From: Candidatus Bipolaricaulota bacterium
GTDB taxonomy: Bacteria > Bipolaricaulota > Bipolaricaulia > UBA7950 > UBA9294
NCBI GenBank assembly: GCA_018817505.1
Contig: JAHITR010000021.1
Location: 1,077 to 65,076, forward strand
DNA length: 64,000 nt
Direction: 5' to 3'
Part shown: positions 1 to 64,000 of the stretch, piece by piece
Layout of the letters: every line of letters starts with the position of its first letter
How positions within the stretch are numbered: the first letter of the stretch is position 1
The notes under the pieces: model-generated
What the model saw: the letters and a program-made list of their open reading frames with translations, nothing else
Told to the model about the DNA's origin: nothing
The model's database searches: none
Made by a program: the position numbers and the translations under genes

Positions 1-732
1 GGCCGGCGCACCATGAAACGTGATGTCCATCTTGCGAGTGGCCGCGTATCCACCCATTCCAGGGAAGATTTCGCCGACAGAGCAACCGGTGACCAAGTGA
101 TGCCCGAGCAGCAAGTCCACATCGTCTACCACTCCGGCGGCGACCATGGAGCGTGCACCGCGAACGCCTTCCTCAGCGGGCTGGAAGATCAGTTTGACGG
201 TTCCCCTGATCTCTGACCGCAGCTCAGACATGAGGCTGGCAATGCCTAGCCCGATGGCGGCGTGTCCGTCATGTCCGCAGGCATGGCAAACGTTCTCATG
301 GATCGAGGCAAAGCCTTCTGCAGTGGGGCGATGGGACGGATGCTCGCTCTCTGCAAGATCGAGGGCATCAATGTCGAATCGCAATCCAACGACTGGGCCG
401 ACACCGTTTCTCAGGATTCCGACCACGCCATTCAGTCCGCCACGCATTGACTCAAGAAAGACTGGGTCAGCAGACTCATGCTGAGCGCGGACCCAGTGAG
501 ATTCAAGAATATCCTCAGGAGGCAAACCCATGCGAGCTTCTGGAGAACAGACATCACGTCCTGAGAGGACTTCATAACCAAGTCCGGTGAGCCGTTGAGC
601 GATCAGCGAGGCCGTTCTAAACTCAGTCCAGCCCGACTCTGCGTGCTTGTGAAAATCGCGGCGATCATACACCAACTGCTGCTCAGCAGCTTTCGCCAGC
701 GTGGCGATTCTCGCATCAACGGTTTCGTTCAT
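1..732 (-). CDS. M20-family amidohydrolase/peptidase (N-acyl-amino-acid amidohydrolase / hippurate-hydrolase-like); C-terminus runs off window start
   Basis: Manual minus-strand translation from ATG at 730-732 (GGAGG 5 nt upstream) gives MNETVDARIATLAKAAEQQLVYDRRDFHKHAESGWTEF...HENVCHACGHDGHAAIGLG..., an M20D-type metal-binding pattern. The ORF has no stop inside the window, so it is absent from the supplied ORF track. Confidence 0.7.
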   Translation of the reverse strand, partial: MNETVDARIATLAKAAEQQLVYDRRDFHKHAESGWTEFRTASLIAQRLTGLGYEVLSGRDVCSPEARMGLPPEDILESHWVRAQHESADPVFLESMRGGLNGVVGILRNGVGPVVGLRFDIDALDLAESEHPSHRPTAEGFASIHENVCHACGHDGHAAIGLGIASLMSELRSEIRGTVKLIFQPAEEGVRGARSMVAAGVVDDVDLLLGHHLVTGCSVGEIFPGMGGYAATRKMDITFHGAPA

Positions 733-809
733 TCAATCCTCCTGCTGTAGCCTACAGCATTTTTCCGTAACCTGCAGTAGTCGCAACCGTCGATCGTCAT
801 AGCAAACAG

Positions 810-1922
810 CTATCTTAGTTCGTGGATGAATCGGCCATTTTCGTAGATGAGCTTGTCGTCGGCCCAGATCTTTCCGCCTTGAGACAGATCGCAGACCATG
901 TCCCAATGGATGGCTGATACGTTGACGCTTCCTGTTTCGGGCATTCCACGCCCCAGTGCCATATGGAAGCTGCCGCCGATCTTCTCATCAAACAGTGTAT
1001 TGCCGGTGGCCCTCGTGATTCCGACGTTGGTTCCGATGGCGAATTCCCCTACGAAGCGAGCGCCTTCGTCTGTGTCGATGGTTTTGAGCAAGAAATCCTC
1101 TCCTTTGTCGGCTGTGGCCTTGACCACCTTGCCCTTCTCGAACCAGACATGCACGCCTTCCAGTGTTCGGCCTTGATAGGTGGTGGGATAGGAGAACCGA
1201 ACATGCCCTTCGACAGAATCCTCAACAGGCCCAGTGAATACCTCGCCGTCAGGCATGTTGCGTGTGCCGCAGCAGTTGACAAACGTTCTTCCCTCAATCG
1301 ACATGCGGAGATCAATATCTGGTCCTTCGACTCGCAGGGTACTTGCCTTGTCGAGATAGTCCACCACTTTCTGTTGCTGGACAGACACCTTCTTCCAGTA
1401 GCCGACGGGATCCTCCATATCAGGAAGGCAGGCGTTGTAGACGAAGTCCTCGTATTCAGTGAGGCTCATTTCGGCATCCTGGGCGGACGCATTCGTCGGG
1501 AACAGAGCCAGCGACCACGAGAAGTCGCCATCCGCTGTGCGTTTCATAATGGTTCCAAACAATTCACCTTGTGCTTGGCTGGCCAAGGCGACCTTCTCTG
1601 GTGGGATATTGCTCATCGCCTTGGTATTGAGAGGGCTCATGATATTGATGCTTGCGTCGAACGTCTCAAACGCCACTTTCATGGGCTCCGGAATGTGCTG
1701 AATTTGCTCATCGTTGCCGTACTTGAACAGGGATTCGCCGAGGCCGGGCAAGCCGATGAGCATCATCGGATACCCGCCTGCCTTTAGGATCTCAAGGTGG
1801 ATAGCCTTGAGAAGAGGCTCGGCAGCGGGGCTTCCCTGTATCAATACCTGGTCCTCCGGCTTCACGCTGATGGAGTACTGGACCAAGACCTGTGCAAGTT
1901 TCTCGACTCTTGGATCGGGCAT
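810..1922 (-). CDS. M29-family thermophilic-type aminopeptidase (AmpS/PepS-like)
   Basis: The ORF track protein (810..2165) resembles aminopeptidase T/S across its full length (e.g. ...GRTFVNCCGTRNMPDGEVFTGP..., ...FAIGTN...). The chosen internal ATG at 1920-1922 (MPDPRVEKL...) is preceded by AGGAGA and gives ~371 aa, the usual family length. The 5' extension to 2165 is probably non-coding. Confidence 0.8.
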   Translation of the reverse strand: MPDPRVEKLAQVLVQYSISVKPEDQVLIQGSPAAEPLLKAIHLEILKAGGYPMMLIGLPGLGESLFKYGNDEQIQHIPEPMKVAFETFDASINIMSPLNTKAMSNIPPEKVALASQAQGELFGTIMKRTADGDFSWSLALFPTNASAQDAEMSLTEYEDFVYNACLPDMEDPVGYWKKVSVQQQKVVDYLDKASTLRVEGPDIDLRMSIEGRTFVNCCGTRNMPDGEVFTGPVEDSVEGHVRFSYPTTYQGRTLEGVHVWFEKGKVVKATADKGEDFLLKTIDTDEGARFVGEFAIGTNVGITRATGNTLFDEKIGGSFHMALGRGMPETGSVNVSAIHWDMVCDLSQGGKIWADDKLIYENGRFIHELR

Positions 1923-2023
1923 GCGATTTCTCCTTAGGGCATTCATGTCGCGGTACGACCGCGCCTTCATACGTGATGGATCCGAGGGTATCGGTTCACT
2001 GAAACGGGCACAAGCGGTAGTTG

Positions 2024-2818
2024 CTATATCTCGATGAGGGCGAGATCGCGAGCCGTATGTAACGATTGCCCTGGAACCCAGCGGGCTACGCGCCGCGGAC
2101 CCTTTCCATAGGCAGTCGATGTGAATAGGGTGAGACAGCGATCGGCAAATGAGTAGAGCGGGCACGTCGGTTGATGCGAGCGGATGTGCACGACAACGTC
2201 CAACTGTGATGAGCGCTCCTCAAAGGCCGTTGGGCCAAACGACGGCCGTTTACCCACTGGAATCGCTTGACTGTCTTTATCCACCCAATCTCCCCAGGTG
2301 ATGGCCCTCCACGATTCACTCCCCAATGGGACATCGTCGATTGCTTCCAGTATCGGAAGATCAGGGAGCCCTCCGTGTGTGGCGAGGATGCCCGTGGGAT
2401 GCCAGGCCGCCAAGGGGAGCTTCTCCAGATGATGGGACAGCTGCCCGGATTGGTCCTCGCGAAGGCTGTCCCAGAAGTCCGCAGGCCTAAACGGAGAGAT
2501 GCTAAGAGCTTCGTGATTTCCCATCAATAGGTGCACATGATCCGGTGACTGAATCTTCTCTCGTGCGATGTGCGCAAGTGCACCCCTTGAATCCGGCCCG
2601 CGATCGACGATGTCTCCCAAGAACACAAGAACGCAATCGCTGCTTGGAAATTGCGTGCAGATGGTATCCACGGCGGTGTGGTCTCCGTGGATATCACCCA
2701 CATAAATCACCGGGAGATCGACTGGAAGACGCACCAGTCGAGGGCCTACATTCGATAGTGCTTCTTCCAGCAGGCGGATCAGCTCATGCGTGGCCTTGTC
2801 TGTTGCCCCTCTAGCCAC
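2024..2818 (-). CDS. calcineurin-like metallophosphoesterase (Ser/Thr phosphatase / ApaH-like)
   Basis: Motifs GDIHGD, GDIVDRG and GNHE are present in order. GTG start at 2816-2818 is preceded by AGGTAGGA. It sits 8 nt downstream of the previous gene on the same strand. Confidence 0.7.
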   Translation of the reverse strand: MARGATDKATHELIRLLEEALSNVGPRLVRLPVDLPVIYVGDIHGDHTAVDTICTQFPSSDCVLVFLGDIVDRGPDSRGALAHIAREKIQSPDHVHLLMGNHEALSISPFRPADFWDSLREDQSGQLSHHLEKLPLAAWHPTGILATHGGLPDLPILEAIDDVPLGSESWRAITWGDWVDKDSQAIPVGKRPSFGPTAFEERSSQLDVVVHIRSHQPTCPLYSFADRCLTLFTSTAYGKGPRRVARWVPGQSLHTARDLALIEI

Positions 2819-2826
2819 GGCGATTC

Positions 2827-3660
2827 CTACCTATTCGGGAATGCGGCAAGAGCCGCCTCGATGAGTGCAATTTGCTCATTGGCGAGCTCTTCCTCCTTGG
2901 CCTGGAAGTAGAGGCATCGTAAGAAATTGCGGGCATTGACGAAGCGGATGTGCACCTGCGGAAGCTCGCCCTCAAAACGAGCCTTGGGAACGACAAGGCC
3001 AAGCCAGTGCTCGATGGCCTCTGGAGGCCATACGTTGCGTTTGAACAGTTTGAGAACCGCCGCAGCCATCCTTGCATCTTCTTCGTGTGCATAGACTTCG
3101 CTATCTGGGCACATGGCTTGTGCTATAGCTTCCAGGAGATCAGTCATCGATTCGATGTGAAGTTCCGAACACTGAACGAGCTGCCCCACAGCATCCGCTG
3201 CGTGTGCGACGCCGTGCGCCCACCAGTTGTCAGCGGACACGTACCCACGATGATCCTTTTCCTCTCGCAGATACCGAGCCAGATCCGTAGACGTCTTCTT
3301 GATCTCGTCTACAGATAGGAACGGCTGCTTGCGATGCATGTAGAGCGTTGGGACGAGCAGCAGCACGACGAATGCTCTCAGGAATGCACTCTCAGTTCGG
3401 ACCTCGCCGATTCCGGAGAACAGCGTCGCGTCGTCAAGAAGCGCCAGATGGATCTCGCGCAATCCTTGCGCATCGACGGCTTCTGACACGATCCAACGGT
3501 GGAGAGTGCCATAGACATAGCGCTCTCGAAACTCGCCCTCGCTTTCTCCCAGCAAGGGAATCGAGTTCAGAATGAATTTCGTCGGATCAACCGTCTGAGG
3601 GACGGCGTACTCGTTCTTAGCGATGTCGAGAAACGTCTGTCGAATGGACGCGTTGACCAT
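2827..3660 (-). CDS. hypothetical protein (277 aa, helical), co-transcribed with the phosphoesterase
   Basis: Long clean ORF with an 8-nt gap to the downstream gene. No motif I can name with certainty. Confidence 0.5.
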   Translation of the reverse strand: MVNASIRQTFLDIAKNEYAVPQTVDPTKFILNSIPLLGESEGEFRERYVYGTLHRWIVSEAVDAQGLREIHLALLDDATLFSGIGEVRTESAFLRAFVVLLLVPTLYMHRKQPFLSVDEIKKTSTDLARYLREEKDHRGYVSADNWWAHGVAHAADAVGQLVQCSELHIESMTDLLEAIAQAMCPDSEVYAHEEDARMAAAVLKLFKRNVWPPEAIEHWLGLVVPKARFEGELPQVHIRFVNARNFLRCLYFQAKEEELANEQIALIEAALAAFPNR

Positions 3661-3776
3661 GAGGGCTCCTATTTCACTCTGGGATGAATGGGATCATCAT
3701 ACGTCCGTGGATCGAGCATTTCGATCCACGAACGAGTGAACGTGTCACACATGCGACCCACGAATGGTCGAATTCC

Positions 3777-4211
3777 TCAGGCTCCAAGCTGAGATGTGCA
3801 GTGAGGACAGCGCGTAGCCGCAAGCGCAATGGGAGACGCGCAGAACGGACAATCCTTGGTCGTTGGAGCTGCGACTTCGACGGGCTTTCCCATTCGCGCA
3901 GTCACGCGGACAAGCCAGAACATCACCAAGGCGATGATGAGGAACGTGACAATCGCATTGACGAATGAGCCGTAGTAGATAGCCGCTGCCCCCGCTTCTC
4001 GGGCTGCACTGGCCGAGGCAAAATCCTGATTGGAAAGATTGATGTACAGATTGGTGAAATCGACGCCACCGACCAGCTTGCCGATTACAGGCATGATTAG
4101 GTCACTAATGAACGACTTGACTACAGTCCCAAAGGCCGCACCCATAATGAAGGCCACAGCCAGTTGAAGCAGATTTCCCTTCAATATGAAGTCTCGAAAG
4201 TCTTTTCGCAT
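3777..4211 (-). CDS. mscL: large-conductance mechanosensitive channel MscL with C-terminal CxxC...CxxC zinc-ribbon tail
   Basis: Translation from ATG at 4209-4211 (GGAGGA RBS) begins MRKDFRDFILKGNLLQLAVAFIMGAAFG..., the canonical MscL N-terminus and TM1. The C-terminus is ...KDCPFCASPIALAATRCPHCTSQLGA. The track ORF extending to 4424 is an N-terminal over-extension. Confidence 0.85.
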   Translation of the reverse strand: MRKDFRDFILKGNLLQLAVAFIMGAAFGTVVKSFISDLIMPVIGKLVGGVDFTNLYINLSNQDFASASAAREAGAAAIYYGSFVNAIVTFLIIALVMFWLVRVTARMGKPVEVAAPTTKDCPFCASPIALAATRCPHCTSQLGA

Positions 4212-4312
4212 CTGATCCTCCTTCGGATAGGCCAATCCTTCTCTGTCACGCAAACGTATCATAGTCCTCTTGCGTTCGAGAATGAATCCTTGGATGGATC
4301 GGACTTTTCCCA

Positions 4313-4341
4313 TTGACGCCTTCTGCCAAATGCTGTAGGGT
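4313..4341 (+). promoter_or_regulatory. candidate sigma70-like promoter (TTGACG-N17-TAGGGT) for a leader RNA or the 4529 gene
   Basis: Sequence pattern only; the -10 element is weak. Confidence 0.25.
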
Positions 4342-4483
4342 AGTCGAGTCATGAACAGGGAACAGTGCGTAATGAGTGAATCGGGCTTGCTTGAGATCCA
4401 GCCCAGTTCTCTTTTCCTGAACACGACGACGAACTAGCCCGCCCGTAGGCAGCCTCGGCTGCATTGCGGGGTGGGCGTGACGA

Positions 4484-4511
4484 CTACAGGCTTAACGCCT
4501 GTAGTTTTTTT
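4484..4511 (+). terminator. intrinsic terminator/attenuator hairpin (8-bp stem ctacaggc/gcctgtag, 5-nt loop, T7 run) 18 nt upstream of the 4529 start codon
   Basis: Perfect inverted repeat followed by TTTTTTT on the plus strand. No upstream plus-strand gene, so it likely belongs to a leader or small RNA. Confidence 0.45.
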
Positions 4512-4528
4512 GTTGGAAAGGAGACGAC

Positions 4529-5014
4529 ATGAATGCTGTGAGCTGGAATCCAGAAATCCTTCTTGTGCGTGGATCTGACATGCAGTCGTCGCTTGCAGAT
4601 GTGATCTCAGAGGCGAAGAGGCGACAGGGATTACGGATTCGAATGGAAAGGTCGCAGGCTAGGGCGATATTGGGGTCAATCGGTTGTGGGGCCGTATCCG
4701 GTGGTCAGTTCCGAGAAGGTTGTGTCAAGGCTGTCGAGCTGGGCATGCAGCCGTTGCCTCAGAAGGCCCGCGTGCTGGCAGAGATACACCGACGAATCGA
4801 CCGCTTGTCTGAAACTGCTGAGGGTTCAGGTTCTTGGCAATCCGGCTTGGCGTCGATCATCAGCTTCGCGGGTGCGTGGGCGCTAGCCGCTCGATTGATG
4901 CGAGCGGGCCTGAGTGTCTGCATTCGCGAGGAAAACCCAAGCGCTCAATTCACTGGTTGTGCCGTTCAGGAAAGGGCCGATGTGGAACTTGTCATTCCCA
5001 TCGGCCCTGCATAG
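4529..5014 (+). CDS. hypothetical protein (161 aa)
   Basis: ORF with GGAAAGGAG RBS 6 nt upstream of ATG. No recognisable domain. Confidence 0.4.
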   Translation: MNAVSWNPEILLVRGSDMQSSLADVISEAKRRQGLRIRMERSQARAILGSIGCGAVSGGQFREGCVKAVELGMQPLPQKARVLAEIHRRIDRLSETAEGSGSWQSGLASIISFAGAWALAARLMRAGLSVCIREENPSAQFTGCAVQERADVELVIPIGPA

Positions 5015-5019
5015 AGGAT

Positions 5020-6291
5020 CTAGGCCGTGGTTTGCTTGTCTTTACCAAGGCGATCGATCACGTTGATCAGGCGATCCGCCAAATCGGGTTCGACTTGCCT
5101 CAGCGATGACATGAACGCGCCTAGATTGGCGCCACCATTGGCTGAGAACAAATCGAGGAAACTGTCTACCTTCCCCGTTGAGACAAGCTTCAAGTCCGCG
5201 TGTTGCAGCGCTTTAGCCAACTCCAGGCCCACTTTCTCGTCCTTCTCGATATTACGGAAGGATCGGCCTGCTTCCTGCAACCTGTTAAGGGCTTCAGCAC
5301 GTTTGGAAATGGCCTCTGCTTCAGCCATTCCCTTGCTACGGGTGACTTCAGCCTCAGCCAAACCAATGATGCGTGTTCCTTCTCCCTCAGCTTCCCTTTT
5401 TAGGATGACAGATTGGCGCTCACCCTGAGCGCGCTCGATGGCCGCATCGCGCTCAATTTCCGCCGCTCGAACCTTGCGGATACGTTCGACTTCCATTTCT
5501 TCGGTGGCCACCTTTTGTTGCGAAACAAACACCCGTTGCTCTTTCTCGCGATTGCGGACACCAATGGCTTCTGCTGCCTGCGATTCTCGCATCTCAGATG
5601 CCTGGGTGTTCTCCGCTTCCACGACACGAGCTTCCCTTTCCTTCACAGCGACAATTTGGCGGCTTTCAGAGTTGATTTCTGCTTCTCGCTTCCTGGCGAT
5701 GTCGGAAATCACCGAATTGTCAGGAGCATCTGTAATATCCACAATCCCAACATTGGTGATGATGCAGCCATACTCGTCCATGTCGGCAGATAGGGCATGC
5801 TGAAGCTTCGACGCGATTTCGTCCTTCTTCTCAATAATGTCCTCTGCAGCGAAGGCCGTGGTTGTGTTTCGGATGGCGTTCTCCATCAATTCCTTCACGC
5901 CGGTTACGAAGTCATCGACGCTCCGGCCAGGCCAGCGCTGAGCAGACTTGAGAGGATCTGTCACCCGCACGAAGACGGATGCCGTGAGTGTGAAGCGAGC
6001 CGTCCGTGCTGCGAATGTCACCATCTCAGGAACTCTCAACTCCAACACGCTCAAGGGAACCTGTGTGACGTCCATCCCCACCCAGGGGACCCAGCTGGGG
6101 AAGTAATAGTAGGTTGTACCGCGAATTCCTTCGATCTCCGCCGTGCCCGAATACACGACGACTTTCTTGCGCTTGATGACGACGTGTGCTTCGTGTCTCG
6201 GGACGACGCGCCGTTGCCTGGGTAGACTCAGAACCACCCACAAAACGATGATGACAACACCGGCAAGAATGAGCAGAGATGTGAGCTGCAC
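5020..6291 (-). CDS. flotillin-like SPFH/band-7 membrane protein (YqiK/FloA family)
   Basis: N-terminal TM segment (LLILAGVVIIVLWVVL) followed by an SPFH domain and a long E/A/R-rich coiled-coil flotillin repeat region. Confidence 0.8.
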   Translation of the reverse strand: MQLTSLLILAGVVIIVLWVVLSLPRQRRVVPRHEAHVVIKRKKVVVYSGTAEIEGIRGTTYYYFPSWVPWVGMDVTQVPLSVLELRVPEMVTFAARTARFTLTASVFVRVTDPLKSAQRWPGRSVDDFVTGVKELMENAIRNTTTAFAAEDIIEKKDEIASKLQHALSADMDEYGCIITNVGIVDITDAPDNSVISDIARKREAEINSESRQIVAVKEREARVVEAENTQASEMRESQAAEAIGVRNREKEQRVFVSQQKVATEEMEVERIRKVRAAEIERDAAIERAQGERQSVILKREAEGEGTRIIGLAEAEVTRSKGMAEAEAISKRAEALNRLQEAGRSFRNIEKDEKVGLELAKALQHADLKLVSTGKVDSFLDLFSANGGANLGAFMSSLRQVEPDLADRLINVIDRLGKDKQTTA

Positions 6292-6456
6292 GTGCCCTCC
6301 TTCGTTCGCTTATGAATTGGCAAGTGGAACGCATTACAACATGATATGCGCAGTATAGCCGATATTCATTCTGACTGTACAACCGAGGGTGGATGACATG
6401 ATTCAGGGTTTTCCGTATTACACGAAATGCGATCGTTCTTCTTGTATACTACGGCC

Positions 6457-6891
6457 ATGGCCACACTGGAAGATGTTGCGCGATTCCTCGGATTATCGAA
6501 AAGCGCTGTTAGGAACCGAGTGAATGCCTTGGGGGAGACGTTGGACGCCTATCTCTCTCGAGGCGAACGAAACCGCCTCATTTTCGAAGGCGAAGCCGTG
6601 GCGATCCTTCGCCGACTTGAAGAGCTTCGCGAGAGCGAAGGCCTGCTGATTCAAGAAGCAGCCGAGCGACTCAAATGGGAGCTGTCATATACTGAACAGC
6701 CACCTGGTGTCTATATCATGCTGCCCGCAGAAGTTGAATCATCGGTGTTGAAGGAAGTTGTCCAGGAACTCTGTGATGAGCGCGATCATTGGCGCAGCTA
6801 TGCCAAGATGCTTCAATCCGTACTTCCGAATAGTCTCAAATGGCTGACCAACATCAGTCCAACGGGTCCCTCTGACCGTCGGCTCAATTAG
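6457..6891 (+). CDS. small helix-turn-helix DNA-binding protein (excisionase/MerR-superfamily-type HTH)
   Basis: MATLEDVARFLGLSKSAVRNRVNAL... is a typical HTH. The ATG at 6457 lies 7 nt after TATACT, suggesting a leaderless start. The track start at 6427 would add the implausible MRSFFLYTTA. Confidence 0.5.
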   Translation: MATLEDVARFLGLSKSAVRNRVNALGETLDAYLSRGERNRLIFEGEAVAILRRLEELRESEGLLIQEAAERLKWELSYTEQPPGVYIMLPAEVESSVLKEVVQELCDERDHWRSYAKMLQSVLPNSLKWLTNISPTGPSDRRLN

Positions 6892-7057
6892 CCTCTCTGA
6901 ATACACCACAAACCCACATGAGCTGCTGCCTGTATGGGCCCCCTGTGCCCATTAGAGACAAAAGACCAACCCGACGGCTTCATCTCTCCGACGGGCAGCC
7001 TGATCATTGAGGACGTCCATCCACGCTGTTGTCAACCCCACCCCAGCGTGCCCAAGT

Positions 7058-7103
7058 TCGCCACGAAGAAACAACAGAGAGCAAGTAGGGAGACTTGCTC
7101 TCT
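7058..7103 (-). terminator. intrinsic terminator for the SHMT-GcvT gene (11-bp perfect stem agagagcaagt/acttgctctct, 6-nt loop, U-rich tail on minus strand)
   Basis: Perfect inverted repeat at 7076-7103. The plus-strand A-rich tract 7060-7075 becomes a U-tract on the minus strand. Located ~60 nt past the stop at 7166. Confidence 0.5.
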
Positions 7104-7165
7104 GTCTAGCGAATGACACCTTTTGTGACGTGTGCCTTTCACGGCGGCACAGCTTCCATTACGAC

Positions 7166-10100
7166 TTACTCGTCCTCTGTCCTCGCGATGAGGCCACGTG
7201 CTCGAAATCGAGGGAGCACTGTGCCAGCAATAGGCAGCGTCATTCGATCGCCCAGCTGGAGTTCCTCAGACAGTGTCGCCGTCTGCTGCCCGCGCGGCGG
7301 ATTAATCAATGCGAGTGTTGTGCCAGGCTCTGTGGCTAGCTGATTGACAAGCGCCAATCCGACCTGCACGTCACTGAGGCTTACACAACTGGTGACATGT
7401 CCAATGACGGTTCCAGCACGATCAAGAACCGCGGCACCCGCTTGTACTCGACGCGCACCAGCCTCAATCTCAAATCGAATGAGGGACCGTCTGCGCTCGA
7501 CGTAGTCGGCGATGCATTGGGCTCGACCGATGAAGAAGGGCTTGTGGAGCTTCACATATGAGCCGAATCCAGCTTCAAATGGATTCATCGCGTATGGGCC
7601 GGCCAGTTCATGGCCATAGAGAGGGAGTCCAGCTTCAGTGCGGGTGGAGTCGCGAGAAGCCAGTCCGCACGGAAGCAGTCCATAGGCTTTGCCCACTTCT
7701 AGCAACCGATTCCATAGCCAGACGACGGAAGCGCCACCGACGTAAATCTCGTAGCCTTCTTCTTCTCCCGTGTACCCGGTCCGCGCGATGATCAATTGAT
7801 GCCCCTCGACGTCCATTTCACTGAATTCAGTTCGTTGCAGAGCAGCCAAAGCTCTCTTCTGATCCGCGGACAGCAACTCAGCAAGAATCCTCGGGCTAGC
7901 AGGTCCTTGTAAAGCAATATCTGCGACGCCGCGAGTCTTCTTCAGGTCTGTAATCTGGACTCTTTTGGGGCGACGACTTGCGATTTCTCGATCGATGGCA
8001 TAGATGCCGTCATTCACGCCATTGAGCCACTTCCAATCCTTGCGCTCGTTGGCGGCATTGACAACGACGAGATAGCGATCCCAGGCGCGGCGATAGATGA
8101 AGATGTCGTCGAGAACCTTGCCATCGATGTCCAATAGATACGCATATTGCGACTGGCCATCTTGAAGCCACGAAACATAGCTGGAACAGACCGTATTGAG
8201 GAACGCGGCAGCGTGGGGGCCAGAGATCTGCAATACTCCCATGTGGCCAAGATCATAGAGCCCAGCCGCTTCACGAACAGCTCGATGTTCCTCAAGCGCG
8301 GAGCTATACCAAACAGGCATCTCCCAGCCAGCGAATGGAACCAGTCGAGCCCCCAAATCCTTGTGGGCCTGAACAAGCGGCGTCCGTTCGAGCTCCCCGC
8401 CCTCAGCTTCTTCCCAGAGCCACGGCGTATGGTCGATTGTTCTATGAGCTACGGTGAGTTTCGATTGAGCGACAAAATACGGTTTCTCAAGATTGAATCT
8501 CTCTGGGGATCGAGCATAAACATCATTGATCGAGAGCCCGTTGCTGGATCCGAGAATGGGAATGCTCAGCCACTCCTGTCCGATCGGGGGCACGTCGGCT
8601 TCCGCAAGGATCTCAACCACCGCAGGGCCCTGAACTTTGCGGAATACGTCTCCTTCATCAAATATGATATAGCCATCCGCCAATCCGGATAGCCATTGTC
8701 GTACGATGTCTTCAGATTCAGCTGGAGCGAGAACGAGGAAGTCATCTGCCTCAAGTTGACCAATTACGACCTCAGACAGAAGCATTCCCGCCTCATCAAA
8801 CAAGTAGGTGCGAAGCGAATCCCCATTTTGGAACGACGACAGATCAGAAGGAGTCGCCTCCTCCAGCAGAGCTTGGATCCTACCACCATACATGCGGAAG
8901 ATGGCCCATGAAGATTCTTCATTGGCAAAAGAGGGGGTCTCGGCATAGAGGGTTGGATCAATGCGGGTTATCAATGCGCGAACGTCGCGCTTGGCCTGCT
9001 CAAGAACGGAAACGGCAATCTTGCCACGCGAAAGCGGACTGGAAAGGCCCTGATAAGTGAACGGGCGAATACCGCGCAAAACACGGGCAATGATGCCAGC
9101 GAGCAGTTTCATTTCTGTCTTGCCCATGCCGCGTTGCGTGATCCACGGAGTTCCCAATCGAATGCCGTGGGCATCGGCTGCGCTGGTGTCTCCTGGTAGC
9201 GTGTTTTTGTTGCACACGATGCCTGCCAAGTCGAGAATCCGAGACGCAATCTCACCCATCATTACGAAACCTGTCTCAGACTCGATGGGGCGCAGGTCAA
9301 CGAGCAGCAAATGGGTATTGGTTCCCCCATAGGCCAAGGTCAGGCCTTCGGCCTCAAGCGAGGCAGCAAGGAAGCCTGCATTCTCAACGATGCGGCGCTG
9401 CAGATCCTGGTACTCAGGCTGCTGTGCCAGCTTGAGTGCGACCGCCAGTGCAGCGAATTTATTGACGTGGGGTCCTCCCTGCTGCCCTGGGAAGATGGCG
9501 CTGTCTACGGCTGCAGCAATTTTGGAGTCTGTGGATAGAATGACAGCGCTACGCGGGCCGCAGAGCGTCTTATGAGTGGTGAAATTGACGACATCAGCGA
9601 TGCCAATCGGGTTCGGATATTGCCCCCCGATGATGAGTCCCGCTGTGTGCGCGACATCGGCAAGGAGGATGGCTCCCACAGAGTCAGCGATTTCGCGAAA
9701 CGCATGCCAGTCGGGCTGCCAAGGATAGGAGGTGAAGCCGCCAATGATCATTTTGGGGCGATGCTTCTCAGCAAGCTTGCGAATGGCTTCGTAGTCGAGC
9801 TGTCCCGTATTTGGGTCGACCGCATAGGAAACGATGTTGTATCGCTTGCCAGTAATGTTGAATTCGGATCCGTGTGTCAAGTGTCCGCCTTCAGTCAATG
9901 CCATACCCATGACCGTATCTCCAGGCGAGACAAAGGCATCGTAGACCGCCAGATTGGCCGCTGCTCCGGACAAGGCTTGCACGTTGGCGAAGATGCGCTC
10001 TGCCGGATACTCGTCTGTAGCGAAACATTCAGCAGCGCGGCGACCTGCGAGCGACTCCACGACATCTGCGAATTCGGTGCCTTTGTAGAATCGGCGATCG

Positions 10101-10381
10101 GCATATCGGCGGTAGCTGGCCAGTTGCACGTCCAGTTCGGCCAACTCATCTGGGGACGCGTTCATCATTGCTTTTCGCGGATAGCCTTCTGCATAGACAC
10201 TGGTGAATACTGAGCCTAGTGCTTCTCGAACAGGTTTGGGTGTCAAGCTCTCCGAGGGAATGAGAATGATTTTCTCACGTTGTCGGCGTTCCTCAGCTGC
10301 GATCAAGGCTGCCGTTTGTGAATCGATGTCAAGGATGCATTTGTCTGAATACGGGCTCATGTTGACTTCCATCTCCTTCAT
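7166..10381 (-). CDS. fusion protein: serine hydroxymethyltransferase (GlyA) domain + glycine-cleavage T-protein/aminomethyltransferase (GcvT) domain(s)
   Basis: The N-terminal half has SHMT hallmarks (...[32 protein letters not shown]..., PLP-fold region ...[13 protein letters not shown]...). The C-terminal ~450 aa has GcvT hallmarks (...[42 protein letters not shown]..., ...[15 protein letters not shown]...), with an extra GcvT-like segment between them. It is one uninterrupted ORF. Start chosen at ATG 10379-10381 (MKEMEV...); an alternative ATG 9 nt downstream has an AAGGAG RBS. Confidence 0.8.
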   Translation of the reverse strand: [1071 protein letters not shown]

Positions 10382-11492
10382 ACGGGTCGGGGTGAAGTCT
10401 ACGGGGTAGGTTTCTTCCTTTCCAGCAGAGTTCCGAGAGAAGGTACAGGCCGCCACTGACCAGTGAGTGCCCGCCCAAGAGAATGGGGATGGAGGAATCC
10501 CTAGCTCTCTGCGCGAAGTCAATCCATAGGGGATCGGCCATCTCTGAAATCCGAAACAGGTCGCAGGAAAACCGCTCGTGCGCTGCGGGCAGAACGCCCT
10601 TTCGAGCGAGCAACGGGCGAGAGTCGATAATGGCAGCATCGGCGGAGTTCTCAAGCGCGTGGAAGAAATCGGCGAACCTGCGCTTCTGGAAAAGAGTCGC
10701 CAGCACGGCGTGCTGTCTGTTTGCGTAGGCTTTCATCCCACGGCCTTCGATCATTCCCGCCGTCCGACATGCGACCTGCTGCTCGAACGTCTGCCATGTC
10801 GCCGGATTCACGCGCCCCACCAAATAGACGAGAGCTGTTCGTTCGATAAGCAAGGCAGTCGTCTCCCGGATATTCGGATGGTCGAGCGGCTGGGAAGCGA
10901 GAAAAGACTGCAGGCGCGAGCCGCCGCGATTGGCTTCCTTTAGAAGACATAAATCGATCGGCGTATCTAGGTCGAATTGAGACGCCAACGAGCGTGGGAG
11001 GCTGAAGCATTTCACTCCATGGTCTGAGAGAAGGAACCCGAGCCCGTTGTCTGTTCCCGGAAGCGGGAGTTGAAGCAGAAATGTCGTATCGGACATGACT
11101 GCGAAATCGCATGAGTAGTAGTTGTTGAAGAGGGCGTGGTTCTGATCGCGTTGAGCAAATCGTGCAATATCTGCCAATTGATCTTGGGAGAGAAGCGTGC
11201 CGCTACCGCTGCCGAAGTAGACTACAGCATCTAGTTCGTGGCTGCGGATGATATGCTGGAGTGTCTCGCCGAAATGGAATGGCTCGGTATCTGCAACTGG
11301 ATGGACTGAAGCGCCGAGCGACTCGAAAACTGCAGTGGAATCTTTGGAGCATGCGACAATGGTCGTAGGGACGAGCGTCTTGAGAGACTCCACAAGATCG
11401 CAGGCTGAAGCCTCTCGCGCAGAAGCAACCATACGTTCTATGTCTGACGGCCCCGCGGGCGGGTGGAAGATGACGGCGCCAGTTCGCTTCAT
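10329..11492 (-). CDS. hypothetical protein (~388 aa)
   Basis: Long ORF; start chosen at MKRTGAVIF (ATG at 11490-11492). It overlaps the downstream SHMT-GcvT start by ~50 nt. No confidently nameable motif. Confidence 0.5.
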   Translation of the reverse strand: MKRTGAVIFHPPAGPSDIERMVASAREASACDLVESLKTLVPTTIVACSKDSTAVFESLGASVHPVADTEPFHFGETLQHIIRSHELDAVVYFGSGSGTLLSQDQLADIARFAQRDQNHALFNNYYSCDFAVMSDTTFLLQLPLPGTDNGLGFLLSDHGVKCFSLPRSLASQFDLDTPIDLCLLKEANRGGSRLQSFLASQPLDHPNIRETTALLIERTALVYLVGRVNPATWQTFEQQVACRTAGMIEGRGMKAYANRQHAVLATLFQKRRFADFFHALENSADAAIIDSRPLLARKGVLPAAHERFSCDLFRISEMADPLWIDFAQRARDSSIPILLGGHSLVSGGLYLLSELCWKGRNLPRRLHPDPYEGDGSQHEPVFRQMHP

Positions 11493-11542
11493 GATGTTTG
11501 CATTATCAGTAGACCTCGTCGCGCATGGTCCTCGCACGTCAA

Positions 11543-11582
11543 CAGAAAAAGAAAGCGCCCCAACAGGATTTCTCGTTGGGGC
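11543..11582 (-). terminator. intrinsic terminator downstream of rpsR (stem gccccaac/gttggggc, then U-run on minus strand)
   Basis: 8-bp inverted repeat with 10-nt loop. The plus-strand A-tract aacagaaaaagaaa becomes a U-tract on the minus strand. Confidence 0.55.
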
Positions 11583-11610
11583 ATTACTTCAATCATCAAT
11601 GAATGCCTAG

Positions 11611-11847
11611 TTACCGGCGCAATTTCATGGGCTCGCGTTCTCCTACGTAGGGGAGAAGAGCAATCTTGCGAGCGCGGTTGATCTGCAAGGCAAGGGCGCG
11701 CTGGTGTTTTGCGCACAATCGGGTGGCTCGCTTCGGCAGTATCTTCCCTAGGCGATTCATGAACTGCTTCAGTTCTGCGGGCCGCTTATAGTCGAGCGTG
11801 AGCTTCTGCTCACAGACTCTGCATTTTCTCTTTCTACGATGAAACAT
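11611..11847 (-). CDS. rpsR: 30S ribosomal protein S18
   Basis: ...KLTLDYKRPAELKQFMNRLGKILPKRATRLCAKHQRALALQINRARKIALLPY matches the S18 core. Confidence 0.9.
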   Translation of the reverse strand: MFHRRKRKCRVCEQKLTLDYKRPAELKQFMNRLGKILPKRATRLCAKHQRALALQINRARKIALLPYVGEREPMKLRR

Positions 11848-11849
11848 AC

Positions 11850-12272
11850 TTAGAACGGAACCTCCTCCGTTGTGCTGGCCTCCGGTTGCGAACTTGAAGG
11901 TGGCACCGCAGTCTGGGCTGACGCTTCACCTGATCGAGGAGCACCACCAAGAAACTGGACGGTTGATGCCACGACCTCGACGACTTTCTTGCGCTCGCCT
12001 TCTGCATTTTCAAATGAATCGATGCGTAGGCGTCCTTCAATAGCGACGGAGCGCCCTTTGCTCAAATAGTTCGCACAATTCTCGGCCTGGGATCCCCAGG
12101 TGACAATGGGAACGAACGTTGTTTCTTCTTGCAGTTGCCCGGTTGCGTTCTTGTACTGGCGGTTCACGGCGATGTTGAATTTTGTTCGTGCTGTGCCGCT
12201 TGGCGTGTAACGAAGTTCGGGATCTGCTGTCAAGTTGCCGATCAAAATTACACAATTCAAGCTGGCTGCCAT
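11850..12272 (-). CDS. ssb: single-stranded DNA-binding protein
   Basis: The OB-fold N-terminus (NCVILIGNLTADPELRYTPSGTARTKFNIAVNR...) and acidic C-terminal tail ending ...EEVPF are SSB hallmarks. It lies between rpsF and rpsR, the classic arrangement. Confidence 0.9.
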   Translation of the reverse strand: MAASLNCVILIGNLTADPELRYTPSGTARTKFNIAVNRQYKNATGQLQEETTFVPIVTWGSQAENCANYLSKGRSVAIEGRLRIDSFENAEGERKKVVEVVASTVQFLGGAPRSGEASAQTAVPPSSSQPEASTTEEVPF

Positions 12273-12283
12273 GGCCTCTCCAG

Positions 12284-12568
12284 TTACGCTCGGGAAATGG
12301 TCTGATATCGAAGAATCTCTTCGTCGATATTCAAGCGTTCCTCAATCGTTTTCACATTCTCTGGCGCTAGTTGGAATTCCGCAAGACCGTAGTATGCGTC
12401 CGTGCAATGCCTGATCGGGTAAGCCAGCACGCGCTTTCCCCAATCTTCCACTTTGCCCAACTGACCACCATTGTCTGTGATCAGTGAGTGAATGCGCTCG
12501 ATTTTGGCCGCTCGATCATCATCCGATAGATCCGCGCGGATTACGTATACGATTTCGTACTCTCTCAC
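12284..12568 (-). CDS. rpsF: 30S ribosomal protein S6
   Basis: MREYEIVYVIRADLSDDD...GKVEDWGKRVLAYPI... is the S6 signature. First gene of the rpsF-ssb-rpsR operon. Confidence 0.9.
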   Translation of the reverse strand: MREYEIVYVIRADLSDDDRAAKIERIHSLITDNGGQLGKVEDWGKRVLAYPIRHCTDAYYGLAEFQLAPENVKTIEERLNIDEEILRYQTISRA

Positions 12569-12849
12569 TCTAACACCTCGTCCTTAATCTGCCGGTAACT
12601 TTATCTGGGCGCAGAAGCTAAGTCAAATCGGGGGAATAGCGTCTCAGTCGGCGTTACCCTGTCTCACGTGCAGATAGGATCCGAATGAGCCGTCGACTTC
12701 ATCCCATGATAGAGAAAGTGTACCCAAAGCGCCTTCGGATGTCATCCTTGGGCCCCTTTTGCATCTTTGGCGAAGCCTCTGAGCATGTATGTAATAGTAT
12801 CCGTTTGTAATGCAACCTTCAAGAAAACTGCAAGTAACCTGCAAAAAAC

Positions 12850-12878
12850 TTGACCATCTTTCTATTTTGCCTTATTAG
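12850..12878 (+). promoter_or_regulatory. candidate sigma70-like promoter (TTGACC-N16/17-TTATTAG) upstream of the small-peptide array
   Basis: Sequence pattern only, in the divergent intergenic region between rpsF and the peptide array. Confidence 0.3.
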
Positions 12879-13022
12879 TAGCGAAGTTAGACATAGGCGT
12901 TGGGCGCGGAGAAATTCGGCGATTCCATCGAATTCAAGAGCGGTAGGGGACGTCATTGAGTGCGGAATCAGCCTTGCGCATCGAGAGGTCAAGAAGCGGA
13001 AGGACAAATGGGAGGAAGAAAC

Positions 13023-13175
13023 ATGAAATGGGGCGGATACAACAGAAAAGGAGAAGAGAAAATGAAGAAGCTGTTTGGCGGGAAGGCGATGTACTACTTG
13101 CTGACGATCGCGACATTGATCCTTGTGTTGGCCGAGAACATCAAATGGCGACCGGATCCGCCGACCGGTGGATAG
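13023..13175 (+). CDS. small single-TM peptide, paralog 1 (MKWGGYNRKGEEKMKKLFGGKAMYYLLTIATLILVLAENIKWRPDPPTGG)
   Basis: GGAGGA RBS 6 nt before ATG. It is one of four tandem paralogs, and differences among copies in the hydrophobic core are almost all synonymous. Confidence 0.6.
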   Translation: MKWGGYNRKGEEKMKKLFGGKAMYYLLTIATLILVLAENIKWRPDPPTGG

Positions 13176-13210
13176 ACAGACCAACAAGAATTTGAAAAGG
13201 AGGAAGCGAT

Positions 13211-13363
13211 ATGAAATGGGGCGGATATAACCGAAATGGTGAGAAGAAGATCCGAAAGCTGTTCAGCGGAAGGGCGATGTACTACTTGCTGACGATCGCG
13301 ACATTGATCCTTGTACTGGCTGAGAACATCAAGTGGAGTCCGGATCCGCCGACTGGTGGATAG
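13211..13363 (+). CDS. small single-TM peptide, paralog 2 (MKWGGYNRNGEKKIRKLFSGRAMYYLLTIATLILVLAENIKWSPDPPTGG)
   Basis: AAAGGAGGAAG RBS. The N-terminal charged region diverges, while the TM core and C-terminal PDPPTGG are identical to the other copies. Confidence 0.6.
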   Translation: MKWGGYNRNGEKKIRKLFSGRAMYYLLTIATLILVLAENIKWSPDPPTGG

Positions 13364-13394
13364 AGAAGTCGTAGGCATAGAAGGAGCAACGGCC

Positions 13395-13547
13395 ATGAAA
13401 TGGGGCGGATACAACAAGAAGGGAGAAGAGAAAATGAAGAAGCTGTTTGGCGGGAAGGCGATGTACTACTTGCTGACGATCGCGACATTGATCCTTGTAC
13501 TGGCTGAGAACATCAAATGGCGACCAGATCCACCGACCGGTGGATAG
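13395..13547 (+). CDS. small single-TM peptide, paralog 3
   Basis: AAGGAG RBS; the protein matches copy 1 except for one R-to-K change. Confidence 0.6.
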   Translation: MKWGGYNKKGEEKMKKLFGGKAMYYLLTIATLILVLAENIKWRPDPPTGG

Positions 13548-13578
13548 AGAAGTCGTAGGCATAGAAGGAGTAACGGCC

Positions 13579-13731
13579 ATGAAATGGGGCGGATACAACA
13601 AGAAGGGAGAAGAGAGAATGAAAAAGCTGTTTAGTGGGAAGGCGATGTACTACTTGCTGACGATCGCGACATTGATCCTTGTACTGGCTGAGAACATCAA
13701 ATGGAGTCCGGATCCGCCGACCGGTGGATAG
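13579..13731 (+). CDS. small single-TM peptide, paralog 4
   Basis: AAGGAG RBS; three conservative substitutions relative to copy 3. Confidence 0.6.
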   Translation: MKWGGYNKKGEERMKKLFSGKAMYYLLTIATLILVLAENIKWSPDPPTGG

Positions 13732-14072
13732 TAGGATCGCAGAATTGCTGACGGGAAGCTTCTGGACCAGCGATCTGCTCAATTGAGAATGTGGAGCAGG
13801 GCAAGGTTGTTGTGCTGCCTGCGGAAGCTCGAAGAGTGAAACTGATCCCGCTTTCGGTCACTGCAATACTCATACAGCTGTAACCAGTCGTCATAACAAT
13901 GGGTGATGTCCGCAACAACGATAGATTGTGCTTGATGTATAAGCTGCCCCGAATGAGAAGAAGCACGCTCTTGCAGATGGAATAGGGTTTGGGTATCGAT
14001 CGGATATTGGCGAAGTGCTAGTCGAGGACCAAACTTCACAGTAAGATTGTGCTCTCTGACCTAAGGGGACTG

Positions 14073-15386
14073 ATGAGACGAATGAGTGTTGCTTACGTAT
14101 ATGTTGCGGCTCTGGCGGTGTCAGCCCTGCTATCCCTAGCACACTCAGTTACGCACTGCGCTTTCGCGGGGGGGGGAACAGTCTCCCTTTTTGTAGCGTT
14201 TGTGATATTGGCAGTCCTTGCCGAAGTCTATGCGACACGGGTCCCAGCCTACAAATGGGAAATCTCAAGCTCCATCGCCATCTGCCTTGCATCTGTCTTT
14301 ATCCTTGGCCCGTATCTTGCAGTTATCTCAGTATTCCTTTCTTCTCTCATTTCAGAACTGCTTTTGCGATTGAATTCAGAAAAGCGAGGATCATCCGGGG
14401 TTATTCAAATAGTGTTCAATGTCAGTCAACTTGTGATTACCGTAACATTGGCTGGCCTGTTTCTCAAAGCGTTCAATCGCGAAACGTTGCAGTTGATTCA
14501 TCCCGCAGACATAGGACTTGCTGTCGCAGTCTTCGCCATTTACTTGGTTTCCAATTTGTCCTTCGTAACGGGTGTCATTGCGATAACAGAGAACAAATCA
14601 TTCCTCCAGTCTCTCGGCCGGAGCATCCGGCAGTTTTTCATGCAATACCTGGCTTTGTGCGTATCCGCTCTTCTGTTGACCTCTCTATATACGATCTCAG
14701 TTTGGCACGTCTTCCTGGCCCTGTTCCCGCTTACGTTGGTGCATATCTCCTTTAGGGGATATGTGAAATTGCAGACCGAGGCACGAAACACCTTCGAACG
14801 AATTTCACAATTGCTCGATGCCCGCGATCACTACACGGCCGTTCATTCCGTAGAGGTAGCTGAATTGGCGGTCAGGATTGGACAGGAGATGGGACTCAGT
14901 CAGCGTGAGATTGAGCAGATTGACGTGGGCGCTCGAGTCCACGATATTGGGAAGGTTGCGATTCCGGATTCCATCCTCCTCAAGCCGGGGAAATTGACTG
15001 AAGAAGAGTGGGTCACGATGCGTGAACACCCGGTGACGAGTGCAGAGCTGATTGCCGGAATCGAAATTTATGCGTCCGTCTCCGAGGCCGTTCGGCACGA
15101 GCATGAGCGATGGAACGGAACGGGATATCCTGATGGCTTGAAGGGCGAGCAAATACCTCTGATATCCCGGATTATTGCTGCAGCCGACATCTATAACGCA
15201 CTAACGACGGATCGCCCCTACCGAAAGGCGTTCAGTTTGGAAAAGACGAGACAGATGATTGAGGACATGACTGAGATCGACTTGGATCCGGATGTTGCCT
15301 CGGCACTGATTCGCGTCATTGACGCGATGCCTGCAGAGCCAGCGGTGCCTAGGATAATCCCGACACCCGAGAGCGTGGAGGCGTAG
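14073..15386 (+). CDS. membrane-integral HD-GYP domain c-di-GMP phosphodiesterase (N-terminal polytopic 5-7 TM domain)
   Basis: The C-terminal half carries ...HDIGKVAIPDSIL... and ...HEHERWNGTGYPDGL... (HD and GYP motifs). The N-terminal ~230 aa is strongly hydrophobic. The ATG at 14073 has an AAGGGGA RBS; a GTG at 14049 and an ATG at 14082 are alternatives. A G9 homopolymer lies at 14168-14176. Confidence 0.8.
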   Translation: MRRMSVAYVYVAALAVSALLSLAHSVTHCAFAGGGTVSLFVAFVILAVLAEVYATRVPAYKWEISSSIAICLASVFILGPYLAVISVFLSSLISELLLRLNSEKRGSSGVIQIVFNVSQLVITVTLAGLFLKAFNRETLQLIHPADIGLAVAVFAIYLVSNLSFVTGVIAITENKSFLQSLGRSIRQFFMQYLALCVSALLLTSLYTISVWHVFLALFPLTLVHISFRGYVKLQTEARNTFERISQLLDARDHYTAVHSVEVAELAVRIGQEMGLSQREIEQIDVGARVHDIGKVAIPDSILLKPGKLTEEEWVTMREHPVTSAELIAGIEIYASVSEAVRHEHERWNGTGYPDGLKGEQIPLISRIIAAADIYNALTTDRPYRKAFSLEKTRQMIEDMTEIDLDPDVASALIRVIDAMPAEPAVPRIIPTPESVEA

Positions 15387-15394
15387 CGGTATCT

Positions 15395-15967
15395 ATGTTC
15401 TTCTTGTATGTCATCCCCGTTGGGCTCCTAATCGGTCTTCTTGCCAGAGGAAAGATCGCCAATCTTGGAAAGCTCCCACTGAGGTGGGTGGGCCTGCTGT
15501 TTCCTGCCTTATTGATCCAACTCCTGATCTTCCCTGTGTTTACGTCTGACGCGCTCATCCCGTTTGCGACTGCGCCACTTCATATCCTTTCGTATGCGTT
15601 GCTCGCGGTATGGATCCTCGCCAACTGCCGACTTCTGCCAATCGTTACTCTGGGCTTGGGAGCGGTGTGTAATTTCGCCGTCCTTGCTGCAAATGGCGGA
15701 TTCATGCCCGCATCGGCCAATGCATTGCAACAGGCAGGTCTATCGAATCTTGCCGGGACGCTAACCCGCGAGGGGGCCTACTCCAACCTGGCTCTGATGT
15801 CCGCAGACACGCGATTGAACCTCCTTGGCGACCTCCTCTATGTTCCGAAATGGATTCCTCTCTCTGCAGCCTTTAGTATCGGAGATCTCTTGATCGCCCT
15901 GGCACTTGTCTGGTTGATCGTGAAAGGCATGAGAATCAATGAAAAACGACCTATCGAAGCTGCTTAA
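15395..15967 (+). CDS. polytopic membrane protein of unknown function (DUF5317-like)
   Basis: Six or more hydrophobic segments and no catalytic motifs. It starts 8 nt after the HD-GYP gene and overlaps the next gene by 29 nt. Confidence 0.55.
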   Translation: MFFLYVIPVGLLIGLLARGKIANLGKLPLRWVGLLFPALLIQLLIFPVFTSDALIPFATAPLHILSYALLAVWILANCRLLPIVTLGLGAVCNFAVLAANGGFMPASANALQQAGLSNLAGTLTREGAYSNLALMSADTRLNLLGDLLYVPKWIPLSAAFSIGDLLIALALVWLIVKGMRINEKRPIEAA

Positions 15968-18047
15968 GCCACAGTCTGTAGCTGTTGTTGGAGCCAGCCC
16001 CAACGAGGGCTCTGTTGCGGGCACGATCTTGCAGAATCTGCACTCCTGCGGATTCTCCGGAGACATCTTCCCGGTCAATCCTAAATACGAAACCGTTTTT
16101 GGGTTTGCCTGCTACCCTTCGATCAGCGCACTACCAGACACGACTGACCTTGCCATCTTGGCAATCAACCGAAGCCTGGTTCTCCAAGCAGTTGAAGAGT
16201 GTGGAGAACGGGGCATTCGTCATCTTGTGATTGTTACTGCCGGGTTCAAGGAAGCCGGGGCAGAAGGCGAACGATTGGAGTCGGCATTGCGGGATTTGAT
16301 CGCTCGCTATGATCTGAATGTTGTAGGACCCAATTGCATGGGCATCATTCACCGCTCTGAAGGCATCAAGCTCAATGCTTCTTTCTCTCGCTGGTTCCTT
16401 ACTGGTGGAGGCATCGGATTCATTTCACAAAGCGGATCACTCGGGGAGACGCTCCTGGAGACCTTTGAAGACGCAGGGCTGGGTGTCTCGACCTTCATTA
16501 ATCTAGGCAATCGAGCCGGGTTGACTGAAAACGACTTCTTGCGGTTGCTTGCAGACGACCCTCAGTGTCGAGCGATCTTCTTGTATCTAGAGAGCTTCGC
16601 AGAGCCCCACGAATTTCGCCGAATCCTTGAGTCCATTCATCAAGACAAGCCTGTCGTCGTGCTCAAAGCAGGCAGGACCAAAGCGGGAGCAGCTGCTGTA
16701 GTGTCCCATACAGGCTCGCTGGCCAGCCCAGATGCCATTGTTGATGCCTTCCTTCGCCAGTGTGGGGCCTTGCGTGTGACGACAATCGACGAGGCACTCA
16801 GTGCACTGCGTGTGCTACAGAAGGGAGTTTTGCCTGCAGGAAACCGAGTGGTCATTCTGACCAATGCAGGTGGTGCGGGGATCATAGCTGCCGACGCGTG
16901 TGAGCGCCTGAGCATTGATGTTCCTGCGCTCTCAGATGAAGTCCAGATGAAGCTTCGCGAGTTCCTTCCTCCAGAAGCTGGATACGGCAATCCGGTGGAC
17001 ATGATCGCCACGGCAAGCAGCGAACACTACGAAAAGGCCTTGGAGACAACGCTGCCTTCAGTGGACGCAGCCATTGTTATCTTTAGACCCCCGATGGTTT
17101 ATCACGAGCCTGTGGAGAATGTGGCCGACGGTATCTTGAGGGTTCTCGCGAAGATGCCGACCAAGCCCGTTTTGGTTTGCACGTTGAGTCGCAGCGATAT
17201 GGTGACTCCGCTTGTCAAACGTCTGCAAGAGCAATGGATCCCCAGCTACGTGATGCCCGAGACTGCAGTCAGTGCAGTCGACGTACTGTGTCGCGTGAAG
17301 GCGCTGGAAGTGGAAGCTCAGTCCGCCAATGAGGCTTACTCCACGGCGAATGGCCGGGCGATTGCGGGCCAAATTCTTGAGCAAGCAGCGGCTGAAGGAA
17401 GAACTGGTTTGAGCTTTGGTGAAGGCGCAGAGATTCTGGCTGCCTATGGTCTCTCTGTTTGTCCCTTTGCCTACATTGAGTCACTGGAAGACGGTATTGT
17501 ATTCCTCAAGCAAGCGTGCGGGCCGATCGTTCTCAAGATTGACTCCCCCCAGCTCTTGCATCGATTCGAGGCCAATGCCGTGATCACGGACATTGAAACA
17601 AATGGCGGACTCGTCGAAGCCTTCTTGCAGTTGCGTGAGACAATTGATCACCTTGGAATGGCCGACGCGCGGATTCTTGCGCAGAAGATGTTGGCCGGAC
17701 GAGAGCTAATCATTGGATTGGATCGAGATCCCTCATTTGGGCCGGCCATCATGTTTGGCATTGGCGGAACATTGGTTGAGGCGCTACGCGACGTTTCTTT
17801 CGGTGTGTCGCCTATCTCTCAATCCGAAGCCGAAACGATGATTCGATCGATTCGGGCATTCCCCCTATTGCAGGCGTTTCGCGGACAACCGGCTGTCGAC
17901 CTTGAATCACTTGCGGATATCATCACACGACTGGGTCAATTGGCCACGGACTGCCCGAACATCGCTGAACTGGACCTCAATCCTGTTATCGCGACAACAC
18001 AGGGAACCTACGCCGTGGACATTCTGTTTCGAGTTGCCTCTTCGTAG
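15939..18047 (+). CDS. acetate/acyl-CoA ligase (ADP/NDP-forming), fused alpha-beta subunits (CoA-binding + ligase-CoA + ATP-grasp)
   Basis: The N-terminal CoA-binding Rossmann signature (...PQSVAVVGASPNEGSVAGTI...), ...VGPNCMGII... and a C-terminal ATP-grasp region match the ~700-aa fused architecture. Confidence 0.8.
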   Translation: MKNDLSKLLKPQSVAVVGASPNEGSVAGTILQNLHSCGFSGDIFPVNPKYETVFGFACYPSISALPDTTDLAILAINRSLVLQAVEECGERGIRHLVIVTAGFKEAGAEGERLESALRDLIARYDLNVVGPNCMGIIHRSEGIKLNASFSRWFLTGGGIGFISQSGSLGETLLETFEDAGLGVSTFINLGNRAGLTENDFLRLLADDPQCRAIFLYLESFAEPHEFRRILESIHQDKPVVVLKAGRTKAGAAAVVSHTGSLASPDAIVDAFLRQCGALRVTTIDEALSALRVLQKGVLPAGNRVVILTNAGGAGIIAADACERLSIDVPALSDEVQMKLREFLPPEAGYGNPVDMIATASSEHYEKALETTLPSVDAAIVIFRPPMVYHEPVENVADGILRVLAKMPTKPVLVCTLSRSDMVTPLVKRLQEQWIPSYVMPETAVSAVDVLCRVKALEVEAQSANEAYSTANGRAIAGQILEQAAAEGRTGLSFGEGAEILAAYGLSVCPFAYIESLEDGIVFLKQACGPIVLKIDSPQLLHRFEANAVITDIETNGGLVEAFLQLRETIDHLGMADARILAQKMLAGRELIIGLDRDPSFGPAIMFGIGGTLVEALRDVSFGVSPISQSEAETMIRSIRAFPLLQAFRGQPAVDLESLADIITRLGQLATDCPNIAELDLNPVIATTQGTYAVDILFRVASS

Positions 18048-18074
18048 ATGCCAGTCTGGAACCCTCCTAGCAGG

Positions 18075-19370
18075 CTAAGGGTACAGTCGATTAATCTGTC
18101 GAGGGAACGGAATGACTTCGCGGATGTGTGACACGCCCGTAATCCAGGTGATGACGCGTGCCAATCCCATTCCGAATCCTGAATGAGGAACAGAACCATA
18201 CTTTCGCAAATCGACGTACCACTGGTAGGGTTCGACAGCGAGTCCTGCCTGCTTCAGCTGAGCAACAAGATCGGCTTCGCTGTCCACACGCTGGCTTCCT
18301 CCAATGATCTCCCCATACCCTTCAGGGGCAATTAGGTCTGCAGCCAACACGCGAGACGGATCGGATGGGTCGCGTTTCATGTAGAACGGTTTCATTTCCA
18401 CAGGGAATCGTTCAATAAACACGGGCCTCTTGAAGTGATCTCCTAATGCGGCTTCCTGAGGCGCCCCAAAATCATCCCCGAATGAGACTTCGTGTCCCAG
18501 CTCTTGAAGCAGCGTCACGGCTTCTCCGTAGTCAATGTGAGCAAACGGTTCAGCCACTTCACGTCGAAGGAGGTCCACATCGCGCTCAAGCTCCTTCAGT
18601 TCAGCGGCCTTCTCCTCAATCACTGTGGTTACGATGAAGCGAACGAGGTCCTCTTGTAGCTCAAGGTTGGCCTTGTGATCATAGAACGCCATTTCGGCTT
18701 CTGCGATCCAAAACTCAGTGACGTGCTTTCGTGTCTTTGATTTCTCGGCTCTGAATGCCGGGCCGATCCAATAGACACGCCCGAGTGCCATGGCGGTGGC
18801 TTCCAAATAAAGCTGGCCAGATTGTCCCAAATAGGCAGGGACCCCGAAATAGTCAAGCTCGAACAGTGTCGTCGTGCCTTCGACGGATGTACCCGTTAGG
18901 ATGGGGGCTTCTGTCGCTACGAAGCCGCGCTGATAGAAGAACTCGCGGAACGCTCGGAAGGCGGCATCGCGGATGCGAAGAACGGGAACCTGCCGCCCTG
19001 TCCGAATCCACAGGTGACGATGATCCATGAGAAAGCCTGGCGTCTGTTCTTTCAGCTCAATCGGGAAATCTTCAGTCGGCTGATGCAGGATCTCTAGATC
19101 CTCCAGCAGCAACTCGCAACCAATCGATGAGCGATGATCCTCCTTCAAACGACCATGCACGATGAACGAGGTCTCCCGCGGTAGCTGGCTCGCTTTCTCG
19201 AAGAGATCGGGATTGTCTGACACACCGAGCACGGCCTGAATGACTCCTGAGCCGTCGCGAATCTGCAGAAACAGGATCTTCCCGCTAGAGCGCTTATTGT
19301 AGAGCCACCCTTGTAAGGTGACTTGCTGTCCGATGTGCTGATGCGCTTCTGAAATGGTGATAGTCGGCAT
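18075..19370 (-). CDS. asnS: class IIb aminoacyl-tRNA synthetase, most likely asparagine--tRNA ligase (archaeal-type AspRS not excluded)
   Basis: N-terminal OB anticodon-binding domain, then class II motifs (...FRAEKSKTRKHVTEFWIAEAEMAF..., ...GGSQRVD..., ...GFGMGLARV...). Its 431 aa is typical. GGGAGGGAAT RBS. Confidence 0.7.
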   Translation of the reverse strand: MPTITISEAHQHIGQQVTLQGWLYNKRSSGKILFLQIRDGSGVIQAVLGVSDNPDLFEKASQLPRETSFIVHGRLKEDHRSSIGCELLLEDLEILHQPTEDFPIELKEQTPGFLMDHRHLWIRTGRQVPVLRIRDAAFRAFREFFYQRGFVATEAPILTGTSVEGTTTLFELDYFGVPAYLGQSGQLYLEATAMALGRVYWIGPAFRAEKSKTRKHVTEFWIAEAEMAFYDHKANLELQEDLVRFIVTTVIEEKAAELKELERDVDLLRREVAEPFAHIDYGEAVTLLQELGHEVSFGDDFGAPQEAALGDHFKRPVFIERFPVEMKPFYMKRDPSDPSRVLAADLIAPEGYGEIIGGSQRVDSEADLVAQLKQAGLAVEPYQWYVDLRKYGSVPHSGFGMGLARVITWITGVSHIREVIPFPRQINRLYP

Positions 19371-19444
19371 ATTCCCTCCCTCCCAGGCGGGTTAGTATCG
19401 CAAGAGAATAGGGGCAACATTGGGGCGGCGCAAGGCCACAGGAA

Positions 19445-20851
19445 CTAGACGGCAGCGCCTTCGTCGGAACCGGCTTCAATCACTCGGCGAGCCCAGTTGC
19501 CCGTGAGGAAGAATCCCAAACAGACGAGGGCTGTTCCGAGGTTGGACCAAAACATCGCCCACCAGACTCCGTTGGATCCCCACGACAATACGTAGGCCAG
19601 CAGATAGATGAGCGGAATGCGCAACCCCCAAAGGCGGAACAGGCCGAAGAACATCGAATAGGCCGTGTGTCCGGATCCTTGGTAAACGCCAATGATGACT
19701 TGGATGATCCCCATGAACGGGAAAGCAAACCCAACCAAGAGAAGCATGCGAACGCCGATCGCTACGACTTCGGCATTGGAACTAAAGACCTGGATGAGGT
19801 GCGGCCGGAAAGGAATGACCAGAGCAGCAGCTGCCGCAAGGATTACGGTTGCGATGAGCATGCTGTCCCAGGCAACCCGGCGCGCGCGACCTGGCTTGCC
19901 TGCTCCGAGATTCTGCCCGACCATGGTGGCCGTGGCTTGACCCAATCCCGTGGCGGGCATGAGCACGAGAGAGATGAACGCAGTCCCGATCCCAAATGCT
20001 GTAATCACGTTCGTCCCCAAATTGGCCAACGCCCCGTTAAGAATGGTGAACCCCAAAGCAGTCCCTGTTTGTCCGATCGAGGACATGGTCCCGATGCTCG
20101 CGATTTGGCGGATCATAGGCCAGCGCGGCTTCAAGTGCGACACCCGAATGTGGATACCAAGTCTACCTGAGAACAACAAGTAAAATCCGGCCACAGAAAC
20201 CAATCCCCGAGAGATGACCGTGGCTACGGCTGCTCCAGTCACGCCCCACTCTGGGAACGGCCCCCATCCGAGAATCAGCAATGGATCTAGAAGAACATTG
20301 GCCACTACAGATATGCCCATCAAGATCATGGGCGAAACCGTGTCTCCGCTCCCATTCAGAATGGCAGCGAACAAGAAAGTTGAGAACATGAGTGGCGCAC
20401 CAATGAAGATGATCCTTAGGTAGGTGGTCGCCGCTGTTGCCAATGCCGGCTCAGCGCCCATCAACGAGATGACAGGCCCGGCTGCAAAGAAGCCCGCGAT
20501 GGCAAGCAGAACAGCGAAGATGGCGCTAAACAAGAACACTTGACTGGCGGCTAGATTGGCATCCTGCTCACGGTTGGCGCCGGTGTACTGGGAGATGAGC
20601 GCCATGCCTGCAACTGTGAACCCACTGGCTACAGAGATGGATAGAAACACCAGCGGGAAAGACAGCTGAACTGCCGCGATCCCAACCCCGACTCCTCCCG
20701 TATCCCACTTGCCGAGCCAAAATCGATCCGTGAAGTTGTAAAGTGTTTGGAAGAGATTGGATAACATGACCGGCCACGCGAGCTTCAGAAGCGAACGCGT
20801 GATTGGACCCGTTGTCAGGTCATTCGGTTTGCGGAAGGACTGTCGTTTCAT
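19445..20851 (-). CDS. MATE-family multidrug/oligosaccharidyl-lipid exporter
   Basis: Twelve-TM topology with the MATE N-terminal signature (...LAWPVMLSNLFQTLYNFTDRFWLGK...). Confidence 0.85.
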   Translation of the reverse strand: MKRQSFRKPNDLTTGPITRSLLKLAWPVMLSNLFQTLYNFTDRFWLGKWDTGGVGVGIAAVQLSFPLVFLSISVASGFTVAGMALISQYTGANREQDANLAASQVFLFSAIFAVLLAIAGFFAAGPVISLMGAEPALATAATTYLRIIFIGAPLMFSTFLFAAILNGSGDTVSPMILMGISVVANVLLDPLLILGWGPFPEWGVTGAAVATVISRGLVSVAGFYLLFSGRLGIHIRVSHLKPRWPMIRQIASIGTMSSIGQTGTALGFTILNGALANLGTNVITAFGIGTAFISLVLMPATGLGQATATMVGQNLGAGKPGRARRVAWDSMLIATVILAAAAALVIPFRPHLIQVFSSNAEVVAIGVRMLLLVGFAFPFMGIIQVIIGVYQGSGHTAYSMFFGLFRLWGLRIPLIYLLAYVLSWGSNGVWWAMFWSNLGTALVCLGFFLTGNWARRVIEAGSDEGAAV

Positions 20852-20924
20852 GGGGCCGTATTATACGCATCCGTGCCTATCCCACGACACCCAACAGTGA
20901 TTGGGAACACGTGAGCGGTGGGCG

Positions 20925-20953
20925 TTGACAAATGGCAACACAGTCTATAGACT
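20925..20953 (+). promoter_or_regulatory. sigma70-like promoter TTGACA-N17-TAGACT; predicted TSS at or within a few nt of the ATG at 20960 (leaderless mRNA)
   Basis: Near-consensus -35 with 17-nt spacer. The -10 hexamer ends 6 nt before the start codon, and there is no SD sequence. Confidence 0.4.
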
Positions 20954-20959
20954 CGCTTC

Positions 20960-21667
20960 ATGCCCAAGGCTCAGTTCTCTGACATCCTTCACAAAGCCCG
21001 ATCAGACAAGGGTCTAAGCCTGCGTCAATTGGCTACCCAATCGGGGATTGAGTTCACGCGCCTATCTCGCATGGAACATGGCACGCGTCCAGCTCCCGGG
21101 CTTCCTGAGATGAGACGCTTGGCCGAACTACTCTCACTCAATCTCGTCGATCTGCTCGTTTCGGCGGGCACACCGCGCGAGGCAGTGGAGCAGTTGCTTT
21201 GGGTCGAGCGCATGCAACAAGCCAAACGGGTGAAGTACCTGGCGGAGTATCGCCCTGAGGGTCACCGCGCGGGGATCAAGAACGAGTTTGTCGCGACGGT
21301 TGTCGAGAGAGACGGCGCGTTCTGCAAAGCGATGATTGGCTCTGAGACCTGGTGCTTGCTGACATTCTCTGATGCAGCAGTTCTGCGCGTCATTGTGCCT
21401 CCAGAGGCGATCCTGATGTTCTCCGCCAGCCCGGAATCCATTGCATGGATGCCCTCTAACATCTTTCGCACGCGAGTCTGCAAGATCCGAAATGTCGGAA
21501 GACTGTTGAATCTCGTCCTTGAGGTTGGCGGAATTGAATTGAATGCCCTTGCGCTGAGCACACCGAACCATGATGTGCCGACAAAACTTGGCGATGAGAT
21601 GTTTGTTTCGATATCCCCGGTGGCTTTGTTGACCGAACCACTTGAACGCATGGAAGGAAGAACATGA
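20960..21667 (+). CDS. transcriptional regulator: XRE-family HTH + C-terminal TOBE (transport-associated OB, ModE-C/MopII-like) domain
   Basis: The N-terminus (...KGLSLRQLATQSGIEFTRLSRMEHGTRPAP...) is a Cro/C1-type HTH. The C-terminal ~70 aa (...RNVGRLLNLVLEVGGIELNALALSTPNHDVPTKLGDEMFVSISPVALLTEPL) fits the TOBE pattern. Its stop overlaps the next start (ATGA). Confidence 0.75.
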   Translation: MPKAQFSDILHKARSDKGLSLRQLATQSGIEFTRLSRMEHGTRPAPGLPEMRRLAELLSLNLVDLLVSAGTPREAVEQLLWVERMQQAKRVKYLAEYRPEGHRAGIKNEFVATVVERDGAFCKAMIGSETWCLLTFSDAAVLRVIVPPEAILMFSASPESIAWMPSNIFRTRVCKIRNVGRLLNLVLEVGGIELNALALSTPNHDVPTKLGDEMFVSISPVALLTEPLERMEGRT

Positions 21668-23157
21668 ACAGACAATGGTTGATTGGTACGCTCCTCGTTT
21701 TGGGATTGGCTTGGGCAGCGATCGCTTCTGGTTCGCCAGCCGTTTATGTGCAGACTGAAGCAGGTTTTGTCGAGGTTTTTTTGGGAGATTTTCCCCTCAT
21801 CGAAGGAACGGTTGCCTATGAAGGGCCTGCAACAGGCGATGGTGGGGCGAATTGGAAGAGCTCCAATACATACCGGGGTGTTTCCGTTCTTTCCATACTT
21901 GAGTCCGCGGGAGGGGTTGCTGGTGCCGACTCGCTAGGTATCGTCGCTGTTGACGGTTGGTATAAGAAGGTGCCCGTGTCCGTTCTTTCTGGCGACTCTG
22001 TCGCTGGTGTTCCGATTCTTGCCTTGGAGCGAAACGGTGAATCGGGCGATGATTGGGAAGATGGACCCATGTTGGTCTTTCTCCCTGAAGATGAGGCATT
22101 CAGCAATGACGACATGTTGACGGCCTTGGGGTCGGAATTCTCCCATTACTTTGGGGAGGAACCGTCCACGACGGGCATGATGGTGAAAGGCGTGGCCTAT
22201 CTTGTCCCCAATTATGATGGCTCCGCCCTCCCCCTTGAGCCCGAGGTTGTCGCCCCCGACGCGGCCAGCTTTCCGGACGGCAACGTCTTGACTGTCGTTC
22301 GTGGGGACGATTCGCTTGCCTATACGATGGAGGAGGTAGAGGCATTTGAGACGCTCGGAGGGCAGGGAACATTCACGACCTCGACCAATGCCGACTACAT
22401 GGCAAGCTATGTCGGTGTTCCCATGACGACGTTCATTGGCAATGTCAATTCCGACGCAACGATCCGGGTGACGGCCGCGGATGGGTACTCAATGAATTAC
22501 TCGGCGGAAACATTTCAGGACACCTCAGAAGGAACGTGGATTCTTGCCTACAAGGAAAACGGCAACTACATGCCATTTGACCCCGGCTACTTCCGAATCG
22601 TGAGGGTAGGAGACGAATCGACGCACTTCTCCAGCGCACTGTCTGCCAAGATGGTCGTACTCATTGAGATTCTCGGAGTCTACGTGGACTACGGCTTGGA
22701 GCTGACAGGGGCTGTGGAGCGAACGTTCTCTCGGTCCGAGTTGGAAGAGGGCGTTGGCTGTCCATGCCATGTGTCGACAGTGACCGTCACCAGCAAAGGT
22801 GTCGCCAGCGAATATACGGGTATCCCGCTGTGGCGACTGATCGCCTTTGTCGATGATGGCGTCTTCCCTGCCGCCGCGTTGGGCCTTCACTACAATGACA
22901 CCGACTTCAACGACGTGCTGGCCCAGGCCGGATACACAATCGATCTGGTGGCCTCCGACGGGTACACGCAGACCGTGACCTCGGATCTGATTGCCCGCAA
23001 CGATCTCTTTATCGTCGCATTCAAGAAAGATGGCGTGTTCCTGGATCCTGACAGCAATGGGTACATGCGATTTGTCTTTGATGACTCTGTCGGATTGCCC
23101 GAGGACTCGAATCTTCGATCTGTGAAGTTCCTGACCAAGATTCTGCTAGGGCTGTAG
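21664..23157 (+). CDS. secreted protein with three tandem domains resembling the sulfite-oxidase-family molybdopterin-binding fold (no conserved Mo-ligand Cys in domains 1-2; CPC in domain 3)
   Basis: Signal peptide MNRQWLIGTLLVLGLAWAAIASG. There are three ~140-aa units, each with a ...(A/V)xDGY..., ...(I/V)LA(F/Y)xxNGxx(L/M)..., ...G(F/Y)xR(L/I)Vxx... pattern, and the last unit ends ...RSVKFLTKI. Confidence 0.65.
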   Translation: MNRQWLIGTLLVLGLAWAAIASGSPAVYVQTEAGFVEVFLGDFPLIEGTVAYEGPATGDGGANWKSSNTYRGVSVLSILESAGGVAGADSLGIVAVDGWYKKVPVSVLSGDSVAGVPILALERNGESGDDWEDGPMLVFLPEDEAFSNDDMLTALGSEFSHYFGEEPSTTGMMVKGVAYLVPNYDGSALPLEPEVVAPDAASFPDGNVLTVVRGDDSLAYTMEEVEAFETLGGQGTFTTSTNADYMASYVGVPMTTFIGNVNSDATIRVTAADGYSMNYSAETFQDTSEGTWILAYKENGNYMPFDPGYFRIVRVGDESTHFSSALSAKMVVLIEILGVYVDYGLELTGAVERTFSRSELEEGVGCPCHVSTVTVTSKGVASEYTGIPLWRLIAFVDDGVFPAAALGLHYNDTDFNDVLAQAGYTIDLVASDGYTQTVTSDLIARNDLFIVAFKKDGVFLDPDSNGYMRFVFDDSVGLPEDSNLRSVKFLTKILLGL

Positions 23158-23166
23158 GCGGATATC

Positions 23167-24207
23167 ATGGCTAAGTCGAGCACGAGGTCACGATTCGATC
23201 TTCGGGACCTCGTGCTTATCGCGTTGCTCTCTGCAGTCGGCGGCGTGTTATCGACGTACGTTGGCTATCTTGGGAACCTGATCAATCGGCTGTTCGGCGT
23301 TCCGTTTGGTGCCGGGCAGTTGATCGCCGGTGTTCACGTGCTTTGGCCCCTGCTAGCTCGGGTCATCATTCGAAAATTCGGATCTGGAACGATGACCGGG
23401 CTTATCAAAGGGTTGGTCGAATTCCTCTCTGGCGGTACACACGGGATCGTCATCGTGCTGGTTTCCGTCATCGAGGGGCTGTTCATTGATGTTGGAATGA
23501 GCATGACTTCGCGCCGATCGTTGGGCGTGATGATGCTTTCGGGGGCTGTTGCGTCGGCAACCAATGTCTTCATCTTTCAGGCCATCTACTTCGCCAATAT
23601 CCCGTTGAGCCTGTTGTCCGGCATGGCGGGGCTTGCCCTTGTTTCAGGGGCGTTCTTTGGCGGTTACTTGGCGTGGGATCTGCACGATCTGCTGCGCAAG
23701 TCGCACCTCATTCGATCTGTGGCAGAATCCGGGACGAAGCAGCAGCGTGCCAACTGGTGGAGGCGCGGCGCGACTCTGCTTGTCGTAGTGATTGGCTTGG
23801 TTGGAGCTGCAATGTACTACCTCACAGTCTATGATCCATTTGCGACTCCAGACGCTGTGAGCATCGAAGGATCTGTCGCATCTCCCTACAGCTATTCTCT
23901 GACAGAAGGGGATGCTGCGGCTGTGACAATCCACGCCGAATTGATTGGGAGTACGATGACGCTGCCAGCGCAAGACTATACGGGGCCCTTGCTTCGTCAG
24001 ATCATTGAGCGTGCAGAGCCAGATGCCGGTGTGAGTTCCGTTCACGTGATTGCCGCGGATGGGTACGAGATCGAATTCTCATGGGATGCTGTCCAAGCAG
24101 ATGGGGAACTTCTTCTGACGCTGGAGAACGGCACCATTCGATTGGTGGCAGCCGCATACGATGGATCACATTGGGTCCAGCAAGTGAGGCGTATCGTTGT
24201 CCACTAA
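23167..24207 (+). CDS. ECF-transporter S component (substrate-capture membrane subunit) fused to a C-terminal extracytoplasmic SO-family-fold-like domain
   Basis: The N-terminal ~190 aa has 5-6 TM segments in an S-component-like arrangement. After a further TM segment (LLVVVIGLVGAAMYYL), the C-terminal ~120 aa (...HVIAADGYEIEFSWDAVQADGELLLTLENGTIRLVAAAYDGSHWVQQVRRIVV) is paralogous to the upstream secreted protein. Overlaps the EcfA start. Confidence 0.6.
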   Translation: MAKSSTRSRFDLRDLVLIALLSAVGGVLSTYVGYLGNLINRLFGVPFGAGQLIAGVHVLWPLLARVIIRKFGSGTMTGLIKGLVEFLSGGTHGIVIVLVSVIEGLFIDVGMSMTSRRSLGVMMLSGAVASATNVFIFQAIYFANIPLSLLSGMAGLALVSGAFFGGYLAWDLHDLLRKSHLIRSVAESGTKQQRANWWRRGATLLVVVIGLVGAAMYYLTVYDPFATPDAVSIEGSVASPYSYSLTEGDAAAVTIHAELIGSTMTLPAQDYTGPLLRQIIERAEPDAGVSSVHVIAADGYEIEFSWDAVQADGELLLTLENGTIRLVAAAYDGSHWVQQVRRIVVH

Positions 24208-25642
24208 GGCCCCACGCATCGAGGTGAAGGATCTCTGCGTTCAATTCCCTGAGCGAGAACGTTTGGCGCTCGATCATCTCACAGCAAGGATTGAGCCAGG
24301 CCAGACGCTGGCTATTACCGGCCCGTCGGGCTGTGGAAAGACCACGTTGCTTCGTACACTGGCCGGCTTCATCCCCGACATGATTCATGCTGACGTAAGT
24401 GGAGAGATTCAAGTCGACGATCAACTGCTGGCTGCTATCGATCTGGAACAACTGGCTGTGGCTATCGGGCTGGTTCAGCAGGACCCGGATGCTCAGGTCT
24501 GTACGTTGCGGGTACATTCGGAAGTGGCTTTTGGCCCAGAGAATCTCTGTTTGCCGCAATCAGAAGTGGCGTCACGCGTTGCCGATTCTCTGGCGGCACT
24601 GGGGTTGTCTCATCTCACAGGGCGTGAGACCACCTCTTTATCAGGGGGAGAGAAGCAGCGGCTCGCCGTGGCGGCTATCCTGGCGATGCATCCGTCGGTC
24701 ATCCTGCTGGATGAGCCAACAGCCCATTTGGATCCAGCGGGCGCAAGAGACTTGTTTGACCTATTGAACAAGCTGCAGCAGCAGACGGCATGCACGCTGG
24801 TTGTGGTTGAGCATCGATTGCTGCCGCTTCGTACGTTGAATCCAGAGATTTGGATCATGGATCAGGGGAAGCTTGTTGAGCGCGATGCGACGCGCATCCA
24901 CGAAGAAGTCGGCAGCCTTGCTCGCGCACGCGCCTCAGATCACGCAATCGTCTCGCGTGGTTTGGGGTCTCAGCCCGATTTGCGTGTTGAACACGTATCG
25001 TTCGGTTTCCAGCAGCCATTGTTCGAAGACCTCTCCTTTTCGCTCAAGCCGGGAATGATCCTTGGTATCATCGGCCCCAACGGCGGGGGGAAGACAACGC
25101 TCCTGCGTCTCATGGCGGAATTGGAGCGCCCGAATGAGGGAACGATCGTTCGATCGAGAGAGCTGCGCGTGGGGATGGTCTTTCAGCATCCGCATCAGCA
25201 AATCTTCGAGCGAACGGTTCATCGCGACCTGGAGATTGAAGGGCCACTCGATGAATCAACGCTTTGTGCTTCCCTCTCCTCTGCGCGTCTGACAGGTTTG
25301 GCGGCGGCAGCGCCGCACTCCCTCAGTCTAGGCGAACAACGCAGGTTGACGGTGCTGGCTGCTTTGCGCGGGGCGCCCGATCTGCTGCTTCTCGATGAGC
25401 CGTTCATTGGCCAGGATCGCGAGAATGTGTCGTGGATTGTCGGCCAAATCGAGCAGGCACGCTCGCGCGGGGCAATGATCTGCTTGGTCACACACGACAT
25501 TCCGATGGCCGCCGTTCTTTGCGATCGTCTGCTCTATCTTGGAGAACGCGTGATCTTTGGGCCCCCTGATGACGTCTTTAGCCAGTTATATGAGGATGAC
25601 CTTGGGGCATTCACGCCGGATTTTTGGGACATCAACCAATGA
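24197..25642 (+). CDS. ECF transporter energizing ATPase, fused EcfA1-EcfA2 (two ABC ATPase domains)
   Basis: Two Walker A sites (GPSGCGKTT; GPNGGGKTT), two ABC signatures (LSGGEKQR; LSLGEQRR) and two Walker B sites (ILLDEP; LLLDEP). TTG start at 24197; GTG at 24224 is an alternative. Confidence 0.85.
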   Translation: MSTKAPRIEVKDLCVQFPERERLALDHLTARIEPGQTLAITGPSGCGKTTLLRTLAGFIPDMIHADVSGEIQVDDQLLAAIDLEQLAVAIGLVQQDPDAQVCTLRVHSEVAFGPENLCLPQSEVASRVADSLAALGLSHLTGRETTSLSGGEKQRLAVAAILAMHPSVILLDEPTAHLDPAGARDLFDLLNKLQQQTACTLVVVEHRLLPLRTLNPEIWIMDQGKLVERDATRIHEEVGSLARARASDHAIVSRGLGSQPDLRVEHVSFGFQQPLFEDLSFSLKPGMILGIIGPNGGGKTTLLRLMAELERPNEGTIVRSRELRVGMVFQHPHQQIFERTVHRDLEIEGPLDESTLCASLSSARLTGLAAAAPHSLSLGEQRRLTVLAALRGAPDLLLLDEPFIGQDRENVSWIVGQIEQARSRGAMICLVTHDIPMAAVLCDRLLYLGERVIFGPPDDVFSQLYEDDLGAFTPDFWDINQ

Positions 25643-26406
25643 TTCGAAGCATTGTCTATCATCCTGGGACTCGCGGTCTGCACCGGGTTAACCCAGGGAC
25701 AGGGCTCCTCTTGCTGGCATGCCTCATGCTTGCTGTACTTGGAACCCGCGGCATCTGCGCCAAAATGGCGGCTCTTCTCCTCGTCTTTGGCCTTGCCGCG
25801 TGGTCCGAAGGATCTGCATGGGCATGGTGCAAGTCGCTCCGTTTTGTCATCCTGTTTGCTGCACTGCTGTTTCTCACTCAGGTCTTGTCAATTCGTGATG
25901 GAGAGATCCTGTTTCGCATGGGGATTCCCATCACCACAGCCGGGCTTGTTGCGGGTGCGAACATGGCACTTCGATTTCTCGTCGTCCTGTCTGCCAGTTT
26001 CATGTTTGTCTTGACCACAGATCCTGATCGCTTTGCCAATGCGCTCATTCGCTGGGGTGTTCCCTACCGCTACGGGTTTACACTGATTCTGGCACTACGC
26101 TTCGTCCCGTTCTTCCGCAACGAGCTGCGCATTGTTCGAGAGGCACAAAGATTGAGAGGGATTCAGACGTCAGTACGGTCGATTGGGGGCATTCGACGAG
26201 CGATCCGATACACGTTTATTCCTGTCCTGGTTTCTGGACTCATTCGCGTCGATACCATCGCCATGTCCATGAAGGGGCGTGCCTTTGGGCTGTATCCACG
26301 ACGAACGGTTTCATCTCATGCTGCGCTGACGAGGGAGGACCTGCTCATCTGGCTGTGCTGCGGACTCATCCTCATTGGAACGTGGGCGGCGAGGAGGTAT
26401 GCATGA
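25639..26406 (+). CDS. ECF transporter transmembrane T component (EcfT/CbiQ family)
   Basis: ATGA overlap with the EcfA stop. Multi-TM protein with the conserved EcfT coupling region (...RFANALIRWGVPYRYGFTLILALRFVPFF..., ...EAQRLRG...). Confidence 0.8.
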   Translation: MIRSIVYHPGTRGLHRVNPGTGLLLLACLMLAVLGTRGICAKMAALLLVFGLAAWSEGSAWAWCKSLRFVILFAALLFLTQVLSIRDGEILFRMGIPITTAGLVAGANMALRFLVVLSASFMFVLTTDPDRFANALIRWGVPYRYGFTLILALRFVPFFRNELRIVREAQRLRGIQTSVRSIGGIRRAIRYTFIPVLVSGLIRVDTIAMSMKGRAFGLYPRRTVSSHAALTREDLLIWLCCGLILIGTWAARRYA

Positions 26407-26933
26407 TTCGGCGCTGGACTCTGCAACAGGTGGCGCGTGGCGCTTTCGTTCTGCTCATTCTTCTTTGTGTAATCCCGCTTACCGTTCAGCGCTTGCGCGA
26501 ACCGCCAGGTCCTTCAATTGAGATTGTGTCTGCGAGCGGCGAGGTCCGAAAGGTTACGCTTTCGCAGATGAAGGCGATGTCTGTGCTGACGCGAGCAGGC
26601 AGCTATGAAAACCAATACGGGAATTGGCGAGACGAAGGTGTGTATTCTGGCATTCTGCTGATTGATCTGGTAGGGAATGCCGACTATTCATCGATCGATG
26701 TAGTCGCAGGTGACGGCTATCGCATCACAGTCGATCCAGAGCGCATACAGAATCCGGACTATCCGATGGTGCTGGCGTTCTGTATGGATGGCGCGGATGT
26801 TCCAGCTTGGGAAGATGGGTTTCGACTCGCCATTCTTCCCGAAGACGGCGGCGTGAGCAACGAAGAGTATGGCGTCGCTTCCGCGGGCAGTTACTGGGTC
26901 ATGCGCGTCGTCAAGCTTATCTCCAATCCGTAA
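26403..26933 (+). CDS. membrane-anchored protein with a single SO-family-fold-like extracytoplasmic domain (paralog of the domains in 21664 and 23167 proteins)
   Basis: ATGA overlap with the EcfT stop and a GAGGAGG RBS. N-terminal TM anchor (AFVLLILLCVIPL), then ...DVVAGDGYRITV...MVLAFCMDGADVPAWEDGFRLAILP...SYWVMRVVKLIS. Confidence 0.6.
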   Translation: MIRRWTLQQVARGAFVLLILLCVIPLTVQRLREPPGPSIEIVSASGEVRKVTLSQMKAMSVLTRAGSYENQYGNWRDEGVYSGILLIDLVGNADYSSIDVVAGDGYRITVDPERIQNPDYPMVLAFCMDGADVPAWEDGFRLAILPEDGGVSNEEYGVASAGSYWVMRVVKLISNP

Positions 26934-27099
26934 CGTGTGGCGATCGAAATCGGCAACGATTCGAAGCATTTGCGTCAGACAGATCATGGCAAGCTAGAAG
27001 AGTTCCCTCCGCCTTGGAGATGTGGCATGGCTGAAAGGCCGACATTTGCGGTACTTCGTATGGAGAGGACATTCTGCAGTAGAGTGTACGCCTTTGCTG

Positions 27100-28248
27100 C
27101 TACCAGAGAACGCGGAATGTCCATGCCAACTCCCAATTGGAGCTGGCAAGGGGAAACTCTCCATCGAAGGCAAATGCAAAATTGGAGAACAGCTGGAATT
27201 CAAAGGATACGGTAATGAGCCCCATGCCAAACAAGGTTCCCGAAGGTGCCGGAGGGCGCTCAAAATAAGCGTCGATCTCAAGGTTGCCTTCTGATCCGCA
27301 GCATGATGGCAAGCAGGCTGAAATTCCGAATCGTTCGAAATAAGCGGCCTTCCCCGTGATGGAACTATTCTTGGCATCATCCAGCGAATCTGCAAACGTG
27401 AACGTCACGCAGTCGCTCACAGTGCATTGGCCGCGGATTCCATAGAAGCCCAGATTTTGAATCGTCAGCGGAGGCGCAACGGCAATCTCCCCCAGCAATT
27501 CGATATCTGAACAGAAGAACCAGGAGGGGGTAAATCTCAATGTCGGTGTGAGAACCTTCTCCTCTGCCGAGAAGACGATGGCTGCATCGAACGTGCCCTT
27601 GATTCCCCAGAAGTCCTCAAACAGGACAAGATCCGTCAATGTTGTCGTGATATTTCGAAATCCACTCGTGCAGTCAAATGCAGCACAAATCCCCATCGTG
27701 GCGAAACAGTCAAACCAAACCCAGTTTCCACATACGCTGGCCTCCCAGAATTCCAGGGGGCAGATTCCCAGCTTGATACTGCCTTGGAAACTGATGTCAT
27801 TAGCTGCTCCTGTGACAGACCACTGTGTGTAGGAATTTGTCTGAGGATCCACAACGCTGGTGACATTGGAGAATGCCAGATCCAGCAACGTGAAGGTCGC
27901 TCCAGATTGCCAAGAAATGAACGAGACGGTGGAAGGATTGAATCGAAGAGACGAGTTGAGGTTGATACCGCCCAACGGAGCGGAGGCAGAAAGAGATAGC
28001 GTATCGAATGAAGAATTCGACAGTCGAGCGTCCAATGATGCCGACGCCTCACCCCACCCTAGCACGAGGTTGATCGACGTTTTCGTAAGTGAGGCGGGCG
28101 TGGTCGGGGTGGTGGTAATGGTCAGGTCAAACAGCCCGCCGAGTGTTAGATTGGATCCTTGACCGTTCGCGGTCAACGCAAATCCTGTCAGCGATATGAA
28201 TGCACAAATCCCAATCAGCAGCAATCGTCTTGTCCGGTTCGTCTCCAC
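27100..28248 (-). CDS. secreted hypothetical protein (382 aa, Ser/Thr/Cys-rich, ends ...FRVLW); last gene of the giant-adhesin block
   Basis: GTG start with the signal peptide METNRTRRLLLIGICAFISLTGFALTANGQ. It lies 102 nt downstream of the 5131-aa gene on the same strand. Confidence 0.55.
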   Translation of the reverse strand: METNRTRRLLLIGICAFISLTGFALTANGQGSNLTLGGLFDLTITTTPTTPASLTKTSINLVLGWGEASASLDARLSNSSFDTLSLSASAPLGGINLNSSLRFNPSTVSFISWQSGATFTLLDLAFSNVTSVVDPQTNSYTQWSVTGAANDISFQGSIKLGICPLEFWEASVCGNWVWFDCFATMGICAAFDCTSGFRNITTTLTDLVLFEDFWGIKGTFDAAIVFSAEEKVLTPTLRFTPSWFFCSDIELLGEIAVAPPLTIQNLGFYGIRGQCTVSDCVTFTFADSLDDAKNSSITGKAAYFERFGISACLPSCCGSEGNLEIDAYFERPPAPSGTLFGMGLITVSFEFQLFSNFAFAFDGEFPLASSNWELAWTFRVLW

Positions 28249-28350
28249 GCTTTGATTGTCATGGCAGAGTCAATGAAATGCGGGGAAACCCTACACAGGC
28301 GAACGAGACGTTCGCCTGTGATAGGGATCACAAAGGCAGGGCTTGGGATC

Positions 28351-31300
28351 CTAGGGCATCAACCCAAACCAAACGGGCAGAATGCCGCTATGCCTCGCAA
28401 ATACGGATGCAATGCCCAAACAGCGGCTGTGGGTGTGGAGATCCCAGAAATGGGTCGGCGAGATCAGCTGCACTCGATCCTCTACGATATGGGTCAGAAG
28501 TAGCCTCGACGCAGCACGCAGCGCATCGGCTTGCTCAGAAGGATGGGTGGCCAAAGCTGCCAGGAGATCGACGATGACGCTTAGCTGTCCCGGCGTGTGG
28601 CCCCATCCTCGAACAGCCTGCGGGGAGAGGATGTAGCCATCGATCTCTGGCCTATAGGCCTGAGCCATGAATGCTCTCCAATCACCCAAAACAGCCGATT
28701 GATAACCAAGATCACCTAGTGAATCACCAGCGAGGATCAAGACGAGGAGGCGACTGGCTTCCTCAATGGCATGGACCTCAGATCCTTGATCCAGAGCGCG
28801 TTGTGCCATGGCGCTCAGGATGCTATCTGCTGTACTACGCTCGCGAGTAAGAATATCCCTGCTCATCGCGATGGCCTTGGCCGCCATGCTGTGATCATAC
28901 CATCGAGCCACGGATGATGCGTCTGCAGTTTCCAGCGGCTCGGCGAATGCGCGAATCTCGGGATTCCAATGACGAACAAGCTGCTCGAACGTCTCCGTGG
29001 CCAGTTGCTCGGCCAATCGCTGCCCTCGGCTGTCGAGCACACCAGGCTGTGCTGCAGCGATCAATCCGATCAGCAGGGATGCCTGATCATAGACCGTACT
29101 ACGTGTATCACTGACGCCATAGGAGACATCTTCTCCTGCGACGATTGCACGCAGGGCATGAGGAAGGTACGGAGCCCCCGATTCGTTGAGAATCGTGGAC
29201 GTCGCGATCCATGAGAGCTGATTGTCGAGGGCGAATCGAACCCACGCCGCCAAGTAGCGATGAAGGGGGGTGTCGGTTCGGGCGCATGACACCACGTATT
29301 GAGCCTCGCGTGCCAATGTCCAACCAAGAGCTGCGGGGGTGATCACGGCGCTGGTAGGGGGGAACCCCAAGCCGTTTGCCAAGGTAGGAACGCCGCTTTC
29401 ATAGGGCAGGAAGATTGAGGAGCCAAATGAAGGAATTTCAGGCAGATCTGACGCAAGGGCGAAACGATTCAGAGTGTCTTCTAGACTGACCGTGCGGTTG
29501 TCCGTTGTTGGCAGTTGTGGAGCGTAGCGAACAGGGACACCCAGTCCAGATTCACCTAACAGGACCCCGACATTCTCATCTGCGAGCTCATGGGCCAGTG
29601 TTGCATACCGCCAATTCAAATCTGGGATGCAGGCCAACGCGTCTAGCGCGGTCGCCAGGTGCATGGCTTCATCGGTCATGTACTCAGCTTCAAGTGTTTC
29701 GAGAACGCCAGCCATTCCCGTTTCTTGCGATTGGATCTCGACGTCAGCGCATGCCTCACGCGGAGGTTGCGGCTCGCCCGCGACGTTCTCATACGTGAGT
29801 GTGGCACAGTTCTGAAGCAGATCGCCGACTGCGGTATCTGCATCGACGCGAGCGAGAATCTGCCACGTACGCTCTTCAGTTGGCAGAAGATCGTCAAAGC
29901 TCCATTGGATCAAGGGATTGTCTTGTTCGCGGACAGGGTCGGTCGCAATGACCGTGACCCCCGCAGGGAGGAGATCTTCAAGAACCAGATTGTAGAACGT
30001 CTCATCGGTGATGTTCTCAGCGGAAAGAGTGTAGCGAATCGTGTCGCCTGGCTCGGCCCAGTCAGCCCCTTGCGACAGCACCGGCGATTGGAAGCAGGCG
30101 AGGGCGTCAAATACAGGGGCAAGCGAGCGTTCTGCTGCGATCGAGGGGGCTTGAGACGAAACCAAGCCTCCCGGCAGATGCAGCGGGACTCCGTCCAGAA
30201 TGCGATCGATATGTGACGCTAGCCTCGTCTCGAGCTGCCATCGATCCACACCCGTGAGCTGGTTGGCCATACGAGATAGCGCATCAACTGCCAAGGCGAA
30301 ATCGAGCGGGGTGACGCACCATTCAAGTAGCGAGCTTTGTGTCCGATAGACGAATAGCGACGGATCCCAGAATCGCGCATCAAGCGTTTTGAATGCGTCA
30401 AGGACAACCTCTGCCTTCAGTCCGAGCCAGCGCTGAGCTATCTGTAGCGCGCGCAATGCAGCGGTTTGTCCGGCGAAAGTCTGACGATCACAATCAACAG
30501 ACGACTCAGGAATGACAGGCCAGGACTCGTCGAATCCTCCGCGGGCATCCACGAGAGTCTCCCGGAGGAATGATACTTCCTTGGAGAGGAGGACCAGCGC
30601 TCGGCTCCCGATGCTGGAGCTCTCCCCGAAAGACTCCAGAATATGATTTAGGGCAGTTGCCAACATGCCAAGATTGACGAGGGAAACGGAATCTGAGCGA
30701 ATCCATCCGCTGAGCGTCGGACTGGCCTCTTCGACGAGGATGTCTGCCACAGGGTCGAGATGAGCAACCTCTAGTGTGCGCATGACGTCCTCCGCAAGTC
30801 CCAGAACCATGCTTCGCCAGTCCGTGCTTGGGAACGGTTGCGCGTCTAGGATCGATTCGATCCTCGAGTCCGATAACAGTGAGTAGGTCTCAGATAGTCC
30901 AAGCAAGAGCGACAGTTGATCGAAGATCGAGCTTCCGCGATCAAGCGTATTCCAGGAATACGCAGCACCTAGGTTCCGCGCCGTGGCATGAGGGACATAC
31001 GAGACGTCGTTGGGGCCTAACTGCTGCAGTTCTCGCAAGACAACGATCTTTTGAAGGATCGACGCCAGAAGCACACGCTGACGGAATGCTTCATACGATT
31101 CTCTGTCTTCAAGATCGAGCAGCTGGCGCGCCTCCTGTGCTTCGCGTAGGAGCGTCATGCCTTGAGCAGACGCCAGGACTCGCGTGTCGAACGTGCTGGG
31201 ATTCCAGGTCAGGGTGTTCATGCCTGTTTCCGGGCTTCCCGCAGCATACGGAATGGCGATTGGAGCCAAAGAATCGGCAACCAGCGGGAAGTTGGTTTCA

Positions 31301-34300
31301 GAGGCGAATCCCTCAATGGCTGACTGTAAATCGGGCATGTCGTCGAATCGAATCCCCAGACCTGAATGCAATGTAACGGCATTGAGGTTGGCGTCCGCGT
31401 AGTCTTCGATTGCTGCGACGCGATCCTGGATCACGAAGGCCGCGAACATGGAGATATCCGTCTGATACCAAGGATCACGCTCGACGACAGACCAGCCCCT
31501 GCATGAATCCTCTCCGGGATTCTCGTTATCCAGACAGAGTCTCTGCTGGAGCACAGGGGCCAGACGGCCGAGGATGCCATCTGTGGAGACCGGGGCAATC
31601 GTTCCCGTGCTACTGAGGTGTGAAAAACTTGCGTTGGCAGGAGAAGCATTGGCCAACTGGAGCGCTGCATCATCGACGATCGTTCGGATGAATCCGCTCA
31701 TTCGACTCAGGATGTGAGCACTGCGTTCTTCTGTTGATTGAAGCGCGAGTTCACGCAATGCACCTGTCGCTAGGCCAATCTCAAGGGGAGTGTAGCAATA
31801 GACCTTCTCGTCAGAGGTTGCGAAGCTTGCGTACAGCCCGGATCCCATTTCGCCAACCCACATTCGGTCGTCCAGGGCGTTGAACGCAGATTGTGCGGAG
31901 GTCAAAGCACCAACGACGAGGTCGGATCCGGCAACCAACCCTCGAATCCCTGCCAATTGAGGCAACAGAGCCCACGCGTTCTCTGGGATTGATGTCTCGG
32001 CTACCGAGAACCAACCCGCATCATTCTGTCGCGCGATAAGGGCGATTATCGCGAGACGTTGTAGATCAGTAAGCATCTCCCTGTCGCTCTCTGCGACGAC
32101 ATCCTGTGCACTCTCCAATGCCACGAGGAGCAAACCCAGGTCACGTGTTGTGGCTGCATCGCCGTTCGCTTGTCCCGGACCCACTCTGTTTATCCATTGC
32201 CGATCTGCTGTGAGATGGAGTGCGTTGATGGCAACAAGCGTCTCGTGTAGGACGTTGGCGACAGAATGGAGCACCCGGTTTCGAAGATCGCTTTCCTCTG
32301 CAGGCCAAGCACTTTCCAAAGACCCAACAAGAGATGATGCCTCAGACAATCCCCAGAGCAACGATAGCTGATCGAAGAGAGTGCTGTCGTCATCGACGAC
32401 TGTGGTGTCGGACGTATCAAGGTTCCATCGTGACGCATGCGGAATATAGGGTGTGTTGTGGTCCGGGCGAAGCGTGAGATTGCTCTCCAGGGCGATGATT
32501 TTGTTCGAAAGGATATCCAGGAGGACCCATCCCAGGAAGTGGTCGAGCGGGACGGCGCTGGCAAGCAACGTTTCAATCTCCATGGACTGTTTGACTAGGC
32601 CCATGCCCAGCGCACTGGCGACAATATCCTCGTCTGTCACAGTCCAGTGTCCAGAAGGGCCCAAGAGCCCGTCATCCCATACGTCATAAATGGGCTCTCC
32701 ACCTTCATATTCGAGGAAGATCCACTGTTCAGCCAACGGCAGTGAGGCATTGGCAACTTCGGCTCTCGTGGCCAATTCACTCAGTCGCTGTTCCAGAATT
32801 GCCGTGGCAGACAAGTTTCGGGCCTCAGCCTGTTCCAGAATCAACGGAGCATGGATCAAACCAACGCCCAAGGAGGAGAGCACGTCGACTTGCATAAGAT
32901 TGTCGAATGCATAGTCGGCCGTTTCGGATCCGACCGTGCGTATCCACGTTGGGAGCAACGATTCAGGGATCAAGCTCGCAGCATCGGGAACAGAATGAAG
33001 AAGTTCAAATTCAGCAGCGGCATACATGGCAATGTCCGTCTGGAACCACAATCTGTCCACAGTTGCATTCCATGTCTCGCAGACGTTGTCAGAGAGAACC
33101 TCTGATGTCTTGCGAAGGATCGGCAACGGAACGAGGCTTCCGCCTTCCCCTTGGGCATATGCGGATCTGCCGATGAGGGTGACTTGGGAGGCGTCATCGG
33201 GGTCGACATCGCCGGGGACCGATTCTCTTTGATCTTCGGGTATCGCAGTGCCGCTTGGGTCGAGGCCCGTCGCCTTCATGGTATTCGTATAGGCAGACCC
33301 GTCATAAATGGGGCCCGTGACGAAGGCAAGGAATCGAATCTCTAGACGATCGCCGGGACGCAGCGTGGCATTGAGCGACCACTGCAAGCCACTGAATCCT
33401 GCGAAAGGATCGGCAAACGAGCTGCCAAGTGGCCAAGCGGCGCTTGACGTGGCGTCGACATATCCGAATGCAGTTGGGAGCTGATCTGTGATATTGACAT
33501 TGCTCGCAGTGGCTGCCCCGACGTTTTGCACCGTCAGTGCAAACTCAACAATGTCGCCCTCTTCAATTCGGTTATCGTAGAGCGGGGCGCCGGATCGGAT
33601 GATCTCGGTCACTCTTTTGGTCGTCACCAAGGCAGGAACCTCTGCGATGCCGGTCAGAGAAACGTCATCACGATCATCGAGATCTGTGTCGCTGGGGACA
33701 TCGCCTGAACGATTGGGCGGAATCTGAGTTCCCAGCCCGTCCGTTCCCTCGGCCTCCAAAACGTTCGTGTAGACACTTCCCGGATTCACACCTCCATTGA
33801 CCAACGCCTCGAATGTCAGCGTCAACGTATCTCCAGGGCTCAACGTCGCATCTGTGTCCCACAGCAGTGCGGGGCCGGGAGCGCCCGTCGGGTTGCGTGT
33901 GAAGACGCCAATACGATAGGGCCACGTCCCTTGCGTGCTGCTGGATACGAAGGAGAACGGGCTGGGCAGCGCATCGCGCACGCCAACTTCATAGGCGGTT
34001 CCACCTCCCACGTTGGTCACGAGTAGCTGGTAGGTCACCAGATCAAAGGCCTGTACGGTATCCTTGGCACCTAGTGAGCTGCCATTGCGAACGACATTGA
34101 GAATCGCCTTGTCCGTAATGAGTGCGGGAACGGCTCCCATCAGGCTGACGGCACTGGAATCGTCCGGATCATCATCTTCTGGCGCGACAGATCTGTTGTC
34201 AGGCGGAATCGGGGTGCCGACTGAATCTTTGCCGGTTGCGATTACGATGTTCGTATAGACTTTGCCTTGCTGGATTTGTGACGTCACCAAGACATCGAAA

Positions 34301-37300
34301 CGAACGACGAGTTCCTCTCCTGAATCGAGATTTGCGTTCAGAGTCCATACCAATGTCGGACCAGGTACCCCCGTCGGATCACTGGTGGAGCTTCCTGATG
34401 GCCAGGACGCGACCGTATGGCCCTGATAGTGGAACCCTGCAGGCAGTATGTCTCTCATATTGACTGCCTGTGCTGGGCCTGTCCCCACATTGGCGACAGC
34501 AACCTCGTAGGTCACGACATCGCCAGGTTCAACTATCGAATCTGTGAGAGTTGTCCCTTGCCGATTGATGGAGACGACAGACTTCCTGGTGACAAGTGCT
34601 GGCGCGCCAACCCGTACCGAGGCAATGCCCGTATCATCGGCATCAGGATCCTCTACATCGTCGTCAGACGTGTCTCCGATACTTGCGTTCTCTGGGGGGA
34701 TCTGCGTTCCTGCGCCATCGACTCCGGCTGTCGAGACTGTGTTCACGAGATCGATGCCAGGCGCGGCGGAAGGTGTAACGAGAACGGTGTACACGGCGGT
34801 CAGTTCTGCTCCGCCATTGAGAGTCGCGTCGATCGAAGTGGAGAAGGTGGTTGCCCCATCGGGCAGCAATAGCGATCCACTTGTTGATGGAGAGGAAACC
34901 GTATAGCTACCGCTGTTCCCAGGCGCGGTCGTTTCTGTCTCCAATCCAGCAGGAATAGAATCGGTAAATTCCACGGCATAGGCAGTCCCGAGCCCGACGT
35001 TTCGAATTGTTACTGTGTATTCGACTACATCGAGGTACAGCAGTGGATCGACTATGCCAATGGGGACTCCGCCGCGAATCACGTTGGTCACACGTTTGTC
35101 CAACGTGAGCGCAGGCTGTCGCGTCTCCAGAATCACGATGCCTGTGTCGTCGGCGTCGGGGTCCTCTGCATCGTCATCCGACACGTCACCCACGTCAGCA
35201 TTCTCACTCGGAATCGGATTGCCTGCCCCATCAACACCCGTAGCGGCGGCGACGTTGATGAGATCCACGCCCTGCTGAATCGCGCTGGTGACGTAGGCCG
35301 TGTACTGGGCAACGAGCTGGCCTCCGCCATCGATTGTTGCATGGATGGTTGTTGTGAATGCACTCACACCGTCGGCTAGTCCGGCCAGCGGTGCGTTGCT
35401 TACCGAAGGATCGGTCACATCATACGAACCGGCGATTCCCGGCGCATTGATCTCGGTCACCATGCCAACAGGCAGGGTGTCCGTGAAGTCCACGTTGTAG
35501 GCCGTTCCGAGGCCGACATTGCGGATCGTGTAGCTGTAGAAAACCACGTCGCCCGGCTCGACCGGCTCGGCGATGCCAATGCTCAACCCACGGCGGATGA
35601 TTTGGGTGATGATCTTGTCCACGGACAGGGCCGGCTTCTCAGTTCCGATGACGGCGATGCCCGTATCGTCTGCGTCTGGATCTTCAGCATCGCTGTCGCT
35701 CGTATCTCCGATTGCTGGATTCGCATCTGGAATCTCGGTTCCGAATCCATCGAATCCGATGGCTTCCGCTGTATTGACGAGATCGACGCCCTGTTCGATA
35801 CCACTGGTGACCACAGCAGTGAAGTCTGCGGCGAGCACCGCTCCGCCAGCGATTGTTGCGCCGAGCGTCGTGGTGAAGGTGACAGCTCCCGCTGCCAGAC
35901 CGAGCGATCCACTGTCAGCTGGAGCCGAGACCGAGTACGTTCCCCCTACCACGGTTTGCATGCCTGGAGGCAGCGTGTCGGAGAACTCGACTTCGTAGGC
36001 GGTGGCACCGCCCACATTTGTGACCGCGAAACGGTACGACACAACATCTCCGGGCTCTACCGGTCCTGAGATACCGATACTGGCACCGCCGCGAGTGATG
36101 TCTGTGATCGTTTTGTCCACTGACAGCGCTGGCACGAGGACGCCAACGGTCACGATGCCCGTGTCATCGGCGTCCGGGTCTTCTGCATCCGTATCACTGG
36201 TATCTCCAAGAAGCACGTTCTCCGGTGGAATGGCCGTACCATCTTCCCGCTCGCCGTACGCGTGAGCGGTGTTGGTGAGTTGATCGCCTTGGGCCACAGC
36301 ACTGGTGACAATGGCAGTGAACGTTGCTGTCAGCGTCTCGCCGGCATTTACGGTCAACCCGAGAGGGGCGTTGAACGCTGTGGCTCCATCGCTCAAGCCG
36401 AGCGATCCGCTTGCAGCGGGGGCTCCCACGACGTAGCTTCCCGCATTCCCAGGGGCGTTCGTTTCCGTGACGATGCCTGCAGGTAGCGTGTCATCAAACC
36501 CTACGCTGTATGCCGGCACAGGGCCGACGTTCTCGATCATGAACTGATACACAATGACGTCACCGGGTTCTACGGGCCCGGTGATGTTTCCGATGCTGAC
36601 TCCCCTACGAAGGATGTCTGCGATGACCTTGTCTACGGACAAAGCAGGAGTTGCGTACCCGAAATCCTGTTCGCGATTGTGCTCGCCCGCAGCAAGCACG
36701 TAGTCCGACGTGTGTGCAGTGCCGAGGCCATCGTAGTCGTAGGTTTGCGCCAATCCATCAGGAAGCGTGGTGTCATCAACCGTGATCGTATAAGCACCTG
36801 CTGGCAAGAAATCGAATAAATAGAGACCGTTCGCATCCGTCGTTGTGGTCAGGATTTCATTGATGCCGTCTCCGTCCACATCGCCCTGGAGCGTCACCGA
36901 GACATTCGCGATACCATTTTCAGATGGATCTTGGACGCCATCTCCATTGATATCGAACCAGACATAGTCGCCGATGGAGCCGCTGCCCCGATAGCCGAAA
37001 TCTTGCTCCCGGTTGTGCTCGTTCTCGGCCAACGTGTAATCCGAGGTGTGCGCCGTGCCCAGACCGTCATAATCGTAGGTCTGATTGAGACCGGCGGGCA
37101 GTGTGTTCACTTGGACAGTGATGGTGTAGTTGCCAGCTGGTAGATCATTGAATACGTACTCGCCATTGGCGTCTGTCGTCAGCTCAGCCGTGTAGTCGAT
37201 GAAGCCATCATTGTCGAGGTCCCCTTCAATGATCACGATGACGCCAGGGATGCCGTCCTCACCAGGATCTTGAACACCATCGCCATCGAAATCGAACCAG

Positions 37301-40300
37301 ACGCGGTCACCGATGGATCCAATCCCTGGATAGGGATCAAACGTGAGCGAATTGGCGCCATCGCACTCACAAATGGTTTCGTCTGGATCAGCAGTCACGA
37401 TGTAGGTGCAATTCCAATTACCGCAATCCGGCGTGTAGGCGAAGACGATGTCCTGTGATGTGCCAGTAGCCACATCGACGGGGGCACTGTTGATCGTCAA
37501 TCCGCACGTAGGGCTTGTAAGACGGAAGATGACGTTCGTTGCATCGCCACAGCCCGTATTGCCAACCGTTGCGGTGACTTGTGCTGTTGCAGCGCGGCAA
37601 TCGACCACTGGATCGATATCTGTGACCACAAGGTTGGGAATCTCGGAGAGGATTGATGACAGACAGAAGGTGTTGTCCGTTCCATCACACTCGCAGATGT
37701 CGTTGCTGGCATCGACCTCAAACTGCGCGGAGTAGCCACAGTCGCCCGCGCAGAGGGCTTGGGAGAGCGTGTACTCAGTTAACGTGATGATGCTTGAGCC
37801 ACTCGCGGCGATTGTTTCACCTGAGATGGTCTCGATCCATGTATCGACGACATTGCCTGTGCAGTTGGCACCGTCATACACTGTGATGAGAATGTCGAAG
37901 TCCGCGGCCACGTCGCCGCATCCCGTATTCCCCACAGTCACATTGGCGCTTACGGTAGCATTGCCATCCACTGCGCAACCGATCGCTGCCACGGCTCCGG
38001 AGATCTCCAGATCAGGCAGTGTCGACGTAAACGGCTCTGACAACGCGTTGTTCGTCCCATCGCATTCACAGACCTCATCGGCAGGATCGATCGTGGCAGT
38101 GAATGTGCAGCTACAGTCTCCGCAATCCGACCATAATCCCGTGACCGGGAAGTCGACCGTGGCTGAACCGCCAGCGGCCAAATTGCTCACGGGTTCGTCG
38201 GCAAATGTCAGGCATCCGTCAGTTGCCAAGCGAAGATCGAAGGCTCCCGAATCGCCGCATCCGGTGTTGGCGATGGTGACGCGAACGAACCCAGCCATCG
38301 TGTCTGAGGCACACGTCACATCGCCAAAGTCGATGTCAGTGATCGTGAGATCGGGGGAGGCGATGGCAAAGTTGCCCGCGCACAGGGCGTTATTGGTGCC
38401 GTCGCACTCGCAAATCGCATTATTGTCGTCCGCTTCTATTCGAATTGAGAGCTGACAATCCGGCACATTGCACACCGCCAGGGTTCGTACGATATTGATG
38501 CTCTGCTGATCTGTTCCTCCGTTGGCGGCCAGAGAGAATCCCGAGAATGTCTGCGTGAATGTGTCGATTTCCGATCCCGTGCAGTCGGCGCCATCGAACA
38601 CGCGGAAGCGTACGAGGATGTTCTGGGTCAGCGGATTCCCGCAACCATCATTCCTCAGTGTGACCGGCCCCTGAATACGGATTTGTCCATCTGCAGAACA
38701 ACTGACAGTCAGCTCTGCAGAGTCAACGACCAAGTCGGGTAGCGTGATTGTTGTGGGCAGTGACGCAAGATTGTCATCTTCACTGCATTCGCAGATCTCA
38801 TCAAGAAAATCAACAGCTGCTGTGATGTTGTAGCTGCAACTCCCGCACCCAACATCCCAGCCAGCGAAGGTCAACGTTTGTGACGTGCCGTTAGCCAGAG
38901 GAAGGGTGCCTCCTAAGTTGGTGAAGCGATCAGAGACCGAGAAGCCGGTGGTGGTTTCCGTCAGCGTGATCTCAAAATCTGTCGTGATGTCTCCGTCGCC
39001 TGTATTGCGGACAACAAGCTGGATCTCGCCAGACGAAGGGGCCACACCATCTCCGGAGCACGTGAATGTCGGCGTGATGTCAGACGGTGAAATGGAGAGA
39101 TTGGGAATTCGGACATTGGCCTGATCCTGAATGGTGGATCCGATATCGCACGTGGCTTCAGCCGTCGTATTGGGATCGCCATCCAGGGCGCCACAGCCCC
39201 ATAAGACAGCCGCAGTGTCGCGACGAAGCGACAGCGCACAGTCGTCGGATGGCTGTTCGAGGTGAGCGGTGACCGTGGCGGTGAATGTTGCTGCCGGAGC
39301 GAGCGGGCCAATTTCCCAACCGATGATGTTGGCGCCCATAGCTGTACCTGCGCCAGCTGTTGGGCTGTCTGAGGAGTCCAGAACGAGTGATGCCCCCAGC
39401 GTGTCGGTGACGCGTATCCAATCCGCCGTTCCTGACCCTGTATTCACGACAGTAATCGTCCATGTGGCGGTATCGCCCGCATCGTAGCAATCCAGGGTGG
39501 TATTCACAGGCGACTTGTCGATGGTGAGCGTTGGGCTGAGTGATGTGAGTGGCACGGACGTGTTGTCTGTATATTGCGAGTTGCCACAACAATCGAAGGA
39601 ATAGACGGTGATCGGGATGCTCTGTGTTGTGAAATAGCAGGAGACATCGACATCGAATCGTAGCTGAATCGTTCCTCCTGGCGCGATCGTCTCGCAAGCA
39701 TCGCTTGCCCCACCCTCAGCGGCAATGTCATACCACGTGAGCGTTTGGCCCGTGGCGTTTGGATTGCCCGCAGGCGCGAATCCTCCTCCACAATCGATCT
39801 GTGTTGTACCCGTGGCATACGAGAGTTGGGCCGGCAACGTGATAACGACGTCAATGTTGGCGGTGGTCGCAACAGCGCTTGTGTTCTGAATCGTCAATGT
39901 CAGCGTCGTGCTTGCATCGCAGCCTTCAATGGCTCCCGGAGACAGCGATGCGCTGAGATCAAGCGGCGGCTGCCGCGTGGCCGAGATTGACGCCGTGGTA
40001 GGAGAGGTTGTCGTGCAGTCGGCATCGTTGGTTGCTGACGAGCCATCGACAATGCCGCATCCCCAAGCGGCGTCGATGAATACGTCCAGGGCGTCACAAT
40101 CCAATCCTCCGGCAGCAGATGCGGCGGTCAGCGACAGGGTGACGACCTCGTCAATCGCCAAGTCCTTGATCTCCCAAGTGATTGTCTGCCCTGTGTTGGT
40201 TCCACCATCTACGACGGGCGTACGCCCGGGAGCGCCTGTAGAACTGACGAAGGTCAATCCATCATCGAGTGTGGCAACCACCTGAACAACGGGAATGAGC

Positions 40301-43300
40301 ACGGTCCCATCATTGGTGACGTCGATTTCCCATGTGGCTTGGCCACCGCAATCGATGGCTTCCCCTGGGGCAGGACTCACTTGGCGAACCGCCGTAAGGA
40401 CGACGGACGGTGTCAAGCCGATGGTGAACGATCCGATATTCGACAATCTTGGAGTCTTGCATGGGTTTTCGTAGGTCGCCTGGAAAGACAGGCTCCCTCC
40501 TTGGAACCCACAATTCACCGTGTAGTCAAAGCGAATCTTGACGACGTCCTTGGGGGCCATGTCTGACAACGTGGCGACTTGAGCGGACGTCCAAGTCAGC
40601 AGTTGTCCGACGATAGCGGGCTCGCCGGCCGGATTCCACACGGTGCCTCCATCTACGCTGAATTCGGGGTTTCCCAGATACGCAAGCCCTGCAGGTAACG
40701 TAACATTGGCGGCAATGTTGTACAGCGTCGTGACGCCAGCGTTCTTCATCGTGACTGTCGCGGGATTATCCGAGCACATCGGCACAGGTGTCGGACTGAA
40801 TGAGGTGGCGACGAGTTTGCCTGTCGGGACGATGACGGACGAGCTGTCAGTTCTTGGTGCCTGACAGCTGGTGTCGTCACATCCCCACGAAGCGGCAATA
40901 TTGTTGGTGAGTCCCGTGCACGCGACGAGCTCAGCCGCTACGGTGATTGTTCGCAATTCTCCTGGCTGTAGCTCATCGATGATCCACGAGACGCCATTGA
41001 TGGCTCCGCCCTCATGATTCACGTTCGGGTACTCGGTCGCACCGGCGGCATTGTCGATGGACGAACCAGCCGCGTTGTAGATCAATCCGCTTCCCAGCGT
41101 GTCATCAACCCACGTGTTGTAGGCCACGCCATTGCCTGTGTTGTGGACGACGACAGACCAGGACACGTACCGCGTGGTCGCATACAAAATCTCGGGGGAC
41201 TTGCGTGTGTAGACGTCGGCTGATAGAGACAGGCTTGCTTGATCCGAAGATGAGGTCGAGCACGAGTCATCGTACACGGCATCATCGTGACAGCGATCAT
41301 CGAACAGGGCGATGACGGACAGATCGGCGAGTGGGCCGCCACAGGGGACGGTGACGGGAAATGTAAGAGTCGCTTCGTTCCCGGTGACAAATGCATCAGC
41401 GAAGCGCCATTCATAAGTACTTCCACCCGCTACAGGGGCCGTACACGTTGTGCCGTCCGTCGGGCTTGCGTCACCCATGCACACGGCTTGAGACATATCA
41501 ATAATCGAGCCACCGGTGTTGGTGAGAACGAGCCGGACATCACGCGGTGCGGCAAGGTCCGAGGTGCGATTGAGCGTAATCGTGACGTCATAGGTGGCAC
41601 AGTATTCCTGGATCGTTGGGATCCCATCGATGGACACGGACATGGCTGGCGGTTGTGCGATGACAGGGAGGCGTTGTGCGGGATCTGCGTACATCGTGCC
41701 GCAGTAGTCGATGCTGGTGGCTCCCGGATCGAGCTCAATGCCGGCATCGATGGGATAGCTGGATGCGGTGCAGCTTGCGTCATCCAGGCCGAGCACGCTC
41801 AGGTGGTAGCTGTAGACGATCGTCCTGTTTCGTACGGAAATGGGATCCGTCAGGCGGAGCTCCAACCTGCCCGCCGGGGTTCCATCGACTACAGCCCCCA
41901 ATGTTGCACCCGTGACTGCCGCAGTTCCGGGCTCGTACAGCAAGTCGCCGTTTCCATCCACGAAGTAGGTGAACTCATTGAGTAGAAGGTCGTCGAGGGC
42001 TGGATCGTTTGCGAACACGTAGGTGTGCGTGACCTCGACATCGTAGCTTGATGAGCAGCGCACCACCGTAGTTCGATTGAGACTCATGGTCGATGAGAAC
42101 AGGGCGACGCCATCTCCATATCCCTCACAGAGAATGGTGGTTGCCGCTGACGCGGTTCCCGTGATGGTGCAACCGCAACAATCTGTGCCTGTTGCCGTCA
42201 CCGTATTATCGTCCGTTCCTCCGCCAGGAATGGCACAGTATCCACAGTCGGTTGGCGCCTGGAGTTGGATTGTCTCATCAAACGGAGGATCGGCAGGATT
42301 GTAGGTCCAGGTAATGGTGCGAGCGCCTCCATTGACGATTCCTCCGGCTGGCTCGATGACCGCGAATCCCTCGGGATACGTGTCGACAATCGTTATGGCT
42401 CCAGGACTGCTTCCCCCGCAGTCCACGCTGCCGACATACTCGACCGTGATGTCGTAGCTGCCGATCTCGCCAAGACGCAGAGATTCAGGACCCATCTTCG
42501 TTACCGCGAGCGATGGACCTGACTCCGAAGTGCAATTGGAGAACTGGGGATACGCGACGAAAGGGATGCCGCAGTCATTGGAGTACGTTAGCTCGAAGGT
42601 ATTCAGTCCACTAGGCGGCCCAGCGCACCAGTCGACACTCTCGTGAAGAATGTAGAAATCGAGAGAGAACGTCTCTGCAGGTGCGATATCGGGAATCGTG
42701 AAGCAGCCATCCGTGTACGACACGCCGCTGGGAAGGCGAGAGAGGTCGACTTCATAAATGTGGATTGAGCAGCAGAGTTCCACATTCCTCGCTGAGCCTG
42801 CTCCATTATTGACGATGGGTATTTGTACCTGTGTTTCATTGGAGCAGTATGCGAGAACGACGTCCGGCACATCGAGCGATAGATCCGGATTCTTGACGAT
42901 GAGATTGAGCGAGGCAGTCGCGGTCCCTTCATCCGAGGCAGTATCGTAGCAAACATCGTCTCCGCCGCAGCCCCAAGTGGCATTGACCTCATTGATCAGA
43001 TTGGCGCACGAGACGACCTCGGCAGTCAGCTGAACGCTGGCTGTATCGCCTACTGCAATGGAACCCAGTGCCGGTGTGGTCCCTGCATTCCACGTGGTTG
43101 TTTGACCTGCATTGGATCCTCCGTCTGATGCGGCATTAAAGGCCAATCCTGAGTCGAGGACGTCTACAATTTCTACGTTGGATACTGTACCTAGGCCCGT
43201 ATTCTCAACCGTAATCGTCCAAGTGACGGGATCGCCCACTGAGGCGTCTTGAACAGACGGGGTCTTGCTGATCACGACGGCCCCGGGCAGGATCTCAACG

Positions 43301-43746
43301 GAGGTGGAACTGACATTTTGAAGCGGAGCACCAGGGATGGCACAGTTTTCGAAATCGACTGTGATGATATCGGTCCCTGAAACGGCTGCACAAGTGGTTG
43401 CCATGTCGTAGGAGAGGGTGATGCTCTCGCCGGGAGGCAAGGCATAGGCCGAGCCGCGGATGGCGTCGATATTCCACACATTGTTGATCGGGTCGACAGT
43501 GAATATCTCGGCCGTCTCATTCAAAGTAATCGCTGTGGAGCCGGGCACATAAACGAAGCCGTCATTGGGTAGCGTATGTGTTGCCGATAGAAAGCAAGCG
43601 CTCTGTGTAGCACTGGCGTTGGTGATGGTCACAGTGAACGTGGCCTGATCGCATTGATTCATTTGATCAGGTCCGACGATGGATTGGGCACACACAACGA
43701 CCGGAATACATAGCAGTACGATGAACCAACCGCACATCCGTGTCAT
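28351..43746 (-). CDS. giant secreted surface protein (5131 aa): N-terminal DUF11-type and CARDB-like domains, SdrD-B/Cna-B-like domains, ~7 tandem DUF11 repeats, then three ~550-aa alpha-helical modules
   Basis: Single uninterrupted 15.4-kb ORF with GAGGAG RBS and signal peptide MTRMCGWFIVLLCIPVVVCAQS. CARDB-like units: ...PDL(V/E/T)...N(T/D)GCG(D/N).... SdrD-B-like: GSIGD(R/Y)VWFD..GDG.QD..E.GI..V.V.L. DUF11-like repeats end in ...DTSD.DAEDPDADDTGI. The C-terminus carries three helical modules sharing ...YIPHA.R......D..S..FDQLSLL.GLSE.... Confidence 0.85.
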   Translation of the reverse strand: MTRMCGWFIVLLCIPVVVCAQSIVGPDQMNQCDQATFTVTITNASATQSACFLSATHTLPNDGFVYVPGSTAITLNETAEIFTVDPINNVWNIDAIRGSAYALPPGESITLSYDMATTCAAVSGTDIITVDFENCAIPGAPLQNVSSTSVEILPGAVVISKTPSVQDASVGDPVTWTITVENTGLGTVSNVEIVDVLDSGLAFNAASDGGSNAGQTTTWNAGTTPALGSIAVGDTASVQLTAEVVSCANLINEVNATWGCGGDDVCYDTASDEGTATASLNLIVKNPDLSLDVPDVVLAYCSNETQVQIPIVNNGAGSARNVELCCSIHIYEVDLSRLPSGVSYTDGCFTIPDIAPAETFSLDFYILHESVDWCAGPPSGLNTFELTYSNDCGIPFVAYPQFSNCTSESGPSLAVTKMGPESLRLGEIGSYDITVEYVGSVDCGGSSPGAITIVDTYPEGFAVIEPAGGIVNGGARTITWTYNPADPPFDETIQLQAPTDCGYCAIPGGGTDDNTVTATGTDCCGCTITGTASAATTILCEGYGDGVALFSSTMSLNRTTVVRCSSSYDVEVTHTYVFANDPALDDLLLNEFTYFVDGNGDLLYEPGTAAVTGATLGAVVDGTPAGRLELRLTDPISVRNRTIVYSYHLSVLGLDDASCTASSYPIDAGIELDPGATSIDYCGTMYADPAQRLPVIAQPPAMSVSIDGIPTIQEYCATYDVTITLNRTSDLAAPRDVRLVLTNTGGSIIDMSQAVCMGDASPTDGTTCTAPVAGGSTYEWRFADAFVTGNEATLTFPVTVPCGGPLADLSVIALFDDRCHDDAVYDDSCSTSSSDQASLSLSADVYTRKSPEILYATTRYVSWSVVVHNTGNGVAYNTWVDDTLGSGLIYNAAGSSIDNAAGATEYPNVNHEGGAINGVSWIIDELQPGELRTITVAAELVACTGLTNNIAASWGCDDTSCQAPRTDSSSVIVPTGKLVATSFSPTPVPMCSDNPATVTMKNAGVTTLYNIAANVTLPAGLAYLGNPEFSVDGGTVWNPAGEPAIVGQLLTWTSAQVATLSDMAPKDVVKIRFDYTVNCGFQGGSLSFQATYENPCKTPRLSNIGSFTIGLTPSVVLTAVRQVSPAPGEAIDCGGQATWEIDVTNDGTVLIPVVQVVATLDDGLTFVSSTGAPGRTPVVDGGTNTGQTITWEIKDLAIDEVVTLSLTAASAAGGLDCDALDVFIDAAWGCGIVDGSSATNDADCTTTSPTTASISATRQPPLDLSASLSPGAIEGCDASTTLTLTIQNTSAVATTANIDVVITLPAQLSYATGTTQIDCGGGFAPAGNPNATGQTLTWYDIAAEGGASDACETIAPGGTIQLRFDVDVSCYFTTQSIPITVYSFDCCGNSQYTDNTSVPLTSLSPTLTIDKSPVNTTLDCYDAGDTATWTITVVNTGSGTADWIRVTDTLGASLVLDSSDSPTAGAGTAMGANIIGWEIGPLAPAATFTATVTAHLEQPSDDCALSLRRDTAAVLWGCGALDGDPNTTAEATCDIGSTIQDQANVRIPNLSISPSDITPTFTCSGDGVAPSSGEIQLVVRNTGDGDITTDFEITLTETTTGFSVSDRFTNLGGTLPLANGTSQTLTFAGWDVGCGSCSYNITAAVDFLDEICECSEDDNLASLPTTITLPDLVVDSAELTVSCSADGQIRIQGPVTLRNDGCGNPLTQNILVRFRVFDGADCTGSEIDTFTQTFSGFSLAANGGTDQQSINIVRTLAVCNVPDCQLSIRIEADDNNAICECDGTNNALCAGNFAIASPDLTITDIDFGDVTCASDTMAGFVRVTIANTGCGDSGAFDLRLATDGCLTFADEPVSNLAAGGSATVDFPVTGLWSDCGDCSCTFTATIDPADEVCECDGTNNALSEPFTSTLPDLEISGAVAAIGCAVDGNATVSANVTVGNTGCGDVAADFDILITVYDGANCTGNVVDTWIETISGETIAASGSSIITLTEYTLSQALCAGDCGYSAQFEVDASNDICECDGTDNTFCLSSILSEIPNLVVTDIDPVVDCRAATAQVTATVGNTGCGDATNVIFRLTSPTCGLTINSAPVDVATGTSQDIVFAYTPDCGNWNCTYIVTADPDETICECDGANSLTFDPYPGIGSIGDRVWFDFDGDGVQDPGEDGIPGVIVIIEGDLDNDGFIDYTAELTTDANGEYVFNDLPAGNYTITVQVNTLPAGLNQTYDYDGLGTAHTSDYTLAENEHNREQDFGYRGSGSIGDYVWFDINGDGVQDPSENGIANVSVTLQGDVDGDGINEILTTTTDANGLYLFDFLPAGAYTITVDDTTLPDGLAQTYDYDGLGTAHTSDYVLAAGEHNREQDFGYATPALSVDKVIADILRRGVSIGNITGPVEPGDVIVYQFMIENVGPVPAYSVGFDDTLPAGIVTETNAPGNAGSYVVGAPAASGSLGLSDGATAFNAPLGLTVNAGETLTATFTAIVTSAVAQGDQLTNTAHAYGEREDGTAIPPENVLLGDTSDTDAEDPDADDTGIVTVGVLVPALSVDKTITDITRGGASIGISGPVEPGDVVSYRFAVTNVGGATAYEVEFSDTLPPGMQTVVGGTYSVSAPADSGSLGLAAGAVTFTTTLGATIAGGAVLAADFTAVVTSGIEQGVDLVNTAEAIGFDGFGTEIPDANPAIGDTSDSDAEDPDADDTGIAVIGTEKPALSVDKIITQIIRRGLSIGIAEPVEPGDVVFYSYTIRNVGLGTAYNVDFTDTLPVGMVTEINAPGIAGSYDVTDPSVSNAPLAGLADGVSAFTTTIHATIDGGGQLVAQYTAYVTSAIQQGVDLINVAAATGVDGAGNPIPSENADVGDVSDDDAEDPDADDTGIVILETRQPALTLDKRVTNVIRGGVPIGIVDPLLYLDVVEYTVTIRNVGLGTAYAVEFTDSIPAGLETETTAPGNSGSYTVSSPSTSGSLLLPDGATTFSTSIDATLNGGAELTAVYTVLVTPSAAPGIDLVNTVSTAGVDGAGTQIPPENASIGDTSDDDVEDPDADDTGIASVRVGAPALVTRKSVVSINRQGTTLTDSIVEPGDVVTYEVAVANVGTGPAQAVNMRDILPAGFHYQGHTVASWPSGSSTSDPTGVPGPTLVWTLNANLDSGEELVVRFDVLVTSQIQQGKVYTNIVIATGKDSVGTPIPPDNRSVAPEDDDPDDSSAVSLMGAVPALITDKAILNVVRNGSSLGAKDTVQAFDLVTYQLLVTNVGGGTAYEVGVRDALPSPFSFVSSSTQGTWPYRIGVFTRNPTGAPGPALLWDTDATLSPGDTLTLTFEALVNGGVNPGSVYTNVLEAEGTDGLGTQIPPNRSGDVPSDTDLDDRDDVSLTGIAEVPALVTTKRVTEIIRSGAPLYDNRIEEGDIVEFALTVQNVGAATASNVNITDQLPTAFGYVDATSSAAWPLGSSFADPFAGFSGLQWSLNATLRPGDRLEIRFLAFVTGPIYDGSAYTNTMKATGLDPSGTAIPEDQRESVPGDVDPDDASQVTLIGRSAYAQGEGGSLVPLPILRKTSEVLSDNVCETWNATVDRLWFQTDIAMYAAAEFELLHSVPDAASLIPESLLPTWIRTVGSETADYAFDNLMQVDVLSSLGVGLIHAPLILEQAEARNLSATAILEQRLSELATRAEVANASLPLAEQWIFLEYEGGEPIYDVWDDGLLGPSGHWTVTDEDIVASALGMGLVKQSMEIETLLASAVPLDHFLGWVLLDILSNKIIALESNLTLRPDHNTPYIPHASRWNLDTSDTTVVDDDSTLFDQLSLLWGLSEASSLVGSLESAWPAEESDLRNRVLHSVANVLHETLVAINALHLTADRQWINRVGPGQANGDAATTRDLGLLLVALESAQDVVAESDREMLTDLQRLAIIALIARQNDAGWFSVAETSIPENAWALLPQLAGIRGLVAGSDLVVGALTSAQSAFNALDDRMWVGEMGSGLYASFATSDEKVYCYTPLEIGLATGALRELALQSTEERSAHILSRMSGFIRTIVDDAALQLANASPANASFSHLSSTGTIAPVSTDGILGRLAPVLQQRLCLDNENPGEDSCRGWSVVERDPWYQTDISMFAAFVIQDRVAAIEDYADANLNAVTLHSGLGIRFDDMPDLQSAIEGFASETNFPLVADSLAPIAIPYAAGSPETGMNTLTWNPSTFDTRVLASAQGMTLLREAQEARQLLDLEDRESYEAFRQRVLLASILQKIVVLRELQQLGPNDVSYVPHATARNLGAAYSWNTLDRGSSIFDQLSLLLGLSETYSLLSDSRIESILDAQPFPSTDWRSMVLGLAEDVMRTLEVAHLDPVADILVEEASPTLSGWIRSDSVSLVNLGMLATALNHILESFGESSSIGSRALVLLSKEVSFLRETLVDARGGFDESWPVIPESSVDCDRQTFAGQTAALRALQIAQRWLGLKAEVVLDAFKTLDARFWDPSLFVYRTQSSLLEWCVTPLDFALAVDALSRMANQLTGVDRWQLETRLASHIDRILDGVPLHLPGGLVSSQAPSIAAERSLAPVFDALACFQSPVLSQGADWAEPGDTIRYTLSAENITDETFYNLVLEDLLPAGVTVIATDPVREQDNPLIQWSFDDLLPTEERTWQILARVDADTAVGDLLQNCATLTYENVAGEPQPPREACADVEIQSQETGMAGVLETLEAEYMTDEAMHLATALDALACIPDLNWRYATLAHELADENVGVLLGESGLGVPVRYAPQLPTTDNRTVSLEDTLNRFALASDLPEIPSFGSSIFLPYESGVPTLANGLGFPPTSAVITPAALGWTLAREAQYVVSCARTDTPLHRYLAAWVRFALDNQLSWIATSTILNESGAPYLPHALRAIVAGEDVSYGVSDTRSTVYDQASLLIGLIAAAQPGVLDSRGQRLAEQLATETFEQLVRHWNPEIRAFAEPLETADASSVARWYDHSMAAKAIAMSRDILTRERSTADSILSAMAQRALDQGSEVHAIEEASRLLVLILAGDSLGDLGYQSAVLGDWRAFMAQAYRPEIDGYILSPQAVRGWGHTPGQLSVIVDLLAALATHPSEQADALRAASRLLLTHIVEDRVQLISPTHFWDLHTHSRCLGIASVFARHSGILPVWFGLMP
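34200..37600. repeat. coding tandem repeats (~470-bp units, DUF11-type domains) inside the 5131-aa gene
   Basis: Repeated protein blocks ending ...DAEDPDADDTGI. Recurring near-identical out-of-frame pseudo-ORFs in the track (MPVSSASGSSASSSD..., at 34544, 35015, 35573, 36002) reflect the DNA-level repetition. Boundaries approximate. Confidence 0.5.
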
Positions 43747-43781
43747 CTTGCTCTCCTCATGATGTCATGCAATAACGCTAA

Positions 43782-45711
43782 TTACTCACTTCCAGTCTTT
43801 TCGATATGAATTTGCAGGAATCCTTGATCGGGGCCCGTACGTGCCCAAGGCCAGAGAAAGAAGAACTCGGACTTCACGCCGCGATCCAGGGTTGCGGAAA
43901 CCAGTAGACTGAGAGGCTCCTGGATGACAGAGCCATCGCCCGATTCCGTGTTCTCACCAATCCACAAGATGTGTTCGCCAAACGGAACGGACAGGAAGAA
44001 GAACCGCCCCCCGTCGTCTGTCAATGTCTCTGTATCGCCATCTAGGATGATGCGCAATCCCTGCAAAGGCCGATCGATGTCTTCGTCAAATGCGCCATCT
44101 CCATCGATGTCGGCGTAAACCAAGCCTTTGAGCTTGGTCGATGTCTTGACGACGCCCAGCGTGACTGTTTCAACAGCGCTGATCCCCAACGTCACCATCG
44201 TTTCGGTTTGAGTAATGGCAAAACCGCGACTCTCCAATTGGGAAACAGCCCCAGGGGTCATAGCGACAGTCCAACTTCCCGCGTTCAGCTCAACGCTGAG
44301 TCCGCCGTCTGCCTGTGTCGCTAGGGTGTCCCCGCCTATAGCCAGGCCGATGCCAGGCAATCCCGGCTCACCGGGATCCATGATCCCATTGGCATCAAGG
44401 TCCTCAAACACAAACACCTGAATGGACTGGATCGATGCAATACGCACGAAAGCCGTGGCTTGAGAGCTGGCCCCAGTCGGCTGTCCCCGGTAGAGATCGC
44501 GCACTTCGAGCACAATTTGGCCGAAGTGGGGCTCTCGGAAGATGTAGGTCAGTTGAGCACTCGTACTCCAGTCGGTGTCTGGTGTGCCATTTCCGTCCAG
44601 ATCCCACCGATATTGAAGAATATCTCCTAGGTCCGGATCATTGCTAAATGATGCATCCAGAACCAGAGGTTCATTGACAGTCCCCTGATACAAAGAGCCC
44701 GCATTGGCAGTTGGCGGATGGTTGGTATGTCGCACGTGAACTTCGACCCAGCTCGTGGCGGTTGCACCACACACATCTCTCGCCGTGTACGGGAATCGAT
44801 CTGTGCCCTCGAATCGAGCCGTCGGTGTGTAGCGGATGCTGTTCCCAACGATCACGGCCGTGCCGTTGGCGGGCGTTCCGATTGAATCCAAACTCAAGCC
44901 ACTGCCTGTATCATTGCCAAGCACATTGATTAACAGCGCTTGAGATTCTTCAGTCTCGACCGTATCACCGACCGCTATCGGAGAGGACGTTGGGATTGTG
45001 ACCGTAACAGTCGCTGTGTCTAGGCTTCCGCTAGGACCCGCGACTTCATAAGCGAACGTGTCGACCCCGCACGCGTCTGGATTGGATGTATAGCGAATGA
45101 GCGTTCCGCCTGAAATGATCTCAGCCGTTCCTTTGCTTGCGGGAGACGTCAATCGATTGACGAAGATCTGCCCGGCGCCGTCAGAGATCTCAAAGCTAGT
45201 GCTATAGGTTGTTCTCGGGTCACTGCATTCACATGTCGGGGGAGAAGGAAACGGAGTCTCGGAAGGACAGGGTATCGAATCGGTCGCTGTCGCAGCAGCG
45301 GAGACGTAAATATCATTAGCGAGAACGTCGATTTCTGCACTCGTCCCTCGTGAAACCGTCGCCGAATCGTTGGCTGCAGACAATCCTCCTCCACCGAATT
45401 CGATACCATAGGTTCCCATGTGCTCATCGCACAGATCCACGGCATCCACATCGGAGGCATGTTCAATCACCAACGTGTGCGTACCTGCAGCGGTGATATT
45501 GAGGTAAAACGTCCTTTGATTCGTTCCTCCAGAGAAGAACGTGATGAGTCCCAGATTCTGCCCATCCACGTACACGCGAGCAATGTCGTCATCTGAATTG
45601 GTTCCGTTGTCGTAGACGCGCAACGAAATGTCAGCACACACGGCTGTTGCGATGGCTGCCATCAGAACCACCACAGTAAGAACGACGATCTTCAGCCTAG
45701 AACCTCTCATG
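43782..45711 (-). CDS. secreted cell-surface protein with cadherin/Big-like, PKD-like and SdrD-B-like domains (~642 aa)
   Basis: Start ATG at 45709-45711 (AGGAGGGAAC RBS; MRGSRLKIVVLTVVVLMAAIATAVCA signal peptide). It contains ...VLANDIYVS..., ...YRWDLDGNGTPD... (PKD-like) and ...VFVFEDLDANGIMDPGEPGLPG... (SdrD-B-like). It sits 35 nt upstream of the 5131-aa gene. Confidence 0.75.
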
Positions 45712-45876
45712 TTCCCTCCTGCCGCCAATACCTGCTTTGGGACTGATCTAGTCTAGCATGATTCTCTAACGTGGCGTGTGATTCAGCAAACATATTCCGT
45801 GGGCTCTGGACGTCGTTCGCTACAGCCAGGAGATCGCCGTCCCGGCAAAAACCATGTCGGGACGGCGGTCAGACAG

Positions 45877-48800
45877 TTACGGAGACACGATCACAGGCAT
45901 ATACACGGCTTGACCCGAACCATAGATGATCCAGAAGCTGTAGGATCCTGTGCTCAAACTGCCAGTGCCAATCTCGAGAGCATAGTGATCATCGCTTTTG
46001 TAGCTTCCTGAGAAAGCATAGGCTGTGTAGTCCTCGGCACCTCCAGCGCCCGAACTGCCCGTGAATCCGGGCCGAACTACGCTGATCCACGGCCAGCCAG
46101 CTACGCGTCGATCCTGCCTTGTCAATGAGAAATCGGCGTGCAGAATCTCGCCGGCGCGGACAGAGGCAGGGACCACGGATGTGATCGCTTGAATCCTTCC
46201 CAGGTCCGGCGAGTTTGTGATTCCTGGTGTCGCCCGAAGCGGATGTCCGGCGGAGTCATCACCTGCAATGACGAGGCCGAAGTTTGTTTGCCAGTTGTCG
46301 GCATTATCTGGTTTGAGTGGGTCAATCCGCTCCATGGAGCCTCTTGTCGTCGTGCTCCCAGCGACCCACCCATTGCGTCCTAGGTTGGCGGCATTGGCGG
46401 TGTCGACCACTTCTCCATATTCATTCACCAGCATCACGATCTCTCCAAGATCTGAGAGATCAAGCGAGAGAGTTCGCTCAACGTCATAGATTTGGTTTGC
46501 CTGTGTGTCCTGAATCGTGTTGTCGGTGCGTCTCTCAAGTACGTAGTACCCACTTTCAGAGGGAGTCGCGTGAGCTGAGATTAACCACGTCGTCTTGTCG
46601 AAGCTCTCAACGCGAACTTCGGCATCCTGTTCCTGGAGTGACTGATCGCAAGCTGCCGATGCAGCGCCAGCCAGCGTGCCTTCTAGCTCAATCACCTTCC
46701 AGATTTGATCTTCAGGCGTCGACGGAAGGTTGCTTCGCCATCGCAGCACCCAGCCAGACAGATCGACGGGGGCGGTTCCCAGGTTGCGCAATTCTATCCA
46801 TTCATCACGCGCATCGGCAGCGGTTCCTGCCCACGCAATCTCGCTGATGATGACTCGTCCCTCGCACGAAGCCGCGTTATCGGCTGCAGCACCGGCTCCG
46901 GCAATAAGTGGGTCAACGCCAATGGTCACGGTCGCTGTGCTCAAGCTCCCACTGTCGTCGGCGATGGTGTACTGGAAGGTGTCGGTCCCAGAGAATCCCT
47001 GGTTGGGTTCGTAGAGAAGCTCACTGCCTCCAATGGCTACGGTCCCGTTCGTCGGCTGCGTGACTGACACGATGACGAGAGGATCTCCATCGGGATCAGA
47101 ATCATTTCCGAGCACGGGGATTGACACAATGGCATCCTCAATGGTTGTAGCGCTGTCATTCTGAGCGATCGGCGCATCATTGACTGGAGCGACTGCTACG
47201 AACACCGTCGACGTGCTTGTCCCACCTCTTCCATCGGAAACCGTATAGGTGAACGTGTCCACGCCGTCAAATCCCGGATCTGGCGTATACACGAGCTGCC
47301 CACTGATTATTTCCACGGTCCCATGGTCAGGCGATGAGACGGATTCAATGGTCAACGGATCCCCGTCGGGATCGGAATCATTAAGAAGGGGAAGAATCGT
47401 CGTAGGATTGCCCTCATCGGTGATTGCCGAGTCGTCTTGAGTGAGTGGGGCATCGTTTACTTCAGCAACGGAGACAGTGACCGTTGCTTGAGACGATCCC
47501 CCATTTCCATCTGACACGGTGTATGTAAACGTGTCAATCCCTTGGTACCCTGGATTGGGGATATAGGACAGGTTCGTCCGGGAGTTGATGACCGTTCCAT
47601 TGGCTGGTTGAGTGTAGGACTCAATTAGCAGGAAGTCGCCATCAGGATCCGAGTCATTGGCGAGAATTGGGATGACAACCAGAACCTCTTCATCCGTACT
47701 GGCCGAATCATTCTGGGCGACAGGCGGGTCATTCAGCATGCTCACCAGAACAGTGACACGAGCCGTGTCCTTCCCGCCCTTTTGATCAGCGACCGTATAG
47801 ACAAAGCTGTCTGTCCCGCTGAATCCAAGATTTGGCGTGTAGACAATATCGGTTCCCGTGTTCACGGCTCTGCCATTTGCCGGTTGTTGGACGGACTCAA
47901 CGACAAGCGCATCGCTGTCAGGATCAGAGTCATTGGACAGCACCAGGATGGTGACAGGTGAGTTCTCTTGCGTCGTCTGTGAGTCGTCTTGAGCGATTGG
48001 CGCGTCGTTCACTGGGAGGACGTTGATCGCGACGGACGCGGTGGATCTGCCTCCATTGCCATCTGAAACCGTGTAGGTGAATGAATCAATCCCCACGTAA
48101 TTAGGGGCAGGAGTATAGATGATACTCGTTCCGTTCGACACGACGGTACCATGAAGTGGCTGTGTCACTGATTGCACGAAAAGCGTGTCAAGATCGGGAT
48201 CGGAGTCATTTGGAAGAACCTGAATCGTAACAGTCTGATCTTCGCCTGTCGTCACGCTGTCATCCAGAGCTACGGGAGGGTCATTGACTGCAGCCACTGC
48301 GATCGTGACTGAGGCAGTTGCCGTCTCGCCACTATTGTCTGAGATCGTGTACTCGAACGTGTCGACGCCGCTGAATCCTGGATTGGGAGTATAGGCCAGA
48401 GAATTCCCGTTGTTCACGACCGTACCATGAACAGGCTGGGTCGAGGATTGAATCGTGAGAGCATCACCGTCTGGGTCAGAGTCGTTTTGTAGAACATCGA
48501 TAGACAAAGCCGCTCCCTCGGTTGTAGATCCCGAATCATCCTGGGCTGAGGGGGCATCGTTGACTGAGGCGACCGTCACGGTGACTGTTGCCGTCGCCGT
48601 CTCACCCTGTCCGTCTGTAATGGTATAGGTGAATGTATCGAGTCCATTGAAGTTCGCATCGGGTGTGTAGGTAACGTAGGTCGTGTTGTTGATCACCGAG
48701 CCATGAGCAGGTTGGGTTACGGATTGAACGGCGAGATCATTGCCATCGGGATCCGAGTCGTTTCCTAGAACCTGAATCGTGGTCGCAGCTCCCTCATTGG

Positions 48801-51800
48801 TCACTCCGGTGTCGTCTTGCGCGACCGGCGGATCGTTGACTGCTGCAACGGCTATGGTGACCGTTGCTGTGGCAATTCCTCCGTGTCCATCAGAAATCGT
48901 GTAGGTAAACGTGTCCGTGCCATTGAATGCATCATCAGGCGTGTAGGCGACATCGAGACCGTTGTTGACAACGATCCCATGGGCTGGCTGGGTAACGGAT
49001 TGAACAATCAGATCATCGCCATCCAGATCGGAATCATTGGCCAGAACATCGATGATCGCCAGAGAGCCTTCGTCCGTGGAATCGGAATCATTTTGTGCGA
49101 CCGGCAGATCATTGACTGCTGTAACCGCTACGGTCACTGTTGCTGAGGCAGTTCCTCCGTTGCCATCCGAGATGATATAGGTGAACACGTCGACCCCATT
49201 GAATTGCGGATCAGGCGTGTAGGAGATGGAGGCTACGTTCTTGGCTGTTAATCCATGCGCAGGTTGTGTCAGAGACTGGATAGACAAGGAGTCTCCATCC
49301 GGGTCGCTGTCATTGGCAAGAACCGCAATGTCGATGGATGTGTCTTCATCCGTGGCTCTCGAATCGTCTTGCGCGATCGGTGGATCATTGACTGCGGCAA
49401 CGGCAATGCTAACGGTGGCTGTGGCCGTGCCGCCGTGCCCATCTGAGATCTCGTAGCTGAACGAGTCTACGCCGTTGAAATCGGCGGCAGGTGTGTAGGT
49501 GACTTCAATGCCGTTGTGTTCTGCGGATCCATGGGAAGGTTGAGTCACTGATTGGACAATCAGACCGTCACCGTCTAGATCGGAATCATTCTCCAGGACG
49601 TTCACGACCACGGGCGCCCCTTCATCTGTCGAATCAGAATCATCTTGTGCTACAGGAGGATCGTTTACTGCTGCGACATTGATCGTGACTGTCGCTGTCG
49701 CTGTCCCACCGTTGCCATCTGATACAGCGTAGGTGAATACATCGACTCCATTGAACTGTGAATCAGGGGTGTACGAGATGGTATCTGCGCTCTTGACTGC
49801 TGATCCGTGCGTAGGCTGTATCAATGACTGGATCGTCAGAATATCGCCATCGGGATCGCTGTCATTGGCAAGCACCGCGATATCGATGGGCGTATCTTCA
49901 TTGGTGGCGATCGAATCGTCTCGCGCGGTCGGCGGATCATTGACTGCCGCGACTGCGATTGTGACCAAAGCCGAGGCTGTTCCCCCATTGCCGTCTGCGA
50001 CGATATAGCTGAATGAATCGACACCATTGAATTCGGGACTAGGTGTGTACGTGACATTCACGCCGTTGTGGCTAACGGATCCATGGGCAGGCTGCGTTGC
50101 CGATTGGATGACTAGGGGGTCGCCGTCCACATCGGAGTCATTGGCTAGGACATCGACGGTGACTGGGATGCCTTCGTCTGTCGCATCTGAGTCATCTTGA
50201 GCCACAGGGGGATCATTCGCTGCGGTGACATCAATGGTGGCGGTTGCAGATGATGTCCCTCCATTGCCGTCAGACACGGTGTACGTGAATACGTCAATCC
50301 CATGGAATTGCGGATCTGGCGTATAGATGATGTTCGATGCGTTCTTGACTGCCGATCCGTGCGTCGGCTGCGTCAGAGACTGGATGACAAGGCTATCGCC
50401 GTCAGGATCATTGTCGTTGGCAAGAACGGCGATATCGATCGGCGTATCTTCATTGGTGGTTCTCGAATCGTCCTCAGCAACGGGCGGATCATTGACGGCA
50501 GTCACTGCGACATGAACCGTGGCTGTGGCTGTCCCTCCGTTTCCATCGGAGATGGTATACGTGAACGAATCGACACCATTGAATCCAGGATCTGGAATGT
50601 ATGAAACGCTGTTGTCGGCATTAATTACGGAACCATTGATGGGAGAGGTAACGGATTCCACAAGCAAGAAATCACCGTCAGGATCGGAATCATTTGAGAT
50701 CACAAAGATGGCTACAAGCGTGTCCTCTTCTGTCGTGGCGCTGTCATCCTGTGCCGTCGGTCGGTCATTGACTGGGTTTACGCGGATTGTCACAATTGCC
50801 GTTTCCGTGCCTCCCTGCCCATCTGAGATTGAGTAGGTCAGGGTGTCGGTTCCGCTGAAGTTCAAACTGGGCGCGTAGGTTAGCGATGTCCCGAGATTCT
50901 CGACGACTCCATGGCTTGGCTGAGTTACGGCTTCGATGAACAGACTGTCGCCATCGGGATCGGTATCATTGGCCAGAACATCTATGGAGATGGGGGTCTC
51001 CTCGTCCGTCGCCGCTTCGTCATTCTCAGCGATCGGTGAATCGTTCTTCGCGATCACTGTGATGGTGACGACCGCAGTGGCCGTCTTATCGCTTCCATCG
51101 GACATGGTATAGGTGAACGTATCCAGTCCGTTGAAGTCGGGATTTGGTGTGTAAACGGCTCGACTTCCCTGTATCACCACGGACCCGTTAACAGGCTGGG
51201 AGACGGATTGCAGGACGAGGGCGTCGCCATCAAGATCGGAGTCATTGGCCAGCACATTGACCGCAACAGGCACGTCTTCCTGCGTGCTACTGCTATCATC
51301 TTGTGCAACGGGGGGATCATTTCTGGGCGTGATGGTGACGTAGGCTGTTGCCGTTGCCTTCCCGCCATGGATATCCCTAGCTGTATACGTGAATTCATCT
51401 TCGCCATTGAAATCCGGTGCTGGAACATAGGTCACGCCGAATCCATGGTTGACTACGTTCCCGTGCAAAGGTTGTAGGACGGATTCCACGGTCAACTCAT
51501 CGCCATCTGGGTCGGTGTCATTGCCAAGCACATCGATGTCTACGGGCGTGTCTTCGTCTGTGACTTCGAAGTCGTCAGTAGCCGAAGGCAGGTCGTTGAC
51601 CTCTGCCACAGCGATGGCTACCAAGGCCACGGACGTTCCTCCGTTGCCATCTGTAAGTGTGTATGTGAACGAATCGATGCCATGGAAGTCAGGATCTGGG
51701 GAATACGTTACGTTGGATCCATTGGTGGTCGACGCGCCGTGGCTAGGCTGAGACACGGATTGGACTGCGAGGCCGTCGCCATCGGGATCTGAGTCATTGT

Positions 51801-54396
51801 CCAACACGGAGACGGTTACTGGGGTGTCTTCTGTGCCCGATGCCGAGTCATCCTGCGCGACGGGAGGATCGTTCACAGGAGTCACTAAAATCGTGACCGT
51901 GGCACGTGCCTGGCCACCGTTGCCATCTGTTGCTGCGTAGTCGAATGTATCCACTCCGTGGAAGTTAGGATTGGGGGTGTAAGTCACGGTTCTGCCGTTG
52001 TTGGCAACTGTGCCATTCTCCGGCTGGGTGACCCAGTCTACGGAAAGGACGTCGCCGTCAGGATCCGAATCATTGGTCAATACGTTGAGAGTCGCAGGGA
52101 CATCCTCTTCAGTTGCCCCCTGATCATCCTGGGCAGTGGGCGCGTCGTTGCCAGGGAGAATGATGAGAGTGACCGTCGCAAGATTAGATTCCTTGGTACC
52201 ACCCTGTGCGAGGTACGTGAATTCGTCACTGGTTGTCTCGCTTCCGTCATGGGTATAGGTGAAAGATCCATCCCCATTCAGGGATAGAATTCCATGAACA
52301 ACGCCTGCGCCGAGCGTCACGGATAGTGGGTGCTCCGGAGAAGCGATGTCGTTACTCAGCACACCGGGGCGGGATATATTGAGCGTCTGCCCCTCTCCGA
52401 CGCTATACAAGTCATCAATGGCGAGTGGCGGGTCATCGCACAGGATTTCGACGATGACTGTTGCCTCGTTAGACTCCCTCCCATCGTTGTCCCGCACGAC
52501 ATACTTGAAGACGTCTTCATCGCACTCGCCTGTGTTGGGTGTATACGTGATGACACCGCTGGAAGGGTGAACGCTTATCGACCCTTCTTGGGGCTGTTGC
52601 GTAATGGTGATCGTCGCTAGATCGATCGTCCCATCGGAGTCGAAGTCGTTGGCAGCAACATGAATTCCCACGGACGTATTCTCATCGGTGGTTGCCTCAT
52701 CATCCTCTGCTACAGGCGGTACGTTGCAGATGACAGAAATATCCACACGGGCTTCGTCCGACATGGCACCGTCATTGTCCGCGACTGTGTACCTGAAGTA
52801 ATCGTCCCCGCAGCTTCCAGGATCGGGGACATAGGAGACAACGCCTGTTGACGGATCAGCGCTGATTGTGCCGTTCTTGGGATCCTTCGTAATGGTGAGT
52901 GTTGCTGGATCGATGGATCCATCTGGATCGGAATCGTTGGCAAGGATGTCGATATTCACGGATCGATTTTCATCTGTTGTGGCATCGTCATCCTGCGTCT
53001 TTGGGGGCTCATTGCACAGGACCGTGAGTTCGACCTTCGCTTCGTCTGAGACGCCACCATCGTTGTCAGCCACGGTGTACTTGAAGTAATCATCACCGCA
53101 AGCTCCTGAATCTGGGGAGTAGGAAACGATGCCCGTTGTGGAGTCTATCCTTGCTGATCCGTTCTTGGGGTCCTTGGTAATGGTGACGGTTGCCGGATTG
53201 ATCGATCCATCCGAATCGGAGTCGTTGGCAAGAATATCGATGTCGATTTCCACATCTTCTTCTGTGGTGGCAGCATCGTCTCTTGCAATGGGCTCATCAT
53301 TGCACCGCACGGTCACATCGACACTGGCCTCATCGGATACGGCTCCGTCATTGTCCTGCACGGTATATTCAAAATTATCGTCACCACATGTCCTTGAATC
53401 GGGGGTGTACGTGACGACTCCGTTGGATGGATTGATGCTGAGCGTTCCGTACTTTGAATCCTTCGTGATGGTGATCGATGCCGGATTGATCGAACCATCA
53501 GCATCGGCATCGTTGGCCAAAATGCTGATCTGAACGGACTCATTCTCATTTGTCTGGGCGGTGTCATCGACCGCTGTAGGCGCATCATTGTGAGAGACAA
53601 CGATCACCGTGACCACGGCTGAAGCAACATTGCCTCCGCTGTCCCGAATGGTGTACGTGAAGCTGTCCGTTCCGCCGAAATCTTTCTCGGGACTGTAGGT
53701 TACAGTTCCGCCTCTGTTGATCTGAGTGGTTCCGCGGGCACCATTAGAGAGATCGATGATCTCTGTTGGCTCAAGTCCGAGAATGTCGTTTGCGAGGATA
53801 TCGATTGTGACAGAATCGTCTTCAACGGCTTCGATTGCATCGTCGAGTGCTTCAAGAGGCAGAATAACGGAGATCGATCCATATTGATCCCCAGTGCACT
53901 TGGATTTGGGGCCGTAGGGCTCGCAAGATCCGTCCTCGCAGTCGGCCACATCCTTGTAATCCTTGTCTACGGACCACATGACCAGCACGTTTTCAAGGCT
54001 CAGTGAACTGCCGTACGGGAGAGAGACGGTGCCAAAGTAGATGTCAGGATAATCGCCCTTGGAGAGCACATTCATTGGCTCACTGACCAGGTCAGCAATG
54101 GCCAGATCTCCATCAATGTAGACATCTGCGACAAAGCGAACGCAGTAGGTCTTCTGTCTATTGAAATGCAGGGAAACAAACAGATTGGCTTCTGCAGATC
54201 CTCCAGGAGAGCCCGCGCCCAGTAGCTCAGCTGTGACGTCAACCAACTCGACATCATTGGCCGTGCATCCCGAAATGCATCGCGGAAACGTTTGGGCGTC
54301 GGCAGCAATGGCCATGAGCAGGATGAGCACAAGCAGCAGGGAGGCAACGATCAGTAGCTTCCTCCCCTGATACACAGCGGATGTTTGTTTGATCAT
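45877..54396 (-). CDS. giant secreted protein (2839 aa): >20 tandem ~95-aa cadherin-like/VCBS-type repeats plus a C-terminal lamin-tail domain (LTD)
   Basis: GAGGAGG RBS and signal peptide (...LLIVASLLLVLILLMAIAADA). The repeat consensus is ...VNDPPVAQDDS..T.EDTP..I.VLANDSDPDGD.L...SVTQP.HG.V..NG..VTYTP...FNG.DSFTYT.SDGNGGTATATVTI.V.... The C-terminus (...RVIISEIAWAGTAADARDEWIELRNLGTAPVDLSGWVLRW...) matches the LTD pattern. Confidence 0.85.
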   Translation of the reverse strand: MIKQTSAVYQGRKLLIVASLLLVLILLMAIAADAQTFPRCISGCTANDVELVDVTAELLGAGSPGGSAEANLFVSLHFNRQKTYCVRFVADVYIDGDLAIADLVSEPMNVLSKGDYPDIYFGTVSLPYGSSLSLENVLVMWSVDKDYKDVADCEDGSCEPYGPKSKCTGDQYGSISVILPLEALDDAIEAVEDDSVTIDILANDILGLEPTEIIDLSNGARGTTQINRGGTVTYSPEKDFGGTDSFTYTIRDSGGNVASAVVTVIVVSHNDAPTAVDDTAQTNENESVQISILANDADADGSINPASITITKDSKYGTLSINPSNGVVTYTPDSRTCGDDNFEYTVQDNDGAVSDEASVDVTVRCNDEPIARDDAATTEEDVEIDIDILANDSDSDGSINPATVTITKDPKNGSARIDSTTGIVSYSPDSGACGDDYFKYTVADNDGGVSDEAKVELTVLCNEPPKTQDDDATTDENRSVNIDILANDSDPDGSIDPATLTITKDPKNGTISADPSTGVVSYVPDPGSCGDDYFRYTVADNDGAMSDEARVDISVICNVPPVAEDDEATTDENTSVGIHVAANDFDSDGTIDLATITITQQPQEGSISVHPSSGVITYTPNTGECDEDVFKYVVRDNDGRESNEATVIVEILCDDPPLAIDDLYSVGEGQTLNISRPGVLSNDIASPEHPLSVTLGAGVVHGILSLNGDGSFTYTHDGSETTSDEFTYLAQGGTKESNLATVTLIILPGNDAPTAQDDQGATEEDVPATLNVLTNDSDPDGDVLSVDWVTQPENGTVANNGRTVTYTPNPNFHGVDTFDYAATDGNGGQARATVTILVTPVNDPPVAQDDSASGTEDTPVTVSVLDNDSDPDGDGLAVQSVSQPSHGASTTNGSNVTYSPDPDFHGIDSFTYTLTDGNGGTSVALVAIAVAEVNDLPSATDDFEVTDEDTPVDIDVLGNDTDPDGDELTVESVLQPLHGNVVNHGFGVTYVPAPDFNGEDEFTYTARDIHGGKATATAYVTITPRNDPPVAQDDSSSTQEDVPVAVNVLANDSDLDGDALVLQSVSQPVNGSVVIQGSRAVYTPNPDFNGLDTFTYTMSDGSDKTATAVVTITVIAKNDSPIAENDEAATDEETPISIDVLANDTDPDGDSLFIEAVTQPSHGVVENLGTSLTYAPSLNFSGTDTLTYSISDGQGGTETAIVTIRVNPVNDRPTAQDDSATTEEDTLVAIFVISNDSDPDGDFLLVESVTSPINGSVINADNSVSYIPDPGFNGVDSFTYTISDGNGGTATATVHVAVTAVNDPPVAEDDSRTTNEDTPIDIAVLANDNDPDGDSLVIQSLTQPTHGSAVKNASNIIYTPDPQFHGIDVFTYTVSDGNGGTSSATATIDVTAANDPPVAQDDSDATDEGIPVTVDVLANDSDVDGDPLVIQSATQPAHGSVSHNGVNVTYTPSPEFNGVDSFSYIVADGNGGTASALVTIAVAAVNDPPTARDDSIATNEDTPIDIAVLANDSDPDGDILTIQSLIQPTHGSAVKSADTISYTPDSQFNGVDVFTYAVSDGNGGTATATVTINVAAVNDPPVAQDDSDSTDEGAPVVVNVLENDSDLDGDGLIVQSVTQPSHGSAEHNGIEVTYTPAADFNGVDSFSYEISDGHGGTATATVSIAVAAVNDPPIAQDDSRATDEDTSIDIAVLANDSDPDGDSLSIQSLTQPAHGLTAKNVASISYTPDPQFNGVDVFTYIISDGNGGTASATVTVAVTAVNDLPVAQNDSDSTDEGSLAIIDVLANDSDLDGDDLIVQSVTQPAHGIVVNNGLDVAYTPDDAFNGTDTFTYTISDGHGGIATATVTIAVAAVNDPPVAQDDTGVTNEGAATTIQVLGNDSDPDGNDLAVQSVTQPAHGSVINNTTYVTYTPDANFNGLDTFTYTITDGQGETATATVTVTVASVNDAPSAQDDSGSTTEGAALSIDVLQNDSDPDGDALTIQSSTQPVHGTVVNNGNSLAYTPNPGFSGVDTFEYTISDNSGETATASVTIAVAAVNDPPVALDDSVTTGEDQTVTIQVLPNDSDPDLDTLFVQSVTQPLHGTVVSNGTSIIYTPAPNYVGIDSFTYTVSDGNGGRSTASVAINVLPVNDAPIAQDDSQTTQENSPVTILVLSNDSDPDSDALVVESVQQPANGRAVNTGTDIVYTPNLGFSGTDSFVYTVADQKGGKDTARVTVLVSMLNDPPVAQNDSASTDEEVLVVIPILANDSDPDGDFLLIESYTQPANGTVINSRTNLSYIPNPGYQGIDTFTYTVSDGNGGSSQATVTVSVAEVNDAPLTQDDSAITDEGNPTTILPLLNDSDPDGDPLTIESVSSPDHGTVEIISGQLVYTPDPGFDGVDTFTYTVSDGRGGTSTSTVFVAVAPVNDAPIAQNDSATTIEDAIVSIPVLGNDSDPDGDPLVIVSVTQPTNGTVAIGGSELLYEPNQGFSGTDTFQYTIADDSGSLSTATVTIGVDPLIAGAGAAADNAASCEGRVIISEIAWAGTAADARDEWIELRNLGTAPVDLSGWVLRWRSNLPSTPEDQIWKVIELEGTLAGAASAACDQSLQEQDAEVRVESFDKTTWLISAHATPSESGYYVLERRTDNTIQDTQANQIYDVERTLSLDLSDLGEIVMLVNEYGEVVDTANAANLGRNGWVAGSTTTRGSMERIDPLKPDNADNWQTNFGLVIAGDDSAGHPLRATPGITNSPDLGRIQAITSVVPASVRAGEILHADFSLTRQDRRVAGWPWISVVRPGFTGSSGAGGAEDYTAYAFSGSYKSDDHYALEIGTGSLSTGSYSFWIIYGSGQAVYMPVIVSP
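47000..53650. repeat. coding tandem repeats (~285-295-bp units, >20 copies) inside the 2839-aa gene
   Basis: Near-identical 95-97-aa protein repeats. Many repeated out-of-frame pseudo-ORFs on both strands appear in the track. Confidence 0.7.
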
Positions 54397-54859
54397 GGGT
54401 TGATGCCTCCTCGAGAAACGCGATTAACCTTCAAATGACTTACATAGCAAAGAATGCTGGATGACGATCCAGCCATACAGGATGGTTGTATCCACATAGC
54501 CCAGTGTTTCTTCATCTCAAACCGCCTCCTTGGTGGAGGCCGGCAACCTGCTACCTCGAACGATCCAGTCCTCCTGGTTCGAGGCCATGGCTTTGCGTCC
54601 CGCTCTCGCGAGCGGTTTGCCTTTTTCAGCCATACATGAGCGAAGCTCGATAATATGATTATGCCTCGACTGTAGTTGGTCTAGCGAAGCAGTGGCATGG
54701 CTTCCAGTACATCGACCATACATTGTATCCGATGAGACAATCAAACCCAATTCTGGAATGGGATATCGCAGTTTTGTGGCGACGCGGCAGCAGCCGTGCA
54801 AGTGATTGCCAATAGAGAGTCTGGCTGTACACTGGAGGTTGCAGAAAGGAGGCGGCGCG

Positions 54860-55177
54860 ATGTATCGAAGTTCGGTTCGCAAATTCATTCAAGGGGTCCT
54901 CTGTCTTCTGGATGAAGGACGAGACATAAGTTTCGAGCAAATCGCTGAGCTGCGGGACTACACGATTGCCGATATCTTGACAAAGCTTCGTGTGGACAAG
55001 GCGCAGGAAATTCGTGACGGCATGCCGCTCGAAGATTGGGACGAAATCATGGGCTATGTGGGGCGATTCAGCACTGCGCACGGTCCGCAATCTCTCCGTT
55101 TCTACGACTCCACGATCAAGAATAGCTTCCTGTGTTGGCTTGCTGCCATCGGCGTTGAGATGCTGGCAGACGTGTAG
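54860..55177 (+). CDS. hypothetical small acidic protein (105 aa)
   Basis: AAAGGAGG RBS 7 nt before ATG. It is on the same strand as the downstream GGDEF-EAL gene. Preferred over the overlapping antisense ORF 54659..55231. Confidence 0.45.
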   Translation: MYRSSVRKFIQGVLCLLDEGRDISFEQIAELRDYTIADILTKLRVDKAQEIRDGMPLEDWDEIMGYVGRFSTAHGPQSLRFYDSTIKNSFLCWLAAIGVEMLADV

Positions 55178-55319
55178 TGAATTCATCGCGCAACACGGGC
55201 TCTGGGTCGTCGTCGTGGACGACCTTTTCATTCGAAGGTTTCATCTGATTCAGACACCTGTCCAGCATGTTGTCTTCAGGTTCAGCACAATAGAAAAATC
55301 GATTTGAGGAGGCAGATGC

Positions 55320-56996
55320 GTGACAGCCAAGAGCGAGTACCAACATTCGGATAGTCTTATAGAGAATGCGCTGAATGGCATTTATCAGTGCAACGAGGAT
55401 GGCGCATTCCTGTCAGTCAATGCGGCACTGGCGAGGATGCTCGGGTATGCATCCTCGGATGAGCTTGGCAGCGAGCAATTTCAAACGCTCCTAGCATCAG
55501 CCAAGGAAGCGGATATTGTCACGCATGGACTGCGAAGTAGTTCAAATCTGGTGGGCATGGAAGTGACGCTCAAGCCCAAAGAAGGACCGATGGTTCAAGC
55601 CGTGCTCAATGGCCGTTGGGTGGAGCGCGACGGAACGGGGAATGACCCGTATCATGAGGGCATCCTAACCGATATCTCGCATCTCAAGCGCCAAGAGGAA
55701 GAACTGCTTCACCTGGCTACGCATGACCCACTCACTGGATTGCACAACCGGCGGGAATTCAATGCCATCTTCGAGCGTCATTTGTCTCGGGTTCGGCGCT
55801 ATGGAGACGCTGGCGCATTGTTGTGGATGGATCTCGACGGCTTCAAACAAATCAACGATAGCCTGGGGCACAACGCGGGCGACGAGCTTTTGTCTAGCAT
55901 CGCTCATCGAATGAAGGCGACGGTTCGTGATTCAGACGTCGTGGCTCGACTGGGTGGAGATGAATTTGCTGTGCTCTATCCCAATGTCGATGAAGCCCAG
56001 GCGAAACTAGCTGCCGGACGACTCTTGGATGCCATTCGCAAACACTCAGTGGTCATCGAAGGCCAGATTCTTCGGTCGACGTCCAGCATGGGCGTTGTGC
56101 TGTTTCCTGAACATGGGAATTCAGCTTCTGAGTTGTTCCTGAAGGCCGACATGGCCATGTATCGCGCCAAGGCTTCGGGGCGCAATCGCATCACCATGTA
56201 CTCGTACAGCGATGAAAAGGTAGAGAACCCCGAATCACGCATTGACTGGCTGCGAGTCATTCGCGAGGCACTGGAGAATGACAGCTTTGTGCTGTATGCC
56301 CAGCCAATTCTCGATCTCAAGACCAATCGCATCGTTCGATATGAGATCCTGCTTCGACTGAGGGACCAAGCAGGAAACTTGATCCCTCCTGGCGCATTCT
56401 TGGACGTGGCTGAACAATTTGGCTTGTCTGGGGATATTGACCGCTGGGTACTGCGCAAGGTGATGGACGTTCTCGGAGATGCTTCTTTGGGCGATGACTT
56501 GTCATTTGCTGTCAATCTCTCTCCGCGATCGCTCACGGATCCTGAGCTCCTGGCGATGGTGACGGGCAAAGAGTCGCTTACGATTATTGGTCCCGTCCGC
56601 CTTGTGCTGGAGATTACTGAAAGCGCTGCGATCTACAACATTCACGTCGCCAAGGATTTCTTGCGAACGTTGAGAACTCAGGGGTACGAGTTCGCACTAG
56701 ATGACTTTGGCAAAGGATTCTCGTCGTTCTATCAGCTGAAGAACTTGGACGTCGATTACCTGAAAATTGACGGTAGTTTCGTCCGCAATCTCAGCAAGGA
56801 TCCAGTAGACAAGCACCTCGTGACGGCGATGGTTACGCTTGCGGGCAGTCTGGGTAAGCAAACGATTGCGGAATTTGTCGAAGATGAAGAAACGCTGGAG
56901 ATACTTCGTTCGATCGGAGTCGATTGCGCTCAAGGATTCTACATCGGTCGGCCGAGCCCACTGGATGGAATTCTCGAAGATCTACGCAATGCTTGA
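55320..56996 (+). CDS. PAS-GGDEF-EAL protein (diguanylate cyclase/phosphodiesterase)
   Basis: GTG start with a GAGGAGG RBS. A PAS region (...LIENALNGIYQCNEDGAFLSVNAALARMLGY...) is followed by a GGDEF domain (...RLGGDEFAV...) and an EAL domain (...EILLRL..., ...LVLEITES..., ...DDFGKGFSSF...). Confidence 0.85.
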   Translation: MTAKSEYQHSDSLIENALNGIYQCNEDGAFLSVNAALARMLGYASSDELGSEQFQTLLASAKEADIVTHGLRSSSNLVGMEVTLKPKEGPMVQAVLNGRWVERDGTGNDPYHEGILTDISHLKRQEEELLHLATHDPLTGLHNRREFNAIFERHLSRVRRYGDAGALLWMDLDGFKQINDSLGHNAGDELLSSIAHRMKATVRDSDVVARLGGDEFAVLYPNVDEAQAKLAAGRLLDAIRKHSVVIEGQILRSTSSMGVVLFPEHGNSASELFLKADMAMYRAKASGRNRITMYSYSDEKVENPESRIDWLRVIREALENDSFVLYAQPILDLKTNRIVRYEILLRLRDQAGNLIPPGAFLDVAEQFGLSGDIDRWVLRKVMDVLGDASLGDDLSFAVNLSPRSLTDPELLAMVTGKESLTIIGPVRLVLEITESAAIYNIHVAKDFLRTLRTQGYEFALDDFGKGFSSFYQLKNLDVDYLKIDGSFVRNLSKDPVDKHLVTAMVTLAGSLGKQTIAEFVEDEETLEILRSIGVDCAQGFYIGRPSPLDGILEDLRNA

Positions 56997-57104
56997 GCTA
57001 GAACATGCCTTGGATGTTGTGGTGAATTGTGTACCCTTGAAAGCGATCTGGCAGCTTGAGTAGATTGCCGATCGAAGGTGGGCAATTCCGTGAAAGACAG
57101 GGCC

Positions 57105-58169
57105 ATGGTGTGCGTTGGCGTGCGACTCCAAATCAGGCGCTGTTGCATTCACGCATGGATGCTTGGCCTTTCGCTCATTGGACTGCTCGTTGTTGAAAGC
57201 ATCGAGCTGCAGGCTGTGACGATCTCAGTGTCTCAATTCGCGTTGGTCTGTGATCCCGGCGACTTTATCTCAGAGTCGTTCGTCATTCTCAATAGTGAGA
57301 GCCGCCCTGTGGACTTGGAGCTCGAACTTGTGGATTGGGATCGAACGCTAGATGGCATCACGCACATCTTGGACGCGGGAGCGCTGGCCAGATCATGCGC
57401 ATCCTGGATGTCCCTACCCGTTGGCGATCGTTCATTGCTGCCCGACGCCGAGATCGAGATTCCATTGAGTATCCAGATCCCTGCGGAGGTTCAGGGTACG
57501 TACTGGGCTGCAATTCTAGTCAGCGCACGTCTGGCTTCCGGCTCCGTGGAAGACGGGGATATTGAGGCGCTTCGACAATTCTTGGTGCGTGTATTCGTTA
57601 CGGTATCTCCGGCAACGTTCGATGGACGTGTCTCCGATCTCAAGATTCTGGGAACCAATCCCCTCGGTATCGAGGTGACGTTCCTAAACTCTGGGAATAC
57701 GATGCTTTGGAGAGTATCGGGGATGGCTGCCGTCGAATCCCTGGCTGGAGACACGCTGTTTCAGATACCAATGGTCCCATTCGATGTCCTTCCTGAACAT
57801 GCCTTTCGTCAATCGGTTTTTGGAACATGGGGCCTGCCCACTGCCGGCGCGTACCTTGTCCGCGCGGTGATCGACTTTGGCGCCGAGTATCTGGTCGCAG
57901 GACAATTCGTACTGCGGATTGACGAACTCCATTTGATCCCGATCGGAACAGCCGACTTTGCGCCGGCAGATCATGATGGCGATGGCTTGTACGAGGATGT
58001 AGATGGCGATGGGGTCCCCACAGAAGCAGACGCAACGCTGTTGGCGGAACAGCTCGATTCTCCCTCGATCCAAGACAACGCGCGGGCATTTGACTTCAAT
58101 AACGACGGAGTTGTGACTGCGGCAGATGTAGATACTCTTCGAGGCTTCGTCTTGCGAGCGACTGAATAA
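57105..58169 (+). CDS. secreted protein with C-terminal dockerin-type repeats (two Ca-binding DxDxDG-like segments)
   Basis: The N-terminal signal-like region is ...HAWMLGLSLIGLLVVESIELQA. The C-terminus (...DHDGDGLYEDVDGDGVPTEADATLLAEQL... and ...DFNNDGVVTAADVDTLRGFVL...) matches the paired 22-aa dockerin repeat pattern. Start codon uncertain (GTG 57078 / ATG 57105 / ATG 57147). Confidence 0.55.
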   Translation: MVCVGVRLQIRRCCIHAWMLGLSLIGLLVVESIELQAVTISVSQFALVCDPGDFISESFVILNSESRPVDLELELVDWDRTLDGITHILDAGALARSCASWMSLPVGDRSLLPDAEIEIPLSIQIPAEVQGTYWAAILVSARLASGSVEDGDIEALRQFLVRVFVTVSPATFDGRVSDLKILGTNPLGIEVTFLNSGNTMLWRVSGMAAVESLAGDTLFQIPMVPFDVLPEHAFRQSVFGTWGLPTAGAYLVRAVIDFGAEYLVAGQFVLRIDELHLIPIGTADFAPADHDGDGLYEDVDGDGVPTEADATLLAEQLDSPSIQDNARAFDFNNDGVVTAADVDTLRGFVLRATE

Positions 58170-58222
58170 GGAACAATCAGTCTGTACCTGCGAATACGAG
58201 TAGGCGCAAGAGGTGAACCCGA

Positions 58223-58723
58223 ATGAGATGCTGCGCGGGACATAGGCGTTGGTGGATTTGGATCCCCATGGCCATTGTTGTTCTGGCTGTATCCGGTTTT
58301 GCTGTTCAGCGCTCAGTGACGATCCGGACAAGTTGGAAGGTCCTGCCGTATCAAACACTACAGTTGAACGACTCGCGTGACGAGACGACAGCCGTCGCCT
58401 TTGACGTTCCAGAACCGACAGCCCTTGATATTGCCCGCGGATATATCGAGAGCGAACATGCCGTAAGACTTCATGTGGTGAGCAATACCCCGTGGAAGAT
58501 CCAGGTTTGGGTGCGAAATCGAAGCGTTGAACCCACTACGGTTCTGCAGGTGCGCCGCCACGGAGGCAACTACCTTGAACTTTCTGGCCAGCCACAGATC
58601 CTTGTTCAGGGGCTCAATGGTGTTTTTGAGATTAGCGTTGACTACCGCCTTCAACTCGAATTCGATGGGACGTTCGCAACGGACCCGTCAGCCGAAATCG
58701 TTTACACAATCATGTCTGACTAG
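58223..58723 (+). CDS. hypothetical secreted protein (166 aa)
   Basis: AAGAGGTGA RBS and a signal-peptide-like N-terminus (IWIPMAIVVLAVSGFAV). Confidence 0.5.
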   Translation: MRCCAGHRRWWIWIPMAIVVLAVSGFAVQRSVTIRTSWKVLPYQTLQLNDSRDETTAVAFDVPEPTALDIARGYIESEHAVRLHVVSNTPWKIQVWVRNRSVEPTTVLQVRRHGGNYLELSGQPQILVQGLNGVFEISVDYRLQLEFDGTFATDPSAEIVYTIMSD

Positions 58724-58836
58724 CGTCACCACCTTCAGTGTGTCCAGAACGAACCGATCAGGGACGCCACGTCGCGTGCGCGAATGGAGGACCGGATGTC
58801 TGGACGCAAACCGAGTGAGTGTGCTAAGGTGGCAGC

Positions 58837-61290
58837 ATGAACAACCGTCTGCGGTGGATCCGGTGGGGGATTCTTGGTGCTGTCCTTGTTGCTGCCATCC
58901 TCCTGATCCTCATGCTTTGGGTTGGAAGGCCAGCAAGACTTCCAAGTGACGCGATTGTTGTGCCGAGAGATGTCGAGTCCCTTGCTGAGGCACTGGCGAA
59001 CGCATCCCCTGGAGATACCATTGTTATCCAAGCCGGAGCGGGTTCGATTCACGGCCCCATCACCCTTGAGATCCCCGATTTGACGCTGATGTCATCGGGA
59101 GGCAGAACGTTGGTGAATGGCACTGGCGGAAGTCCTGCGATTTCGATTCTCGCTGATGGTGTGATTGTTCAAGGTTTTGACATCACGTCTGAGAGTATCG
59201 GCATTCTTGTCGATGCATCGGATTGCACCATCGAAGACATTCACATCGACTTGACGCCGATCGCCATCCAGCTGAATGACGCATCCCGTTGCACGATACG
59301 ATCCATCGAGGCACGCGGTGGACAAATAGGCGTCGATCTCAGTGGCTCAAGAAGCGTGGTGTTGGAGAACTCAATTCTTGAAGGGGCAACCGAATTCGGC
59401 GTGCGCTTGCAGGGATCTTGGCGAAACCTGCTGAGGAATCTCAAGCTCTCCGGGAACGCGGTCGGGATTTCGATCGAACAGGCATCTGGGGACAATGGTG
59501 TCGACGCCTGCCAAATCGACCGTTGCTCGATTGCGGGCATTGAAATTCGAGCATCGAATGACAACGAGATTGTTGACTCAACGATCACCTCCGTTCGAAT
59601 CGGGATCGTACTTGAAGGTGTCACGGGTACCGAAATCCGGTCGTGTGATCTTGATCATCCGACTGTGGCCGGCATTCATTTGCAGCAGTCCATCCAGAAT
59701 CGAGTTTTGGAGACGCACATTCGGGGCAGCCAAGGGACGGGGATTCAGCTGACGCAGAGTATGGAGAATGCCCTTCTGTACAACGACGTTTCGGCCTGTC
59801 GAGATGCTGGCATTTCTCTGATTAGCAGTGATCGAAATCTGATCTCGGGAAATGAGATGAGTGACTGCTTGATGGGGATTGCCGTGTCGCGCTCAAACGA
59901 CACTCGGATTCTACGCAATCACGCTACGAATTCAGTCGTGAGCGGATTCCTCGTTTCGCAAGGCAAGGCCAATCGCTTGCTAGACAATGGGGCGACGAAC
60001 GGAAGCTTCGGTCTGGTTGTGGTCGAATCGACCGGCAACACGATCCTTCGCAATCGGTTGAGCGGGGCCGATGGCGCGGGCATGTTCTTGGTTCAAACCT
60101 CTGGTCAAAACTACGTGGCGGAAAACGACATGCACGACAACGTGCATGGCCTTGTTCTCGCGGCGGTGACTTGGGATCAATTCGCTCAGAATAGGATTCT
60201 ATCGAACGAAATTGGCATATTGCTTGCCCAGCTGGGAAGTGGCGTCCGGATCGAAGGGAACGCGATCGCCGACAACCAGACGGGTCTCAAGCAGGCATCG
60301 GATCTAGCAGGGTTACAGGCGCAGCTTGGCGCGTTTGGAATCGCGGCTCTCAAGCCCGGCGAAACAAATGCTCCCGTTCTTGCCAACAACGTGTTCGCTG
60401 GCAATGAACAGTTCGACATCCAAAACGTCACGACGGTTTCTCTCCCTGCTGCCGGCAACTGGTGGGGAACACAGCGTTCGAGGGATTCCGCAGAAGCGGT
60501 TGTGTCGGATGGCGTTCTTCTGGAACAATCCGCGTGGCGCGGAACGCTTGCCGTGGGGACTGGATCCGACGTAGTCCGCGTCTTGTTGGGAAGGATCCTT
60601 GAACTCACTCTTAGCGAAGCGGGATTCCGAGTCATTGACTTGGTGGGGATGGGGCCCTCGCAGAGGGTTCAACAGGCCCTTATCGAGTCGGATGTTGACC
60701 TCATTTGGTGGAGCGGCGCCGCGTTCGAATCTCAATCACCCATGGCGGCGAGCTCGCCAATCACGGTTGCATCGTTTGCTGCCGAGGGATGGCGGGTGAT
60801 TGTCTCTTCCCAGCTGGCGAGCCGATTGTCGGCATCGACGGTTTCTGACCTTTCTTCCTGGGCGGCAACCACGGGAGAGCGTTTGCGCTACGCCGCCGTC
60901 GCTTCGTTTAGTGAAGATATGTCCGATGCCTTCATTGCCGCCTATGGGCTAGGCGACTCCGTGAGGTCGTTCACTCGTGCCGAGGCATTGCAGGAGGTTG
61001 AAGCGCTTCTCAAATTTGGCGCTGTGGATGTGGCCATTGTCGGGAACCTTGAGGAGACCCTGACTACAGCAGGATTCATGGAGATCACAGATGATCTTCA
61101 GGTTCTTGATCAACAACCCCTCTCGATGGTCATTCAACAAGCCATCTCAACGGACCACGAAGAGATTCAGGGCATCCTGAAAGCATTGGGGGAGAGGCTT
61201 ACCAGTGACGTGCTCCATGACCTCGTAAGCCGTATTCGATTGCTACACCAAGAACCAGACGATGTGGCGCGTAAGTTTGTTCAGCAATAG
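58837..61290 (+). CDS. membrane-anchored protein with right-handed parallel beta-helix repeats (NosD/pectate-lyase-like) plus C-terminal periplasmic-binding-protein-like domain
   Basis: N-terminal TM anchor (ILGAVLVAAILLILMLWV), then many ~22-aa PbH1-type repeats (...N.I..N...GI.L..S..N.I..N...) over ~450 aa. The C-terminal ~270 aa (...VRVLLGRILELTLSEAGFRVIDLVGMGPSQRVQQALIESDVDLIWWS...) looks like a type-2 PBP fold. AAGGTGG RBS. Confidence 0.65.
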   Translation: MNNRLRWIRWGILGAVLVAAILLILMLWVGRPARLPSDAIVVPRDVESLAEALANASPGDTIVIQAGAGSIHGPITLEIPDLTLMSSGGRTLVNGTGGSPAISILADGVIVQGFDITSESIGILVDASDCTIEDIHIDLTPIAIQLNDASRCTIRSIEARGGQIGVDLSGSRSVVLENSILEGATEFGVRLQGSWRNLLRNLKLSGNAVGISIEQASGDNGVDACQIDRCSIAGIEIRASNDNEIVDSTITSVRIGIVLEGVTGTEIRSCDLDHPTVAGIHLQQSIQNRVLETHIRGSQGTGIQLTQSMENALLYNDVSACRDAGISLISSDRNLISGNEMSDCLMGIAVSRSNDTRILRNHATNSVVSGFLVSQGKANRLLDNGATNGSFGLVVVESTGNTILRNRLSGADGAGMFLVQTSGQNYVAENDMHDNVHGLVLAAVTWDQFAQNRILSNEIGILLAQLGSGVRIEGNAIADNQTGLKQASDLAGLQAQLGAFGIAALKPGETNAPVLANNVFAGNEQFDIQNVTTVSLPAAGNWWGTQRSRDSAEAVVSDGVLLEQSAWRGTLAVGTGSDVVRVLLGRILELTLSEAGFRVIDLVGMGPSQRVQQALIESDVDLIWWSGAAFESQSPMAASSPITVASFAAEGWRVIVSSQLASRLSASTVSDLSSWAATTGERLRYAAVASFSEDMSDAFIAAYGLGDSVRSFTRAEALQEVEALLKFGAVDVAIVGNLEETLTTAGFMEITDDLQVLDQQPLSMVIQQAISTDHEEIQGILKALGERLTSDVLHDLVSRIRLLHQEPDDVARKFVQQ

Positions 61291-61321
61291 CGGAGTTTGA
61301 GGACTAGAAAAGGAGAATTCG

Positions 61322-62620
61322 ATGGATGCCAGCAGCGAGATCAAGCAGCAGAGTGACAGGCGACCAAGCCCGTTCATGCGTCTTCGATCCGCGCTTCGAT
61401 ATGGGACAAGCTTGCGCGGGAAGCTCATTGTACTTGTGTTGGCGATTGCGCTTTTGGTTGTCGGGGCATTGTACTGGTTCTCGCTTGCTTCACTGCGAAC
61501 GTCAATTACGGCAATCTATGAATCACGTGCCCGGAGTGTTGCCGCGGTCATTACCAAATCGATTCAGGAGAATGATTACATTCTCTACTATTCGGACGAA
61601 TTCGATGCCGATATTGGGCGTCTTCTTGATCGATACGAAACCGTCATGGGGATCACTGTCGTTGGGATGAGCGCGCGGGGATTCTTGGTGGTGGCGAGCA
61701 CGGATCCAACGGCTGTTGGAGAATTGGCGACTGAAGAAGATCAATCCCGCTTCGAGGCGCTTAGCTCAGTAGAGGTCGTAGGAGAACGAGTGGGAGGCAC
61801 GGCGTTCCTCCGCGCGTACCATCCCATATTCTCTGGCGCGGATTTGATCGGCGTCGTTTTGGTCGACATGTCGTTGACCGAGCAATCCCAATACATTGCT
61901 TCGCTGTCTTGGAAATACGGGATTGCCTCGATAGGTGGGTTCTTGATTTTGGGTGGACTGCTTTATTTGGCGCTTCATGCGATTGTGACCAAGCCGGTTA
62001 AGAAAATAGCCCAGGCGATGGGAGCGGTAGCACAGCGGCACTATGACGTTGAGGTCTCTGCGCCCTTTAGAAGAATCCCCGGAACGCGACAACGCGATGA
62101 AGTGTCTCAGCTGATTGATGGCTTCAATCTGATGACCAAGGTAATCCATTCCCACGAACAGGAGCTGATGAAACTAGTCGTTCTGGATGAACTGACAGGC
62201 ACTTACACCCTAGATCATCTTCGCGCTGAGTTGGAGCGTGAGCTGCATAAGACCCGGCGGTACAAGCATCCGACGTCCCTGCTGCTTATCGAGCTGAGGG
62301 GAATTGACGATCTCAGTTCAGATGAAGCGGACGGAGTCTTGGTGCGGACGGCAGGATTCCTTGTGAGCAATCTTCGTAATGTCGACGTGCTCTTCCGAAT
62401 CAGCGACAAACGATTCGCGTCCCTCTTGCCTGAAACACCTCCAGAGGGAGCTGCTGTTGCTGCCAGGAGACTCGGCGCCCAAACCCCAGACGTCACGAAT
62501 CAATACGATTTCGATCTCGAACTGGCCATCGAGCACATAGGATGGGGAGAAGAGGGTGCCCCTGCGATTGATGAAGTGGTGGCGCTCATTTCTGGCCCCT
62601 TCGATGCATTGCGTGAATGA
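61322..62620 (+). CDS. membrane sensor: periplasmic domain + TM + HAMP + degenerate GGDEF domain (GGDEF motif replaced by SDKRF)
   Basis: AAAAGGAG RBS. TM segment IASIGGFLILGGLLYLALHAI, then a HAMP-like linker, then a GGDEF fold (...DELTGTYTLDHLRAELERELHKTRRYKHPTSLLLIELRGIDDL...VLFRISDKRFASLLPET...) in which the catalytic GG(D/E)EF is SDKRF. Confidence 0.7.
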   Translation: MDASSEIKQQSDRRPSPFMRLRSALRYGTSLRGKLIVLVLAIALLVVGALYWFSLASLRTSITAIYESRARSVAAVITKSIQENDYILYYSDEFDADIGRLLDRYETVMGITVVGMSARGFLVVASTDPTAVGELATEEDQSRFEALSSVEVVGERVGGTAFLRAYHPIFSGADLIGVVLVDMSLTEQSQYIASLSWKYGIASIGGFLILGGLLYLALHAIVTKPVKKIAQAMGAVAQRHYDVEVSAPFRRIPGTRQRDEVSQLIDGFNLMTKVIHSHEQELMKLVVLDELTGTYTLDHLRAELERELHKTRRYKHPTSLLLIELRGIDDLSSDEADGVLVRTAGFLVSNLRNVDVLFRISDKRFASLLPETPPEGAAVAARRLGAQTPDVTNQYDFDLELAIEHIGWGEEGAPAIDEVVALISGPFDALRE

Positions 62621-63984
62621 GCCATCGGTCGCGTGAAGCCTTTGCCATTCTGGTTATCGTTCTTGCAGCAACGGGTTCGATTTACGGGCAAACGCCATCC
62701 AGTGATTGGATTGCCGGAATCAATATTCCAAGCTTGACACCCCTGCAAGTTACGTTTCGATTGACAAACAGTGGATCCACGACGCTAGCCCGTGTCAGTG
62801 GACAGGCTATTCTGTCAGATCAATTTGGACGTTCGATTGAGGTCCTCGGCATCGACAGCTTCTCACTGAACCCTGGCGCGAGCACAACGGTCTCGGCATC
62901 AAGCCGCTGGAGCTTCCAACAGACCGGAGTCTATCTCATCGAAGTCGCGCTGGATTTGGGAGGCGGGCACCTCATATCGAATTCCCTTGCCTTCCGAATC
63001 CTTCCTATTCAGCTGCCGTTGGCACCGCCAACGGCAGCTTTCGGCGAAGGGCTGATGACCCTTTACCAGCAGCCAGTGAATTGGGGCATCTTAAGAATCT
63101 TTGCTCCAGAAGCCTGGATGATCACGCATGGGAGGAGCGACGTGGTCGTGGCCGTGATCGATACGGGCATCGATACTTCCATTCCGCAGCTCAAGGACTG
63201 CTTGTGGAACAACCCCGGAGAGATTGCGAACAATGGCATCGATGATGATGGAAACGGCTACATTGATGACATCCACGGATGGGATTTTCGAGACGGAGAC
63301 AACAGCTCGTTGGTTGGTAGCAAGCTGCATTGGCACGGAACCTTTGTGGCCGGGATCATCGCGGCCCAACCAGGAGAGGTTCCTATTGTCGGCGTTGCGC
63401 CCGGCGTGCGGATCATGGACGTTCGATTCCTAGATTCCGACAATACGTTCTCATCCAGAGACTGGAACATGTTCGCAGATGCGATTGACTATGCTGTGGA
63501 CAATGGCGCAAATATCATCAACATGAGCATCTATGCCAACTCTCGCCCGCCCACGATCCTTGAGACTGCGATTCACCGGGCGGCTCAAGCTGGCGTCGTG
63601 ATCATTGGAATTTCCGGGAATACAAGCCAAACCGGCGTGCTATACCCGGGGAAGTATGACGATGTTTATGCCGTATCTGCGACGACAGAGAACGATCAAC
63701 TCGCTGGGTTCAGCACACGCGGGCCTGAAGTGGCCTTCTGTGCTCCAGGAGAGGGCATCACATCCTTTCTTCCTGGAGGACAAACCGCGACTCGCTCGGG
63801 GACCTCTTTTGCTGCCCCACATGTCTCGGGAACGCTTGCACTGATCCTTTCGGCCTACCCTTCGCTGACGCCTGTCCAGGCGGTGAACCTCCTTGTGGGA
63901 TCACTGATTGACCTGGGGATAAAGGGGACTGATCCCTCCTTTGGGCAGGGATTGATTGATGCTTTCGAGGCAGTCAACAACTAG
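62617..63984 (+). CDS. secreted subtilisin-like serine protease (peptidase S8)
   Basis: ATGA overlap with the upstream stop, plus a signal peptide. Catalytic triad context: Asp (VVVAVIDTGID), His (HWHGTFVAGIIAA) and Ser (GTSFAAPHVSGTLALI). Confidence 0.85.
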   Translation: MSHRSREAFAILVIVLAATGSIYGQTPSSDWIAGINIPSLTPLQVTFRLTNSGSTTLARVSGQAILSDQFGRSIEVLGIDSFSLNPGASTTVSASSRWSFQQTGVYLIEVALDLGGGHLISNSLAFRILPIQLPLAPPTAAFGEGLMTLYQQPVNWGILRIFAPEAWMITHGRSDVVVAVIDTGIDTSIPQLKDCLWNNPGEIANNGIDDDGNGYIDDIHGWDFRDGDNSSLVGSKLHWHGTFVAGIIAAQPGEVPIVGVAPGVRIMDVRFLDSDNTFSSRDWNMFADAIDYAVDNGANIINMSIYANSRPPTILETAIHRAAQAGVVIIGISGNTSQTGVLYPGKYDDVYAVSATTENDQLAGFSTRGPEVAFCAPGEGITSFLPGGQTATRSGTSFAAPHVSGTLALILSAYPSLTPVQAVNLLVGSLIDLGIKGTDPSFGQGLIDAFEAVNN

Positions 63985-64000
63985 TAAACGCAGCATCGTT

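Follow-up and report, generated by a model that had tools for sequence, protein, structure and literature searches.

Small membrane peptides encoded in tandem beside an HD-GYP phosphodiesterase gene in Candidatus Bipolaricaulota: a candidate membrane-level input

The pairing of a family of small membrane peptides with an HD-GYP enzyme, described here from a 64,000-nucleotide stretch of Candidatus Bipolaricaulota DNA (the window), is a new finding. The same ~437-amino-acid HD-GYP gene comes next after the peptide array, on the same strand, in 94 of the 94 informative loci (those whose sequence continues for at least 700 nt past the array), a sample that was gathered via the peptide and outside which peptide-less HD-GYP orthologues would fall. 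Judged from their sequences, the peptides are an unannotated family of single-pass membrane proteins found only in Candidatus Bipolaricaulota, and they are a candidate membrane-level input of the adjacent HD-GYP. The features of the locus are as follows.

12829-12849, + strand: candidate operator-like box, TGCAAGTAACCTGCAAAAAAC, directly 5' of the -35 element; basis, an 11-locus intergenic alignment
12850-12878, + strand: candidate promoter of the peptide array, with -35 TTGACC (12850-12855), a 17-nt spacer and -10 TATTAG (12873-12878)
13023-13175, + strand: peptide gene 1, 50 aa, MKWGGYNRKGEEKMKKLFGGKAMYYLLTIATLILVLAENIKWRPDPPTGG; family profile score 94.5 bits
13211-13363, + strand: peptide gene 2, 50 aa, ...IKWSPDPPTGG allele
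13395-13547, + strand: peptide gene 3, 50 aa, differing from copy 1 by R8K and six synonymous differences
13579-13731, + strand: peptide gene 4, 50 aa, same allele as gene 2
13732-14072, + strand: spacer from the array to the HD-GYP gene, 341 nt, conserved across loci in neither sequence nor length
14073-15386, + strand: HD-GYP phosphodiesterase, 437 aa, with a MASE9-like membrane N-half and an HD-GYP catalytic C-half
15395-15967, + strand: DUF5317 membrane protein, 190 aa, beginning 8 nt past the HD-GYP stop
15939-18047, + strand: ADP-forming acyl-CoA synthetase (ACD), 702 aa, overlapping the end of DUF5317 by 29 nt

The peptide array and its promoter

The four tandem ORFs, each of 153 nt, span 13023-13731 (+) as a 184-188-nt direct repeat with a DNA identity of 79-88%, and a GGAGG-type ribosome-binding site lies 6-8 nt 5' of every one (4/4). 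By their substitution pattern they are real genes and not chance ORFs, because dN/dS between the window copies is 0.04-0.24 at a dS of 0.17-0.78 (dN/dS 0.04-0.10 for gene 1 against its paralogues); between species, dS is saturated. Gene 2 encodes a protein identical to P0001, a public sequence from a MAG of Candidatus Bipolaricaulota. The family comprises 46 close clusters; searching 1.84 billion proteins yielded 28 representatives at 50% identity, and a distant-member profile extended the family to 214 clusters. Every cluster with a source name is assigned to Candidatus Bipolaricaulota, the only exception among genome records being a contig labelled Candidatus Atribacteria (L029), and the family has no Pfam or NCBIfam match. 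Between one and seven copies are found per array across genomes, some members being 33-35-aa forms without the conserved N-terminus, and decayed copies are present at three loci (L008, L014 and L029). These small genes often go uncalled, and many metagenomic assemblies are broken at this locus by the tandem array.

An AlphaFold model of the peptide has a helix at residues 6-17, a hinge and a transmembrane helix at residues 20-41 (pLDDT ~90). In the predicted layout the N-terminus, consisting of MKWGGYN and a short basic helix, is cytoplasmic and is followed by a GG hinge and a ~20-residue transmembrane helix, with a short predicted external tail anchored by an invariant Lys-Trp. The MKWGGY motif in the 20-residue N-region is near-invariant, and K41 and W42 are invariant even in the most divergent members; other members replace the Gly-Gly of positions 19-20 (LFSGK, LFGTK, LFGAK), which is thus not a conserved feature. 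Residues Y24, Y25, L26, I29, A30, L32, L34 and L36 are conserved at 79-97%, the variable positions 28, 31 and 35 form a single stripe on the helix, and the transmembrane segment carries a small-xxx-small motif (G/A33, G/A37). The mean entropy is 1.17 bits in the hydrophobic core versus 1.9 in the linker. This pattern of conservation is evidence that the helix is packed and is not just a generic anchor.

The promoter proposed in the earlier note at 12850 was found to be conserved: in the rpsF-to-array intergenic alignment ACTTGAC and the -10 box are kept in 10 of 11 related loci, with unalignable flanks. Transcription is predicted to start at ~12885, giving a 5' UTR of ~138 nt that matches no Rfam family. 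A promoter scan missed the site because it demands T at position 6 of the -10 element (here TATTAG). The operator-like box has the consensus TGcAAA-N4-5-CATkCAAaAAAC across loci and may be an activator site or an UP-like A-tract. As claimed in the earlier note, the array lies opposite the rpsF promoter region, where a divergent promoter-like site (TTGACT, 17 nt, TAAAGT; 12626-12598, minus strand) is located ~220 nt from the array promoter.

That note had further described seven co-directional, closely spaced features as a possible module. All of them (promoter, four peptide genes, HD-GYP and DUF5317) are present at or close to where it had placed them, and the last two genes are indeed 8 nt apart (HD-GYP stop 15386, DUF5317 start 15395). 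However, the close spacing does not extend to the array and the HD-GYP gene, which are 341 nt apart, and a single unit of all seven is not supported, as DUF5317 is missing in one lineage and ACD in others. A single operon is only a possibility because of this gap and because the HD-GYP gene carries a ribosome-binding site (AAGGGGA, 14063-14069) and a -10-like box (TAAGAT, 14041-14046) of its own, both within the spacer, where an internal promoter is possible; no convincing terminator was found in the spacer of this window. The length of the gap follows from the HD-GYP start, for which ATG 14073 (MRRMSVAY...), GTG 14049 and the NCBI call at 14082 are candidates. ATG 14073 is most likely the start, rather than GTG 14049, because orthologues match its length and N-terminus and GTG 14049 is without a ribosome-binding site.

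The HD-GYP enzyme and the conserved core of the locus

The identification of a membrane HD-GYP protein in the earlier note is borne out by Pfam matches (HD_5, 1.8e-36; HD, 7.6e-22), by the HD and HEHERWNGTGYP motifs and by a polytopic N-terminal half. The catalytic half carries HD, KPG, HEHERWNGTGYP and RPYR, with the HD dyad present as RVHDIGK; by sequence it matches PmGH (4MCW, 8.5e-39) and V-cGAP3 (5Z7C, 2e-39), and its Foldseek matches are 4MCW, 4R8Z and 9RBZ. Against the HHExh(D/N)GxGYP motif the enzyme reads R-H-E-H-E-R-W-N-G-T-G-Y-P, keeping GYP, the second His, the Glu and the Asn, but with Glu in place of the first His of HHE and a His just before that Glu. Of 120 orthologues, 118 share this HEHE form, which is thus under selection. 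KPG and RxY[K/R] are the substrate-binding motifs that give c-di-GMP specificity; both LLKPGKL and TDRPYRKA are present here (TDRPYR in 116/120 orthologues). The position equivalent to the acidic E185 of PmGH aligns with Tyr, which suggests a binuclear centre. The substrate is likely to be c-di-GMP, or it may instead be 3'3'-cGAMP. The organism does possess c-di-GMP machinery, in the form of a PAS-GGDEF-EAL gene at 55320-56996.

The membrane domain (residues 1-~232) has eight helices, modelled by AlphaFold at residues 2-28, 34-56, 67-78/80-100, 107-133, 144-173, 177-208 and 210-~232 with a pLDDT of 84-97, the helices 67-78 and 80-100 being a pair kinked at G79-P80. The model thereby has the MASE9 layout, in which eight transmembrane segments, including a short pair that forms an intramembrane hairpin, precede the HD-GYP domain. 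The MASE9 profile (PF20972) scores 21.0 bits against the window protein (E 3.6e-4), below the Pfam gathering cutoff of 24.3, and matches 16 of 55 orthologues at E<0.01 (best 1.1e-5); some public orthologues carry a precomputed PF20972 match. The domain is therefore treated here as MASE9-like and not as a certified MASE9 member. It contains strongly conserved intramembrane polar or charged motifs, AEVYATWIPAYKWEISSSIA and FNVSQ, and MASE9 has been argued to bind its ligand inside the membrane (Galperin and co-workers, bioRxiv 10.1101/2021.11.05.467447).

Synteny of peptide homologues with HD-GYP genes across related genomes, which the earlier note had proposed as a check, gave the 94/94 count above, and the module of peptide and HD-GYP is a conserved genetic unit whose pairing is kept where the surrounding genes differ. 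The adjacency persists with an HU gene between rpsF and the array, where ACD is lost (L038/L039, L120, L122, L125 and others), in a neighbourhood of PEP-carboxylase, methyltransferase and DJ-1 genes without DUF5317, and in a lineage with DUF5317 fused to PAS; about three independent context changes were seen. Because the pairing outlasts three neighbourhoods, whereas linkage with rpsF, with DUF5317 and with the acyl-CoA synthetase is broken among them, peptide and HD-GYP constitute the conserved core. DUF5317 is a frequent yet dispensable partner, absent at L035/L103/L118 and fused to PAS at L047/L048. Its assignment in the earlier note stood, with a profile match (PF17248) of 109.6 bits against a gathering cutoff of 25 over profile positions 2-151 of 151, but the six transmembrane segments were found as ~5-6 hydrophobic segments. 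It looks like a signalling input domain because of its fusion to PAS elsewhere. ACD is probably co-transcribed with DUF5317 and is outside the conserved core. The neighbours of the array are rpsF-ssb-rpsR, HD-GYP, DUF5317, ACD, aaRS and MatE; no modification enzyme, leader peptidase or export ABC transporter, as looked for in a RiPP or bacteriocin locus, was found beside it.

Possible modes of action of the peptides

The most likely mode of action, given slightly less than an even chance, is that the peptides bind the transmembrane sensor domain of the HD-GYP and tune the activity of the enzyme. They are the dedicated genetic partner of the adjacent cyclic-dinucleotide phosphodiesterase, and the intact peptide would pack helix-on-helix against the MASE9-like eight-helix bundle. 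This packing would set the activity of the cytoplasmic HD-GYP domain, in a manner resembling the action of MgrB or SafA on PhoQ. The ratio of peptide to enzyme would be set by the tandem copy number (one to seven across genomes), by the conserved near-consensus promoter with its upstream operator-like box and by the strong individual ribosome-binding sites. That the peptide binds the enzyme, which way it would shift the activity and that c-di-GMP is the most likely substrate are our inferences. The high predicted expression and the presence of up to seven copies suggest that the peptide would far exceed the enzyme, an excess that one-to-one regulators do not usually show, and a crude covariation test of peptide class against HD-GYP membrane columns gave nothing interpretable. 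A more tentative proposal is that the array supplies a self-made cognate ligand of a MASE-type sensor domain, either as an in-membrane helix or as a released KW-oligopeptide. Such a ligand would feed into cyclic-dinucleotide signalling at a level tuned by gene dosage, possibly in an autocrine or density-sensing manner, with DUF5317 as a second membrane input domain in the same circuit.

It is rather unlikely that the peptide is an exported signal, that is, a Sec-type precursor cut after position 37 (between VLA and EN... or LGA and S...), although its n-region, hydrophobic region and small-residue layout are those expected. The basic N-region and hydrophobic core would serve as a signal peptide for signal peptidase, and a C-terminal KW-peptide of 5-13 residues (e.g. 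ENIKWRPDPPTGG or SVKWHP) would be released and sensed from outside by the HD-GYP and/or DUF5317 membrane domain, as a self-produced density-dependent cue into cyclic-dinucleotide turnover whose output extra gene copies would raise. Almost all members carry A, G, S, C or T at position 37, and V, L or A occupies position 35; most members end 4-6 residues past the site with x-K-W-[HRS]-[PG]; the tail varies most between lineages, yet each array has one or two alleles; the 33-35-aa variants resemble plain signal peptides; and the high dosage and regulated promoter fit a pheromone gene. However, the residue-by-residue conservation of the core and the near-invariant MKWGGY are atypical of signal peptides, the locus L016 has Met at position -1, and K21 and K41 enclose 19 residues, with a Trp next, in keeping with a stable membrane span. 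Furthermore, the phylum is apparently diderm with a toga-like sheath, which complicates free diffusion. An indirect link is equally improbable: the peptide would be an abundant membrane component with its own role, such as membrane or toga remodelling, stress protection or assisting some other complex. It would not bind the enzyme, and shared regulation or slow rearrangement of the genome would account for its place next to the HD-GYP gene. Gene order over ~15 kb is conserved in most of the phylum, so that the adjacency could partly be inheritance. The array has a separate conserved promoter, the gap to the HD-GYP gene varies from 80 to 500 nt and contains terminators at L008, L032 and L047, the HD-GYP gene has its own translation signal and -10-like box, one orphan peptide copy (L015) has no HD-GYP within 500 nt, and the predicted peptide expression is far above the level of a signalling enzyme. 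Against these points, adjacency and orientation are kept in all 94 loci, even where both flanks have changed, all of the other neighbours (rpsF, DUF5317, ACD) can be lost, and the peptide family and HD-GYP subfamily share the same narrow taxonomic range with similar cluster counts (214 versus 201).

The hitch-hiking toxin-like cassette offered as an alternative in the earlier note is very improbable. Type I toxin-like or bacteriocin-like membrane-damaging peptides merely occupying the intergenic region would, as in the ldr, ibs and hok arrays, be short, hydrophobic, single-span and tandem, as these are, and the three loci with decayed copies are also in keeping with a cassette. However, the locus has a fixed chromosomal position across the phylum, under strongly purifying selection, and is neither patchy nor mobile; the near-consensus promoter and exposed strong ribosome-binding sites are without translational repression, and no immunity, transporter or modification genes are close by. 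No minus-strand promoter-like site was found within 13000-13750, nor any Rfam family at E up to 1, so that any antisense RNA would be of a novel kind, and the array neighbourhoods show no PHROG/PADLOC-type context or signs of mobile elements. Least probable of all is that the ORFs are cis-acting leaders of which only the translation matters, as uORFs controlling transcription or translation of the HD-GYP operon. They are upstream and co-directional and in some loci lie just 80-150 nt from the HD-GYP start, but their amino-acid sequence is conserved over its full length while synonymous sites are saturated, their copy number ranges from one to seven, and the gap is long, variable and without a conserved attenuator structure.

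Related systems and biological meaning

MgrB and SafA (B1500) of E. coli and Salmonella are single-pass regulators of PhoQ with fewer than 70 residues and an N-in/C-out orientation, which contact the membrane or periplasmic part of the polytopic kinase and whose level is set by regulated transcription; MgrB acts largely via its periplasmic part. The peptides resemble them as small single-pass proteins, predicted here to be N-in/C-out, with a polytopic signalling enzyme as the proposed target. In contrast, no sequence similarity was found, the proposed target is a cyclic-dinucleotide phosphodiesterase in place of a histidine kinase, the genes occur as tandem amplifications that invariably adjoin the putative target gene, and the predicted external tail has only 4-13 residues, unlike that of MgrB. 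In Phr/Rap-type cassettes of Firmicutes, a precursor of ~40-50 aa has an N-terminal export-like segment and a potentially active oligopeptide at its extreme C-terminus. This layout of the putative precursor, adjacency to the presumed receptor gene and lineage-specific tail alleles are shared with these cassettes; however, the receptor here would be a membrane HD-GYP, unlike the cytoplasmic RRNPP proteins, the precursor genes form arrays upstream of the receptor gene, and the putative signal peptide, with its long conserved N-region, is far too conserved. Type I toxin arrays (ldrA-D, ibsA-E, hok) encode, in tandem or in several copies, hydrophobic peptides of 20-50 aa with a single helix. The tandem arrangement and the single hydrophobic helix are common to both, but the peptide locus lacks antisense RNA signals, has strong and unmasked translation signals, and is fixed, vertically inherited and tied to one enzyme gene. 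Among MASE9-HD-GYP proteins, T. maritima TM1467 and S. venezuelae HdgA (Galperin and co-workers, bioRxiv 10.1101/2021.11.05.467447) likewise join a complete HD-GYP domain to an eight-helix membrane input domain that includes a short helical hairpin; the Bipolaricaulota domain differs in its divergence (21 bits against the cutoff of 24.3) and in the HEHE form of its HHE motif. Neither a ligand nor a partner peptide has been reported for a MASE9 protein.

Within c-di-GMP signalling, the HD-GYP proteins form the least understood branch, and few of the integral-membrane (MASE-family) sensor domains on c-di-GMP enzymes have a known ligand; the peptides offer a testable candidate input, encoded beside the enzyme in every informative locus, whose natural variation in sequence and copy number lends itself to experiments. 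Very recently, a cultured Bipolaricaulota strain was described together with RNA-seq data (bioRxiv 10.1101/2025.11.21.689855). The peptides also add a conserved family of small proteins, unannotated and with more than 200 clusters, to a phylum that is dominated by uncultured members and has almost no experimental biology. If the array does encode a self-made ligand, a MASE9 domain would for the first time have an identified natural input, and this enzyme would be the first HD-GYP under peptide control, in a deep-branching, non-motile phylum.

Locus layout and expression signals

The four peptide genes lie in tandem between the divergent rpsF operon and the HD-GYP gene, which is followed by a DUF5317 gene and an ADP-forming acyl-CoA synthetase (ACD) gene.

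Features of the locus
12568 down to 11611, minus strand: rpsF-ssb-rpsR operon, divergent from the array
12829-12849, plus strand: conserved box TGCAAGTAACCTGCAAAAAAC, consensus TGcAAA-N4-5-CATkCAAaAAAC, directly 5' of the array -35 element; kept in ten of 11 loci
12843-12878, plus strand: candidate array promoter, AAAAAAC-TTGACC-(17 nt)-TATTAG
13023-13175, 13211-13363, 13395-13547 and 13579-13731, plus strand: peptide ORFs, 153 nt each
14073-15386, plus strand: HD-GYP gene, 437 aa
15395-15967, plus strand: DUF5317 gene
15939-18047, plus strand: ACD gene

The array ORFs form a direct repeat with a period of 184-188 nt and a DNA identity of 79-88%, and a GGAGG-like ribosome-binding site stands before each of them. 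The encoded 50-residue peptides read MKWGGYN(R/K)(K/N)GE(E/K)(K/R)(M/I)(K/R)KLF(G/S)G(K/R)AMYYLLTIATLILVLAENIKW(R/S)PDPPTGG. The HD-GYP protein matches Pfam HD_5 (1.8e-36) and has a polytopic N-terminal half with a weak MASE9 match. More than one start codon comes into question for its gene: the longest ORF opens at GTG 14049, which has no ribosome-binding site, and the NCBI record begins at ATG 14082 (434 aa). The start is almost certainly ATG 14073 (MRRMSVAY..., 437 aa), because this gives the modal orthologue length, agrees with the orthologue alignment and is preceded closely by AAGGGGA; the spacer behind the array is therefore 341 nt.

Between rpsF and the array, the intergenic DNA cannot be aligned across species except in three blocks, namely the rpsF promoter with its leader, the array promoter and the adjoining box. 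The box looks like a transcription-factor site with an A-tract. Because the promoter block and the box are kept in otherwise unalignable DNA, the array has its own conserved, near-consensus and probably regulated promoter. The earlier note had put forward this promoter as a candidate from the window sequence, and its conservation bears the proposal out; the feature description in the same note was correct as to the locus, with the HD-GYP start now moved to ATG 14073. No Rfam family, riboswitch or sRNA matched 11000-17000 at a threshold as loose as E = 1; the 138-nt leader therefore contains no c-di-GMP riboswitch.

The spacer between the array and the HD-GYP gene ranges from 80 to 500 nt across loci and is not conserved in sequence. 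Of the 59 distinct gaps, six contain an intrinsic terminator where shuffled sequences gave 3.2. Such terminators are thus not a general feature; clear examples occur in three related loci (L008, L032 and L047). A ribosome-binding site of its own precedes the HD-GYP gene, and most loci also have a -10-like hexamer 25-52 nt before the gene; since TAnnnT is too common, this hexamer was not counted as evidence of a promoter. The HD-GYP, DUF5317 and ACD genes very likely share one mRNA and are translated from it together, since they lie 8 nt apart or overlap: the DUF5317 gene (109.6 bits for the protein) starts 8 nt beyond the HD-GYP gene, and its end is overlapped by 29 nt by the ACD ORF (15939-15967). 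Through this last overlap, a central acetate/ATP-forming enzyme would be translationally coupled to an operon for cyclic-dinucleotide signalling in most lineages, though not in every one.

Two conserved genes were also observed beside the locus. A 402-aa protein (10329-11537, minus strand) without any Pfam or NCBIfam match is encoded beside rpsR in nearly all related loci at 42-76% identity; the two are separated in some lineages by a DEAD-box helicase/MZB gene and an RNase_H_2 gene. Upstream of the 402-aa gene, and conserved there phylum-wide, is a gene for a single polypeptide of ~1065 aa that unites SHMT (PF00464) and a glycine-cleavage T-protein domain (PF01571) (L002 1999-5193, L003 1989-5183 and equivalents).

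The peptide family

The window copies differ from one another at dS 0.17-0.78 with dN/dS 0.04-0.17, and from orthologues in other genomes at saturated dS with dN/dS 0.06-0.24. Since synonymous divergence is substantial and amino-acid change is rare, the copies are, on this codon-level evidence, individually maintained by purifying selection on the protein. These values exclude a recent duplication, or a DNA or RNA repeat, as the nature of the array.

Searches of Pfam and NCBIfam with the peptides returned nothing. A word-indexed search of 5.8 billion proteins gave 46 clusters of the family, a profile search of 1.84 billion representatives gave 28 clusters at 50% identity, including very divergent members, and a profile built from the latter gave 214 clusters. 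Every cluster for which the source gave an organism name belongs to Candidatus Bipolaricaulota, Bipolaricaulia, Bipolaricaulis or Acetothermia. In GTDB data with one genome per species, 28 loci were found, all in Bipolaricaulota MAGs or in loosely labelled Thermotogae/Atribacteria MAGs with the same locus.

The family signature opens with MKW-G-G-Y-(N/S/T), continues through a basic stretch of variable sequence, into which four residues may be inserted, and reaches K/R. A core of ~19 hydrophobic residues containing YYLL-x-IA-x-L-(G/A)-LLL-(G/A) follows, and the signature ends in (E/A)(N/S/G)-x-K-W-(R/H/S)-(P/G), where many members stop (KWHG, KWHP); the window clade carries three to eight further residues. 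K41 and W42 are invariant even in the most divergent sequences, and the MKW start is nearly so among full-length forms. Some arrays contain variants of 33-35 aa, in which the MKWGGYN N-terminus is missing and the membrane helix and KWxP are kept, and some contain frameshifted or truncated copies, usually the copy nearest HD-GYP. Loci with decayed copies, short variants or both are L008 (10415-10549), L014 (1220-1354), L029 (236-535), L032 (87-197), L040 (6819-6959) and L043 (6485-6631).

In an AlphaFold model from an 80-sequence alignment, residues 6-17 form a short helix, which a break at G19-G20 separates from a transmembrane helix (20-41, pLDDT ~90); the tail is disordered. Because the N-terminal third is basic and K21 and K41-W42 flank the membrane helix, we infer by the positive-inside rule that the peptide is oriented N-in/C-out. 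The poorly conserved positions of the transmembrane helix (28, 31 and 35) form one stripe, the remaining positions are 79-97% conserved, and positions 33 and 37 form a small-xxx-small pair. The conserved face comprises Y24, Y25, L26, I29, A30, L32, G/A33, L36, G/A37, K41 and W42. Read from the alignment, this conservation pattern is that of a helix packing against protein, rather than of an unspecific anchor or a signal peptide. A double-glycine leader or RiPP was rejected, since the family does not conserve the GG and processing genes are absent.

Linkage of the array to the HD-GYP gene

Through the peptide, 128 related loci (designated by L and a number), roughly 60 of them distinct, were gathered from NCBI, ENA, JGI and Logan assemblies and scanned with the family HMM and the window proteins. 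Arrays hold one to seven copies, most commonly two or three, these numbers being lower bounds because many contigs end inside the array. The repeat breaks metagenomic assemblies within the array in L009, L012, L013, L022, L025, L030, L044, L052 and ~15 more loci, and the halves of a locus are frequently binned on separate contigs.

In all 94 loci with at least 700 nt past the last copy, an HD-GYP orthologue comes next on the same strand. The earlier note had read the peptide array, the HD-GYP gene and the DUF5317 gene as a possible peptide/c-di-GMP module and called for a check of synteny between peptide homologues and HD-GYP genes, to which these 94 co-directional, adjacent pairs give a uniform answer. 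HD-GYP was absent only from L015 and L093, each of which has ~500 nt of flank left. In L015, an orphan peptide copy (2965-3102) lies downstream of glycosyltransferase-like and esterase-like genes, and the 502 nt that remain contain no HD-GYP-like ORF. The canonical locus (L009/L011) is present in the same MAG as well; the orphan could be a genuine dispersed copy or stem from a chimeric contig.

Since gene order is very stable across Bipolaricaulota, the loci with a changed neighbourhood are the informative ones. In some, an HU gene stands between rpsF and the array, and the array is still beside HD-GYP; in others, ACD is missing and the pairing is kept. One lineage (L035-37 and L103/L118) has an array of three to five copies and HD-GYP without rpsF, DUF5317 or ACD, the neighbours being a purine-nucleoside phosphorylase or PEP carboxylase gene, a methyltransferase gene and a DJ-1/PfpI gene. 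The most divergent lineage (L047/L048) has a single peptide and HD-GYP, followed by DUF5317 fused to PAS and more. The conserved core is therefore the peptide or peptides followed by HD-GYP; by this comparison of gene order, rpsF and ACD are neighbours only and DUF5317 is a common accessory. In the fusions (L047 2892-3938 and L048 1722-2786, directly after the pair), an N-terminal DUF5317 is followed by PAS and an apparent GAF start before the ORF runs off the contig. Because of this fusion to PAS, DUF5317 is suggested to be a membrane input domain of signalling proteins; no description of DUF5317 was found in the searchable literature.

The HD-GYP enzyme and the proposed action of the peptide

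The catalytic half aligns with PmGH (4MCW, 8.5e-39), an active c-di-GMP phosphodiesterase, with V-cGAP3 (5Z7C, 2e-39), which is cGAMP-specific, and with PA4781 and DvhD. The HD, KPG, GYP and RxY[K/R] motifs are all present. Bipolaricaulota orthologues of the enzyme make up 201 clusters. The HHE element of HHExh(D/N)GxGYP reads HEHE (window 15090-15130, residues ~340-353), with the first His replaced by Glu, in 118 of 120 Bipolaricaulota orthologues; because it is so widely kept, HEHE is best read as a selected, subfamily-specific variant of the metal site and not as decay. The position matching PmGH E185 is Tyr, which, read by the published scheme, points to a binuclear centre with pGpG as product; cGAMP is a possible substrate. 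A PAS-GGDEF-EAL protein of 558 aa (55320-56996, plus strand; GGDEF 3.5e-46, EAL 2.3e-68, intact RLGGDEF) is encoded ~40 kb from the locus; the genome therefore has machinery for both the synthesis and the EAL-type turnover of c-di-GMP, which this organism thus makes.

For the membrane half, AlphaFold gives a high-confidence model (pLDDT 84-97) of eight helices with a kinked short pair (67-78/80-100), in agreement with the published description of MASE9, for which ligand binding within the membrane has been proposed and no ligand is known (bioRxiv 10.1101/2021.11.05.467447). The Pfam MASE9 score of 21 bits falls just below the cutoff of 24.3, and 16 of 55 orthologues match at E below 0.01; the domain is thus termed MASE9-like and is not counted as a member. 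Since the HD-GYP protein has all eight helices and a predicted inward-facing N-terminus, the peptide was rejected as a split-off first MASE9 helix. Foldseek gave weak, repeated matches of the bundle to the ECF-transporter S-components RibU and BioY (probability 0.96-1.0, target TM-score 0.52-0.58, E 0.1-0.8), which may serve as a lead only.

We tentatively propose, at somewhat short of even confidence, that binding of the peptide to the MASE9-like bundle modulates the output of HD-GYP. Features bearing on dosage are the array copy number, the strong promoter and the strong ribosome-binding sites. The nearest functional analogues are the small proteins MgrB and SafA, which control PhoQ; they act on kinases and have no sequence similarity to the peptide family. 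The nearest enzyme relatives are MASE9-HD-GYP proteins, encoded in Thermotogota (TM1467) and Actinobacteria among others, which have no known ligand.

The main rival takes the hydrophobic segment as a signal peptide and the short C-terminal KW-peptide as the part set free to act as an external cue. The small residues at positions 37 and 35, the many proteins that end right behind KWxP, the lineage-specific tails and the resemblance of the short variants to signal peptides would all suit such export, which nevertheless seems unlikely, as the hydrophobic core and the long N-region are conserved residue by residue. A functional or regulatory link between peptide and HD-GYP without direct contact is judged improbable to a like degree. 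A comparison of the LAEN and LGAS peptide classes with the HD-GYP membrane columns for covariation yielded four discriminating columns without charge logic, the minor class comprising four genomes only. Both a toxin cassette, which is very improbable, and cis-acting leader ORFs, which are barely credible, fit the data poorly.

No description of the peptide family, nor of small membrane proteins acting on HD-GYP or such c-di-GMP enzymes, was found in the searchable literature, where Bipolaricaulota and c-di-GMP are linked only by a passing mention in a review. A Bipolaricaulota strain, J31, has recently been described in culture together with RNA-seq (bioRxiv 10.1101/2025.11.21.689855), which makes the predictions testable. 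The pairing of peptide and HD-GYP is backed by strong comparative evidence and would be an instance, by a mechanism that we infer, of small-protein control of a membrane sensor enzyme.

Follow-up and report, generated by a model that had tools for sequence, protein, structure and literature searches.

The window considered in this study, a 64 kb stretch of DNA from a Candidatus Bipolaricaulota MAG, contains an array of four 50-aa open reading frames (ORFs) lying head-to-tail on the + strand, with ATG codons at positions 13023, 13211, 13395, and 13579. The spacing between start codons given in a preliminary description of the sequence (188, 184, and 184 bp) was recovered from the ORF coordinates, and Tandem Repeats Finder reports 3.8 copies of a unit with a period of 184 (86% matches, score 1034). 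There is no other substantial tandem array within the window. Each ORF has its own Shine-Dalgarno site, as had been stated; the sites are of the GGAGG type and lie 7–8 nt upstream. Copy 1 extends over positions 13010..13175 (GGGAGG at 13010-13015, ORF at 13023-13175) and encodes MKWGGYNRKGEEKMKKLFGGKAMYYLLTIATLILVLAENIKWRPDPPTGG. Copy 2 extends over 13198..13363 (AGGAGG at 13198-13203, ORF at 13211-13363), copy 3 over 13381..13547 (AAGGAG at 13381-13386, ORF at 13395-13547), and copy 4 over 13565..13731 (AAGGAG at 13565-13570, ORF at 13579-13731). All four are already in GenBank as hypothetical proteins of the MAG (KKG90_01475/80/85/90), copy 1 as KKG90_01475 (MBU1048669.1). Copy 2, identical to P0001 (KKG90_01480), is the most divergent, with 86% identity to copy 1.

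The array is preceded on the + strand by a sigma-70-type promoter candidate at 12850..12878 (-35 sequence TTGACC at 12850-12855, a 17-nt spacer, and -10 sequence TATTAG at 12873-12878), itself preceded by a conserved TGCAA..A-rich element. The candidate is not listed in a consensus scan because its -10 sequence ends in G. An alignment of eight related loci (L001, L002, L003, L006, L017, L020, L022, and L029) shows the block AACTTGACC-17 nt-CCTAT(T/A)A to be conserved 5' of the first peptide gene, with TTGATC as the -35 sequence in L002, and to judge from this sequence the block may act as a promoter. After copy 4 lies a weak + strand hairpin (13735..13779; -17.5 kcal/mol, no U-tract), where transcription from the peptide genes into the following HD-GYP gene may partly stop. 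The spacer from copy 4 to that gene (13725-14060) folds no better than shuffled sequences (z = 0.31), and much clearer terminator-like hairpins occupy the equivalent site in seven other loci (L031, L036, L020, L042, L037, L027, and L040).

Coding status of the array

The four ORFs are real genes under purifying selection. Copies 1 and 3 differ by 7 synonymous changes and 1 non-synonymous change (R8K), the tally originally given. The ratio dN/dS lies between 0.03 and 0.16 in pairwise comparisons of the copies, and 18 of the 28 variable sites are third codon positions. Only one frame of the six, + frame 0, is both open and constrained (pN/pS 0.15), while the sole open antisense frame has a pN/pS of 1.24. 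This frame-specific pattern bears out the earlier reading of a selected frame that looks translated, and it rules out a non-coding repeat. No RNA family of Rfam was found in the array, either by an E-value search of positions 11500-15000 or by a gathering-threshold search of the whole window.

Other parts of the preliminary description need small corrections. Its consensus for the peptides holds apart from K13R of copy 4, which was overlooked. The tail PDPPTGG is invariant as claimed, but the core identical in all copies consists of 21 residues (A22-W42) rather than 23, and residue 43 is either R or S. The spacers of copies 2–4, said to be identical, are nearly so: spacers 2 and 3 (31 nt) are one base apart, and spacer 1 is 35 nt in length. 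The tail PDPPTGG is common to all four copies and absent in other genomes, and the copies therefore evolve in concert.

Nearly every position is conserved in 116 distinct homologues, with M1-K2-W3, K41-W42, and P44 almost without variation. By hydropathy there is one transmembrane (TM) segment, and AlphaFold2 predicts helices at residues 8-17 and 20-41 (H8-17 and H20-41), a predicted architecture that matches the Lys-rich N-terminal tail, single TM helix, and short C-terminal tail proposed at the outset. In the predicted topology the conserved cytoplasmic tail amounts to 21 residues. Pairs of K and W flank the helix at both ends (MKW...KW), in the long form and in the mini-forms described below, as would be typical of anchoring at the membrane interface. 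Conservation along the TM helix has no one-sided (100 degree) periodicity, the observed power being equalled or exceeded in 1002 of 2000 shuffles.

I likewise found no model for the peptide in the curated libraries (Pfam, NCBIfam, PHROG, and PADLOC), in keeping with the statement that the family was not recognised. The window copies have no matches at E <= 10 in Pfam and NCBIfam and none in PHROG or PADLOC, and the best match in PDB has an E-value of 1.2. The literature search returned nothing relevant on DUF5317, MKWGG... peptides, small proteins of Bipolaricaulota, or the combination of HD-GYP with a small membrane protein.

Genes adjacent to the array

The neighbours of the array encode an HD-GYP protein, a DUF5317 protein, and an ADP-forming acetyl-CoA synthetase. 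The first (14049..15386, + strand) is a membrane protein with seven predicted TM segments (residues ~12-235, MASE9-like) and a cytoplasmic HD-GYP domain, which matches Pfam HD_5 at 1.8e-36 and carries the motifs HDIGK ... HEHERWNGTGYPDGL. By its domain and motifs (HD...HHE...GYP) the product is an HD-GYP protein and a predicted c-di-GMP phosphodiesterase. Its 7-TM domain scores 20.9 bits against MASE9 (PF20972), under the cut-off of 24.3, and has E59, E103, R107, N124, Q127, N169, and Q199 as conserved residues. Homologues from loci L124 and L062 also score just below the cut-off, and the orthologue of a 'Firmicutes' MAG (L040/L041) scores above it. The second gene (15395..15967, + strand) encodes a membrane protein of 190 aa with about 5 TM segments that matches DUF5317 (PF17248) at 109.6 bits, where the cut-off is 25. 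Its invariant residues are Q42, S66, N93, N100-G-G102-x-x-P105, N131, D146, and S161-x-G163-D164, and no structural relative of its fold was found.

The preliminary description remarked that no maturation enzymes are adjacent. This is true of known RiPP enzymes, but it overlooked the conserved co-directional unit that the array opens and the 7-TM HD-GYP and DUF5317 genes complete. Profile searches found no AgrB or HATPase domains near the array or in the further loci.

Elsewhere the window carries a c-di-GMP-I riboswitch and a GGDEF-EAL gene, evidence that the organism uses c-di-GMP. The riboswitch sits 5' of a gene for an adhesin-like protein of 2839 aa, which is a likely downstream target of the putative module considered below.

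Conservation of the gene linkage

The genomes used for comparison are all MAGs or metagenome contigs. The locus is syntenic in all 30 of the related Bipolaricaulota loci that were fetched. Arrays of 1–5 copies always lie directly 5' of the 7-TM HD-GYP gene and on the same strand, usually with DUF5317 next, and the HD-GYP gene stands directly 3' of the peptide genes in every locus with downstream DNA. The full order of array, HD-GYP, and DUF5317 is found in 22 of 22 Bipolaricaulota loci with downstream DNA. Identity across the related loci is 57–84% for the peptide, as against 62–93% for ribosomal protein S6. One peptide copy stands alone on a 3.6 kb contig (L012), without the rpsF or HD-GYP context, and may represent a second locus or an assembly variant.

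Since synteny among close relatives extends for about 6 kb to either side, their gene order could not separate functional linkage from general conservation of gene order, and the question was resolved only by divergent loci. The linkage of the array to HD-GYP is kept in at least four further, unrelated neighbourhoods. The order of peptide, HD-GYP, and DUF5317 recurs in L031, L037, and L039 despite different surroundings; L033 (with 5 copies) and L036 have the peptide followed by HD-GYP, with no DUF5317 gene called downstream; and L035 and L038 retain rpsF-ssb upstream.

A wider family of mini-proteins

A set of 80 diverse DUF5317 loci from metagenomes was scanned for similar ORFs. The scan revealed relatives of 26–35 aa whose basic N-terminal end is followed by a single TM helix and, at the C-terminus, by (G/A)A(G/x)x(K/R)W. 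A strict form of the motif gave 42 matches in 39 of the 80 loci on the strand of DUF5317 and 0 on the opposite strand, as compared to about 0.7 in shuffled sequences (range 0–4 over 20 shuffles), and a rule-based count at DUF5317 loci gave 45 versus 2. My reading is that the peptide is present in essentially every DUF5317 locus with enough flanking DNA. Members beyond the Bipolaricaulota lineage are the 26-aa MKWRILYYITVIASFLIASGAHHKWR, encoded 5' of MASE9-HD-GYP-DUF5317 in the 'Firmicutes' MAG, a 32-aa member in L124-126, and a 51-aa member in L042.

I propose to define the family as ORFs of 26–55 aa on the strand of DUF5317, with a basic N-terminal end, one hydrophobic helix of 16–20 residues, and a C-terminus consisting of small-small-x-x-(K/R)-W followed by 0–8 residues. 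The window copies fit this definition, ending in LA-E-N-I-K-W (motif AENIKW) plus 8 residues, and by their sequence they would represent a widespread, unannotated mini-protein family in its Bipolaricaulota form, which has a longer N-terminus. Ten mini-form relatives had no Pfam match and a single insignificant match in NCBIfam, to FliL (E 0.11; 12.3 bits, as against a cut-off of 131). When nine mini-forms were looked up by exact sequence, three were missing from the protein collection; some members of the family are called merely as unnamed hypothetical proteins. Cluster look-ups named Roseiflexaceae as the only further lineage.

The partner enzymes at DUF5317 loci are HD-GYP, GAF-GGDEF-EAL, and GAF-GGDEF proteins, all of the c-di-GMP type, and the loci may be sorted by gene order. 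The peptide gene is 5' in types A and C and 3' of DUF5317 in types B and D. In type A the enzyme gene intervenes between peptide and DUF5317, while in types B, C, and D the peptide genes abut DUF5317. The GGDEF-EAL proteins of type B share the full-length 7-TM domain (E 1e-4 to 1e-8), which is missing in type C. Given this and the lack of DUF5317 beside the peptides of L033 and L036, neither partner is strictly required in cis.

Possible roles of the peptide

Of the roles put forward for the array, the evidence, including the conserved linkage to c-di-GMP genes, favours a small membrane regulatory peptide. I suggest that the ORF product is an abundant, intact single-pass membrane mini-protein with its N-terminus in the cytoplasm and its C-terminus outside, and that a c-di-GMP module of the membrane would have it as its third, dedicated member. 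Its contacts, made inside the bilayer, may be with DUF5317 and the MASE9-like 7-TM sensor of the adjacent HD-GYP phosphodiesterase, and they would set the activity of that enzyme and hence the turnover of c-di-GMP. The 2–5 tandem copies, the strong Shine-Dalgarno sites, and the hairpin before the enzyme gene would together provide a large excess of peptide over enzyme. I put the probability of this reading at roughly 45%. The data show the coding status, the purifying selection, the topology-type features, the breadth of the family, and the strict gene linkage; that the partners interact, which way the regulation runs, and how c-di-GMP responds are the parts that I infer. Several features sit less easily with it: 4–5 copies and an apparent attenuator are unusual for the regulatory subunit of a low-abundance signalling enzyme and would fit a secreted or structural product better, conservation of the TM helix favours no one face, and neither partner is needed in cis. 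A covariation comparison of peptides with E38 and those of non-E classes turned up no class-specific column in the HD-GYP 7-TM domain.

There are precedents for such an arrangement. MgrB-PhoQ, SafA-PhoQ, AcrZ-AcrB, KdpF, and CydX are cases of 30–50 aa single-pass proteins whose genes lie beside, or are co-regulated with, those of a membrane partner, and such peptides act through helix-helix contact in the bilayer. The window peptides resemble them as small single-pass peptides encoded next to the gene of a putative membrane partner, but they have no sequence relationship to them, have their own signature at the C-terminus, (G/A)A(G/x)x(K/R)W, are present in 2–5 tandem copies, and have as predicted partners a MASE9-like 7-TM c-di-GMP enzyme and DUF5317. 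Examples of MASE9-HD-GYP proteins are TM1467 of T. maritima and HdgA of S. venezuelae, and binding of a ligand inside the membrane has been proposed for MASE9 (Galperin and Chou, bioRxiv 10.1101/2021.11.05.467447). The neighbour gene would share with them an architecture of HD-GYP and a predicted 7-TM domain with polar residues in the membrane core; the window protein falls under the Pfam cut-off for MASE9. The term DUF5317 does not occur in the preprint, and its passages found by search term describe no small ORF partner.

The main rival to an intact membrane component is an exported peptide signal, which I consider unlikely. The hydrophobic part would then be a signal or leader, and a cut after residue 37 (A/G/S), made by signal peptidase or by DUF5317 in the role of an intramembrane protease-like processing enzyme, would release a C-terminal peptide of 6–13 residues with an invariant (K/R)W (in the window, ENIKWRPDPPTGG), which the 7-TM c-di-GMP enzyme would sense from outside. 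The result would be a quorum circuit like agr or SHP with c-di-GMP as its output. Pheromone precursors such as AgrD, SHP, ComS/XIP, and Phr are short ORFs with a basic N-terminal end, a hydrophobic stretch, and a C-terminal motif often containing Trp, and their genes adjoin one for a membrane receptor and one for a small polytopic membrane protein (AgrD with AgrB/AgrC). The window peptides are alike in these respects, including, on this reading, the gene setting, and secreted peptides are usually laid out as here, with near-identical precursor genes in tandem, strong Shine-Dalgarno sites, and terminator-like hairpins before the enzyme genes. Signal peptidase I follows the -3/-1 rule, which fits residue 37, always A, G, or S, and residue 35, which is L, V, or T. 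The hydrophobic stretch, just 16–18 residues followed by small residues, could also be a cleavable signal-like sequence. The tail after the W differs by lineage while xxKW is fixed, as in a pherotype, and the C-terminal ends RWW, RWDW, and KWDW resemble the WW motif carried by ComS/XIP pheromones. DUF5317, whose membrane fold has no known relative and contains invariant polar residues (N, D, S, and Q), also suits a part in processing. Against export, conservation of the N-terminal 21 residues, above all M-K-W, matches that of the C-terminus, as is atypical of a signal peptide n-region and of AgrD, SHP, or ComS precursors, and it takes in the whole TM segment besides the part that would be mature. 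For peptides of the LAAPFRWW class, Pro after the small residues leaves fewer possible sites for signal peptidase. No gene for AgrB, Eep, PptAB, Opp, or an ABC exporter is linked in the loci examined, and the predicted output is a c-di-GMP enzyme rather than the histidine kinase or Rgg of the agr, SHP, and ComS systems.

It is still less probable that the peptide is a small subunit of a DUF5317 membrane complex (channel, transporter, or enzyme), in the manner of KdpF, CydX, or AcrZ, with the c-di-GMP enzyme merely a co-regulated neighbour or a regulator of the complex. Peptide and DUF5317 are indeed the constant pair in the 80 loci, retrieved by means of DUF5317, while the enzyme varies, and the peptide genes abut DUF5317 in three of the types, among them the one that lacks the 7-TM domain. 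However, the peptides of L033/L034 and L036 stand beside HD-GYP with no adjoining DUF5317 gene called, the enzyme gene separates peptide from DUF5317 in type A, and stoichiometric subunits rarely occur in 4–5 tandem copies.

I find it very improbable that the ORFs are cis-acting leader or arrest peptides of the TnaC/SecM/MifM kind, in which a stall at K-W-x-P near the stop codon controls expression of the downstream HD-GYP gene. Such a role accords with the position of the genes, which precede the enzyme gene and are separated from it by a hairpin, and with the near-invariant K41-W42-x-P44, which many homologues carry close to their stop codon or right at it (KWHP*, KWSP*, KWRPG*). It is contradicted by types B and D, where the peptide gene follows DUF5317, closing the unit at its 3' end, and so is not a cis-acting leader. 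Moreover, selection covers the entire sequence including the TM segment, many members of the family have no Pro (…KWDW, …RWW), four leaders in tandem would be without precedent, and sensing of insertion force would be impossible because at any stall the TM segment would not yet have left the ribosomal exit tunnel.

Finally, the resemblance to type I toxins raised in the preliminary description, by which the ORFs would be membrane-damaging peptides, autonomous or each repressed by an antisense RNA, is scarcely credible: with 50 aa, a single TM helix, and a Lys-rich tail, the peptides fall within the size (<60 aa) and hydrophobicity of such toxins and resemble Fst, TisB, Ldr, Ibs, and BsrG in these features and in their charged ends, and tandem multi-copy toxin loci do exist (ldr, ibs/sib), but the 31–35 nt spacers hold only a Shine-Dalgarno site and are too short for separate promoters, a consensus scan (weak evidence) predicts no promoter-like site on the minus strand of 12990-13745, Rfam gives no match, the genes keep a single syntenic chromosomal site across related loci with strong, S6-like vertical conservation, and they are linked in operons to signalling genes across phyla with no match in PADLOC or PHROG.

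Implications

If the signal were secreted after all, the (K/R)W-containing peptide, processed or exported by DUF5317 and sensed by MASE9-type 7-TM domains, would constitute an unrecognised form of cell-cell signalling acting on c-di-GMP turnover in Bipolaricaulota, Chloroflexota, a lineage labelled 'Firmicutes', and many bacteria of soil and sediment, with lineage-specific C-terminal tails as pherotypes; I regard this prospect as doubtful. The analysis defines a widespread family of mini-proteins of 26–55 aa for which curated libraries have no model, and it offers a candidate partner for two orphans of second-messenger signalling in bacteria: the MASE9-type membrane sensor domain and DUF5317, whose fold has no solved relative. 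If the peptide controls the activity of HD-GYP, GGDEF, and EAL enzymes, then what these enzymes sense, and whether it is a peptide made by the cell itself, becomes a testable question.

Four translated-type peptide genes

The array consists of four head-to-tail ORFs on the forward strand (13023-13175, 13211-13363, 13395-13547 and 13579-13731), each of 50 codons plus a stop, whose start codons are spaced by 188, 184 and 184 nt, exactly as in the preliminary description. Tandem Repeats Finder sees the region as a single array (period 184, 3.8 copies, 86% matches, score 1034), the sole sizeable tandem repeat of the window. Each ORF has its own GGAGG-type Shine-Dalgarno site 7-8 nt upstream, as had been claimed. 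The intervening spacers are 35, 31 and 31 nt long, and those of copies 2-4, initially called identical, are nearly so: the second and third differ by one base.

The possibility that the array is a non-coding repeat is excluded by the pattern of substitutions. Nei-Gojobori comparisons among the four copies give dN/dS values of 0.03-0.16, 18 of the 28 variable sites are third codon positions, and copies 1 and 3 differ by seven synonymous changes and one non-synonymous change, the same tally as estimated by eye. Frame 0 of the forward strand is alone among the six frames in being both open and constrained (pN/pS 0.15); one antisense frame is open across the repeat by chance (pN/pS 1.24), and the other low-ratio frame, the codon-aligned antisense, contains stops. 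The original reading of a selected frame is thus upheld. The copies already have GenBank entries (KKG90_01475, 01480, 01485 and 01490, from a Candidatus Bipolaricaulota MAG), where they are annotated as hypothetical proteins.

The peptide has one hydrophobic segment by hydropathy scan, preceded by an N-terminal tail with seven K/R as against two D/E, a balance that points to a probable N-in, C-out orientation. In the AlphaFold2 prediction made from the family alignment, residues 8-17 form a short helix and residues 20-41 a long one, with moderate confidence (pLDDT 76). The family had not been recognised beforehand, and the peptide indeed has no match in Pfam, NCBIfam, PHROGs, PADLOC, Rfam or PDB sequences. 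A word-indexed search returned 63 homologue clusters, those with names being Bipolaricaulota, and an HMMER profile search of 1.84 billion representatives gave only 29 matches, all of 31-81 aa. All sequences used come from MAGs or metagenome contigs. Nearly all positions are conserved across 116 distinct long-form sequences (those with the extended N-terminus), M1, K2, W3, K41, W42 and P44 being nearly invariant. The peptide is about as well conserved as ribosomal protein S6 of the same loci: identity to the window is 57-84% for the peptide and 62-93% for S6.

Copy number and turnover

Thirty genome loci carry one to five tandem copies, and five are found in a divergent metagenome contig (L033; L numbers denote fetched loci). 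These numbers are minimum values, since assemblies break inside the array in at least five MAGs (L005/L007, L009/L014, L010/L016, L018/L004, L022/L030) and stretches of N interrupt several records at this point (L021, L027, L041). The N runs, whether scaffold gaps or masking, fall exactly within the peptide-gene region (about 230-400 in L041, upstream of the listed copy in L021 and L027), a placement that would fit repeats unresolvable with short reads.

Copies within one genome are often identical, which indicates that they probably evolve in concert. Some genomes have a short form of 45-48 aa beside a long form with a four-residue insert. There are also decayed copies whose transmembrane (TM) segment or KW end is missing wholly or in part (L006 10415-10549; L011 521-613 and 1220-1354; L027 3451-3534), one of them reading ...YYLLTALMLAESTEQRPEGRG; these suggest birth-and-death turnover within arrays. 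A solo copy (L012, 2965-3102) lies on a 3.6 kb contig from the same MAG as L005 and L007, after glycosyltransferase-like and esterase-like ORFs and outside any rpsF or HD-GYP context. It represents a second locus or else a variant due to assembly or strain.

Gene neighbourhood

In the window, rpsF-ssb points away from the array, which is followed on its own strand by genes for an HD-GYP protein with seven predicted TM segments (14049-15386), a DUF5317 protein (15395-15967) and an ADP-forming acetyl-CoA synthetase (15939-18047), the last sharing 29 nt with the 3' end of the DUF5317 gene. Every one of the 22 related loci that include downstream DNA has this order. Taken alone it proves little, because about 6 kb on either side of the array is syntenic as well. 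The deciding evidence for linkage of peptide and HD-GYP comes from divergent members in unrelated neighbourhoods. The flanking genes of L031, L033/34, L036, L037 and L039 are wholly different from those of the window, while L035 and L038 retain rpsF-ssb upstream; in all of these, the next gene after the peptide gene or genes, in the same orientation, encodes an HD_5/HD protein of about 300-445 aa, usually followed by DUF5317. The acetyl-CoA synthetase gene, adjacent to DUF5317 in close relatives, is missing from L031, L035 and L037-L039, and so looks like lineage synteny and not a module member.

Two other neighbours may be recorded. A single 1162-aa ORF (7166-10654, reverse strand) encodes serine hydroxymethyltransferase fused to the glycine-cleavage T-protein (GCV_T), an unusual joining of two folate-dependent C1 enzymes that is kept in all related loci (one 1099-aa gene call in L035). 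A 402-aa ORF without a Pfam match (10329-11537, reverse strand), downstream of the rpsF-ssb operon, is kept in every related locus at 42-71% identity; in L035 it is a 368-aa gene, again without a Pfam match.

Mini-forms and module architectures

Outside Bipolaricaulota, a "Firmicutes bacterium" MAG has DUF5317 homologues after a bona fide MASE9-HD-GYP gene, and within 300 nt before that gene a 26-aa ORF, MKWRILYYITVIASFLIASGAHHKWR, with the MKW...TM...KW design of the window peptide and no cytoplasmic tail. In another lineage, a 51-aa member precedes two HD-GYP genes and DUF5317. Eighty diverse metagenome DUF5317 loci were fetched and their small ORFs searched with the peptide HMM. On the DUF5317 strand, the majority have ORFs of 26-35 aa that have a basic N-terminus, contain a single hydrophobic helix and finish in (G/A)A(G/x)x(K/R)W plus 0-4 further residues (e.g., MKTVRQTVISLMVLAAFMLVLAAPFRWW, MKRTFARLSWALTVLASLALTVGAGMRWDW, MTRLVAKSKFMYGFLLIVALVAASGAGVKWDW), and two distinct paralogues are often adjacent. 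A strict motif matched 42 times in 39 of these loci on the DUF5317 strand and never on the opposite strand, against 0-4 matches per shuffle of all loci; a rule-based count gave 45 versus 2. One cluster is labelled Roseiflexaceae (Chloroflexota). Ten of the mini-proteins were searched; none matched Pfam, and NCBIfam gave one insignificant match (FliL, E 0.11).

Four layouts occur, listed here in gene order: peptide(s), 7-TM-HD-GYP, DUF5317 (type A); 7-TM-GAF-GGDEF-EAL, DUF5317, peptide(s) (type B); peptide, DUF5317, GAF-GAF-GGDEF (type C); and HD-GYP, DUF5317, peptide (type D). By my reading of the searches, a peptide is present in every type A locus whose HD-GYP gene has 250 nt or more in front of it and in nearly all type B or C loci with sufficient flank. 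The Bipolaricaulota 7-TM domain, built into an HMM, matches the N-termini of the type B enzymes along its entire length (the search was small; E 1e-4 to 1e-8). Given the four layouts and this match, the recurring set is a mini-protein, DUF5317 and a c-di-GMP-metabolising enzyme, usually with a MASE9-like membrane domain.

Expression signals

A candidate sigma-70-type promoter (TTGACC-17 nt-TATTAG, 12850-12878) upstream of the first copy is conserved in eight related loci. In many loci a strong hairpin separates the last peptide gene from the enzyme gene, followed by U-tracts in several (L031, L036, L020, L042); the window has only a weak hairpin between copy 4 and the HD-GYP gene, with no U-tract, and the overall folding of this spacer is unremarkable. 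The layout suggests that peptide mRNA may be in excess of enzyme mRNA.

Possible functions

What follows on function is drawn from gene linkage and sequence features. I prefer a model in which the intact mini-protein would be an intramembrane partner of the MASE9-like 7-TM domain and, jointly with DUF5317, would determine how active the c-di-GMP enzyme is. Galperin and Chou (bioRxiv 10.1101/2021.11.05.467447) defined MASE9 from TM1467, gave it no known ligand, and argued from short loops and buried polar residues that the ligand binds within the membrane. Buried polar residues of this kind are retained in the window domain (E59, E103, R107, N124, Q127, N169, Q199). K-W pairs at both helix ends, in long and mini forms, may be interface anchors and would speak for an intact helix over a cleaved leader, as would the very strong conservation of the cytoplasmic tail in Bipolaricaulota. 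Counting against the model, or at least failing to support it, neither covariation of the 7-TM domain with the peptide's E38 and non-E classes nor a conserved helical face in the TM segment was found, and there seem to be too many copies for a regulatory subunit.

In the chief rival reading, the peptide would be processed and exported as a (K/R)W signal, sensed by the 7-TM domain and processed or exported by DUF5317. The multiple copies and attenuator layout fit such a signal, as do the always small residue 37, the hydrophobic stretch of 16-18 residues and the lineage-specific tails. The evidence argues against the type I toxin-like peptides first suggested: the 31-35-nt spacers are too short to hold a promoter for each copy, a consensus scan detected no antisense promoter in the array, all related loci fetched share a single syntenic chromosomal position, the linkage to signalling genes spans phyla, and neither PADLOC nor PHROGs gave a defence- or phage-family match. 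A purely cis-acting leader is excluded as the conserved role because the peptide gene can be the last of its unit.

Elsewhere in the window, a c-di-GMP-I riboswitch (54539-54631, reverse strand; Rfam RF01051, 54.5 bits against a gathering score of 35) shows that the organism uses c-di-GMP. A 2839-aa ORF (45877-54396, reverse strand) follows about 140 nt downstream of it; this ORF has many repeats of about 95 residues, of the type "...VNDPPVAQDDS...TxxxxPVxIxVLxNDSDPDGD...", and looks like a giant surface adhesin. Divergent from these, a 558-aa protein (55320-56996, forward strand) reads in translation as a probable second c-di-GMP enzyme, with a PAS-like N-terminus followed by GGDEF (RLGGDEFAVL) and EAL-type (LDDFGKGFSS) motifs. 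It is plausible that the riboswitch-adhesin unit is a downstream target of the HD-GYP module.

Closest by kind are small membrane-protein modulators of sensors, such as MgrB with PhoQ, or else peptide-pheromone precursors (AgrD, SHP/ComS); neither has a sequence relationship to the peptide, and the defining partners of the agr system are absent at peptide loci. No publication was found that deals with DUF5317, with these peptide sequences, or with a small protein acting as partner of HD-GYP or MASE9. I regard the mini-proteins as a new, widespread family, and with DUF5317 and a c-di-GMP enzyme they would make up a three-gene c-di-GMP module without earlier description.

What the first reader, a model, noticed from the sequence alone, without database searches (positions are those of the whole stretch)
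20925..26933. ECF-type transporter locus built around five copies of a Cys-less sulfite-oxidase-family (molybdopterin-binding) fold, with a leaderless XRE-HTH/TOBE regulator
Tightly coupled genes (ATGA start/stop overlaps throughout) encode a regulator with a Cro-type HTH plus a TOBE domain, the OB fold that binds molybdate or tungstate in ModE/Mop proteins. They also encode a secreted protein with three tandem ~140-aa domains and an ECF S component carrying the same domain as a C-terminal extracytoplasmic fusion. The operon ends with a fused EcfA1A2 ATPase, EcfT, and a membrane-anchored single-domain protein. The repeated domain has the hallmark pattern of the SO/YedY Moco-binding fold (...ADGY..., ...(I/V)LA(F/Y)x(M/K)(D/N)G..., ...G(F/Y)xR(L/I)V..., ...(S/R)VK(F/L)...). 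It mostly lacks the Mo-ligand cysteine, so it is probably a binding module rather than a catalytic one. ECF transporters normally have no extracytoplasmic binding proteins, so this is an unusual architecture. The Moco-fold and TOBE combination makes molybdopterin/pterin salvage or Mo/W oxyanion capture an attractive but unproven substrate hypothesis.
Basis: partly seen in the sequence, partly recalled or inferred. Interest (0 to 1): 0.72.

Follow-up and report, generated by a model that had tools for sequence, protein, structure and literature searches.

The report
Tungsten/molybdenum-cofactor-linked ECF importer with pterin-binding domains
This operon encodes a vitamin-type (ECF) importer that carries five outward-facing copies of a cofactor-less sulfite-oxidase/PruR-like pterin-binding fold; relatives in other anaerobes are controlled by tungsten/molybdenum-cofactor riboswitches, so it is probably an undescribed uptake system for a molybdopterin-type compound or, less likely, for tungstate/molybdate.

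Summary
Window 20925-26933 carries a six-gene operon from a Candidatus Bipolaricaulota genome. It encodes an XRE-HTH/TOBE regulator, a secreted three-domain protein and a YkoE-type ECF S component. The S component is joined through a seventh TM helix to an outside domain. A fused double ATPase, EcfT and a membrane-anchored single-domain protein follow. The five repeated domains are the only copies in the 64 kb. They have the sulfite-oxidase (SUOX) fold. The best structural matches of the anchored copy are the PruR pterin-binding proteins.

The fusion is conserved in about 80 genomes of strict anaerobes (Bipolaricaulota, Bacillota, Thermoplasmata, Methanofastidiosa, Methanocella). In 24 Bacillota loci the operon follows a P3-less ("tungsten-cofactor type") Moco riboswitch. 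Elsewhere it sits with TunR-like regulators, with TupABC/MOT1 or MolBCA-like oxyanion importers, with exported phosphoesterases fused to the same domain, and with a small kinase-like gene.

The link to tungsten/molybdenum cofactor metabolism is therefore strong. The substrate is unresolved. I favour a molybdopterin-type pterin (about 0.5) over tungstate/molybdate (about 0.25). I found no description of this system in the searchable literature; Regulski et al. (2008) only noted the riboswitch-linked "sulphite oxidase" genes as an anomaly.

The parts
20922..20941 (+). Imperfect 20-bp palindrome GCGTTGACAAATGGCAACAC (family consensus GTGTTGACAnnTGnCAACAC) overlapping the -35 hexamer; probable operator of the XRE/TOBE regulator
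   Evidence: Conserved at the same position upstream of the regulator gene in all 9 Bipolaricaulota loci compared. The sequence was read. Its function as an operator is inferred.
20925..20953 (+). Promoter-like element: TTGACA (20925-20930), 17-nt spacer, TAGACT (20948-20953). The ATG at 20960 lies 6 nt after the -10 hexamer, which implies a leaderless mRNA.
   Evidence: Consensus scan gives 10 of 12 matches. Both hexamers and their distance to the start codon are conserved in 9 loci whose regulators are only 37-60% identical. A window-specific perfect palindrome AGTCTATAGACT (20942-20953) overlaps the -10 hexamer.
20960..21667 (+). Regulator (235 aa): N-terminal XRE/Cro-type HTH (aa 6-66) and a C-terminal tandem TOBE-like region (aa ~105-225) with a conserved (K/R)N motif at the position of the TOBE 'ARN' motif
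   Evidence: Pfam HTH_31 at 2e-7 and HTH_3 at 3e-6. NCBIfam WtpC C-terminus at 3.9e-4. A homologue profile matches ModC 3d31 residues 230-344 at E=5.5e-4 and Mop 1fr3 at 0.38. Pfam TOBE hits 4 of 9 homologues and TOBE_2 hits 5 of 9. Alignment shown.
21664..23157 (+). Secreted protein (497 aa): Sec-type signal peptide (aa 1-23, no twin arginine) and three tandem SUOX/PruR-like domains. D1 is aa 24-173 (nt 21733-22182), D2 is aa 205-329 (nt 22276-22650) and D3 is aa 338-492 (nt 22675-23139). D3 carries a CPCH motif.
   Evidence: Pfam PF00174 at E=4.6e-9 with three stretches. Family HMM domain E-values are 3e-32, 6e-24 and 4e-26. Hydropathy. The D3 subtype has a nearly invariant Cys in 87 instances.
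23167..24207 (+). ECF S component fusion (346 aa): YkoE-type six-helix core (aa 12-186), a disordered basic linker, an extra seventh TM helix (aa 197-222) and an extracytoplasmic SUOX/PruR-like domain (aa 228-346, nt 23848-24204)
   Evidence: PF09819 at 3e-21. YkoE 5edl matches at E=9.6e-10 over aa 12-186. AF2 model has pLDDT 80.9. Foldseek gives 5edl at 1.8e-7 (TMt 0.81) and SorA 2blf at 5e-6. Basic residues K190, R193, R198 and R199 precede TM7. Full-length homologues are found in 488+ proteins and 80 genome loci.
24197..25642 (+). Fused EcfA1-A2 ATPase (481 aa, two ABC_tran domains)
   Evidence: Pfam ABC_tran at 1e-53 with two stretches. NCBIfam ECF_ATPase_1 and ECF_ATPase_2 at 2.5e-76 and 3.5e-78.
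25639..26406 (+). EcfT transmembrane coupling component (255 aa from the ATG; ATGA overlap with the ATPase stop)
   Evidence: Pfam CbiQ at 8e-29; TIGR02454 at 5e-20. Gene call.
26403..26933 (+). Membrane-anchored single-domain protein (176 aa): N-terminal signal-anchor helix (aa ~7-32) and an outside SUOX/PruR-like domain (aa ~36-175). It has the invariant motif YxNQxGNW on a long beta-hairpin, and invariant D104-G105-Y106 and W165.
   Evidence: Identical to NCBI 'hypothetical protein KKG90_01545 [Candidatus Bipolaricaulota bacterium]'. AF2 model has pLDDT 92.3. Foldseek top hits are PruR 7kom, 7kos, 7rkb and 7kp2 (E 5e-7 to 8e-5, TMt 0.67-0.75), followed by SUOX enzymes. Invariant columns.

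Best explanation
The operon encodes a dedicated (group I, YkoEDC-like) ECF importer that belongs to the tungsten/molybdenum-cofactor regulon.

Five cofactor-free SUOX-fold modules are displayed outside the membrane. Three are in a Sec-secreted protein. One is tethered by a signal anchor. One is fused to the S component through an added seventh TM helix. They are related to the pterin-binding protein PruR.

I infer that these modules capture a scarce pterin-type ligand from the anoxic environment. The most likely ligand is a molybdopterin-related compound: Moco/Tuco, metal-free MPT, or a precursor or breakdown product. I infer that they pass it to the S component, which topples in the EcfT/A1A2 scaffold to import it at the cost of ATP.

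Expression starts from a leaderless promoter. It is probably auto-repressed by the XRE/TOBE regulator binding the palindrome over the -35 hexamer, in response to tungstate or molybdate.

In Bacillota and archaea the same core comes with an exported metallophosphoesterase fused to the same domain. In Methanocella an NPP-type phosphodiesterase takes that place. Often a Bud32/RIO/APH-like kinase gene abuts ecfT. This fits the classical salvage scheme of dephosphorylating or splitting a dinucleotide outside, importing, and rephosphorylating inside.

Shown: gene content, folds, topology, conservation, and regulatory linkage to Mo/W. Inferred: the ligand, the hand-over to the S component, the repressor logic, and the roles of the phosphoesterase and kinase.
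For: ECF core.

Fold of the domain:
- Pfam PF00174.
- A profile of 32 diverse domain copies matches SorA at 5.6e-12 and PruR 7kom at 2.1e-10 over nearly its full length.
- The AF2 model has pLDDT 92, and PruR entries including the neopterin complex 7rkb are the top Foldseek hits.

Pterin site: the family's nearly invariant D-G-Y aligns with PruR N-D-Y. These are the pterin H-bonding Asn and the stacking Tyr described in PMC11194511. The Trp partner is kept in the two membrane-attached copies.

Export without cofactor: Sec-type signal peptide or signal anchor, and no Mo-ligand Cys.

Mo/W link:
- P3-less Moco/Tuco riboswitch directly upstream on the same strand in 24 loci.
- TunR-like HTH_1+PBP_like_2 regulators and a Mop-like TOBE gene beside the operon.
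- The TOBE regulator in this window.

Non-redundancy with oxyanion uptake: the ECF genes share an operon with TupABC-like plus MFS_MOT1 transporters or with FecCD/Peripla_BP_2 (MolBCA-type) importers.

Salvage logic:
- A Metallophos domain with intact metal-binding motifs is fused to the capture domain and lies immediately upstream of the S gene in most Bacillota and archaeal loci.
- An NPP phosphodiesterase is present in Methanocella.
- A kinase-like gene with invariant K/E/D/N/D abuts ecfT in 22 loci of four lineages.

ECF S components are known mainly as vitamin and cofactor-precursor binders (own knowledge).
Against: - No ligand was tested.
- PruR binds small non-Moco pterins, and its cleft is described as too short for Moco.
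- The window's own operon has no phosphoesterase and no kinase.
- Two of the three regulator types (TOBE, TunR-like) sense the oxyanion rather than the cofactor. This fits metal uptake at least as well as pterin uptake.
- Free Moco/MPT is very labile, and no bacterial uptake of it is known.
- No Moco-biosynthesis genes recur next to the system. I could not test whether carriers lack moaA/moaC.
- The pTM of 0.52 for the fusion says nothing about how the domain sits on the S component.
- The kinase-like protein is closest to Bud32/RIO and may have another role.
Confidence: 0.5

Rival explanations
1. A high-affinity ECF-type importer for the oxyanions tungstate and/or molybdate. The outside SUOX-like modules concentrate or present the anion, or a thio or complexed form of it, to the S component.
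For: The regulators are the classical ones for metal uptake. They are the TOBE domain with a (K/R)N motif, TunR-like HTH_1+PBP_like_2 and P3-less Moco riboswitches, which Regulski et al. found on tungstate transporters. The genes share operons with TupABC, MOT1 or MolBCA-like transporters, so the theme is transport of the metal. The hosts are anaerobes that rely on W enzymes. ECF systems do import other metal ions such as Ni and Co (own knowledge).
Against: No SUOX-fold protein is known to bind Mo/W oxyanions without the pterin cofactor. The closest structures bind pterins, and the pterin-contact Tyr and Asx are conserved. A third or fourth oxyanion importer in the same operon would be redundant. 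The exported phosphoesterases and the kinase-like gene have no obvious role in anion uptake.
Confidence: 0.25
2. The outside SUOX-like proteins are real Moco/Tuco-dependent oxidoreductases or reductases. The ECF transporter takes up their product, or supplies or retrieves their cofactor.
For: Riboswitch control also occurs on genes of cofactor-using enzymes, which is how Regulski et al. read the S. wolfei 'sulphite oxidase' genes. The D3-type domain keeps a nearly invariant Cys about 25 residues before the Y-x-G-x-P-L-W motif, similar to the spacing of the Mo-ligand Cys in SUOX enzymes. Some Bacillota paralogues score strongly on PF00174.
Against: Four of the five window copies lack any candidate Cys. 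Export is Sec-type or by signal anchor rather than Tat, so no cofactor can travel with the protein. No dimerisation, haem or other redox domain is present. The equivalence of the D3 Cys could not be established.
Confidence: 0.08
3. An ordinary YkoEDC-type thiamine/HMP (or other vitamin) transporter, as the JGI annotation says. The extra domains would then be unrelated decoration.
For: The S core is homologous to YkoE. The fused ATPase and the T component match the YkoD/YkoC layout. JGI names it 'ABC-type thiamin/hydroxymethylpyrimidine transport system permease'.
Against: No TPP or other vitamin riboswitch lies near the operon in the window or in any locus; only Moco-type riboswitches do. Structure-based identity to YkoE is only about 25% in the Foldseek alignment. 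The linkage to Mo/W regulators and transporters is consistent.
Confidence: 0.05
4. The PruR-like modules are sensors, not carriers. As in PruR-DcpA, they would bind an external pterin signal and gate the transporter or another membrane partner.
For: The only characterised Cys-less SUOX-fold proteins act this way.
Against: No DcpA-like GGDEF/EAL or histidine-kinase partner is linked to the operon. The copy number reaches five domains per protein, with SLH and dockerin anchoring, which suggests capture rather than signalling. The covalent fusion to the substrate-binding subunit also points to capture.
Confidence: 0.05

Closest known systems
YkoEDC(F), the group I ECF thiamine/HMP transporter of Bacillus subtilis (YkoE structure 5EDL)
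   Same: The S core is homologous (E=1e-9; Foldseek TM 0.81, rmsd 2.1 A). Both have a fused double ATPase and a dedicated T component in one operon.
   Different: This system adds a seventh TM helix and an outside SUOX-fold domain to the S component. It adds two further exported proteins with the same domain. It has no TPP riboswitch and no YkoF. It is regulated by TOBE, TunR-like or Moco-riboswitch elements instead.
PruR, the periplasmic pterin-binding protein of Agrobacterium, Vibrio and Klebsiella (PDB 7KOS, 7KOM, 7RKB, 7KP2; PMC11194511)
   Same: Both are small exported SUOX-fold modules without the Mo-ligand Cys and without other domains. PruR entries are the best Foldseek hits for the anchored domain, and the profile match covers nearly the full length. 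The stacking Tyr and the Asx one position before the preceding residue align, and a C-terminal Trp is present in two copies.
   Different: There is no P-W motif. In the AF2 models the beta-hairpin that carries the Cys in enzymes is long (about 25 residues), not truncated as in PruR. There is no DcpA-type partner. The modules occur in tandem arrays and fused to a transporter or a phosphoesterase. The hosts are anaerobic Bacillota, Bipolaricaulota and archaea rather than Proteobacteria.
SUOX-family Moco enzymes (SorA/SorT sulfite dehydrogenases, chicken sulfite oxidase, YedY/MsrP)
   Same: Same Moco-binding fold and the same sequence motifs: Y/WxGVxL, the block aligned to the family's DGY motif (SorA has LDG there, without the Tyr), LAxxxNGxxL, GxPxRLV and WVK.
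   Different: No Mo-ligand Cys in four of five copies. No dimerisation or haem domain. Sec export rather than Tat or cytoplasmic location. Each unit is about 120-155 aa.
ModE/Mop/ModC-type TOBE molybdate sensors, and TunR tungstate regulators of sulfate reducers (TunR recalled from memory)
   Same: The regulator's C-terminal half matches the TOBE regions of ModC and WtpC and the Pfam TOBE models, with a basic-Asn motif where TOBE has 'ARN'. TunR-like architectures flank homologous operons.
   Different: The DNA-binding domain is XRE/Cro-type, not the ModE winged helix. The mRNA is leaderless. The effector is untested.
ECF systems with extra extracytoplasmic components (NikMNQO with NikK/NikL, CbiMNQO with CbiN; own knowledge)
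   Same: They show that group I ECF transporters can recruit additional outward-facing subunits.
   Different: Those components are unrelated in fold and serve Ni/Co cations. None is a multi-copy soluble binding domain or a C-terminal fusion to S.
Outside-hydrolysis salvage systems such as NadN-PnuC-NadR (own knowledge)
   Same: In related loci an exported calcineurin-like or NPP phosphoesterase, an importer and a cytoplasmic kinase-fold protein are encoded together.
   Different: The resemblance is one of logic only. The window's operon lacks both the phosphoesterase and the kinase, and their activities are untested.

Membership tests
ECF transporter, group I (dedicated module) | S component with the six-helix S fold | tested here: met
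   PF09819 at 3e-21. YkoE 5edl at E=1e-9. Foldseek TMt 0.81, rmsd 2.1 A.
ECF transporter, group I (dedicated module) | EcfT (CbiQ family) coupling subunit with Arg-containing coupling motifs | tested here: met
   PF02361 at 8e-29 and TIGR02454 at 5e-20. The sequence shows LALRFVP and MKGRAFG. The reading of these as coupling motifs rests on memory of the XRX signature.
ECF transporter, group I (dedicated module) | Two ABC ATPase domains encoded with S and T in one operon | tested here: met
   Fused A1A2 with two ABC_tran stretches. ECF_ATPase_1 and ECF_ATPase_2 at 1e-76 to 1e-78. The order S-A-T is conserved in 80 loci.
ECF transporter, group I (dedicated module) | ATP-driven import of a micronutrient | not testable with these tools
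   Needs a transport assay.
SUOX-family molybdoenzymes | Moco-binding SUOX fold | tested here: met
   PF00174 above its cut-off (36.5 against 24 bits). Profile match to SorA at 5.6e-12. Foldseek matches to SorA, SO, YedY and nitrate reductase.
SUOX-family molybdoenzymes | Conserved Cys that ligates Mo at the tip of the long hairpin | tested here: not met
   No Cys at or near that position in D1, D2, the S fusion or the anchored copy. The D3 subtype has a conserved Cys whose equivalence is inconclusive.
SUOX-family molybdoenzymes | Cofactor-compatible localisation (cytoplasmic or Tat-exported) and partner redox or dimerisation domains | tested here: not met
   Sec-type signal peptide or signal anchor without a twin arginine. 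No additional domains.
PruR-type pterin-binding proteins | Small exported SUOX-fold module lacking the Mo-ligand Cys | tested here: met
   Foldseek top hits are 7kom, 7kos, 7rkb and 7kp2 (TMt 0.67-0.75). Profile match to 7kom at 2e-10.
PruR-type pterin-binding proteins | Pterin site: stacking Tyr and Trp, and an H-bonding Asn | tested here: inconclusive
   The Tyr aligns. Asn is replaced by a nearly invariant Asp. The Trp is present only in the S fusion and the anchored copy. No coordinates were available for a superposition.
PruR-type pterin-binding proteins | P-W motif and a truncated hairpin giving a short cleft | tested here: not met
   No PW motif. The models show long hairpins, E61-69/E75-85 in the anchored copy and E252-260/E265-275 in the fusion.
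PruR-type pterin-binding proteins | Operon with a DcpA-type GGDEF/EAL or sensor-kinase partner | tested here: not met
   The operon partners are ECF subunits in all 80 loci.
PruR-type pterin-binding proteins | Binds reduced pterins | not testable with these tools
   Needs a binding assay.
TOBE-domain Mo/W sensors (ModE, Mop, ModC C-terminus) | TOBE OB-fold domain(s) | tested here: met
   Support is moderate. ModC 3d31 matches at E=5.5e-4 over aa 106-223. Pfam TOBE hits 4 of 9 homologues (best 1e-4) and TOBE_2 hits 5 of 9. WtpC C-terminus at 3.9e-4. The Pfam model does not hit the window protein itself.
TOBE-domain Mo/W sensors (ModE, Mop, ModC C-terminus) | Binds molybdate or tungstate | not testable with these tools
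   Only a conserved (K/R)N at the 'ARN' position was seen.
Moco/Tuco-riboswitch regulon | RF01055 element upstream on the same strand | tested here: not met
   None in the window. It is met in 24 homologous Bacillota loci, all P3-less.
YkoEDC thiamine/HMP transporter | TPP riboswitch control and/or YkoF partner | tested here: not met
   No TPP riboswitch in the window or in the 11 loci scanned with Rfam. All six operon genes are otherwise accounted for.

The most novel reading that the evidence does not exclude
This is the first dedicated prokaryotic uptake system for a molybdopterin-type cofactor: Moco/Tuco, MPT or a precursor. Surface arrays of PruR-like modules, helped in many lineages by an exported phosphoesterase that trims dinucleotide or phosphate groups, scavenge the pterin cofactor released by neighbours in anoxic habitats. 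A specialised ECF transporter imports it. In some lineages a small kinase re-phosphorylates it. That would imply cross-feeding of the tungsten/molybdenum cofactor in syntrophic and subsurface communities.
Probability: 0.35. Interest if true: 0.9.

Novelty: new variant of a known kind. Interest (0 to 1): 0.78.

Why it matters
No bacterial or archaeal transporter for molybdopterin-type cofactors, or for pterins in general, is known. A 2026 review states that how pterins cross the membrane is unknown. ECF transporters are textbook examples of importers that work without external binding proteins.

This family would break that rule with up to five tethered binding domains per protein. It ties an ECF system to tungsten/molybdenum cofactor homeostasis through three independent regulatory devices: a riboswitch, TOBE and TunR-like regulators.

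It also explains an anomaly left open in the 2008 Moco-riboswitch paper, namely "sulphite oxidase" genes behind tungsten-type riboswitches in Syntrophomonas.

The system occurs in cultured organisms (Anoxynatronum, Desulfuribacillus alkaliarsenatis, Methanocella), so the substrate question can be tested directly. If the substrate is the cofactor, Moco/Tuco becomes a shared good in anoxic communities, like B12. If it is tungstate, this is a fourth and structurally unprecedented class of W/Mo importer.

Tried and rejected
- Single-sequence searches of the 497-aa protein against PDB sequences gave nothing useful, and neither did a narrow profile of the anchored protein. A profile of diverse domain copies and fold comparison were both needed.
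- I tried to decide whether the conserved Cys of the D3-type domain is the Mo-ligand Cys by profile alignment to SorT/SorA. The N-terminal part did not align reliably, so this stays inconclusive.
- Rfam on the window found no riboswitch in or near the operon.
- tblastn of the kinase-like, Metallophos, NPP, TupA, MOT1 and second S-component proteins against the window found nothing. These accessories are therefore absent from this 64 kb.
- The neighbour census looked for recurrent Moco-biosynthesis genes beside the system and found none. Bipolaricaulota contexts are syntenic and lack Mo genes.
- Literature searches combining ECF with Moco riboswitch, tungstate/molybdate, molybdopterin or salvage returned no paper on this system. 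One hit concerned CbiMNQO only.
- The thiamine annotation is rejected for lack of any TPP element and because of the Mo/W linkage.
- A minus-strand riboswitch in L016 has no obvious downstream gene. I left it unexplained.

Full report
**What is there.** The + strand of window 20925-26933 carries six tightly packed genes, and an independent gene call on the source contig gives the same set. The contig belongs to a Candidatus Bipolaricaulota MAG. The last gene product is identical to NCBI 'hypothetical protein KKG90_01545'. Pfam and NCBIfam identify:
- an XRE-type HTH regulator (235 aa);
- a 497-aa protein with three stretches of PF00174 Oxidored_molyb (E=4.6e-9, above the curated cut-off);
- a 346-aa protein whose N-terminal half is a PF09819 ECF S component (3e-21) and whose C-terminus hits PF00174 weakly;
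- a fused double ECF ATPase;
- a CbiQ-type EcfT;
- a 176-aa protein with no Pfam hit.

Self-comparison shows that the last protein's soluble part recurs three times in the 497-aa protein and once at the end of the S component. A family HMM built from related loci finds exactly five copies in the whole 64 kb, all in this operon. Three of the five gene junctions are ATGA overlaps.

**Topology.** The 497-aa protein has a Sec-type signal peptide with no twin arginine. The 176-aa protein has an N-terminal signal anchor preceded by two arginines. The S component has its usual helical core (aa 12-186, aligned to YkoE), then a basic disordered linker and an additional hydrophobic helix (aa 197-222) before the C-terminal domain. 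By the positive-inside rule all five domains face outward. They are exported unfolded, so they cannot carry a pre-inserted cofactor.

**Fold.** An AF2 model of the anchored protein, built from 42 homologues, has pLDDT 92.3. All 34 of its Foldseek matches in the PDB at E<=0.001 are SUOX-fold proteins. The top matches are the PruR pterin-binding proteins 7kom, 7kos, 7rkb (a neopterin complex) and 7kp2, with E-values from 5e-7 to 8e-5 and target TM-scores of 0.67-0.75. Sulfite dehydrogenases and oxidases, YedY and nitrate reductase follow.

The model of the S-component fusion (pLDDT 80.9) matches YkoE 5edl with its membrane part (TMt 0.81). Its C-terminal domain matches SorA, YedY and PruR.

A sequence profile of 32 diverse domain copies reaches SorA at 5.6e-12 and PruR 7kom at 2.1e-10 over nearly the whole PruR chain. 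In that alignment the family's nearly invariant D-G-Y lies on PruR's N-D-Y. These are the pterin H-bonding Asn and the stacking Tyr described for PruR (PMC11194511). The second stacking residue, a C-terminal Trp, is kept in the two membrane-attached copies.

There are two differences from PruR. The hairpin that carries the Mo-ligand Cys in the enzymes is long in both models rather than truncated. Its tip carries conserved polar residues (YxNQxGNW in the anchored type) instead of Cys or PruR's Pro-Trp. Only the third domain of the secreted protein has a conserved Cys at a roughly comparable spacing. I could not establish whether it is equivalent to the Mo-ligand Cys.

**The regulator.** The HTH is clear-cut. 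The C-terminal half is TOBE-like on several lines of evidence. A profile of nine orthologues matches the TOBE region of the molybdate/sulfate ABC ATPase ModC (3d31, E=5.5e-4) and more weakly the molbindin Mop. Pfam TOBE or TOBE_2 hit four or five of the nine orthologues. NCBIfam matches the WtpC C-terminus. A conserved basic-Asn pair sits where TOBE domains have 'ARN'.

Upstream, TTGACA-17 nt-TAGACT ends 6 nt before the ATG. In all nine Bipolaricaulota loci both hexamers recur. A 20-bp palindrome (GTGTTGACAnnTGnCAACAC) over the -35 hexamer and a short distance of 6-10 nt to the start codon recur as well. The regulators themselves are only 37-60% identical. This supports a leaderless, probably auto-repressed transcript.

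**Relatives.** The S-component fusion is a conserved family. One search found 488+ full-length homologues. In a library of 1.84 billion representatives it forms about 40 full-length clusters at 50% identity. A genome scan returned 80 loci in strict anaerobes:
- Bipolaricaulota;
- many Bacillota, including Syntrophomonadaceae, Syntrophaceticus, Pelotomaculum, Dethiobacteria and cultured Anoxynatronum;
- Thermoplasmata, Methanofastidiosa, Methanocella sp. MCL-LM and a Halobacteria MAG.

S-A-T is invariant wherever the contig reaches that far. The S gene is preceded in most loci (about 70 of 80) by one to several exported proteins with one to five copies of the domain. Some of these are anchored by SLH or dockerin modules. 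The XRE/TOBE regulator is confined to the Bipolaricaulota.

**Link to tungsten/molybdenum.** Rfam finds the Moco RNA motif (RF01055, 64-79 bits against a threshold of 36) directly upstream of the operon in Bacillota loci. A covariance model built from ten of these hits finds it, on the same strand and just before the first operon gene, in 21 of the original loci and in three further contexts. In one context it is in tandem. All ten Rfam-detected copies that were aligned lack the P3 hairpin. Regulski et al. correlated this variant with tungsten-cofactor (Tuco) metabolism. The same paper listed two P3-less RNAs upstream of 'putative sulphite oxidase' genes in Syntrophomonas wolfei as unexplained exceptions. 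Those are most likely members of this system.

Other loci add independent links:
- TunR-like regulators (HTH_1 + PBP_like_2) flank the operon in Anoxynatronum and in a metagenomic contig, the latter also with a Mop-like TOBE gene.
- In two Bacillota MAGs one riboswitch-led operon runs TupA-like binding protein, permease, ATPase, MFS_MOT1 molybdate transporter, phosphoesterase-domain protein, S, A, T.
- In Desulfuribacillus and another contig a FecCD/Peripla_BP_2 importer lies in the same cluster. This is the family of the MolBCA molybdate/tungstate system (own knowledge).
- FdhE-like and xanthine-dehydrogenase-family genes lie nearby.

No TPP or other vitamin riboswitch was seen.

**Accessory genes outside this window.** In most Bacillota and archaeal loci the gene immediately before S encodes a membrane-anchored calcineurin-like metallophosphoesterase. 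Its metal-binding motifs are intact (GDxQG, GD, GNHD, H, GHxH). Its C-terminal domain is the same subtype as the window's anchored protein. The window's 176-aa protein thus corresponds to that protein without its enzyme part.

Methanocella instead has an NPP-type phosphodiesterase downstream. Three further Metallophos clusters occur among the neighbours.

A roughly 240-aa kinase-fold protein abuts ecfT in 22 loci. It has invariant Lys, Glu, Asp, Asn and Asp. Pfam APH and RIO1 each hit 13 of 14 members, and the closest PDB relatives are Bud32 proteins. It is co-directional with ecfT in Bacillota and convergent with overlapping ends in archaea. None of these accessories has a homologue in the 64-kb window.

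**Interpretation.** Gene content, folds, topology, conservation and regulatory context are shown directly. The mechanism is inferred. The most coherent reading is a scavenging importer. Its outward SUOX/PruR-like modules bind a pterin-type ligand tied to the W/Mo cofactor and pass it to the fused S component.

Points in favour of a pterin or cofactor ligand:
- the only characterised Cys-less SUOX-fold proteins bind pterins, and the contact Tyr and Asx are conserved;
- ECF S components are typical vitamin or cofactor binders;
- the exported phosphoesterases and the adjacent kinase fit the scheme of trimming outside, importing, and re-phosphorylating inside;
- the system co-occurs in one operon with bona fide oxyanion importers, which argues for a non-redundant substrate;
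- the distribution is restricted to strictly anoxic organisms, where an oxygen-labile cofactor could survive outside cells.

Points in favour of the oxyanion rival:
- two of the three regulator types sense the anion;
- the general theme of the neighbouring genes is metal uptake;
- the window's own operon lacks the phosphoesterase and kinase.

I put the pterin/cofactor reading at about 0.5 and tungstate/molybdate at about 0.25. The remainder is split among an enzymatic role of the domains, a sensory role, and an unrelated vitamin.

**Novelty.** Searches of 8 million full texts found no paper connecting ECF transporters with the Moco riboswitch, with Mo/W or with molybdopterin. The recent pterin review states that pterin transport across the membrane is not understood. 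Public annotations are 'ECF transporter S component', 'thiamin/HMP transport permease', 'metallophosphoesterase' and 'hypothetical protein'. The components belong to known superfamilies. The architecture and the likely substrate class are new, so I classify the finding as a new variant of a known kind with high follow-up value. Cultured carriers exist, which makes the substrate question experimentally tractable.

Noticed in passing
window 54539-54631 (-), upstream of ORF 45877-54396 (-): A c-di-GMP-I riboswitch (RF01051, 54.5 bits) sits just upstream of a 2839-aa ORF, presumably a giant surface protein under c-di-GMP control.
   Followed up: no
window 28351-43746 (-) and 27100-28248 (-): A 5131-aa ORF with CLIPPER, CARDB and SdrD_B repeats, and a roughly 360-aa protein with no Pfam hit, lie directly downstream of the operon on the opposite strand. 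A giant adhesin-like gene holds the same position in other Bipolaricaulota contigs (5719 aa and 1543 aa).
   Followed up: partly
L022/L024 11254-12037; L085 16882-17665 (Anoxynatronum): A second, unrelated solitary ECF S component (PF12822, 178 aa) has its own P3-less Moco riboswitch, just downstream of the main operon and upstream of a xanthine-dehydrogenase-family Moco enzyme. This is another ECF-type uptake gene in the Moco/Tuco regulon.
   Followed up: partly
L041 95-9445 and L044 15-9432: A single riboswitch-led operon combines a TupABC-like ABC importer, an MFS_MOT1 molybdate transporter, a 111-121-aa unknown protein and the phosphoesterase-ECF module. A second riboswitch then precedes a dockerin-containing protein and a roughly 800-aa protein with no Pfam hit.
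   Followed up: partly
22 loci, e.g. L016 9438-10295 (+), L031 9292-10092 (-), L064 12375-13037 (-): A conserved ~240-aa Bud32/RIO/APH-like kinase-fold gene with all catalytic residues abuts ecfT in Bacillota, Thermoplasmata, Methanofastidiosa and Methanocella. It is absent from the window.
   Followed up: partly
L064 9497-12374 (Methanocella sp. MCL-LM): Downstream of the ECF genes lie a 297-aa PF00174 protein, a 285-aa unknown protein and a type I phosphodiesterase/nucleotide pyrophosphatase (PF01663). The last looks like a non-homologous replacement of the Metallophos enzyme seen elsewhere.
   Followed up: no
L086 1977-4993 and L088 4975-7900: A FecCD/ABC/Peripla_BP_2 (type II, MolBCA-like) importer is embedded among the SUOX-like genes of the same cluster. 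In L088 the whole cluster follows tandem P3-less riboswitches at 3448-3565 and 3734-3848.
   Followed up: no
window 22780-22791 (secreted protein aa 373-376, CPCH); 87 D3-type domains in related loci: The third domain subtype has a nearly invariant Cys, often followed by His, about 25 residues before the Y-x-G-x-P-L-W motif, plus a 20-30-residue insertion (…FND.LA..GY…). It might retain a metal or cofactor ligand.
   Followed up: partly
window 20942-20953: A perfect 12-bp palindrome AGTCTATAGACT overlaps the -10 hexamer. It is present only in this window's promoter, not in the eight orthologous promoters.
   Followed up: partly
L031 2008-2796, L039 1432-2286 and three other Thermoplasmata loci: A heliorhodopsin gene (PF18761, 7e-97) lies immediately upstream of the operon in five archaeal loci.
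   Followed up: no
L016 10514-11706: A P3-less riboswitch on the minus strand faces a + strand gene, which I read by eye as a TrmO_N-type protein with an FmdE-like C-terminal half (the census later found PF01980 TrmO_N in two unnamed neighbour proteins). No plausible minus-strand gene follows the riboswitch.
   Followed up: partly
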